NCBI RefSeq assembly: GCF_000189295.2
Contig: NC_016803.1
Span: 3,360,001-3,392,000 of the forward strand
Origin: Pseudodesulfovibrio mercurii
GTDB lineage: Bacteria; Desulfobacterota; Desulfovibrionia; Desulfovibrionales; Desulfovibrionaceae
Reading direction: 5' to 3'
Length of the DNA: 32,000 bases
Shown here: in pieces, positions 1-32,000 of the stretch
Numbering within the stretch: position 1 is the first letter of the stretch
How the letters are laid out: each line of letters starts with the position of its first letter
Position numbers and translations under genes: made by a program
The notes under the pieces: model-generated
What the model was told of the DNA's origin: nothing
Databases searched by the model: none
The model's input: only the letters and a program-made list of their open reading frames with translations

Positions 1-1030
1 GCTCGAACTTGCCCGTGCGGTGCAGGACGTTCAGGGCCAGGATGATGTCGTACTTCCGCTGCAGCGGGGTGGTGATGTCGTAGACCATGAAGTGGCAGGC
101 CGAACCCTTGGCCGAGGCCAGGTAGTTGGCCAGGTCCACGGCCCCACGGTCCATGTCCAGGCCCACCCCGGCCGCGCCCAGCTCCTCGGCCTTGAAGGTG
201 TAGTAGCCGTGCATGCAGCCGTAGTCGCACAGGGTCTTGCCCGCGAAGTCCACGCCGAGCTTGAGGATGTTCTCCCAGGCCAGGCCGGACTGGGTGAAGC
301 CGGGCACCAGGGTGCGGCCCCGGTACTCGATGGTCTGGTAAAAGGGGTTGAAGGAGTCGGCCTCGGCGATGGCCTTGAAGACCGGGCGGTCGGCCTCGGG
401 CACGCCGGGATGCGCGGCGTCGCGGTGCGCCTCGGCCCAGCGGATGATGTCGTCCGTGTCCGCGACCACGGCGTAGCCCTTCAGGACCGGTTCGAGGGTC
501 TCGCAGAACGGGGTCCCGGCCGGGATGGGCCTGCCCGCGCGGAGGGCCTCCTTGGTCTTGCGCACCCGGCGCAGGGCGAAGCGCTCCATGCGCACGTCGC
601 GCGAGGGGTTGAGGTAGAAGGGCCGGACCACGGTGAAGGGCGAGTAGATGTCGTCCAGGGCGTCCAGGAAGGCCTGGTGGATGTGCGGGTGGCTGACGCG
701 GCAGCCTTCGAGCACGAGGTCGCGGAACCGGCGCGGGCGCAGCTGTCGGACGAAGAGGTCCTTGAAATCCTTGTAGGTCTCCGGTCGACGCACGGTCTCG
801 ATGTCCCCGCCGTAGCGGGCCGCCACCTCGGGCGTGAAGGCGTCCAGGCGCAGCAGGTCGTAGCCCAGGTCCCCGGCCAGTTGCTTTGCCGCGTGGCTCT
901 TGCCCGCCGCGGGCGGCCCGGCGATGAGGATGACCTTGGGGCTGAAGCGGTAGATTCGTCCCGGCGCGGCCTGGGCGGCGGTGGGTTCGGCGACCGAGGC
1001 GGCGGCAGGGGTGGCGTTCGACTCTCTCAT
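1..1030 (-). CDS. P-loop NTPase domain fused to a class I SAM-dependent methyltransferase domain; C-terminus runs off the window
   Basis: Not in the ORF track because there is no stop in the window. My translation of the reverse strand from ATG 1030..1028 gives MRESNATPAAASV...KVILIAGPPAAGKSHAAKQLAGDLGYDLLRLD (Walker A). Later it gives GKTLCDYGCMHGYYTFKAEELGAAGVGLDMD (MTase motif I plus acidic post-I residue). The frame stays open to position 1. The 20..1174 + ORF is its antisense shadow. Confidence 0.75.
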   Translation of the reverse strand, partial: MRESNATPAAASVAEPTAAQAAPGRIYRFSPKVILIAGPPAAGKSHAAKQLAGDLGYDLLRLDAFTPEVAARYGGDIETVRRPETYKDFKDLFVRQLRPRRFRDLVLEGCRVSHPHIHQAFLDALDDIYSPFTVVRPFYLNPSRDVRMERFALRRVRKTKEALRAGRPIPAGTPFCETLEPVLKGYAVVADTDDIIRWAEAHRDAAHPGVPEADRPVFKAIAEADSFNPFYQTIEYRGRTLVPGFTQSGLAWENILKLGVDFAGKTLCDYGCMHGYYTFKAEELGAAGVGLDMDRGAVDLANYLASAKGSACHFMVYDITTPLQRKYDIILALNVLHRTGKFE

Positions 1031-1170
1031 GGCATATCCAATGTAATCAAATTGTTGCAGGTCGTGACGCAAGACGGCCCGTCAGAAAAACGGCGGATCA
1101 AGGGCATGAATTGCCCGCCTGGGGCAAAATTGCACGATACATGCCAAGGGGAACCCCGGCGCGAGGGAGG

Positions 1171-1785
1171 CTAGGTCAGGCCGAGTTCTTCCAGGGCCAG
1201 GTACAGCTCGCGGCTGATCCAGGCGTCGGTGGCGGCGTAGAGAACCTGCTGCCGGGAGAGTTTGTCCTTGGCCCAGTTGGAGCATTGGGCGGACTTGGAG
1301 ATGCGGAAGCCGAGCAGGTTGGCGGCCATGTTGCGCAGGCCGTGGGTCTGGAGGTTGTACTTGGCCGTGATGGACGAGAGGTCCACGAAGCCGCTCGGCT
1401 TGAACCGGGCGTGCTTCTGCAGGCCGAGGATGTCGTCGCGCACGGCCACGCCGGTCTTGAGGATGCGCCGGTTGGCCAGGATGTCGCAGACCCCCTTGTC
1501 CAGGGGCAGGACGCCCAGCTGGAAGACGTAGGCGCATTCGGCTGTGGCCAGCTGGAGCAGGGACGGCGGTCCGGGCTTCTTGCCCTTCTTGAACACGGGC
1601 CGGGTTTCGGTGTCGAAGCCGAGCAGGGAGGAGGCGCGCATGCCGGACAGGGCCTGTTCGAGATCGGATTCGGTGCGGACGACCAGAATGTTCCCCTCGT
1701 AGTGGCGCAGGGGCATGTCGTTGATCTCCGCCTTGGTGATTGCGCGGAGGTACTGTTGCGGGATGTCGAGGCTGTCCGTGGTCAT
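1171..1785 (-). CDS. 3'-5' exonuclease, DEDDy / RNase D-like single domain
   Basis: 204-aa ORF with LLGFDTET (Exo I D..E), GVAVRDDILGL (Exo II) and YAATDAW (Exo III Y..D). Confidence 0.85.
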   Translation of the reverse strand: MTTDSLDIPQQYLRAITKAEINDMPLRHYEGNILVVRTESDLEQALSGMRASSLLGFDTETRPVFKKGKKPGPPSLLQLATAECAYVFQLGVLPLDKGVCDILANRRILKTGVAVRDDILGLQKHARFKPSGFVDLSSITAKYNLQTHGLRNMAANLLGFRISKSAQCSNWAKDKLSRQQVLYAATDAWISRELYLALEELGLT

Positions 1786-1857
1786 GAAATGTACTTGTGC
1801 GTTAGAAAGTTTGAGGGATCGTTGTACATTCCCGCAAATTCGTCAAGCACAAGGTGA

Positions 1858-1899
1858 CGCGCCCGCCCGGAAGAGAGCCGGACGGGCGCGTTTTTTTTT
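1858..1899 (+). terminator. Strong intrinsic terminator oriented on the + strand (12 bp GC stem with one mismatch, then T9)
   Basis: cgcgcccgcccgg-aagagag-ccggacgggcgcg followed by ttttttttt at 1891..1899. Both flanking genes are on the minus strand. Confidence 0.6.
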
Positions 1900-1903
1900 C
1901 GTC

Positions 1904-2563
1904 CTATTCGAAACGGAGCGCGTTTCTCGTGCAGGGGGTGCTGTTTTTGCGCCACCAGTAGGCCCCGCCGCAGGCATCCGTGGCCGGGATCAACCCGGGG
2001 CGTCCGTTGTACCGGGCCACGTTCTCCACGAACTGGTGCTGGGTCTCCTTCTCGATGGCGTCGATGGCGTCCTTGAGCGCGATGGTGCCCTGCTTGACGC
2101 CGGGCAGGACCCTGGCCATCTCGGAGGTGATCAGCCGCTGGGAGGAGTTGGCGTCCAGGAACTTGTCGAAGGCCTTGAGGGTGGCCTCCTGGTCGCCCTT
2201 CCGCCCCTGGGCCAGGGCGATGAACAGGGCGGCGTCCCAGATCTTGTCCTTGTCGCCCATTGCCTCGTTCAGGGTCTTGATGCACAGGTCGTATTCCCCG
2301 GCGAAGTACATGGCGATGCCCGCCTTGTCGAGGGAGGACTGGAAGTTCATGGTCCGCCCCCTGGGCTCCTGGGTCAGGGCCTCTCCGTAGGCCTTGGCCG
2401 AACCCTTGAAGTACTCAATGGCCTTGGCGTTGTTGCGGGTGACGTAGACCCGCCAGGCGCGCTGGAAGTAGCGGTCGCCCAGGGTCACGGAGTCGGCCAG
2501 GGCGGGCAGGGCCGCGGCCATGAGGAGCACGATGACGGTGATTGCGGTCAATTGTTTGCGCAT
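1904..2563 (-). CDS. Secreted hypothetical protein, TPR-like helical repeats
   Basis: 219-aa ORF. N-terminal signal peptide MRKQLTAITVIVLLMAAALPALA/DS. Helical repeat-like segments (AIEYFKGSAKAYGEAL, AMYFAGEYDLCIKTLNEA). Protein-like composition. Confidence 0.8.
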   Translation of the reverse strand: MRKQLTAITVIVLLMAAALPALADSVTLGDRYFQRAWRVYVTRNNAKAIEYFKGSAKAYGEALTQEPRGRTMNFQSSLDKAGIAMYFAGEYDLCIKTLNEAMGDKDKIWDAALFIALAQGRKGDQEATLKAFDKFLDANSSQRLITSEMARVLPGVKQGTIALKDAIDAIEKETQHQFVENVARYNGRPGLIPATDACGGAYWWRKNSTPCTRNALRFE

Positions 2564-2579
2564 GTGAAAGTCTCCTTGT

Positions 2580-3326
2580 TCAGGACAGGTACGTCCTGGC
2601 TATGCGGAAGATATCGTCGTAAGCGGTCTTGTTGCGGATGGCCAGGGCCATTTCCAGGGCCATGTCCATCTTGCGGCCGGTCTCGACCATGACCCGGTCC
2701 CGTATGGATTCCAGATGGTTGGCCAGGAAGTCGGCCTCGAAATTGTCGATGGCCAGGGACACGCCCTCGGAAAAGAAGCGCGAGCCCAGGTGGGGGATGA
2801 AGCGGTCCAGGTTCTGCCGCCCCTCGCGGCGGGCGTACATGACGAAGAAGAGCAGCTTGACCAGCAGCCGGTCGGCCTTGAGCTTGTGGTCGACCGAGAG
2901 CAGGATGTCCATGTCTACGCCGCGGGGCTTGAGGGCGTCGAACATGGCCGTGGCCATGTCGAAGGCGCGGTCCTCGGTCATCAGCGGGTGGGCGAACTTG
3001 GAGTCCATGCGGACCAGGGTGATGCGCGGGTTTTCGCCCGAGGCGATGGCGTAGATGGCCAGCCGCATGAGGTCGATCTTGGTCCGGTAGTCGTCGATGA
3101 GGATGTCCCGCTTGGCCTGGGCCAGCCTCCGGACCAGGGGCGCGTCCAGGGCGGAGAAGGCCGTTTCGAGCAGGTGCAGGATGTACGGCTCCGAGGTGGC
3201 CGCGATCTCCTCGTCCAGGATGTCGCGGCCCTTGCGCGCGTCCATGATCTTCTTGATGGACAGCCAATAGGCGGCCAGCCCCTCAACGGGCATCTCCAGT
3301 ATGTCGAGTTCCTGTGGCTTCTGCAT
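2580..3326 (-). CDS. Hypothetical cytoplasmic alpha-helical protein
   Basis: The in-frame ATG at 3326 (MQKPQELDILEMPVEG...) starts the protein-like part of ORF 2580..4142. The upstream part of that ORF is antisense to lgt and has shadow composition. Confidence 0.75.
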   Translation of the reverse strand: MQKPQELDILEMPVEGLAAYWLSIKKIMDARKGRDILDEEIAATSEPYILHLLETAFSALDAPLVRRLAQAKRDILIDDYRTKIDLMRLAIYAIASGENPRITLVRMDSKFAHPLMTEDRAFDMATAMFDALKPRGVDMDILLSVDHKLKADRLLVKLLFFVMYARREGRQNLDRFIPHLGSRFFSEGVSLAIDNFEADFLANHLESIRDRVMVETGRKMDMALEMALAIRNKTAYDDIFRIARTYLS

Positions 3327-3446
3327 GGCGGTCCGCTTTGGGCTTGACGCGGCGGTGAAAAAAAAGACACCCTGTGCGTTGTCCTTCAGCGTATCCGATT
3401 TTTTGCGGAAAACAAATACGGTCCTTGCCCGTGGAGCCCCTTTTTC

Positions 3447-4229
3447 ATGCTCACCTATCCCCAATTCGACCCGGTCATGATCTCCCTCGGCCCGTTGCAG
3501 CTGCGCTGGTACGGCATGATGTACGTCTTCGGCATCCTGTCCGGCTGGCTGCTGGGGCGCTACCGGGCGACCAAGCCGTGGAACAAGATGACCCCCAAGC
3601 GCATGGACGACTTCCTGACCTGGGCCATCCTCGGCGTGGTTCTGGGCGGGCGCATCGGCTACGTCCTGTTCTACAACCCGTCCTTCTACCTGGCCAATCC
3701 GCTCAGGATATTCGCGGTCTGGGAGGGGGGCATGTCCTTCCACGGCGGATGCCTCGGCGTGCTCCTGGCCTGCTGGCTCTTCGGCCGGGCCCACGACATG
3801 ACCTTCCCCGAGGTGGGCGACTTCGTCTCCCCGCTGGTCCCGCCGGGCCTCTTCTTCGGACGCATCGGCAACTTCATCAACGGCGAGCTGTGGGGCCGCT
3901 ACACGGACCTGCCCTGGGCCATGCCCTTTCCCGGCGCGGGCGGCCTGCCGCGTCACCCGTCGCAGCTCTACGAGGCCGCGCTGGAAGGGGCGCTCCTGTT
4001 CGTCATCGTCTGGGTCTACTCGGCCAAGCCGCGCCCCAAGGGGTGCGTGGGCGCGCTCTTCCTGCTCGGCTACGGCCTGTTCCGCTTCCTGGTGGAGTTC
4101 GCCCGGGAACCGGACCGGCAGCTCGGCTTCGTGGCGCTGCACTGGATGTCCATGGGCCAGGTGCTCTGCCTGCCCATGATCCTGTTCGGCGCGGGTTGGT
4201 TGATTTGGGCTTATCGCAAGTCAGCGTAA
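3447..4229 (+). CDS. lgt: Prolipoprotein diacylglyceryl transferase
   Basis: 260 aa, multi-[23 protein letters not shown] and the Lgt signature [14 protein letters not shown]. Confidence 0.95.
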
Positions 4230-5006
4230 TTTCGGAACTTCGATTTCAAACAGCCGGTCCCAGCACTTGCCGGTGACGAACAGCCGCCCCGTGGCCGGGT
4301 CATAGGCGATGCCGTTGGCCACGCCCGACGCAGGGTGCAGCCGCCCGCGCAGGGACGCGAGGTCCAGCCAGGCGCGGACCGTGCCGTCGCCCATGTCGAT
4401 GATCGCCACCCGGTCCGACTTCCAGATGTTGGCGTAAAGCCATTTCCCCACGAATTCCAGCTCGTTGAGCAGGCTTACCGGTCGTCCATCGTCGGTCACG
4501 GGCAACTCCTCGACCTTGGCGAAGGTCCTGGCGTCGCGCCATTCCAGCCGCGACGCCCCGGTGGACATGACGAACCGCTTGCCGTCGAAGACCAGCCCCC
4601 AGCCCTGGGTTGCGTCCCAGGTGCCCCGGTAGGCGAACCGGCCCGCCGGTTCCAGCCCGTCCAGGGTGTAGATCAGGCCGATGCCCGATTTCCAGGTGAG
4701 CATGCGCAGGACGTCGCCCCTGGGCGCAATGCCCTCGGCGAACAGTTCGGCCGGGACCGGAACGGTCTTCAGGCGGCGGCCGGTGGCGGGGTCCACCACG
4801 GCCAGGAAGGAGTGGCCGTAGCCGCCCGAGGATTCGTAGAACACGCCGTCGCGATAGAAGAGCCCCTGGGTGGAGGTTCCGGCGTCGTGGGGGTATTCGG
4901 CGATCACCCGGCAGGGGATGACCGGAGTGGCGGCCCGGACGGGCGCGGCCTGGAGGAACAGGACCGCCAGGGCCAGGAGCAGGCAGCAGACGTTCAGCGG
5001 GCGCAT
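4221..5006 (-). CDS. Glutaminyl-peptide cyclotransferase-like beta-propeller protein, secreted
   Basis: The ATG at 5006 gives [25 protein letters not shown] (signal peptide). This is followed by [29 protein letters not shown]...[25 protein letters not shown]...[18 protein letters not shown], typical of the glutamine cyclotransferase family. The 3' end overlaps the lgt 3' end by 9 nt (convergent). Confidence 0.85.
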
Positions 5007-5125
5007 GGGGTTTCGGGAGAAGACGGAGCGGGGAGGGACCTCCGGGGACGCCGCGCCCCGCTCCGGGGGGAAGGGTGCGGTGTGCCGGTGCATCATTGGG
5101 GAGGGTGTCCGGTCCGCCGCACGCC

Positions 5126-5758
5126 TTACGCGCGTTGTTTGACGCCGTTGATGCCGCCCAGGGCGAAGCGGGTCACGTGGTCCACGAAACCCTCCACGTC
5201 CAGTCCCAGGTTGGGCCGGTTCGGGGTCAGCCGGTCCAGGATGGGCTGGGTCAGCAGGTGGTCGAGCATCAGGGCCCATATGTTCGAGCTGCAATAGGCC
5301 AGGGTCTGTTCCGGGACGTCCGGGCCGAGGAGCAGGGTCAGGATGTCGCGCAGCTCTTCGGCGCGCGGCTGGACCTGATGCTGGACGATGAGGTCCAGGT
5401 TGCGGCTGGGCTTGGCCATTTCGCGCAGGAAGATGGCCCACTTGTGGGCGAGGTGCCCGGAATTGCGGGTGTAGATGTCCTCGGCCAGCCCCCGGATGAA
5501 GCGGTGCAGCCGCTCCTCGGGCGGCAGCCCGGCGTCGTCGCCGGAGATCCATTCCTCGCCCTTGGGGAAGATCTCCTCGAGCACGGCCGCGTACAGCCCG
5601 TCCTTGCTGCCGTAATGGTAATTCACCGCCGCCACGTTGGCCTTGGCCAGGCCGCAGATGTCGCGCACCGTGGCCGAGTCGAAGCCCTTGTCCGCGAAAA
5701 CCTCCATGGCGGCGAGCAAAAGCGCCGTTTTGGTATTGACGTCCGGTGATTCGTTCAT
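5126..5758 (-). CDS. TetR family transcriptional regulator
   Basis: The ATG at 5758 gives a 210-aa protein. N-terminal TetR HTH: TALLLAAMEVFADKGFDSATVRDICGLAKANVAAVNYHYGSKDGLY. Confidence 0.9.
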   Translation of the reverse strand: MNESPDVNTKTALLLAAMEVFADKGFDSATVRDICGLAKANVAAVNYHYGSKDGLYAAVLEEIFPKGEEWISGDDAGLPPEERLHRFIRGLAEDIYTRNSGHLAHKWAIFLREMAKPSRNLDLIVQHQVQPRAEELRDILTLLLGPDVPEQTLAYCSSNIWALMLDHLLTQPILDRLTPNRPNLGLDVEGFVDHVTRFALGGINGVKQRA

Positions 5759-5902
5759 AATTAATAGCCTGCGGGCGCGAAAAACGCCGTCTATATTGCT
5801 TGAAACGTATGTTTGACGAATTCTATTCCCGAGAGGCGTCGGCAAGTCAAGGGTTTTCCCGGAACCGACCATTCCCGGTACATCCGCCAAGGAGCGCAGC
5901 CA

Positions 5903-6751
5903 GTGGAAGTCATTCTTGCCGAAACCGCCGGGTTCTGCATGGGCGTGGACATGGCCCTGACCAAACTCGACCAACTGGTCGCCGAGCCCGACGGCCGTCC
6001 CATCTATATCCTCGGCCCCATCATCCATAATCCGCAGGTCCTCAAGGGCTACGCCGACAAGGGCGTGGTCATGGTCCACGATCCCGTCGAGGTCCCGGCC
6101 GGGGCCCACGTGGTCATCCGCGCCCACGGCATCACCCGCCAGGTGGAGGACGCCCTGCGCGACCGCAAGGTGCGCATCAAGGACGCCACCTGCCCACGGG
6201 TCAAGAAGGCCCAGCTGCTCATCGAACGGAACACCGCCGACAACGGCGAGCTGCTCCTCTACGGCGAGGCCGACCACCCCGAGGTGGCCGGGCTGGTCAG
6301 CTACGCCCAGAACGGACATTTCGTCTTCAGCTCGGCCGAGGAGCTGGCGCGGTACCCGCTGACCCCGGACAGGCGCTATGTCCTGGCCGCCCAGACCACC
6401 CAGGACCGGGTCCACTTCGAGTCCATCGCGGCCGACCTGACCGGACGCGCCGACCTTGAGGTGACCGTGCTCGAAACCATCTGCGACGCCACCAAGCTGC
6501 GTCAGGCCGAGGCCAAGGAACTGGCCAAGAACGTGGATTTCATGGTCGTGGTCGGCGGCTACAACAGCGGCAACACCCGTCGCCTCGCCCAAGTGGTCTC
6601 CGAACAGGGCACGCCCTGCAAGCATGTGGAAACAGTGGAGGAACTCCCGCTCAACGACCTTGCCCGATACAAACGCATCGGCGTCACCGCAGGTGCCTCC
6701 ACCCCCCGCGTGCTCATCGACAGGGTCCTCGCCGGACTCCAGCCCTTGTAG
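5903..6751 (+). CDS. ispH: 4-hydroxy-3-methylbut-2-enyl diphosphate reductase
   Basis: GTG at 5903 lies 8 nt after AAGGAG (5889..5894). The product starts VEVILAETAGFCMGVDMAL, aligning with known IspH N-termini. Also ATCPRV, ICDATKLRQ and GGYNSGNTRRL. Confidence 0.93.
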   Translation: MEVILAETAGFCMGVDMALTKLDQLVAEPDGRPIYILGPIIHNPQVLKGYADKGVVMVHDPVEVPAGAHVVIRAHGITRQVEDALRDRKVRIKDATCPRVKKAQLLIERNTADNGELLLYGEADHPEVAGLVSYAQNGHFVFSSAEELARYPLTPDRRYVLAAQTTQDRVHFESIAADLTGRADLEVTVLETICDATKLRQAEAKELAKNVDFMVVVGGYNSGNTRRLAQVVSEQGTPCKHVETVEELPLNDLARYKRIGVTAGASTPRVLIDRVLAGLQPL

Positions 6752-6757
6752 GGCGGG

Positions 6758-6883
6758 GAAGATGCCTCCGGCGGCCGGGGGAAGGGGGAGAGGGGACCCT
6801 TTGAGAAAAGGGGCCCCTCTCCCCCTTCCCCCGGGCCCCCATCCCCCTCACCCTCCTAAACTTTTTATCGCCGTTTCGCGGGG
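6758..6883 (+). repeat. Intergenic repeat family A, copy 1 (about 126 nt, long GC hairpin core)
   Basis: The first 37 nt are identical to 18746..18782 (gaagatgcctccggcggccgggggaagggggagaggg). Shared 3' end ctaaactttttatcgccg.ttcgcgggg. Core arms gggggaagggggagagggg / cccctctcccccttccccc. Confidence 0.85.
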
Positions 6884-6974
6884 AGGGTGGCGGAAGTCAG
6901 GGCCGTTTGGCGGGACGGTGGAAGGAGCTGGCAGGGCGGTTGGAAAGACGCGCGGATTTTCGTGTTCACACGGT

Positions 6975-7075
6975 CCGCGCAGCGGCGACAAAAAGTTTTG
7001 GAGAGTTCAGAGAACCTTTTTCAAAAGGTTCTTTGGCGGGTCCAGGGCGGAGCCCTGGCCGCCGGAGGCATCTTC
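6975..7075 (-). repeat. Intergenic repeat family A, inverted copy with a different hairpin core
   Basis: The reverse complement begins with the same 19 nt gaagatgcctccggcggcc (7075..7057). It ends ctccaaaactttttgtcgccgctgcgcgg, matching 25/29 positions of the copy 1 3' end. The core is replaced by the perfect palindrome agaacctttt-ga-aaaaggttct. Confidence 0.65.
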
Positions 7076-7448
7076 CCCTTCCGGCTCAGGGCGACAAAAG
7101 GGGCCAGGCGGTCCCGGACCGGGTTTTGCACCGGGAGCTGACCCTGGCCCCGCTCGGGACGGTTTGCGGCATCCAGGTCACGTTGCAGGCACCGGCCGTG
7201 TGGAGGGCTTGGGTCCGGGGAACGCGTCCTCTCCTGGTGCAATGCCGGTCAACCGTCAGCTATGGGAGGAGTGCCGTTTTCGGGCGGCCTGTGCGGCCGT
7301 TTGGTCAAGCATAGCCTATTCTCCGGGCGTTGGTATTATTTTTCGCGTCCGCCGGGTGTCCGATCCGGGGGAACAACAAAATGGTTGTCGGGACCGGGTG
7401 GAGGGCATACCCTCACCGGGTACGAATGTGACAACGAGGAGTCAGAAC

Positions 7449-7811
7449 ATGGATTTGAACAAGGCCTTGGCCGATCTGAAGAAGGAACCCGGTTTCGCCG
7501 AGAACGTGGGCATGATCCTGGTGCACAACGGCGTGGTCCGCGGCTGGTCCCGCAAGGGACGCGAGGAAGTGACGTCCATCGAGATCACGCCCGATTTCGA
7601 GAAGATGGAGGAGATCCGCAAGGAGATCGAAGGCCGCGAGGGCATTTTCCGCGCCTGGTGCCACGCCAATTCGGGCCTCATGCAGCCCGGCGACGACGTG
7701 CTGTTCCTGATTGTGGCGGGCGACATCCGCGAGAACGTCAAGCCCGCCCTGGCCGACCTGCTGGACCGCATCAAGTCCGAGGCCGTGACCAAGAAAGAAA
7801 TCTTCGCCTAG
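7449..7811 (+). CDS. MoaE-like molybdopterin synthase catalytic subunit family protein (short form)
   Basis: ATG at 7449 follows GAGGAG (7436..7441). The 120-aa product follows the MoaE-like pattern GMILVHNGVVRG...PGDDVLFLIVAGDIRENVKPALADLLDRIKSEAVTKKEI. It lies 8 nt upstream of moaA. Confidence 0.65.
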   Translation: MDLNKALADLKKEPGFAENVGMILVHNGVVRGWSRKGREEVTSIEITPDFEKMEEIRKEIEGREGIFRAWCHANSGLMQPGDDVLFLIVAGDIRENVKPALADLLDRIKSEAVTKKEIFA

Positions 7812-7819
7812 GACGAGCC

Positions 7820-8827
7820 ATGCACGAGCACCTTGAGGACAAGCACGGCCGCGAGGTCAGCTACATGCGCATCAGCGTGACCGACCGCTGCAACCTGCGC
7901 TGCACCTACTGCGCGGGCGAGGGGTTGGAGTTCATCCCGCACCCGAGGATTCTGCGCTACGAGGAGATCATGGATTTCATCGGCATGGCCCGCAACCTCG
8001 GGGTGCAGAAGATCCGCTTCACCGGCGGCGAGCCCTTCGTCCGCAAGGGTTTCGGGGACTTCATGATCCGTGCGGCCGAGCGCTTCGCTGACATGGACCT
8101 GTGCGTGACCACCAACGCCACGCTCATCGGCCCGGACGTGGATCGGCTGGCCGCTGCGGGCATCAAACGGGTGAACATCTCCCTGGACACGCTCCAGGCC
8201 GACAAGTTCGTGACCATCACCGGGCGCGACCATTTCGCCGTGGTCCGGGAGAACATCGACCGCTGCCTGGCCGCGAACATGACCGTGAAGGTCAACGCCG
8301 TGGCCATGAAGGGCGTCAACGACAACGAAGTGGGCGACTTCATCGAGTTCGCCCGCACCCACCCGCTGGACCTGCGGTTCATCGAGTTCATGCCCGTGGG
8401 CACGGAGACGGGCTGGGACGACAGCCGGGTCTGGACCGCGGCCGAGATACTGGCCGATGCCCGCGCCTTCGCCGAACTGACCCCGGTGGTCAAGTCCGGG
8501 GAGCGCCGCCACGGCCCGGCGCGCATGTACGACATCAAGGGCGGCCTGGGTCGCATCGGCCTCATTTCGCCCTACAGCGATCACTTCTGTTCCACCTGCA
8601 ACCGGCTGCGCATCACCTCGGACGGCAACCTGCGGACCTGCCTCTTTTCGGACAAGGTCTACCGGCTGCGTCCGGCCCTGCGCCATGCCAAACTCGGTCT
8701 GGAACAGGTGGAGAAGATCATCCGCCTGGCCGGGAAGAACAAGCCCATCGGCAACGAGCTGCTGCGCCGCATGCGCGCCTCGGACCACGGCGTCTGCAAG
8801 ACCCGCATGGCCTCCATCGGCGGGTAG
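7820..8827 (+). CDS. moaA: GTP 3',8-cyclase (radical SAM molybdenum cofactor biosynthesis protein A)
   Basis: 335 aa. Radical SAM CNLRCTYC, FTGGEPF, and the C-terminal cluster CSTCNRLRITSDGNLRTC. Confidence 0.93.
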   Translation: MHEHLEDKHGREVSYMRISVTDRCNLRCTYCAGEGLEFIPHPRILRYEEIMDFIGMARNLGVQKIRFTGGEPFVRKGFGDFMIRAAERFADMDLCVTTNATLIGPDVDRLAAAGIKRVNISLDTLQADKFVTITGRDHFAVVRENIDRCLAANMTVKVNAVAMKGVNDNEVGDFIEFARTHPLDLRFIEFMPVGTETGWDDSRVWTAAEILADARAFAELTPVVKSGERRHGPARMYDIKGGLGRIGLISPYSDHFCSTCNRLRITSDGNLRTCLFSDKVYRLRPALRHAKLGLEQVEKIIRLAGKNKPIGNELLRRMRASDHGVCKTRMASIGG

Positions 8828-8913
8828 GCGCCGAATCCGCTTCGTTGCCGGGGGGGCGCCGTGGAAGGCTACGGCTTCGCCCCGCCGCCTTGCATCTCCA
8901 AAACCTTTCTCCA

Positions 8914-8950
8914 TAAAAAAAGGCCTCATCAAACCGATGAGGCCTTTTCT
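8914..8950. terminator. Bidirectional intrinsic terminator between convergent moaA and the DUF748 gene
   Basis: aaaaaaa-aggcctcatc-aaacc-gatgaggcct-tttt: a perfect 10-bp stem flanked by an A-run and a T-run. Confidence 0.7.
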
Positions 8951-8984
8951 CTTCCTTGCCGCACAGAGGCTTTCGAGAGTGGTG

Positions 8985-9088
8985 CGGCCGTGCATTTTCT
9001 TTCCGGGGCTTTGACCGCAGCGTAGTCGGCCTACGTGAGGATCAAAGCCCCGGGGAATAATGTACGCGGGCCGCTATGGGAAGCCGGC
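8985..9088. repeat. Intergenic repeat family B, copy 1 (long imperfect hairpin)
   Basis: Aligns with 19011..19126 (gagagtgg..g.gcattttctt...ggggcttt.accgcagcgtag.cg..ctacgtgaggat.aaag.cccc...aatgt.c...ggcccgctat.g.aagccg). Stem ccggggctttga / tcaaagccccgg. Confidence 0.75.
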
Positions 9089-9093
9089 GTCCA

Positions 9094-12000
9094 TCAATCA
9101 ATACCCAGGTCGGCGCGATGCTTGGGCACGCCGGTCTTGCCGTCGGACTTGGTCTCCTTGTCCAGGAGGAAGACGCGGTCGGTCAGGGCCGGATCGCGGG
9201 TGATGATGTACTCCTTGACCGCGTCCGCGCGGTCCATGGCCAGCTGATGGAGCATCTCGTCGGTGACGTCGATGCGGTCGCGGATGAACTTCTCCATGAC
9301 GTCCACGGGCTGGCGGTCGGTGACGAACAGGGTGGTCGGCTTGACGCCCTCGTCGTCCGGCTCGGCGGCGTAGGCCTCGTAGAGCATGTCCTCGTACTCG
9401 TCCGGGGCCACCGTGATCTGGTCCACCGTGGTCTCGGCCCGCTTGGAGCGGGGCAGGTCGTCGTACTTGGCCTGCCTGATCTTGTGTTCCAGGATGACCT
9501 GGACGAGCCCGTTCCTGTCGGCCACGGGGTCCACCACGCCGTCCACCTCAAGCTTGAGCTTCGTGCGCTCGGTCAGGGCCTTGATGACGGTGTTCAGCTT
9601 GTCCTCGCCCTGGGCGCTCAAGCCCGCGCGGCCCGGTTCGAAGACCACGAAGTCCATGTTCTCGCCGCCGCCGAACATGGAGCCGATGAGCGAGAAGGGC
9701 GAGGTCAGGGCCTTGAAGAGCATGTTGATGATCGCCTGGAAGACGATGCCGCCGATGCGGAAGTTGGGGTCGTCCAGCCGCCCGGTGATGGGCAGGTTGA
9801 GCTGCATGTCGCCGTTGGAGTCCTGGAGCAGGGCCAGGCCGAACTCCACCGGGATGTTGGGCGCGTCGGGCCGTTTGTCCTTTCTGCCCAGTTCGAGCTG
9901 TTCGATGAAGAACTTGTTCTTGGCGTCCAGGACCCAGTTGTCGGTCTTGAAGGTCACGTCCGCATAGAGCCGCCCCTTCTGGATGGGGTAGGCCAGGTTC
10001 TTGAGGGTGTACGGGGTCAGGGGCACCAGCTCCATGCCGTTCACCGAGATGGTCAGGTCGGAATAGATGGGCCGGATCACCGGGTTGACCACGCCGGTCA
10101 CGGCCACGGGGGTGGGCCCGATCTTGGCCTTGAAGTCCACCTTGGGCCGTGCCTCCGGGGTCTGGCCGATGTCGGTCAGGCTCAGGGTCATACCCGTCAG
10201 CTCGGTGGCGAAGGACGGGTGGATGCTCTCGTCGCGGAACTTGAGCGCGCCGTTTTGCATGCCGACCTTGCCCACGGTCAGGGTCTCGAAGAACGGCTTT
10301 TCCTCGGCCGCCTGCTCCTCGGTCTGCGCCTCGATCTCCTTGACCTCGGCCTCGGGCACCGGGGCGGGCTGGGCGGCCGCCGCACCGGCCTTGTCCTCGG
10401 CCTGGGGCGCACCCTCGGCGGGCGCGGGCGCGGGTTCGGGCAGGCGCAGGGCGCGCCGGACGTTCAGGCGGCCGTCCTTGTCGAAGTGGACCAGGGCGCG
10501 CGGCCCGTTGAGGTTGATCTCGCCCACGGCCAGGACCATGGGTTCGTTCACAAAGTCGATGCCCTTGACGTCCAGCCGGTCGATGCCCGCCAGCTCGTCG
10601 TCCTCGAAGGTGGTCTTGACCTTGAGGTCGGACAGGGCGGTGCTGCCCTTGGCCGTGAACTTCGGGGTCTCGCCGCCGGTGAAGGTGTAGTCGAGGTCGG
10701 CGTGGACCGCGCCGTCGGCGATGAGCAGGTCCGTGTCCTGGGCCAGGTAGCCGTCCAGGGGACGCAGCCCGAACTTGCTGACCTTGATGGAGCCGTTCGA
10801 CTCCAGCGGGTCGATGGACGCCCTGCCGCGCGCCGAGAACCAGCCGCCGCCGGTCCAGCCCGCGCTGACGGAGTAGGGCATGCGCGCGCCCTTTTCCGTG
10901 GAGATGTCGGTCAGGTCCAGCTTGAACCTGCGCAGCCCGAGCCGGGTCGGCTGGGCCAGGGCCAGGTCCTGGAAGTCGGCGGAACCGTCCTCCACCACGA
11001 CGTGATCCACCGTGGCCGTCCACGGGGTCTCGGGTCCGTTGTCCGCGGTTCCCTGGGGTTCGGGCGCGGTCCCGGTCTCGACCGCGACCTCCTCGCCCGT
11101 CTTGGCGGCCTCTTCGAATATCCGTTGCAGGTCCAGGCGGCCGTCCTTTTCGCGGACCACCCGGACCGCCGGTTCGGACACCTTGACTTCGGCCACGCCG
11201 ACCTTGCGGCCGTCCAGGTCCAGGGTCGCGCCGGTCACGTCCAGGGCTCCCAGGGTCAGGCTCGGCTCCTTAGCCTCGGGTTTGCGCACGGCCAGGTTCG
11301 CCAGGTTCAGGGTCCCGTTTTGCGCGGTCACCTGCGGCTTGCCGTCCGGCTCGCTGAAATCCAGGTCCACGGAGAAGCCGAGCTTGCCGGAGTCCACCAG
11401 CAGGGGCTGGGCCTCGTTGAGGTACGGGGCGTAGAGGGGCACGTCCAGGTCCTTGCCGGACAAGGTCAGTTTGGTCGTGGGCGGGGTCACGGTGGCCTCG
11501 CCCTTGACGTAGATGAATCCCTCGGAGCCGAAGGAGCCGTTGAACACCGTGGTCTGCTCGGGCCGGGTGGACAGCCCTTCGGCCGTGAAGTCGAGCTTCG
11601 GGAAGGTGTGGCGGAAGCCGCCCTTGACGCACTGGTCGCTGAAATCCACGGTCCCGTCCTTGATCTCGAAATTGCGCAGGTCGAAGACGAAGGCGGCGTT
11701 GGTGTCCGCCTCGGTCTTGACCTTGGGGCCGGTGGGGCCGGGCTCGGAGCCGGGGAAATAGCCCGTCCAGTTGATCTCGCCGTCGGCCCGGCGCACGACC
11801 TTGAAGAACGGCTGGCTCATGGAGACCCGCTTGACGACCAGGGCGTTGTCGCCCAGGGAGAACCGCTCCATCTCGAAGGCCAGCTTCTTCATGGAGAAGA
11901 CCGGGCCGTCGCCCGGCGCGGTCAGCTCCAGGTCGGTCAGGGTCCCGCCGCCGCCCAGGTAGAGGTTGATGCGCTGCGCCTCGGGCCGTTCGAAGAACAG

Positions 12001-12801
12001 GGAAATGTCCGAGGTGAACCGCCCGCTCTTGAGTTCGAGCGGGGTCTTGATGGGCATGTATTTCCAGTACTGTTGCAGGTCCACATCCACCGCGCCCAGT
12101 TCGAACTCGGTCCGCAGTGTCTTATCGAAGGGCAGGGTGCGCCCCTTGAGCTCCACGGGGTCGCCGTTGACCACGGCCGTGAACACCGGCTGGGTGAACT
12201 CCTTGACGTCCTTGGCGATGCTCGAGGTGAACGGCACGCGCAGGTGGATGTCGGCGATGACGTGCTTCTTGCCTCGGGGCCGGTCGTCGAAGGTGATCAT
12301 GGAGTTGGTCAGCTCGAGGCCGTACAGGGCGAAGGGGAAGATGGCGCCCTTTTCCTCCGGCTTGGGCTGCTCCTGGTTGACGCTGTCCGGGGTGCCGAGC
12401 AGGTCGGAGACGGAGTACTTGCCGTTGCCGTAGAAGGTCACGTTGACGTTGAGCCCGTCGAGCTTGAGGTAGCTGACCACCGGGGCCAGCTTCCAGATGG
12501 AGGAGGCGCCGGGCGCGACCTCCAGGTGGCCCAGGGAGAGGAGGTCGCCCTCCTCCTTGAGGTTTTTGATGTGCAGGTCCGAGGCCTCCAGGTGGAAGTT
12601 GAGCGGATTGAATCGGATGTCGCCCAGGCTGGCCTCGCGCTTGAGGTTTTCTTTGATCTGGCTGACCAGGACCGACTTGAGGATCGGGGGTACGGCGAAG
12701 AAGCCGAATAGGGTGTAGACCACGAAGGCGGTCAGCAGCCAGAAGACGATGCGCCGAAGGAGCGGGGTGCCGAAGTGTATCTTGTCGAGGAAAGCCAGCA
12801 T
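9094..12801 (-). CDS. Large membrane-anchored DUF748 / AsmA-like protein
   Basis: 1235-aa ORF. N-terminal TM helix (IVFWLLTAFVVYTLFGFFAVPPIL). Long beta-rich repetitive body, central Ala/Pro/Glu-rich linker and protein-like composition. The family call is from memory of the DUF748 architecture. Confidence 0.88.
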   Translation of the reverse strand: MLAFLDKIHFGTPLLRRIVFWLLTAFVVYTLFGFFAVPPILKSVLVSQIKENLKREASLGDIRFNPLNFHLEASDLHIKNLKEEGDLLSLGHLEVAPGASSIWKLAPVVSYLKLDGLNVNVTFYGNGKYSVSDLLGTPDSVNQEQPKPEEKGAIFPFALYGLELTNSMITFDDRPRGKKHVIADIHLRVPFTSSIAKDVKEFTQPVFTAVVNGDPVELKGRTLPFDKTLRTEFELGAVDVDLQQYWKYMPIKTPLELKSGRFTSDISLFFERPEAQRINLYLGGGGTLTDLELTAPGDGPVFSMKKLAFEMERFSLGDNALVVKRVSMSQPFFKVVRRADGEINWTGYFPGSEPGPTGPKVKTEADTNAAFVFDLRNFEIKDGTVDFSDQCVKGGFRHTFPKLDFTAEGLSTRPEQTTVFNGSFGSEGFIYVKGEATVTPPTTKLTLSGKDLDVPLYAPYLNEAQPLLVDSGKLGFSVDLDFSEPDGKPQVTAQNGTLNLANLAVRKPEAKEPSLTLGALDVTGATLDLDGRKVGVAEVKVSEPAVRVVREKDGRLDLQRIFEEAAKTGEEVAVETGTAPEPQGTADNGPETPWTATVDHVVVEDGSADFQDLALAQPTRLGLRRFKLDLTDISTEKGARMPYSVSAGWTGGGWFSARGRASIDPLESNGSIKVSKFGLRPLDGYLAQDTDLLIADGAVHADLDYTFTGGETPKFTAKGSTALSDLKVKTTFEDDELAGIDRLDVKGIDFVNEPMVLAVGEINLNGPRALVHFDKDGRLNVRRALRLPEPAPAPAEGAPQAEDKAGAAAAQPAPVPEAEVKEIEAQTEEQAAEEKPFFETLTVGKVGMQNGALKFRDESIHPSFATELTGMTLSLTDIGQTPEARPKVDFKAKIGPTPVAVTGVVNPVIRPIYSDLTISVNGMELVPLTPYTLKNLAYPIQKGRLYADVTFKTDNWVLDAKNKFFIEQLELGRKDKRPDAPNIPVEFGLALLQDSNGDMQLNLPITGRLDDPNFRIGGIVFQAIINMLFKALTSPFSLIGSMFGGGENMDFVVFEPGRAGLSAQGEDKLNTVIKALTERTKLKLEVDGVVDPVADRNGLVQVILEHKIRQAKYDDLPRSKRAETTVDQITVAPDEYEDMLYEAYAAEPDDEGVKPTTLFVTDRQPVDVMEKFIRDRIDVTDEMLHQLAMDRADAVKEYIITRDPALTDRVFLLDKETKSDGKTGVPKHRADLGID

Positions 12802-12953
12802 GTTGAACCTGTCCGGAGGGTAAGTGTTTCCGACGATGACCCATTCTAGCCGAAATTGACTGGAGAATCCATAATGGAGAACGGTCCTGTGGTTTCTTGA
12901 GGTAGGGACGTATTCGGCCGGTTGGTCGGGGCGAAATGCCCCGCTTTATCCGG

Positions 12954-12969
12954 TGGCATGGAATATGCG
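12954..12969 (+). promoter_or_regulatory. Candidate sigma-54 type -24/-12 element upstream of the histidine kinase gene
   Basis: TGGCATG-gaat-ATGCg versus consensus TGGCACG-N4-TTGCW. GG and GC are correctly spaced. It lies about 115 nt upstream of the start at 13086. Confidence 0.25.
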
Positions 12970-13085
12970 GATTTTGTTGCCATATTGTGGATATCCGGTG
13001 TATGTTGCAGGCGAATGAAAGTGCCTGCGGGGTCCGGTGCCCGGCCCGCGATCCCGGGGCGCATGAACGCCGACCGGAGCGTGCC

Positions 13086-14798
13086 ATGTCCGACGTGCAT
13101 TATTATCAGGGTTTGGCCAAGAGCATGATGTTCACCATCATCCTGGTCTCCTTCGCCCCCCTGTTCGTGGTCGTGCTCATCGCCGGGTACCAGTACAGCG
13201 TGGCCTACGAGGAAAAGGTCGAGGCCCACCTGCGCGAGCTGGTCCTCAAACACGACCAGACCATCGACGCCTACCTGGACGAGAAGGTGGCCGAGATCCG
13301 GGTCCTGGCCGAGGTCATCGACCTCGGACACCTGGCCACGCCCGAGGGCATCGAGGCCCTGCACGACGCCCTGACCAGGGGCCACGGCACGGATTTCGTG
13401 GACCTGGGGCTGATCGACGAGCGGGGCATTCAGGTGGCCTATTCCGGGCCGTTCCTGCTCCAGGGGCTGGATTACTCCCGCGAGCCGTGGTTCAAGGCCG
13501 TGGGCCGGAACACGGTCCATGTCAGCGATGTGGGGCTGGGCATGCGCGGGGTGCCGCACTTCATCATCGCCCTGCGCATGCGGGCCGACGGCCGCCAGTG
13601 GGTCCTGCGCACCACGCTCGACTTCATCGCCTTCAACCGGCTGGTGGAGGACATCCGCATCGGCGAGACCGGCATGGCCTACATCATCAACCGCGAAGGA
13701 AAATTTCAGACCACCCCGCGCCGGGACATGACCGCCGAGGTCCCGTTCCTGCGCGAGCTGGCCCGGTCCGTCTCCGGGGACGGCGACCGGGGCGGCCGGG
13801 CGGCCATGGCGGTCATGGACAACCCGGCCACGGGCCGCAAGACCATCTTCGTGACCAGCCTGATCAAGGACGGGGACTGGCTGATGGTCTACCAGCAGGA
13901 CGCGGCCGACGCCTTCGCCACCCTGAATCGCAGCCGCGACCTGGCCATCGTCATCCTGTTCCTCGGCGGCCTGGCCATCACGGTCATGGCCTATCTCATG
14001 AGCCGCCGCATGGCCCGCAAGGTGGCCAAGGCGGACTCGGCCAAGGAGATTCTGAACGAGCAGGTCATCGAGGCGGGCAAGCTGGCCTCGGTCGGCGAGC
14101 TGGCCGCGGGCATCGCCCACGAGATCAACAACCCGGTGGCCATCATGGTCGAGGAGGCGGGCTGGATCCAGGACCTCCTGGAGGAGGGCCTGTCCAAGAG
14201 CGACAACGAGCGCGAGGTCCAGCGGGCCCTGAACCAGATCCGCACCCAGGGCGCGCGCTGCAAGGAGATCACCCACAAGCTCCTGTCCTTCGCCCGCAAG
14301 ATCGATCCCACGGTCATGTCCTTCGACCTCAACGAGCTGGTCCGGGAGATCGCCGAGCTGTCCGCCCAGCGGGCCAAGTACGCCAACGTGGTCATCGAGA
14401 CCAGCCTGGGCGACAACATCGCGCCCATCAAGGCGAGCCCGTCGGAGATGCAGCAGGTCTTCCTCAACCTGGTCAACAACGCCATCGACGCCATGGACCC
14501 GGGCGGGGGCAACCTGGACATCAGCACCCGCCAGGAAGGCGATACGGTGCTGACCCTGGTCTCGGACACCGGGTCCGGCATCCCCGAGGCCAACCTGTCG
14601 CGCATCTTCGACCCGTTCTTCACCACCAAGCCGGTGGGCAAGGGGACCGGGCTCGGCCTGTCCATCATCTACGGGATCGTCAACAAGATGGGCGGGACCA
14701 TCTCCGTGGACTCGGCCGTGGGCCGGGGCACCACATTCACCATCAGCATGCCCGCCGGATCGCCCGACGATGCGGACGACGAGGATTCGGAGGCGTGA
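13086..14798 (+). CDS. Sensor histidine kinase with extracytoplasmic (Cache-like) sensing domain
   Basis: ATG at 13086 follows GGAG. Two TM segments ([41 protein letters not shown]) flank about 260 aa. H-box [14 protein letters not shown]-box [13 protein letters not shown]-boxes DTGSGIP and [10 protein letters not shown]. Confidence 0.9.
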
Positions 14799-14825
14799 CG
14801 ACCATGCAACCATCGGGAGGGCGAG

Positions 14826-15260
14826 ATGCCTGCAAGAGTACTCCTCGTTGACGACGAAAAGGGGTTTGTGGACACCATGGCCAAACGGCTGGAGAACCGG
14901 GGCTTCACCGTGGGCGTGGCCTACGACGGCGCCCAGGCCCTGGCCGCCCTGGACAAGGGCGAGATCTATTTCGACGTGGTCGTCCTGGACGTGAAGATGC
15001 CGGGCATGGACGGCAACGAGGTCCTGAAAAGGATCAAGGCCGAGCATCCCCTGGTGGAGGTGGTCATGCTGACCGGCCACGCCACCGTGGAGTCGGCCAT
15101 CGAGGGCATGAAGTCCGGGGCCTTCGACTACATGATGAAGCCGTGCAACCTGGACGAACTCATGGCCAAGATCGGCGAGGCCCACGACAAGAAGCAGGCC
15201 CACGAGGACAAGATTCTCGAGGCCCGCGCCCGACACATCGTCCTGCGCAGGGGCGATTAG
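14826..15260 (+). CDS. Stand-alone response regulator receiver protein with short helical C-terminal tail
   Basis: 144 aa. LLVDDE, VVLDVKMPGMDG, VVMLTGHA, GAFDYMMKP. No output domain. Confidence 0.93.
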   Translation: MPARVLLVDDEKGFVDTMAKRLENRGFTVGVAYDGAQALAALDKGEIYFDVVVLDVKMPGMDGNEVLKRIKAEHPLVEVVMLTGHATVESAIEGMKSGAFDYMMKPCNLDELMAKIGEAHDKKQAHEDKILEARARHIVLRRGD

Positions 15261-15269
15261 GAGGCGGCC

Positions 15270-15641
15270 ATGGCCGACACCCCCATCCGCGTGCTCCTGG
15301 TGGACGACGAGCTCGGCTTTCTCGAGGTGCTGGCCAAGCGCCTGCGCAAGCGCGGCTACGCCGTGACCGCGGCGGGCAGCGGGAGCGAGGGTATTCGGGT
15401 GCTCAGGGACAACGATTTCGACGTGGCCGTCCTGGATCTCAAGCTCGAAGATATGGACGGCATAGAGGTCTTGCAGATAATGAAGAAGATGGTGCCGGAA
15501 TTGCCGGTCATCATGCTCACCGGCCACGGCTCCGAGCAGGCCGCCAGGGAGGGCGTCGAGTCCGGCGCCTTCGACTACCTGCTCAAGCCGTGCGACCTCG
15601 ACGATCTCCTCGACAAGGTCGGGGAGGCCGTGGCCGGATAA
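15270..15641 (+). CDS. Stand-alone response regulator receiver protein
   Basis: 123 aa. LLVDDE, AVLDLKLEDMDG, VIMLTGHG, GAFDYLLKP. AGGAGG RBS upstream. Confidence 0.93.
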   Translation: MADTPIRVLLVDDELGFLEVLAKRLRKRGYAVTAAGSGSEGIRVLRDNDFDVAVLDLKLEDMDGIEVLQIMKKMVPELPVIMLTGHGSEQAAREGVESGAFDYLLKPCDLDDLLDKVGEAVAG

Positions 15642-15668
15642 ACGGAAACGACAGGACGGGAGTGGCGT

Positions 15669-16079
15669 ATGGCCGACATAAAAGCGCTCCTCGTGGACGA
15701 CGAGGAATCCTTTCGAAACACCCTGTGCAAGCGGCTCACGCGCCGGGGCATGACCGTGGAACAGGCTGGCTCGGGCGAAGAGGCCCTGGAGCGGCTCAAG
15801 ACCTTCCAGCCGGACGTGATCCTGCTGGACGTCAAGATGCCCGGCATGGACGGTCTGACCGCCCTGCACAAGATCAAGGAAATCAATCCCCTGGTGGAGG
15901 TGGTCATGCTCACCGGCCACGCCAGCATGGAGATCGCCATCCGGGGCATGGAGCTCGGGGCCTTCGACTACCTGATGAAGCCCGTGGAGTTCGAGGAACT
16001 GCTCTACAAGCTCGAGGACGCCTCCGAGCGCAAGCGGCACCACGAGGACCGCATCGCGGCCAGGGCCGGCAGCTCCTGA
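15669..16079 (+). CDS. Stand-alone response regulator receiver protein with short helical C-terminal tail
   Basis: 136 aa. LLVDDE, ILLDVKMPGMDG, VVMLTGHA, GAFDYLMKP. The tail KRHHEDRIAARA resembles the tail of the first receiver (KQAHEDKILEARA). Confidence 0.93.
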   Translation: MADIKALLVDDEESFRNTLCKRLTRRGMTVEQAGSGEEALERLKTFQPDVILLDVKMPGMDGLTALHKIKEINPLVEVVMLTGHASMEIAIRGMELGAFDYLMKPVEFEELLYKLEDASERKRHHEDRIAARAGSS

Positions 16080-16158
16080 TTCCCGGCCCGGCCTTCCCCG
16101 ACATTCACCAGAGAACCCTGAGACCCTGACCTAGGCTATCTTCAAAGGACGACACCCA

Positions 16159-18747
16159 ATGGGCCTGTTCGACCGGTTGCGGTTCCGCAAAAAGGAAAAG
16201 ACCCCCGAGGAGCGGGCCGAGATGCGTCGCGTCTTCGCCACCCGCTACGACCATTTCCGGCTGCTCATCCAGGCCAACACCCGCGCCCACGAACTCATGG
16301 GCGAGCTGGAGGAGGCCCTGCGCGGCTTCACCCCCTACGGCATGCACTTCGTGCGCACCCTGTGCACGCGCATCTCCACCTCCATCTACCAAATGGTCCG
16401 CCACCTGGGTGAACTGGAATCCCAGGGCCACAGGGAGCTGGTCGCGGCCATGCAGGTCATCAACGAGCGGATCATGGAGGAGCTGGAGCCTGAAAACCAT
16501 GCCGTCAGCGGCAGCCTGGTCATCGACCTGACCGAGGTCAACCGCGACCACGCCGACCTGTGCGGCCCCAAGATGGCCATGCTCGGCGAGGCCGGGTCCA
16601 GTCTGGGCCTGAGCATCCCGTCCGGCTTCGTCATCACCGTGGCCGCCTACCACCGCTTCGCCCAGAGTCAGGGTCTCGGCACCGAGATCGACCGGCTCAT
16701 CCAGACCATGGCGGGCGACGACCGCGAGTCCGTGTTCCAGGCCTCGTCGAGCATCATGCAGCTGGTCATGGAGACCCGCCTGCCCGACGACCTGGCCGAG
16801 GCCATCCTGGAGGCCTACGACAATTTGGCGGCCGGACTCGGCGCCCTCCCGGACCTGGCCGTGCGCTCCAGCGCGCTGGGCGAGGACATCGAGGGCTCCT
16901 CCTTCGCGGGCCAGTACCGGTCCGTGCTCAACGTGGACCGAGCCTCCCTGCTCGACGCATACAAGGAGGTGGTCGCCTCCAAGTATTCGCGCCAGGCCAT
17001 GGCCTACCGGCTGAGCCACGGCATCCGCGACGACGACGTGGCCATGTCCGTGGGCTGCATGACCATGGTCCAGTCCATGGCCGGCGGCGTGGCCTATTCC
17101 GGCAACCCGATCAACGTGCGCGACGACCGCGTGTCCATCAGCTCGGTCTGGGGACTGCCCAAGCCCGTGGTGGACGGCACGGCCGGGACCGACGAATTCA
17201 TCGTGGCCCGCGACCCCCTGCGTCTGGAGGAGGTCCACGTGGCCGACAAGATCGACATGTACGTCTGCAGCCAGGACGAGGGCGTGTGCCGCGAGGAGCT
17301 GACCGGAGACAAGGGCTCGCAACCCTCCCTGACCGAGGAACAGGCCCTGCTCGTGGCCCGCGAGACCGTGCGCATCGAGGAACATTTCGGCATCTCCCAG
17401 GACATCGAGTGGGCCATGACCGCGGACGGGGCCTTCCATCTGCTGCAATGCCGCCCGCTCATGCGCGTGTCCTCGGGCGAGAGCGAGGCGCCCGTGGCCA
17501 ACCTGCCCGAGCCGGTGCTCAAGGGCGGACGGACCGCCAGCCCGGGCGTGGGCGTGGGCCCGGCCTTCACCGTGCGCAAGGATGTGGACGCCCTGAGTTT
17601 CCCGGACGGCGGGGTGATGATCCTGCGCCAGGCACTGCCCAGCAGGGCGGCCCTGCTCGACCGCGCCAGCGCGCTCATCTCGGAGCAGGGCGGCATGGCC
17701 GGGCACTTGGCCAACGTGGCCCGCGAGTTCGGCGTCCCGGCCCTGTTCGGGGTCAAGGACGCGGTGGGCCGCTTCGAGAACGGCCGTATCCTGACCGTGG
17801 ACGCCGAGGGCCGCGCCGTGTACGACGGCGCGGTGGAGGCCCTGCTCAAGGACCACCCCCGGCAGCGGATCATGCGCGGCAGCCCGGTCCAGGCGGCCCT
17901 GCGCAAGGCCGCCCGCCACATCGTCCGCCTGAACCTGACCAACCCGGAGTCCCCGGAGTTCAAGCCCGTCAATTGCCGGACCCTGCACGACGTCATGCGC
18001 TACTGCCACGAGCGGGCCGTGAACGTCATGTTCGCCTTCGGCACCCACGACGACTACATCGAGGCCGCCAGCCGCCAGCTCATCTGCGACGTGCCCAAGC
18101 AGTTCTGGATTCTCAACCTGGACGACGGCTTCTCCCCCGAGGGGCTGGCCCGCAAGGACCGCTGCATCCTGCTCGAACACATCGTCTCCTATCCCATGCA
18201 GATGCTCTGGGCGGGCATGCAGGCCGTGCCCTGGGAAGGCCCGCCGCCGGTCCACGGCCGGGGGCTCATGTCGGTCATGTTCGAGGCGACCATGAACCCG
18301 GACCTGATCCCGTCCTCGGGCACCCGCTACACCCAGAAGAACTATTTCATGGTCTCCAAGAACTACTGTTCGCTCCAGTCCCGTTTCGGCTTCCACTTCT
18401 GCGGGGTCGAGGCCCTGGTGGGCGAACGGATCAGCGAGAACTACGCCTCCTTCCAGTTCAAGGGCGGGGCCGCCAACATGGAGCGCCGCATCCGCCGCGC
18501 CCGCTTCGTGGGCGACATCCTCGAGATGTACGACTTCCGCGTCCGCGTGCGCCAGGACAACATGTTCGCCCGCGTCGAAGGACTGGACCACGACACCATG
18601 GGCCATCGCCTCAAGATCATCGGCTACCTCATCACCCACACCCGCCAGCTCGACATGATCATGTCCGACGAAGCCGCCGTGGCCCGCCGCCGCGAACGCT
18701 TCCTCAAGGACTTCAAAATGTTCGACCCCCCGACCGAGGACGAATGA
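16159..18747 (+). CDS. PEP synthase / pyruvate phosphate dikinase-like enzyme: ATP-grasp nucleotide domain plus swivel phosphohistidine domain, with unrecognised N- and C-terminal regions
   Basis: 862 aa. CGPKMAMLGEAG, LAVRSSALGEDIEGSSFAGQYRSVLNV and IEWAM..HLLQCRPL (PPDK_N type). GGMAGHLANVAREFGVPALFG (mobile His domain, His516 at 17704..17706). I do not recognise the last roughly 295 aa. Confidence 0.9.
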   Translation: MGLFDRLRFRKKEKTPEERAEMRRVFATRYDHFRLLIQANTRAHELMGELEEALRGFTPYGMHFVRTLCTRISTSIYQMVRHLGELESQGHRELVAAMQVINERIMEELEPENHAVSGSLVIDLTEVNRDHADLCGPKMAMLGEAGSSLGLSIPSGFVITVAAYHRFAQSQGLGTEIDRLIQTMAGDDRESVFQASSSIMQLVMETRLPDDLAEAILEAYDNLAAGLGALPDLAVRSSALGEDIEGSSFAGQYRSVLNVDRASLLDAYKEVVASKYSRQAMAYRLSHGIRDDDVAMSVGCMTMVQSMAGGVAYSGNPINVRDDRVSISSVWGLPKPVVDGTAGTDEFIVARDPLRLEEVHVADKIDMYVCSQDEGVCREELTGDKGSQPSLTEEQALLVARETVRIEEHFGISQDIEWAMTADGAFHLLQCRPLMRVSSGESEAPVANLPEPVLKGGRTASPGVGVGPAFTVRKDVDALSFPDGGVMILRQALPSRAALLDRASALISEQGGMAGHLANVAREFGVPALFGVKDAVGRFENGRILTVDAEGRAVYDGAVEALLKDHPRQRIMRGSPVQAALRKAARHIVRLNLTNPESPEFKPVNCRTLHDVMRYCHERAVNVMFAFGTHDDYIEAASRQLICDVPKQFWILNLDDGFSPEGLARKDRCILLEHIVSYPMQMLWAGMQAVPWEGPPPVHGRGLMSVMFEATMNPDLIPSSGTRYTQKNYFMVSKNYCSLQSRFGFHFCGVEALVGERISENYASFQFKGGAANMERRIRRARFVGDILEMYDFRVRVRQDNMFARVEGLDHDTMGHRLKIIGYLITHTRQLDMIMSDEAAVARRRERFLKDFKMFDPPTEDE

Positions 18748-18871
18748 AGATGCCTCCGGCGGCCGGGGGAAGGGGGAGAGGGAACCCTTTGTAAAGGGCT
18801 TCCCTCTCCCCCTTCCCCCGGACCCCCCATCCCCCTCACCTTCCTAAACTTTTTATCGCCGCTTCGCGGGG
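18746..18871 (+). repeat. Intergenic repeat family A, copy 2
   Basis: See copy 1. It starts inside the TGA stop codon (18745..18747) of the PpsA-like gene. Core arms gggggaagggggagagggaa / ttccctctcccccttccccc. Confidence 0.85.
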
Positions 18872-18884
18872 CGGTTCACAACAA

Positions 18885-18926
18885 AAGGCCTTCGACTCAA
18901 CATCGAGTCGAGGGCCTTTCATTTTT
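18885..18926 (+). terminator. Intrinsic terminator downstream of the PpsA-like gene
   Basis: aaggccttcgactc-aacatc-gagtcgagggcctt (14 bp including one G.U), followed by tcattttt. Confidence 0.65.
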
Positions 18927-19010
18927 GACTTCTTCTGGAGCGATTCGGGTGCGCAGCTACCCGACAGCGGCTCTTCCCCCGCCGCTTGGACGTCCTCGGA
19001 ATAGGCTTGG

Positions 19011-19126
19011 GAGAGTGGGGCAGCTGTGCATTTTCTTCCAGGGGGCTTTCACCGCAGCGTAGCCGTCTACGTGAGGATGAAAGTCCCCTGGAAAAAATGT
19101 GCAGATGGCCCGCTATCGCAAGCCGC
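19011..19126. repeat. Intergenic repeat family B, copy 2
   Basis: Aligns with 8985..9088. Stem ccagggggctttca / tgaaagtcccctgg, with paired changes relative to copy 1. Confidence 0.75.
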
Positions 19127-19140
19127 TTCCCTAGACCCCG

Positions 19141-19184
19141 AAAAAAAGAAGGCGACCCCCGCCAGGGGATCGCCTTCATTTTTT
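19141..19184. terminator. Bidirectional intrinsic terminator just downstream of tmcA
   Basis: aaaaaaa-gaaggcgacccc-cgcca-ggggatcgccttc-attttt. The stem has one bulge. The A-run on + supplies the U-tract for the minus-strand tmc transcript. Confidence 0.6.
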
Positions 19185-19199
19185 CGAGGGTCTTGCTCC

Positions 19200-19601
19200 C
19201 TACTTCACATGGCATTCGCCACAGGCGATGGGGCCCTTGCCCTGTTCCTTGTGGCAGCCCTGGCACTGGAGGTGGTAGGCCCGCATGAGCGGGGTGCCGC
19301 CGTCGGTGCGCTTCTCCGCGTGGCAGGAGCTGCAGGGCTCGCCTTCGGAGGAGGTCTCGAGGTTCCGGGTGCCGTCGTCGTTCTTGGAGTGGTGGCAGAT
19401 CACGCAGTCGTCCAGGCCGGCCTTCTCGTTGTGGGCGTCATGGGCGAACGGGACGCGGGGACGCTCCAACTTGGCGAAGCCGTCCACCGGCACCTGGGTC
19501 ATGTCGTCCTGGGAAAAGGCCGTGGGGGCCATGTAGACGATGACCAGCAGCATGACGGTGACCATGGAGGCCGCGAGCATGAAGGTATTCTTTTTGTGCA
19601 T
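19200..19601 (-). CDS. tmcA: Tetraheme cytochrome c3 family protein (type II c3, TmcA-like)
   Basis: 133 aa. N-terminal hydrophobic signal/anchor and four CXXCH motifs (CVICH, CSSCH, CQGCH, CGECH). GGGAGG RBS. It follows the HdrD-like and cytochrome b genes. Confidence 0.88.
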   Translation of the reverse strand: MHKKNTFMLAASMVTVMLLVIVYMAPTAFSQDDMTQVPVDGFAKLERPRVPFAHDAHNEKAGLDDCVICHHSKNDDGTRNLETSSEGEPCSSCHAEKRTDGGTPLMRAYHLQCQGCHKEQGKGPIACGECHVK

Positions 19602-19611
19602 GGCGTCCTCC

Positions 19612-20931
19612 CTAGACTTCCGGTTTTTCCATCAGTTCGTAGATGATGTCGCTGATGAACTTTCCGTGCATCCCGAGATCATAGTAACCGATGATGTCTT
19701 CGATGCCGCCGTGGCAGTTGTGGCAGGGGATGACCACATCGTGCACGCCGGTCGCCTTGAGCTGTTCCGCTTTGACCCGGTTGCCGGTCATGCGGGTGTT
19801 CTTGAACGGCGGCCCGCAGTTGATGACGCCGCCGCCCGCGCAGCAGCAGTAGTTGTGCTCGCGGTTGGGCACCATCTCGACCACTTCCTTGCACAGGAAG
19901 TGGACCACGTCGCGGAGCTTGTCCATGAGGCCGCGGCCGCGGATGATGTTGCAGGGGTCCTGGATGGTCACCGGGTTCTCGTACTGGTGGGTGATCTTGA
20001 TCTTGCCCTCGTTGATCAGCTCCCAGTAGAAGTCGATGGCGTGGATGACCGGGACCGGCATCTGTTTGTGGCCGAGCCAGCGGTTGCCCATGTCGTAGAC
20101 CGAGCGGAAGGCGTGGCCGCACTCGCCCATGACGATGCGCTTGACCCGCAGCTTCTGCGCGGACTCGTAGTGGGCGCGTTTGAGGCGGCCCATGTTTTCG
20201 AAGTCGCCCACGAACATGCACATGTCCGAGTTGTCCCAGCCCGGATGGGAGGGCATGGTCCAGTCAACGCCGGCGGCGTTCATGATGGCCGCGGCCTGAT
20301 AGATGAGCTGGGTCCGGAACTTGGGTTCCGGGGCGATGACCGAGTAGTATATCTCGGCCCCTTCCTTGTCGAGCGGGATGCGCAGGTCCGGGAACTCGTC
20401 GCGGGCCTCGTCCTCCTGCCACTGCAGGGAGTCGATCCACTCGTCGTCCTTGACCCACATCTGGTTCATGGTCGAGGCGTGGGAGTGGGCGGTGTCGCGG
20501 ATGTACTGCGGGACCACGTCCAGCAGGTAGCAGATGCGGCGCACCATGGACATGATGTAGCCGGTGTCGATGCCGATGGGACAGTAGTGGGCGCACCGTT
20601 TGCAGAGGTTGCACTCGGTGTAGGCCATCTGGGCCATCTCGTAGATGCGCTGGGGCGAGACCCGGCCCTTCTTGTCCATCAGTTCGTACATGGTCTGGGT
20701 GGCCTTGTTCACGGGCGAATAGCTCGGATCGTTGTCGTGAGACATGTAGAAGTGGCAGCCCTGTGAACAGAGGCCGCACCGCATGCACGTCTCCTTGTAC
20801 GCCCGGAGTTTGGCACCGGTTTCACCTTTGAGCGTCCGGTTGACCACTTCCTCGATCTTGTCGGTGGTCAGCGCGGCGACGCCGGCTTCAAGGCCGACGT
20901 CCGATATGATTCTGTCAGCAATGTGACTCAT
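19612..20931 (-). CDS. tmcB: HdrD/DsrK-like iron-sulfur protein with CCG-type cysteine motifs (TmcB-like)
   Basis: The ATG at 20931 gives 439 aa. Two ferredoxin-type motifs, CMRCGLCSQGCHF and CNLCKRCAHYCP. C-terminal Cys clusters NYCCCAGGG and PCHNCHGG. Confidence 0.88.
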   Translation of the reverse strand: MSHIADRIISDVGLEAGVAALTTDKIEEVVNRTLKGETGAKLRAYKETCMRCGLCSQGCHFYMSHDNDPSYSPVNKATQTMYELMDKKGRVSPQRIYEMAQMAYTECNLCKRCAHYCPIGIDTGYIMSMVRRICYLLDVVPQYIRDTAHSHASTMNQMWVKDDEWIDSLQWQEDEARDEFPDLRIPLDKEGAEIYYSVIAPEPKFRTQLIYQAAAIMNAAGVDWTMPSHPGWDNSDMCMFVGDFENMGRLKRAHYESAQKLRVKRIVMGECGHAFRSVYDMGNRWLGHKQMPVPVIHAIDFYWELINEGKIKITHQYENPVTIQDPCNIIRGRGLMDKLRDVVHFLCKEVVEMVPNREHNYCCCAGGGVINCGPPFKNTRMTGNRVKAEQLKATGVHDVVIPCHNCHGGIEDIIGYYDLGMHGKFISDIIYELMEKPEV

Positions 20932-20963
20932 TATTCGTACCTCGCGTTGCGTAATGGTTTGGC

Positions 20964-21623
20964 CTACCAGTCGTGGGCATGGCGGACACCGCCGAACTCC
21001 GAACCCATGTACGCCCTGGTGAACAGGACGAACAGCGCGTGGCTCAGACGGGTGAACGGGATCAGAGCGAGCAGCAGTTCCCCGGAGAGCACGTGCAGGG
21101 TGGTCATGAGCAGGACCGGACCCACCTGGTGGTAGGCCAGCACGCCGGTGAGGAACGGCAGGGCCACGAGGATCAGGGCAAACCAATCCTGGCAACGGGT
21201 GACGCCCTTGACGTGCGGCAGCGCGAGGCGGCGGTACGCGAAGACGGCGCAGCCGAGCAGGGCCACGAAGCTGACGATGTCGCCGAACTGCGCGGGCAGA
21301 CTCGGCAGGTTGATGCCGAACGCGGTGTTCCACATGACGACGTGCGCACCCAGGAATACGGCCACCAGCAGGAAGCAGAGGTGGAAGATGAAGGTGGTCA
21401 CGGTCATCAGGGGATCGGATTTCCAGCCCATGGACTTGAACGGGATCATCCACACCAGGATGGAGCGCAGTCCGTAGTACCAGCTCATGTAGGCGATGGA
21501 GGAGCCGTCCTTGGCCTTGGCCTGGGAGTACATGCTGACCAGCCGGTAGATGCCGCCCAGGATGAAGACGCCGAAGGCGATCCAGGCGAGGGGGCCGGTG
21601 ACGAAGGCGTAGAATGCAGTCAT
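20964..21623 (-). CDS. tmcC: Integral membrane cytochrome b (NarI/HdrE/DsrM-like, TmcC-like)
   Basis: ATG at 21623 follows GGGGGAG. 219 aa with 5-6 predicted TM helices and conserved His residues (FIFHLCF, GAHVV, TLHVLSGE). Confidence 0.85.
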   Translation of the reverse strand: MTAFYAFVTGPLAWIAFGVFILGGIYRLVSMYSQAKAKDGSSIAYMSWYYGLRSILVWMIPFKSMGWKSDPLMTVTTFIFHLCFLLVAVFLGAHVVMWNTAFGINLPSLPAQFGDIVSFVALLGCAVFAYRRLALPHVKGVTRCQDWFALILVALPFLTGVLAYHQVGPVLLMTTLHVLSGELLLALIPFTRLSHALFVLFTRAYMGSEFGGVRHAHDW

Positions 21624-21636
21624 ATCAGCTCCCCCT

Positions 21637-22896
21637 TTAGAAGTTGCACACTTCCGCGACGATGCGGACGTAGCTGTTGTTTTCGATGGCGCGGATGAGC
21701 ACCTTGGTGCCGTCCTCGCTGAAGATCGGGGGCCACACGGCGTCGAAGTCCCGTTCAAAGGACTTGCCGTTGACCAGGATCCGGAATCTGCCGTTCTTTT
21801 CCACCTTGGCGGCCACGGTCGAGGAGTCCGGGGAGAAGACCACGGGCCAGACCATGTCGTAGGTGCCGGCCCAGGCGGTGCCGTCCACTACGATGCGGAA
21901 GTCCTTGTTGTACTCGGAGGCCAGGATGGCGGCGCGCTGGCCGTCGGGGCTGACCACCAGGTCGGACACGGTGGGCCAGGTTTCGTCCCAGGAGGCGTTG
22001 TTCACGCAGGCGGTGAACTGGCCGTAGCTGGTGGCCACCACGGACCACAGTTTTTCGCCGGAGGCGTCATACTGGAGGTAGAAGCACTGGACGTAGCGGG
22101 GTTCCCAGAGGATGTTTCCGTCCTTGGCCACGCCCCACTTGCCGGCCACGCGGACCGGAGCGACGACGCTGCCGTCCTTGGGACAGAAGATCGGCTCCCA
22201 GACCTGGTTGTAGGTCGCGTCCCAGGGCTTGTCGTCCACGACGATGGTGTGGGCGTAGACAGTGGTCCGGCAGGTGGCGGCCAGGGAGTCGCCCTCGTTG
22301 TTGAAGACCGGGTTCCAGATGTTCACGTAGCGGCCTGCCCAGGCCTCGCCGTCGACGGCAACGGTGTACACGCCGCGCTTGAACCCTTCGAGGTCGGCGG
22401 CGGCCAGGTTTTCGGCCTGGACCACGGCGGCGGTGTGCTCGCCGTTCTTGGAGAAGGCGGGCATGTTGGCGTTTTCAAACAGGTTTTCCCACGGCTCGCC
22501 GTTCACGCACATGCCGTACCGCTCCATGGACTTGTACATGGTGGCGATGGACGAGCCGTCCTCGCTGAACATGGTGTCCCAGATGTAGTCGGTGGTTTCG
22601 CCCATGGCTTCGCCGTCGGCCACCAGGACCCATTCCATGTCCTGCTGGCAGATGGCGGTCAGGCGGCCGTCCGGGGAGAATTTCGGATACCAGATCTTTT
22701 CGAACGTGGCTTCCCAGACCGAGTCGTTGGTCCGAACGGAGAACTCGCCGTCGCCGATCTTGACGATGGCGGCGATGGTCTCGCCGTCAGGCGAGACGTA
22801 CGGCTCTTCCTGCCATTCGTGTCCTTCGAGAGGGGAGAGGGATTTAACGACCGTTTTTTGGCCGGGTTCCCAATCCCATGAGGAGATTTTTCCCAT
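21637..22896 (-). CDS. tmcD: Tryptophan-rich repeat protein (TmcD-like), cytoplasmic, probable beta-propeller
   Basis: ATG at 22896 follows AAGGGGG. 419 aa with about 11 tandem units of roughly 38 aa, of the form V.G..W...YD.VW.P.FSPDG (for example TAWAGTYDMVWPVVFSPDS, KPWDATYNQVWEPIFCPKDG). Confidence 0.82.
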   Translation of the reverse strand: MGKISSWDWEPGQKTVVKSLSPLEGHEWQEEPYVSPDGETIAAIVKIGDGEFSVRTNDSVWEATFEKIWYPKFSPDGRLTAICQQDMEWVLVADGEAMGETTDYIWDTMFSEDGSSIATMYKSMERYGMCVNGEPWENLFENANMPAFSKNGEHTAAVVQAENLAAADLEGFKRGVYTVAVDGEAWAGRYVNIWNPVFNNEGDSLAATCRTTVYAHTIVVDDKPWDATYNQVWEPIFCPKDGSVVAPVRVAGKWGVAKDGNILWEPRYVQCFYLQYDASGEKLWSVVATSYGQFTACVNNASWDETWPTVSDLVVSPDGQRAAILASEYNKDFRIVVDGTAWAGTYDMVWPVVFSPDSSTVAAKVEKNGRFRILVNGKSFERDFDAVWPPIFSEDGTKVLIRAIENNSYVRIVAEVCNF

Positions 22897-23382
22897 AGCA
22901 CCCCCTTGTGTTGTGACACCGCTCCCCATGGGAGCGGCAGAAAATCGTCCCACCCTCGGGCGGCGAGACCGTTCATTCAACGTGGGGGTCGTGTTCGTCG
23001 GACGGCATTCACTTCGGCCCATCCCGACAGGGTCATCGGATTGCAGCCATCCGCCTGGTTCGCTGCGCGCAGCCCGGCGGGCGTGTCTGAATCCAAGGGA
23101 CGGCCGACCTCGGGCACTGAGGCCCGCTTCGCGCGGCCTGCCCGGGGTCGCCGGGCATGACGATTTCGACTCCCAAGGATTCGAGGCGGTCCGGCGGCCT
23201 GGGCCGTCCGAACCAGGATGTGCATCCCTTCCCGAAGTGCACCCTCGATTCCGTTGCTGATACCAGCTAGGGCCTCGGTCCAAGATACATCGCGACAAGG
23301 AATATCCATACATTTCAGCAGATTCCTTGCCGCTCGCAACCTCTTGGCCTGAGACAAGGCTATGTATAAGCACAGGGCAAGA

Positions 23383-23418
23383 AAATAGTCCATTCTTTTC
23401 AGAGTTAAATGACTATTT
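23383..23418. promoter_or_regulatory. Inverted repeat in the AT-rich region upstream of the tmc operon (candidate operator or hairpin)
   Basis: aaatagtccatt (23383..23394) and aatgactattt (23408..23418) match as 11 of 12 inverted repeats with a 13-nt spacer. Confidence 0.3.
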
Positions 23419-23538
23419 CAGACCGGTTCGGTTCGTTATTTTTCGGTAAAATGGTCAAACAATGCCCGGATTTGGCCCGGCGGCGGGGTTGGCGGCCTGT
23501 TGCCGCCCGGACAGGGGGGATTTTCGTCGGTAACGAAA

Positions 23539-23570
23539 GGGGACGCCGGCCGTTTCCGGCGGGCGTCCCC
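23539..23570 (-). terminator. GC hairpin downstream of the tadG-like gene (possible terminator)
   Basis: ggggacgccgg...ggcgtcccc, an imperfect stem 29 nt after the stop at 23599. There is only a short U-tract on the minus strand. Confidence 0.4.
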
Positions 23571-23598
23571 TGATCGGTTTTATGGTGTGTTCGGCGGT

Positions 23599-24768
23599 CT
23601 AGGACCGGCTGGAATCGAGCATGAGGCGGCTGATGCGCAGCAGGCAGTCCGTGCCGTCGGAGTCCGGGTCAACGGCCACGGTGTTGATGAACCGGGCGGT
23701 GACGTTTCCGGCGCTGTCCACGTTCTCGATGAAGAAGGCGCCGAGTTCGTAGACCATCAGGGTGTTGCGGCCGCCGCTGGGCGGGTAGCGCGGGTCGTAG
23801 AAGGAGATGATGACCACGCGCGGGCTGTCCATGGGATCGCTGAAGGAGCTGCCTTCAATGGAGTTGGTCGAGGTGTCCCAGGTGGCGTAGGGGTCGAGGC
23901 CGATGAGGACGTTGGCTCCGGCCTTGACCGGCCCGGCCGAGTTTCCGGGTTCGAGGAGCAGTTCGTCCTCGGGGGCCACGGTGGCGTAGCTGTTGGACCC
24001 GGTGCAGCCCTCGATGTTCTCCTTGACCATGGCCGCGCCGGTGATGGGGTCGCCCTTGTTCACCGGGGGCAGGTCCACCAGGTTGTACTGGCCGGGGACG
24101 ATGGCCAGGCTCGGGTCGCCGGGCTTGATGACGATCTGCGTGCCCACGTCGTCCTGGGTGTAGCCGAGGACCACGATGGTGGCCATCTCCTGCGGGCTGT
24201 CCACATCCAGGGTGCCGTTCTGGTAGTACTTGGTGCCGGGGGCGGCGTCGTCGTCCCACTCGTACTTGGTGGGCACCACAAAGGGCTTGGAGCACTTGCT
24301 CGAGCACATGCCGGCCAGTCCGGCCCTGGAGGTCACGACGATGTCCATGGCTGGCTTGCCCACGGCCTTGCCGAAATACAGGGGGAAGGCGTTTTCGCGT
24401 TCGCCGGACAGGGTGACGGTCACCTCCACCTGGTTGGGCTGCTCCTCGTCGGGCACGCCGTCGCGCAGGAAGACGATGTCCGCGTCGGTCAGGGCCTTGG
24501 CGGGCCCGTCGGCGTCGGTCAGGTTCCGGGTGGTGTAGTTGGTCACGATGAGGCGGAGCTTGTCGAGGTCCTTGCCCGCGGCCAGCAGGGAGTTGGCTCC
24601 GGCCAGGGCCCCGGCGTCCGCCGCGGTCTGAAGGGCGCTGCGCTTGAGGTAGGCCCGGCCCAGGTCCACGGCCAGGGCTGTCAGCCCCATGAGGGCCGCC
24701 ATGCACAGGCTGACCATCACGGTGGCGAAGCCGCTTTCGTTGTCCGGTCTGCGGAAGTGCGTACGCAT
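23599..24768 (-). CDS. TadG-like pilus-assembly/pseudopilin family protein (TadE/G N-terminal motif)
   Basis: The ATG at 24768 gives 389 aa. N-terminus GFATVMVSLCMAALMGLTALAVDLGRAYLKRSALQTAADAGALAGA is typical of the Tad_N / TadG family. I recognise no vWA motif. Confidence 0.83.
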   Translation of the reverse strand: MRTHFRRPDNESGFATVMVSLCMAALMGLTALAVDLGRAYLKRSALQTAADAGALAGANSLLAAGKDLDKLRLIVTNYTTRNLTDADGPAKALTDADIVFLRDGVPDEEQPNQVEVTVTLSGERENAFPLYFGKAVGKPAMDIVVTSRAGLAGMCSSKCSKPFVVPTKYEWDDDAAPGTKYYQNGTLDVDSPQEMATIVVLGYTQDDVGTQIVIKPGDPSLAIVPGQYNLVDLPPVNKGDPITGAAMVKENIEGCTGSNSYATVAPEDELLLEPGNSAGPVKAGANVLIGLDPYATWDTSTNSIEGSSFSDPMDSPRVVIISFYDPRYPPSGGRNTLMVYELGAFFIENVDSAGNVTARFINTVAVDPDSDGTDCLLRISRLMLDSSRS

Positions 24769-24773
24769 GGCCG

Positions 24774-25163
24774 TTACTCCATCTTGGCGCGGGCCACCGT
24801 GGTCATGCCGTCGGGCATGAGGTTGCCCCACGGGTACACGGTGTTGTCCGCGAAATTGTAGTTCAGGGAGACCGAGACTTCCTGGCCCAGGACGCGGTCC
24901 TCGGGGCCGAACTCCACGGACACGGTCAGGTTGTCCGTGGACAGCCCTTCGGCCGCCACATAGGAGCGCACGGTCTCGGTGGGGTCGTCGCCGCGCGAGG
25001 CCATGATCACGCCCTCTCGGGCGGCTCGGGTCAGGACCTGGTTCATGTCGATCATCTGGGCGGCGTCCCAGATGCCGGCCAGCAGGGGGGTCAGGAGCAG
25101 GGCCATGAGCAGGGCGAATTCCATGACCGCGCTGCCGCGCCGGGTGTCTTGGTTCTTGCGCAT
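24774..25163 (-). CDS. TadE-like protein
   Basis: 129 aa. N-terminal RGSAVMEFALLMALLLTPLLAGIWD (TadE motif: G..EFA plus a hydrophobic helix). Confidence 0.85.
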   Translation of the reverse strand: MRKNQDTRRGSAVMEFALLMALLLTPLLAGIWDAAQMIDMNQVLTRAAREGVIMASRGDDPTETVRSYVAAEGLSTDNLTVSVEFGPEDRVLGQEVSVSLNYNFADNTVYPWGNLMPDGMTTVARAKME

Positions 25164-25167
25164 GGCG

Positions 25168-25575
25168 TTACCTCTCGTGCGTCATCACGGCTGTGGCCGC
25201 GACCTGGCTGCACCGGTCTCTCAAGGACGGGATCAGGTTGTCGATGACCAGGAACTCGAAGGGCACGGACACGGTCACGTCCACGGGCTGGGACGGTTCG
25301 CGCGCGCCCACTTCCACAGAGGACTCCTGGCTGACGCCGCCCGCGGTCAGTTCTCGCTGGATCACGGTCTTGATCTGGTCGAGGGTCGGCTCGTTGAGCA
25401 CGGCCATGCGCGCGCCTTCGAAGGCGGCGTCGCGGACCACGCCCTGGGTCCAGAAGAGCCGGGCCGCATCCATTATCCCCATCAACAGCAACAGAAAAAC
25501 CGGCAGAAGCATGGCCATCTCCACGGCGGCCAGCCCGTGCCGCGTCTTCCTGCGCGTCTTGTTTAGTCTCATCAT
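25168..25575 (-). CDS. TadE-like protein
   Basis: ATG at 25575 (or 25572) follows GGAGGA (25585..25580). N-terminal HGLAAVEMAMLLPVFLLLLMGIMD. Confidence 0.85.
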   Translation of the reverse strand: MMRLNKTRRKTRHGLAAVEMAMLLPVFLLLLMGIMDAARLFWTQGVVRDAAFEGARMAVLNEPTLDQIKTVIQRELTAGGVSQESSVEVGAREPSQPVDVTVSVPFEFLVIDNLIPSLRDRCSQVAATAVMTHER

Positions 25576-25647
25576 GGCATCCTCCAATTAAGGAATGTGC
25601 ATTACGCATAGCAAGTGACATGCCATGTACGGGTGTAAAATAAAATT

Positions 25648-25664
25648 TATATCATATTGATATA
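25648..25664. promoter_or_regulatory. Perfect 17-bp palindrome in the AT-rich promoter region of the tadE-like operon
   Basis: TATATCATATTGATATA, about 75-90 nt upstream of the start codon. On the minus strand it overlaps a plausible TATAAA -10 box. Confidence 0.35.
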
Positions 25665-25825
25665 CTTGAATTAAAAAATGTGACCAAAAACCAAATCCCA
25701 TCGTAAGCGCTGGCGCGTGTCCAGGAATGATGGAGTCGGGACCGTCCTGTGTCCATTAATTCTGGATTGAGACGAGCCGTTCCCAACCGTCCGAGACATC
25801 GGCCGGAGCAATGGAAAGGCGTGCG

Positions 25826-25856
25826 AAAAAGGGCGGCCCCGTGGTCGGGACCGCCC
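25826..25856 (-). terminator. Intrinsic terminator of the MCP gene
   Basis: gggcggcccc-gtggtc-gggaccgccc with one mismatch. It is preceded on + by aaaaa, which gives the U-tract on the minus strand. It lies 27 nt after the stop at 25883. Confidence 0.65.
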
Positions 25857-25882
25857 TGGCGGGTGCACGGTGGCGTGGGGAA

Positions 25883-27946
25883 TCAGAACCGCTCGAAGGC
25901 GTCGTTCCCGTCGCCCATGTCCATGTCCAGACCCTGGACGGGTTCGGGGACCGCGCTTCGGTCGGCGCCCTTGGGCAGGGCTGCGGGCCGCGATCCGGAT
26001 CTGGTCCCGGCCGGGGCCGGTCCGGCGGGCCGGAACCCGGCTTCCTGGCCGAGGTTGAAGAAGGCCATGGTCGTTTCGAGCCGCATGGCATGGGAGGACA
26101 GCTCCTCGGCCGTGGAGGCGATCTCCTCCGAGGAGCCCGCGTTGGTCTGGACCACGGAGTCGAGCTGCTGGAGGGCGGAGTTGATCTCGGAGGCGCCCGC
26201 GTTCTGCTCGTTGCTGGCCGCCGAGATCTCCTGGATCAGTTCGGCGGTCTCCTCGATGTTCGGGACGATGGAGTCGAGCATCTTCCCCGCGCGGGCGGCC
26301 ACGTCCACGCTGGCGGCGGACAGCTCGCCGATCTCGGCGGCGGCGGTGCCGCTGCGTTCGGCCAGCTTGCGCACCTCGGCCGCGACCACGGCGAACCCCT
26401 TGCCCTGCTCGCCCGCCCGCGCGGCCTCGATGGCCGCGTTGAGGGCCAGCAGGTTGGTCTGCCGGGCGATCTCCTCGATGATGGAGATCTTTTCCGCGAT
26501 CTGGGTCATGGCCTCCACGGTCCGGCGCACGGCCTCGCCGCCCTGGCGGGCCTCTTCGGCGGTGCGCATGGCGATTCCTCCGGTCTTGGAGGCGCCCTCG
26601 GAGTTCTGGCTGATGCTCGAGGACATCTCCTCCATGGAGGCCGACACCTCCTCCACGGCGGCGGCCTGCTGGGTGGCCCCCTGGCTCATGGACTGGGACG
26701 AGCCGGCCAGCTCCTCGGAGATGGCGGCCACGTTGGAGGCCGAGTCCTGGACGTCGAAGACGATGGCCCGGAGCTTGTCGATCATCGCCCCGATGGCCTT
26801 GGCCAGCTGGCCGATCTCATCCCCGCGGTTCACGTCCAGGTGTACGGTGAAGTCGCCACCGGCCAGGGACTCGGCCACCCGAGCGGCCCGCTTCATGACG
26901 GCGGCCAACCGGGTGGAGAAGACCAGGGTCAGGATCACCGAGGCCAGAATGAACAGGGCCGAGATGGCCACGTAGATCCAGATGGTCCGCTGCACCACCG
27001 CTCCGAGTTCGGCCATTTGCGTCTCGACGCGGGTCACTTCCAGCTGGCCGAGGCGGTCGATGGAGGAGCGCATGGCCGCGAAGGCCTTCATGCTCTCGTT
27101 CAGCTGGGTGATCCGCCGGAGGTTCTTGTCGGCGTTGGCCGTGGACAGGTCCACCACCTGGCGGCTGTGGGCGGCCCAGGTGTCGAGCATGGACAGGAAC
27201 GAGGATTCCAGGCGCTGCCCCTCGGGGCCGAGGAGCCTGGCGCCCCTGGTCACGCGGTCGCGGGTCTGCTCCAGGTTCTCGGTGAACGCGTCGGCCTGCG
27301 CCTTGATCTGTGCGGGGTCGAGGCTGCGGATGATCAGGAGCTGGGCCACGTAGGCCTGGTAGGCGTCGCGGTCGGCGTTGAGGATCAGGCCGAGGGCCTC
27401 CTCGGCGCGCAGCCGTTCAGTCTCGGGCAGCAGGGGGCTTTTCAGGCGGTTTTCGGCGGTCTCGCCGAGTTGGTTGACGATCTCGCGCATGGCGTCGAAG
27501 GAGGCCAGGGCCGCCTGTTCCGCCTCGTTTCGGGTCAGGTTGGCGGCCAGGGTCTCGGTGGTCAGGGCGAGGATTGACCTGTTGTTGTTTTCCCAGGCCT
27601 GGAAGTTGCTCTTGAAGTCGGAGAAGTCCTTGTCCATGTCCGGGGTGAAGTTCGCGGCCGGGCCGGTGATCCGTTCCCAGGTCTGCTGCATGTTCTCGGC
27701 GCAGTCCGCCTTGTCCTTGTTCAGGGCCTCCTGGGAGGCGGCCTGTTGGGCCTGCTCGATGGCCGCCTGGGCCTGGTAGGCGTCGCGGTCGGCGTTTATC
27801 AGGGTGGCCTGATCCGTTTGCAGGCCGTTGACCATGGCCATGTGCGAATCGAGGATGCTGAAGCTGGTCAGCCCAACGGCGAATATGATCAGGATGGCGG
27901 ACACCGGCAGGCCGGTGATCAAAAGCAGCTTCCATTTGATGCCCAT
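25883..27946 (-). CDS. Methyl-accepting chemotaxis protein with large helical periplasmic sensor domain
   Basis: ATG at 27946 follows GGGAGA. 687 aa. Two TM helices, a HAMP-like segment and the signalling hairpin [42 protein letters not shown]. Confidence 0.93.
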
Positions 27947-28168
27947 ATGCGTATCTCCCTGTGTTGGCGGGCCGGTCGGGGCTCGGTTTTGCCCAAATCG
28001 TATAGTCCGTTCGAAGAAATGCGCTATTAGAATATTGATGGCGGCGAATACACGGCGGTTTCGGCGAGGGGCGTGATTATTTCGCCCCTGCGGTGGAAAA
28101 AAAATGAAAAATGCGTAGGATGGTGAACAGGAATCGAACTGCAACCCTTAGCCTGAACAGAGGACGAA

Positions 28169-28474
28169 ATGAAGAAACTGCTGATTGCGTTGACTGTCGT
28201 GTTTTGCTTCGGCGTGACCGCCGCCTTTGCCGTGGACGGCGGTGAACTGTACAAGAAACGGTGTGCGAACTGCCACCGCGACGGTACCGAATCCTCCCCG
28301 TCGGGCGGCGGCGCGGTCCTGAAGGGACAGTCCGCCAAGGAGATCGAGATGAAGCTCACGGGCTACCAGAACGGCACCTACGGCGGGGCCAAGAAGAAGA
28401 CCATGGAACGCATGGTCTCCAAGTTCACCGCCGACGACATCAAGGCCCTGGCCGACTACATCGGTTCCCTCTAG
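28169..28474 (+). CDS. cyf: Monoheme cytochrome c553
   Basis: 101 aa. Signal peptide and a single CANCH. LKGQSAKEIEMKLTGYQNGTYGG....M...V.KFTADDIKALADYIGSL closely parallels the remembered Desulfovibrio vulgaris c553 sequence. Confidence 0.9.
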   Translation: MKKLLIALTVVFCFGVTAAFAVDGGELYKKRCANCHRDGTESSPSGGGAVLKGQSAKEIEMKLTGYQNGTYGGAKKKTMERMVSKFTADDIKALADYIGSL

Positions 28475-28483
28475 GCGGGGCCG

Positions 28484-29386
28484 ATGCGCTTCACGATTCC
28501 GTCGCTGCTGCTCGTCGTCCTGCTGGTCGCCCCGTGCTGGGCGACCGGCGGGACCGACGGCATGCCCCGTGACGCGTCCGCACAGTCGTCGGACCACGCG
28601 GGCCATGCGGACCGGACCATGACCGGGCAGCCCGTGGACGCCCCGCACGACCACGCCAAGATGATGGCCGAGGCCGAGGCCGAAGCCCCGGAAGCGCCTG
28701 TGGGCATCGTGGAGCACCTCGGCGCGCAGCTGCCGGACGTGCCCTTCGTGGACGCCGCAGGCAACCGGGTGAGCCTGCCGGAGCTGGCCGACGTGCCGCT
28801 CCTCCTCCTGCCCGTCTACTACCGCTGCCCGGACGTGTGCAGCCTGCTCCAGGGCTCGCTGGCCTCCATCCTGCCGGAGGTCAAGCTGACGCCCGGCAAG
28901 GAACTCAAGGTGGTCTCCCTGAGCTTCGACCCGCACGAGACGGTCAAGGACGCGGCCCGGGCCAAGCGCAACTACACGGCCATCGCGGGCGCGGCCTGGC
29001 CGGCCGAGGACTGGAGCTTCCTGACCGGGGACGAGGCCTCCATCAAGGCCACCCTGGCGGCCCTGGGCTTCACCGTGCGCAGGCAGGGCGGGCTGTGGGC
29101 CCACCCAGTGGCGGCCATCGCCGTGGCGCCCGGCGGCAAGGTGGTCCGCTACCTGTACGGTTCCACCTTCCTGCCCTTCGACATCACCATGGCCGGGGCC
29201 GAGGCGGCCCAGGGCAAGACCGGCCTGTCCGTGAAGCGGCTGCTCTCGTTCTGCTACAACTACGATCCCCAGGGGCGGCGCTACGTCTTCGACATCCTGC
29301 GCGTGTCCGGGTTCACCATCGTCGGGTTCGTGGCCGTCTTCCTGGCCTGGCTGCTGCTCGGCGGCAGGAAAAGGAAGAGGCGCTAG
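28484..29386 (+). CDS. SCO1/SenC family copper chaperone (thioredoxin fold) with C-terminal TM anchor
   Basis: 300 aa. Signal/anchor, CPDVC (CxxxC) motif, a downstream conserved His (LWAHPVA) and a His/Met-rich N-terminal segment. Confidence 0.85.
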   Translation: MRFTIPSLLLVVLLVAPCWATGGTDGMPRDASAQSSDHAGHADRTMTGQPVDAPHDHAKMMAEAEAEAPEAPVGIVEHLGAQLPDVPFVDAAGNRVSLPELADVPLLLLPVYYRCPDVCSLLQGSLASILPEVKLTPGKELKVVSLSFDPHETVKDAARAKRNYTAIAGAAWPAEDWSFLTGDEASIKATLAALGFTVRRQGGLWAHPVAAIAVAPGGKVVRYLYGSTFLPFDITMAGAEAAQGKTGLSVKRLLSFCYNYDPQGRRYVFDILRVSGFTIVGFVAVFLAWLLLGGRKRKRR

Positions 29387-31009
29387 ATGACGACGGACGC
29401 GGTGAACGCGGGGTTCATGGCACCGGGGGGCGGGTCCTGGGTCCGCGAGTGGCTGTTCACCGTTGACCACAAACGCATCGGCATGCTCTACCTGTGGTGC
29501 ATCACGGCCTTCTTCGTGGTCGGCGTGTGCCTCGGCATGCTCATCCGGCTGGAGCTCTTCTGGCCGGGCAAGGACTTCATCGACCAGCAGACCTACAACG
29601 CGGTCTTCACCCTGCACGGGGTGATCATGATCTTCATCGTGGTCATCCCCTCCATCCCGGCGGCCTTCGGGAACATCTTCCTGCCCCTGCAGCTGGGGGC
29701 CGAGGACGTGGCCTTCCCCCGGCTGAACATGTTCTCCTTCTGGCTCTACGTCATCGGCGGGGCCACGGCGCTCGTCTCGCTGTTCACCGGCGGGGGCGCG
29801 CCCGACACGGGCTGGACCTTCTACGTGCCGTTCTCGGCGGTGACCACCACCAACGTGTCCGTGGCCGTGGCCGGGGTGTTCATCCTCGGCTTCTCGTCCA
29901 TCCTCACGGGGCTGAATTTCATCGTCACCATCCACCGGCTGCGCGCGCCGGGGCTGACCTGGACCCGGCTGACCCTGTTCGCCTGGGCCCTGTACGCCAC
30001 GGCCTGGATTCAGGTCCTGGCCACGCCCATCCTGTCCATCACCGTGGTCCTGATCGTGGTCGAGCGGCTGCTCGGCATGGGCATCTTCGACCCGGCGCGG
30101 GGCGGGGACCCGATCCTCTACCAGCACCTCTTCTGGATCTACTCCCACCCGGCGGTGTACATTATGATCCTGCCCGCCATGGGGGTCGTCTCGGACATCA
30201 TCCCGGTCTTCTGCCGCAAGTCCATCTTCGGCTACAAGACCATCGTGGGCTCGTCCCTGGCCATCGCCTTCGCGGGCTCCCTGGTCTGGGCGCACCACAT
30301 GTTCGTGTCCGGCATGTCCGACACGGCGGTCATGGTCTTCTCCTTCCTGACCTTCATCGTGGCCGTGCCCTCGGCCATCAAGGTCTTCAACTGGCTGTCC
30401 ACCATGTACAAGGGGTCCATCCGGCTGGAGCCGCCGCTGGTCTTCGCGCTCGGCTTCATCCTGCTCTTCGCCATGGGCGGCATCACCGGCCTGGTGCTCG
30501 GCTCCGCGGGCACGGACATGCACGTCCACGACACCTACTTCGTGGTCGGCCATTTCCACTATGTCATCTTCGGCGGCACGGGCTTCGGCATGTTCGCCGC
30601 CATCCACTACTGGTTCCCCAAGATGTACGGCAGGATGTACAACCGCAGGCTGGCGACCACGGCGGCCCTGATCCTGATCGTCGGCCTGAACGGGCTGTAC
30701 TTCCCCATGTACCTGCTCGGCCTGGAGGGCATGCCCCGGCGCTATTACGACTACCTGCCGCAGTTCACCTCCCTGCACCAGCTGTCCACCTACGGCTCGT
30801 GGATCACCTTCGTGGGGCTCGCGCTCATGCTCGGGAACCTGATCCATTCGCGCTACCGGGGCGAGCCCGTGGGCCGCAACCCGTGGAAGGCGGCCACCCT
30901 GGAGTGGACCCTGCCGTCCCCGCCGCCCACGCACAACTTCGACACCGAGCCGGTGGTCACCCACGGGCCCTACGACTTCAGCGAAGCGAGGGACGATGAC
31001 GGCGCATAG
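29387..31009 (+). CDS. ctaD: Heme-copper oxidase subunit I, A2-type
   Basis: 540 aa. DHKRIGMLY, FTLHGVIMIF, WTFYVP, YSHPAVY (30140..30157), WAHHMF, VVGHFHYV. Confidence 0.95.
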   Translation: MTTDAVNAGFMAPGGGSWVREWLFTVDHKRIGMLYLWCITAFFVVGVCLGMLIRLELFWPGKDFIDQQTYNAVFTLHGVIMIFIVVIPSIPAAFGNIFLPLQLGAEDVAFPRLNMFSFWLYVIGGATALVSLFTGGGAPDTGWTFYVPFSAVTTTNVSVAVAGVFILGFSSILTGLNFIVTIHRLRAPGLTWTRLTLFAWALYATAWIQVLATPILSITVVLIVVERLLGMGIFDPARGGDPILYQHLFWIYSHPAVYIMILPAMGVVSDIIPVFCRKSIFGYKTIVGSSLAIAFAGSLVWAHHMFVSGMSDTAVMVFSFLTFIVAVPSAIKVFNWLSTMYKGSIRLEPPLVFALGFILLFAMGGITGLVLGSAGTDMHVHDTYFVVGHFHYVIFGGTGFGMFAAIHYWFPKMYGRMYNRRLATTAALILIVGLNGLYFPMYLLGLEGMPRRYYDYLPQFTSLHQLSTYGSWITFVGLALMLGNLIHSRYRGEPVGRNPWKAATLEWTLPSPPPTHNFDTEPVVTHGPYDFSEARDDDGA

Positions 31010-31592
31010 GGACGACCTCGGGGCCAAGATGGGCATGTGGATCTTCCTGTTCACGGAGATCCTGCTCTTCGGCGGCCTGTTCGTGCTCTATTCGGTGACG
31101 CTCGGCCGCTACCCCACGGAGTTCCACGAGGCGAGCAGGCTGCTGGACGTGACCCTGGGGACCACCAACACCGTGGTCCTGATCACCTCGAGCCTGTTCG
31201 CGGCCCTGTCCGTGGTCGGCCTGCGGAAGGGCAGCCCCCGGACGGCCAAGGCGTGCATGGCGGTCACCCTGGCCCTGGCCTGCTGCTTCCTGGTCATCAA
31301 GTATTTCGAGTGGTCCCACAAGATTCACGCGGGCATCTACCCCGGCGGGGAGACGCTCATCCAGTGGGAGCCGGGCAAGCAGGCCTTCTTCTCCCTCTAC
31401 TATACCATGACCGGCCTGCACGGCCTGCACGTGATCATCGGCATGGGCGTGTTCCTGTGGGTCTGGACCCGCATGGCGGCGGGCGCCTGCACCCCGGATC
31501 ACTTCGTGGCCCTGGAGAACGCCGGGCTGTACTGGCACCTGGTGGACCTCATCTGGATCTACCTCTTTCCGCTCTATTACCTTATCACCTAG
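30996..31592 (+). CDS. ctaE: Cytochrome c oxidase subunit III
   Basis: 198 aa. Overlaps subunit I by 14 nt. FLFTEILLFGGLF, MTGLHGLHVIIG, LYWHLVDLIWIYLFPLYY. Confidence 0.9.
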   Translation: MTAHRDDLGAKMGMWIFLFTEILLFGGLFVLYSVTLGRYPTEFHEASRLLDVTLGTTNTVVLITSSLFAALSVVGLRKGSPRTAKACMAVTLALACCFLVIKYFEWSHKIHAGIYPGGETLIQWEPGKQAFFSLYYTMTGLHGLHVIIGMGVFLWVWTRMAAGACTPDHFVALENAGLYWHLVDLIWIYLFPLYYLIT

Positions 31593-31603
31593 GCGGAGGC
31601 GGC

Positions 31604-31897
31604 ATGAACGAACACGAGCAGACGAAACGCCACGGGCCGGGCTACGGCCTGTTCATCGCGGTCTGGGCCGCGCTCATGGTCCTGACGGCCGTCACCGTGG
31701 AGGTCTCGACCATCCACCTGGGCTTCCTGAACGTGGTCGCGGCCATGGCCATCGCCTCGGTCAAGGCGTCCCTGGTGGTCTTTTTCTTCATGCACCTCAA
31801 GTATGAGAACCGGACCCTCAAGATCATGGTTCTGGTGGCCTTCGTCATCCTGGCCATCTTCATCGGATTCACCTTTTTCGACACGGCGAACAGGTAG
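31604..31897 (+). CDS. Cytochrome c oxidase subunit IV (small CyoD/CtaF-like membrane protein)
   Basis: ATG at 31604 follows GGAGG. 97 aa with three TM helices. SVKASLVVFFFMHLKYE is typical of the family. Confidence 0.8.
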   Translation: MNEHEQTKRHGPGYGLFIAVWAALMVLTAVTVEVSTIHLGFLNVVAAMAIASVKASLVVFFFMHLKYENRTLKIMVLVAFVILAIFIGFTFFDTANR

Positions 31898-31900
31898 GCC

Positions 31901-32000
31901 ATGTATCCGCAGATATTCAGCGCGGCCAGACAGGTGGACCAGGCCTTCCTGATCATTCTCGGGTTCGCCGTGTTCATCCTGGTGGCCGTGACCGCGACCA
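31901..32000 (+). CDS. Start of a membrane protein, probably cytochrome c oxidase subunit II (partial)
   Basis: The ATG at 31901, 3 nt after the previous stop, translates MYPQIFSAARQVDQAFLIILGFAVFILVAVTAT (TM helix). The product is inferred only from position in the cox cluster. Confidence 0.45.
   Translation, partial: MYPQIFSAARQVDQAFLIILGFAVFILVAVTAT

Follow-up and report, generated by a model that had tools for sequence, protein, structure and literature searches.

PEP synthase (PpsA; EC 2.7.9.2) and PPDK have an ATP-grasp (PPDK_N) domain followed by a swivel domain, with nucleotide/Mg motifs, a catalytic histidine preceded by a regulatory threonine, and a C-terminal PEP/pyruvate TIM barrel. 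Their superfamily also includes rifampin phosphotransferase (RPH) and the PigC/RedH-type ATP-grasp/swivel enzymes, examples of a lineage-specific domain able to bind an acceptor other than pyruvate; RPH and PigC carry this domain in the middle of the protein and the swivel at the C-terminus. Swivel domains of this superfamily also phosphorylate proteins, in the PTS: Enzyme I (EI), charged by PEP through its TIM-barrel domain, phosphorylates a histidine on HPr, and in the EI-Ntr/NPr/EIIA-Ntr chain a swivel phosphohistidine domain hands its phosphate to a small protein regulating transporters. Simple phospho-imidazole donors can phosphorylate receivers. Two-component systems with several stand-alone receivers include the CheY-type, DivK, Spo0F and Myxococcus RedCDEF systems, in which one kinase is combined with several output-less receivers acting by protein contact, as a relay or as a sink. 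A further point of comparison is the DVU2957-DVU2967 operon of D. vulgaris Hildenborough, which presumably carries kinase and receiver genes too and in which we know of no dikinase gene. This operon, annotated as “transmembrane transport”, is controlled by the receiver-less sigma-54 activator DVU2956 and includes the TSUP gene DVU2958, from the conserved “clade B” of TSUP (PMC4641369, PMC5840216, PMC8359166). A literature search retrieved no description of such a multi-receiver system paired with a dikinase.

The locus described here lies in a 32,000-nt stretch of the Pseudodesulfovibrio mercurii genome (the window). Five + strand ORFs were verified between positions 13086 and 18747, with intergenic gaps of 27, 9, 27 and 79 nt, as the sequence-only reading had placed them. 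They encode a sensor histidine kinase (13086-14798; 570 aa), three stand-alone receivers, R1 (14826-15260; 144 aa), R2 (15270-15641; 123 aa) and R3 (15669-16079; 136 aa), and an 862-aa dikinase (16159-18747) with PPDK_N and PEP-utilizers mobile domains. The kinase ORF begins with the ATG at 13086, an in-frame ATG upstream, at 12936, being a less likely start. Independent gene calls in Pseudodesulfovibrio indicus gave an identical five-gene operon with matching Pfam content. The composition of the cluster proposed from the sequence (a kinase, three receivers and a PPDK_N/swivel protein) was borne out by Pfam searches, and its proposed lack of a recognisable output domain was confirmed for all five proteins, in which neither Pfam nor NCBIfam searches detected HTH, AAA+, GGDEF/EAL/HD-GYP or Che domains. 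Unlike the multi-receiver systems mentioned above, this operon has no HPt/Spo0B-type transferase, Che proteins, hybrid kinase or DNA-binding regulator, and its sole non-signalling gene is that of the dikinase.

The sequence is consistent with a single operon, because a strong intrinsic-terminator-like hairpin of 15 pairs (18884-18919, with its T-run 18884-18929, + strand) follows the last gene and no comparable hairpin was found in the intergenic regions of the cluster; this hairpin is the probable operon end. Ahead of the kinase gene, a candidate promoter region (12954-13006, + strand) contains two weak consensus matches, a sigma-54-like -24/-12 element, TGGCATGGAATATGC (12954-12968), and a sigma-70-like TTGCCA-18-TATGTT (12977-13006). 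Across the window, the sigma-54 pattern matched 18 times against 34 expected, showing no enrichment, and the sigma-54-like element is suggestive by virtue of its position alone. A palindromic G/C-rich element with 33-nt arms (18758-18826), located 11 nt past the dikinase stop codon, appears REP-like, given a second copy at 6778-6831; its arms gave four matches, vs 0.03 expected.

The kinase contains dCache_1 (residues 41-269, E 3e-19), HisKA (E 4e-08) and HATPase_c (E 6e-28) domains. Two hydrophobic segments read from the sequence (approximately residues 13-35 and 277-299) flank the dCache domain, giving the order TM1, periplasmic dCache_1, TM2, HisKA (with an H-box) and HATPase_c, and this position of dCache between the two segments makes sensing in the periplasm plausible. 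The protein is non-hybrid and lacks an HPt domain, and its best NCBIfam similarity, covering the catalytic half only, is to AtoS/ZraS-type kinases. In R1, R2 and R3, Response_reg is the only Pfam domain (E 1e-30, 1e-29 and 5e-32, respectively) and occupies nearly the full length, with the canonical DD/D/T/K residues in each. R1 has a conserved C-terminal tail (...HEDKILEARARHIVLRRGD), R2 has no tail, and the alpha5 helix of R3 is highly conserved within its orthogroup (EELLYKLEDASERK in the window; consensus IDELLYKLQDAYKKK).

The 862-aa protein resembles PpsA and PPDK in its ATP-grasp-swivel order. The ATP-grasp nucleotide-binding domain (residues 133-444; 16555-17490; PPDK_N, E 6e-85) has the PpsA-type motifs RSSALGED, FAGQ, QDIEWA and LLQCRP, and Foldseek matched it to PpsA (2ols), RPH and PPDK, with RPH among the best structural matches. 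The swivel phosphohistidine domain (residues 481-550; 17599-17808; PEP-utilizers mobile domain, E 2e-15) carries the catalytic His516 in GGMAGH (17689-17706; codon 17704-17706). Across 114 homologues, neither His516 nor the ATP-grasp motifs vary. With the nucleotide/Mg motifs and the catalytic histidine conserved in this way, the protein is probably a dikinase that transfers the beta-phosphate of ATP through a His~P intermediate. Two further regions set it apart from PpsA and PPDK. The 118-aa N-terminal region (16159-16512), predicted to form three long helices (residues 16-55, 62-86 and 91-109), gave no family match and contains no invariant His or Asp; it is nonetheless conserved across the family, with R29, F33, G56 and L94 invariant. 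The C-terminal domain of about 300 aa (residues 560-862; 17836-18747) occupies the place of the TIM barrel and is unrelated to it: Pfam (E≤10), NCBIfam and PDB sequence searches gave no match, and the best Foldseek result against the PDB reached only E 0.12, with TM<0.25. It is modelled as an alpha+beta domain with an antiparallel four-strand meander (residues 728-768), and about 17 of its charged residues are invariant in the 114 homologues, including H610, D611, R614, H617, E618, R742, H746, E751, R757, R776, R780, D800, E807, H827, R829 and D832. It thus looks catalytic and is not PpsA-like, and presumably binds the acceptor. Unlike RPH and PigC, this protein has a central swivel, followed by a C-terminal domain without match, and Foldseek detected no similarity to the rifampin-binding domain.

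The identity of the 862-aa protein as an ordinary PEP synthase (pyruvate, water dikinase) serving gluconeogenesis, located beside a two-component system by chance, was considered on the grounds that several homologues are named “pyruvate, water dikinase” in the source databases and that PpsA provides the best NCBIfam and PDB similarities, over residues ~120-600. This identity is contradicted by the sequence and appears extremely improbable. Scores of 317 and 309 fall far below the PpsA equivalog cutoffs (598 and 739.75, respectively), alignments to PpsA models and structures stop near residue 600, and a Pfam search found no PF02896 PEP/pyruvate-binding TIM barrel. The last 300 residues, with their modelled antiparallel sheet, match no PpsA or PPDK structure, the helical N-terminal region is additional, and the Thr targeted by PpsA/PPDK regulatory kinases (GGxTSH) is replaced by Ala. 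The PpsA-like protein of the sequence-only reading is thus not an ordinary PpsA: its C-terminal domain has neither a TIM barrel nor a family or PDB match.

The C-terminal domain was found in 1403 representative clusters; in the best-scoring 150, the full-length proteins are all dikinases of 840-900 aa with the domain at the C-terminus. A direct partnership between receiver and dikinase might yield fusions of the two, a consideration weighing against contact, given that no natural receiver-dikinase fusion was present among these best 150 clusters.

Gene neighbourhoods were compared in 61 loci with at least 4 kb of upstream sequence, from many Desulfobacterota lineages (Desulfovibrionaceae, Desulfobacteraceae, Syntrophobacteraceae, Desulfomonilaceae, Desulfarculaceae, Desulfatiglandaceae and Desulfacinum). 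Stand-alone receivers lie upstream of the dikinase gene, on the same strand, in 54 of the 61, so the linkage to kinase and receiver genes noticed in the window extends far beyond close relatives, and the present operon is one version of a signalling and effector module common in Desulfobacterota. A kinase is present in 37/61 loci, and kinases with a homologous sensor are found upstream in 25/61. Part of this kinase and receiver co-occurrence is background, these genomes being rich in two-component genes, and the adjacency of R3 is the stronger signal. Single-domain proteins account for 123 of the 133 upstream receivers, which form three orthogroups, each with its own conserved tail, and have a median identity of 54-64% across orders. 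The R1 and R2 orthogroups co-occur with the dCache kinase; of the three, R3 shows the tightest linkage to the dikinase and permease genes. The Asp, Thr/Ser and Lys residues of R3 are each retained in 64/64 orthologues.

Most of these loci also contain genes for a TauE/SafE permease (52/61) and a 236-aa membrane protein, p236 (50/61), the TauE of the module being unusually conserved (~70% identity across orders). R3 lies immediately 5' of the dikinase gene in 23 cases and immediately 5' of TauE in 36/39, and the gene immediately 5' of that of the dikinase is always R3 or p236. One locus (L003) has two paralogous kinase-R1-R2-R3 modules, one followed by the dikinase gene and the other by TauE-p236, which fits with both being outputs of kinase-receiver modules. 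Co-regulation, with no physical contact, would explain adjacency of this kind equally well. In three Maridesulfovibrio loci, the dikinase gene lies 2-8 kb away from the kinase-receiver-permease cluster, a separation that counts against contact between the products. The permease pair on which the transport theme is based is missing from the window, another point against the contact reading, and is not part of the operon in the P. mercurii genome and its closest relatives.

A role in energy or redox signalling had been thought conceivable from the neighbouring tmc genes. This link is not supported, as the adjacency is not conserved: among 80 related loci, a TmcA-like match was found in one and a TmcB-like match in one, and in P. 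indicus other genes occupy the 2.7 kb between the operon and tmc. The presence of the TauE/SafE permease and p236 in the module of most relatives moves the likely theme away from redox sensing and towards anion transport.

In 11 of the 61 loci, R3 adjoins TauE-p236-dikinase with no histidine kinase within up to 20 kb, leaving the dikinase as the sole linked phosphohistidine source. Such minimal modules speak for a model in which the dikinase is a phosphodonor to the receivers rather than their target, with R3 in the role that HPr plays for Enzyme I. ATP would charge His516, and the swivel domain would present the His~P to R3, itself bound to either the helical N-terminal bundle or the C-terminal domain. 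Asp54 would accept the phosphate and R3~P would regulate the permease or some other target; any dCache kinase present would provide external signal input or act as a phosphatase. In this way R3 would combine an external cue with the energy charge (ATP/AMP/Pi), read out by a dikinase working reversibly. The complete phospho-acceptor site in all R3 orthologues is compatible with this scheme, as are two loci (L025 and L049) with tandem dikinase paralogues, each with its own R3-type gene directly upstream. Transfer from Enzyme I to HPr and the phosphorylation of receivers by phospho-imidazole donors offer analogies, and the EI-Ntr chain a functional one. The swivel domain has weak sequence similarity to that of EI (E 0.004), although the donor side here is an ATP-grasp domain rather than a PEP-charged TIM barrel, and the candidate partner an Asp receiver. 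Nevertheless, the invariant His, Asp, Glu and Arg residues of the C-terminal domain fit a small-molecule active site and would be superfluous for a receiver, which brings its own catalytic site. Unlinked kinases commonly serve orphan receivers, the dikinase homologues have no HPt-like or DHp-like conserved His other than His516, and the literature search yielded no precedent for dikinase-to-receiver transfer. We consider such donation unlikely.

Slightly less doubtful, but still improbable, is co-transcription alone, with the dikinase (and elsewhere the permease pair) as regulated cargo or a metabolic enzyme sharing the operon, and receivers that never touch it. These would instead be sinks or branch points for phosphate, or would act in trans, for example on a transcription factor encoded elsewhere, such as a sigma-54 activator without a receiver. 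An NtrC-type activator (~470-500 aa) and its own kinase precede the cluster in many related loci, a sigma-54-like element, albeit a weak match, lies 5' of the kinase gene, and receiver-dikinase fusions are lacking among the best 150 clusters. DVU2956 offers an analogy, as it controls a sulfate-reducer operon with a TSUP permease gene (PMC4641369, PMC8359166); the window itself has no TSUP gene. Against this, no sigma-54 activator, HTH response regulator or any other regulator suited to be the output was found within the window. R3 remains beside the dikinase and permease genes in loci lacking kinases and activators, which would be unexpected if its partners lay elsewhere, and three receiver orthogroups, each with its own tail and 54-64% median identity, suggest specific partners rather than generic sinks.

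The reading that we tentatively favour, with somewhat less than even confidence, is that the receivers take phosphate from the kinase and that R3 exerts control, through protein contact, over the dikinase and, in other genomes, over the permease as well. Gene and domain content, intact catalytic and acceptor residues, the missing TIM barrel and the conserved neighbourhood are observed; all phosphotransfer steps in the following scheme, the contact between R3 and the enzyme and the kind of acceptor are inferred. Binding of a ligand by the periplasmic dCache domain would lead to autophosphorylation of the kinase and transfer of phosphate to R1, R2 and R3, three stand-alone NtrC-type receivers that, having no output domain, would work through protein-protein contact. 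R3, always encoded beside the effector genes, would bind and switch the 862-aa enzyme, which would convert ATP to His516~P with release of AMP and Pi, and then transfer the phosphate to an acceptor bound by its own, uncharacterised C-terminal domain; the enzyme is not a PEP synthase. In most relatives, the module also encodes the highly conserved TauE/SafE (TSUP) anion permease and the 236-aa membrane protein. The most likely overall function is the coupling of external-compound sensing to the transport and/or phosphorylation of an anionic substrate. The receiver-dikinase linkage recurs among sulfate reducers and their relatives, mostly alongside an anion permease, and marks a widespread uncharacterised system.

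The operon at 13086-18747 (+) consists of five ORFs on one strand, separated by 27, 9, 27 and 79 nt. The closest named relative of the 862-aa protein encoded by its last gene (16159-18747) is that of Pseudodesulfovibrio indicus (87% identity), in which independent gene calling identified these five genes with identical Pfam content. The ORFs and domains of the window, together with this identical gene set, confirm the gene order, spacing and domain content proposed in the sequence-only reading. The first gene (13086-14798) encodes a histidine kinase with a dCache_1 domain (residues 41-269) and the HisKA and HATPase_c domains of a classical two-component system (Pfam); the dCache domain should face the periplasm, because it lies between two hydrophobic segments. 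The next three genes (hereafter referred to as R1, 14826-15260; R2, 15270-15641; and R3, 15669-16079) encode proteins of 144, 123 and 136 aa with a Pfam match to the receiver domain alone (E values of 1e-30 to 5e-32). All three sequences contain the DD/D/T/K set of an active receiver, with the acidic pocket, acceptor Asp, Thr/Ser and Lys of classical two-component receivers. Their alignments with the NCBIfam NtrC, AtoC, ZraR and GlrR models were confined to the receiver parts, and searches of these 123-144 aa proteins for a DNA-binding or enzymatic output domain returned Response_reg only (Pfam and NCBIfam), as for their P. indicus counterparts, so the earlier view of the receivers as proteins without an output domain stands.

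No HPt or Spo0B family matched any of the five proteins (Pfam, NCBIfam), the kinase is not a hybrid, and no invariant His was found in the N-terminal helical region of the dikinase in an alignment of 114 homologues. A multistep His-Asp-His-Asp phosphorelay was rejected, as the operon encodes no HPt/Spo0B-type phosphotransferase, hybrid kinase or terminal output regulator. An interpretation of the operon as a defence system was also rejected, because no PADLOC model fits: the anti-phage defence models gave no match for the kinase or dikinase, and only generic receiver-domain similarity for the receivers. Weak sigma-54-like and sigma-70-like elements were found 80-130 nt 5' of the kinase start; the sigma-54-like -24/-12 element (TGGCATGGAATATGC; 12954-12968, 118 nt 5' of the start codon) is a positional hint only, because the pattern is not enriched across the window. 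A terminator-like hairpin with a 15-bp stem lies 3' of the last operon gene (18884-18919, +). A G/C-rich palindromic element with arms GGGGAAGGGGGAGAGGGAA is present at 18758-18826, 11 nt past the dikinase stop codon, and at 6778-6831, both sites being apparently intergenic; it is REP-like in look, given four arm matches versus 0.03 expected by chance.

The 862-aa protein contains a PPDK_N domain (PF01326) at residues 133-444 (E value of 6e-85) and a PEP-utilizers mobile domain (PF00391) at residues 481-550 (Pfam). The translated motif GGMAGH is encoded at 17689-17706 (+), with His516 specified by codon 17704-17706, and both this histidine and the ATP-grasp motifs are invariant among the 114 homologues. 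The Thr of the GGxTSH motif, which is phosphorylated by the PpsA/PPDK regulatory proteins, is replaced by Ala or Gly in this protein and its homologues. PpsA shares with the 862-aa protein the PPDK_N ATP-grasp and a central swivel domain with the catalytic His, whereas the C-terminal PEP/pyruvate-binding TIM barrel of PpsA is absent: no match to PF02896 was obtained, even at E≤10, and residues 560-862 and 1-118 yielded no Pfam match at the same threshold. The scores for the PpsA equivalogs NF005057 and TIGR01418 were 317.4 bits (cutoff 598) and 309.1 bits (cutoff 739.75), respectively; the NCBIfam PpsA alignments stop at about residue 598, and those with solved PpsA structures between residues 566 and 600.

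AlphaFold2 models were obtained for the C-terminal domain alone (pLDDT 70.9) and for the full protein with the 114 homologues (pLDDT 83.6, pTM 0.71). In both, the C-terminal domain was modelled as an alpha+beta fold with four consecutive antiparallel strands at residues 728-768, and is thus predicted not to be a (beta/alpha)8 barrel; residues 1-118 were modelled as three long helices in the full-length model. A C-terminal-domain profile retrieved nothing meaningful from PDB sequences, and Foldseek found no match for this domain in the PDB (best E value of 0.12, TM<0.25); the best-ranking matches, small proteins resembling type III secretion chaperones (E>0.1, TM<0.25), were regarded as noise. 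With the full-length model, the Foldseek matches were limited to PpsA, rifampin phosphotransferase and PPDK and covered no more than the first ~600 residues (ATP-grasp and swivel), the ATP-grasp matching that of PpsA 2ols. An ordinary PpsA with a TIM barrel is ruled out by the sub-cutoff scores, the lack of PF02896, the antiparallel C-terminal model and the lack of a Foldseek match, in agreement with the atypical enzyme envisaged from the sequence alone, and despite the shared ATP-grasp and swivel domains we consider it extremely improbable that the protein is an ordinary PEP synthase. In the C-terminal domain, about 17 charged residues are invariant among the 114 homologues, giving this domain the look of an active site. 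We therefore read the protein, from its sequence, as a probable ATP-dependent dikinase, not a PEP synthase.

Other members of the superfamily also differ from this protein. In rifampin phosphotransferase and PigC, the order is ATP-grasp, central acceptor-binding domain and C-terminal swivel, whereas the swivel is central here (481-550) and followed by 300 more residues; the score for the RPH equivalog was 212, versus a cutoff of 999. PTS Enzyme I has a PEP-binding TIM barrel and an HPr-binding N-terminal domain, neither of which is present in the 862-aa protein, and the likeness to Enzyme I is confined to the swivel domain (TIGR01417, 19 bits versus 341.7; PDB Enzyme I, E value of 0.004). The C-terminal-domain profile matched 1403 clusters at 50% identity, 695 of them at E≤1e-30, and a genome scan identified at least 595 species-level genomes encoding this domain. 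In the best 150 of the 1403 clusters, the full-length proteins were all 840-900 aa long, with the domain at about residues 560-870. No receiver-dikinase (Rosetta-stone) fusion was found among these best 150 representative clusters, in which the four longest proteins (907-1078 aa) and another protein of 899 aa had no extra Pfam domain, and in particular no receiver. The enzyme represents a new subfamily within a known superfamily; several sources label its members “PEP synthase” or “pyruvate, water dikinase”.

We investigated the neighbourhood of the dikinase gene in 80 related loci (identified below by handles such as L003) with 51-79% identity in the dikinase C-terminal domain, from Desulfovibrionaceae, Desulfobacteraceae, Syntrophobacteraceae, Desulfomonilaceae, Desulfarculaceae, Desulfatiglandaceae, Desulfacinum/Desulfosoma and others. 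Homologues of the window proteins were mapped onto these loci by phmmer, and counts were restricted to the 61 loci in which the sequence extends 4 kb or more 5' of the dikinase gene. In 54 of these loci, one or more receiver genes lie upstream, on the same strand and within 7 kb, and a receiver gene was found in every one of the 61 when the whole locus was considered; 123 of the 133 upstream receivers were single-domain proteins (120-175 aa). A kinase was found in 37/61 loci, with a sensor domain homologous to that of the window kinase in 25/61. The linkage to receivers and kinases on which the sequence-only reading depended thus extends beyond close relatives, to many Desulfobacterota families.

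In most loci, two further genes lie between the receivers and the dikinase, encoding a ~430-aa TauE/SafE (TSUP) permease (PF01925, E value of 1e-33; hereafter referred to as TauE) in 52/61 loci and a ~236-aa membrane protein without a Pfam family (hereafter referred to as p236) in 50/61, as at L007:6293-7555 and 7559-8269. The same placement was observed in L005-L007, L012-L014, L023, L033-L037 and many others. TauE is about 70% identical across orders, the dikinase being less conserved (~50%). No TauE or p236 homologue was found in the window (tblastn), and the closest relatives (L001-L002 and P. indicus) have this operon without either gene. Locus L003 contains two paralogous kinase-R1-R2-R3 modules within 12 kb (5230-17341), separated by a few kb; the dikinase gene follows one of them and TauE-p236 the other, as if an ancestral kinase-RRR-TauE-p236-dikinase operon had been duplicated and then split. 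In three Maridesulfovibrio loci, a distance of 2-8 kb separates the dikinase gene from a kinase-R1-R2-R3-TauE-p236 cluster. Tandem dikinase paralogues were observed in L025 (6649-12420), L049 (8288-13947), L039 and L060 (about 8.2-13.6 kb); directly 5' of the second copy in L025 and L049 lies a separate R3-type receiver gene, and 3' of this copy are genes for a kinase of 715 aa and a regulator of the NtrC type. The notion that paralogues without the N-terminal region are also without a receiver gene was dropped, the L060 paralogue having a divergent N-terminal helical region.

The window receivers represent three distinct conserved orthogroups. Members of the R1 orthogroup end in ...HE.KI.EAR..I.LRRGD., the R2 orthogroup is short, and alpha5 of R3 is nearly fixed (IDELLYKLQDAYKKK). 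Median identity to the window counterpart was 58% for R1, 64% for R2 and 54% for R3, and the acceptor Asp, Thr/Ser and Lys were present in 64/64 R3 members. The gene directly 5' of the dikinase was always either R3 (23 cases) or p236 (42 cases), and that directly 5' of TauE was R3 in 36 of 39 cases, whereas R1 and R2 accompany the dCache kinase (23/24). Eleven loci contain R3-TauE-p236-dikinase with no kinase in up to 20 kb; in several of the kinase-less loci, recA and the gene for a T2SSE-type ATPase lie upstream. This occurrence of R3 without a kinase indicates that the system core is R3, TauE, p236 and the dikinase. Judging from gene content, this core module frequently has a front end composed of the dCache kinase, R1 and R2.

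Of the mechanisms considered, these data best fit one that we put forward tentatively, in which the kinase would phosphorylate the stand-alone receivers, R3 would switch the dikinase, and in other genomes also the permease pair, by direct contact, and the C-terminal domain of the dikinase would bind an acceptor, probably an anion, for phosphorylation by this enzyme. The minimal modules without a kinase favour a rival arrangement analogous to PTS, in which His516~P of the dikinase, as a new kind of phosphate donor for receivers, would charge stand-alone R3 on its Asp, as Enzyme I charges HPr. The dikinase would then provide two-component signalling with a second, kinase-independent input, reading energy charge and gating the conserved TSUP anion permease found in sulfate reducers. 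We consider such a donor role unlikely, given the catalytic look of the C-terminal domain.

Receivers and dikinase might also simply be co-transcribed, the receivers acting elsewhere, on sigma-54 activators for example. A second kinase and an NtrC-type response regulator (about 460-500 aa, with a receiver and a ~345-aa extension) often precede the cluster (L005:80-2577; L007:45-2950; also L011, L024, L026, L041, L044, L048 and L079), suggesting that the module may be under sigma-54 control in the genomes concerned. Such an activator upstream in many related loci favours mere co-transcription, as does the control exerted by the receiver-less DVU2956 of D. vulgaris over an operon with the TSUP gene DVU2958 (PMC4641369). 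However, no sigma-54 activator or other regulator that might serve as the missing output was found in the window, and the adjacency of R3 holds where regulators are absent. We therefore regard co-transcription without contact as rather doubtful, and retain direct switching of the dikinase by R3 as the working model.

The other window neighbours were less informative. The tmc-type redox operon was confirmed in outline at 19200-23373 (-): the ORF at 19200-19601 encodes a class III cytochrome c, a Fer4/CCG protein is encoded within 19612-21453 and a NarI-like membrane protein within 20964-21758, and one more ORF of the operon gave no Pfam match, all on the minus strand; the true starts of these ORFs lie further downstream, because the listed ORF starts overlap. 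TmcA-like and TmcB-like proteins were each found in one of the 80 related loci, and 2.7 kb of unrelated genes separate the operon from tmc in P. indicus. With tmc-like genes in only 2/80 loci, this proximity is lineage-specific synteny; the suggested link to redox state was not borne out, and a functional link to the tmc or oxidase genes was rejected. The P. indicus spacer between the dikinase gene and tmcA (L081/L082:13375-15226, ~2.7 kb) contains small ORFs, one with a TEN_YD-shell fragment, and that of the window (18748-19199) is only about 450 nt long, suggesting an insertion or deletion difference among close relatives. Divergent from the kinase gene is that of a 1235-aa DUF748/AsmA-like protein (9094-12801, -), with synteny limited to close relatives, as the same neighbour occurs in L001-L003 and P. 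indicus. Further window genes lie at 4221-5552 (-), 5126-6625 (-), 6624-8827 (+), 25883-28144 (-) and 29387-31009 (+); the products encoded by further window genes include a glutamine-cyclotransferase-like protein, a TetR/CecR-type regulator, MoaE and MoaA-like molybdenum cofactor proteins, a 4HB-HAMP methyl-accepting chemotaxis protein and haem-copper oxidase subunit I.

The module is real, conserved and uncharacterised. Full-text literature searches yielded indirect leads only (PMC13490349, PMC5840216, PMC4641369 and PMC8359166), with neither the gene cluster nor the protein family described, and no account of a dikinase coupled to stand-alone receivers and a TSUP permease was found in the literature searched. 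In a proteomic study of Dissulfuribacter thermophilus, three adjacent gene products were more abundant during thiosulfate disproportionation: DITHS69_1988, a “PEP synthase” (log2 fold change of 3.4) interpreted there in terms of gluconeogenesis, DITHS69_1989, a “transmembrane protein co-occurring with TauE”, and DITHS69_1990, TauE (PMC13490349). Two different locus tags are given for this “PEP synthase” (PMC13490349). From their gene order, DITHS69_1988-1990 may be the same module, with a mis-named “PEP synthase”. Proteins of a “highly conserved clade B” of TSUP have been considered as candidates for sulfate transport in sulfate reducers (PMC5840216), and the TauE of the cluster may be a putative member of this clade, with which its ~70% identity across orders would fit.

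As the family is without a pyruvate/PEP domain, gluconeogenic readings of its members in metabolic reconstructions and proteomics may be wrong, the D. thermophilus “PEP synthase” being a possible example. Stand-alone receivers are common, and their targets are mostly not known; R3 is tied by gene order to one enzyme and one permease across the sampled Desulfobacterota, and so provides a testable receiver-target pair. If the dikinase did prove to be a phosphate donor to R3, it would be a new entry point into His-Asp signalling. Finally, because its TSUP permease is unusually conserved and may belong to the candidate sulfate transporter clade, the module could bear on the control of sulfur-anion transport in sulfate reducers.
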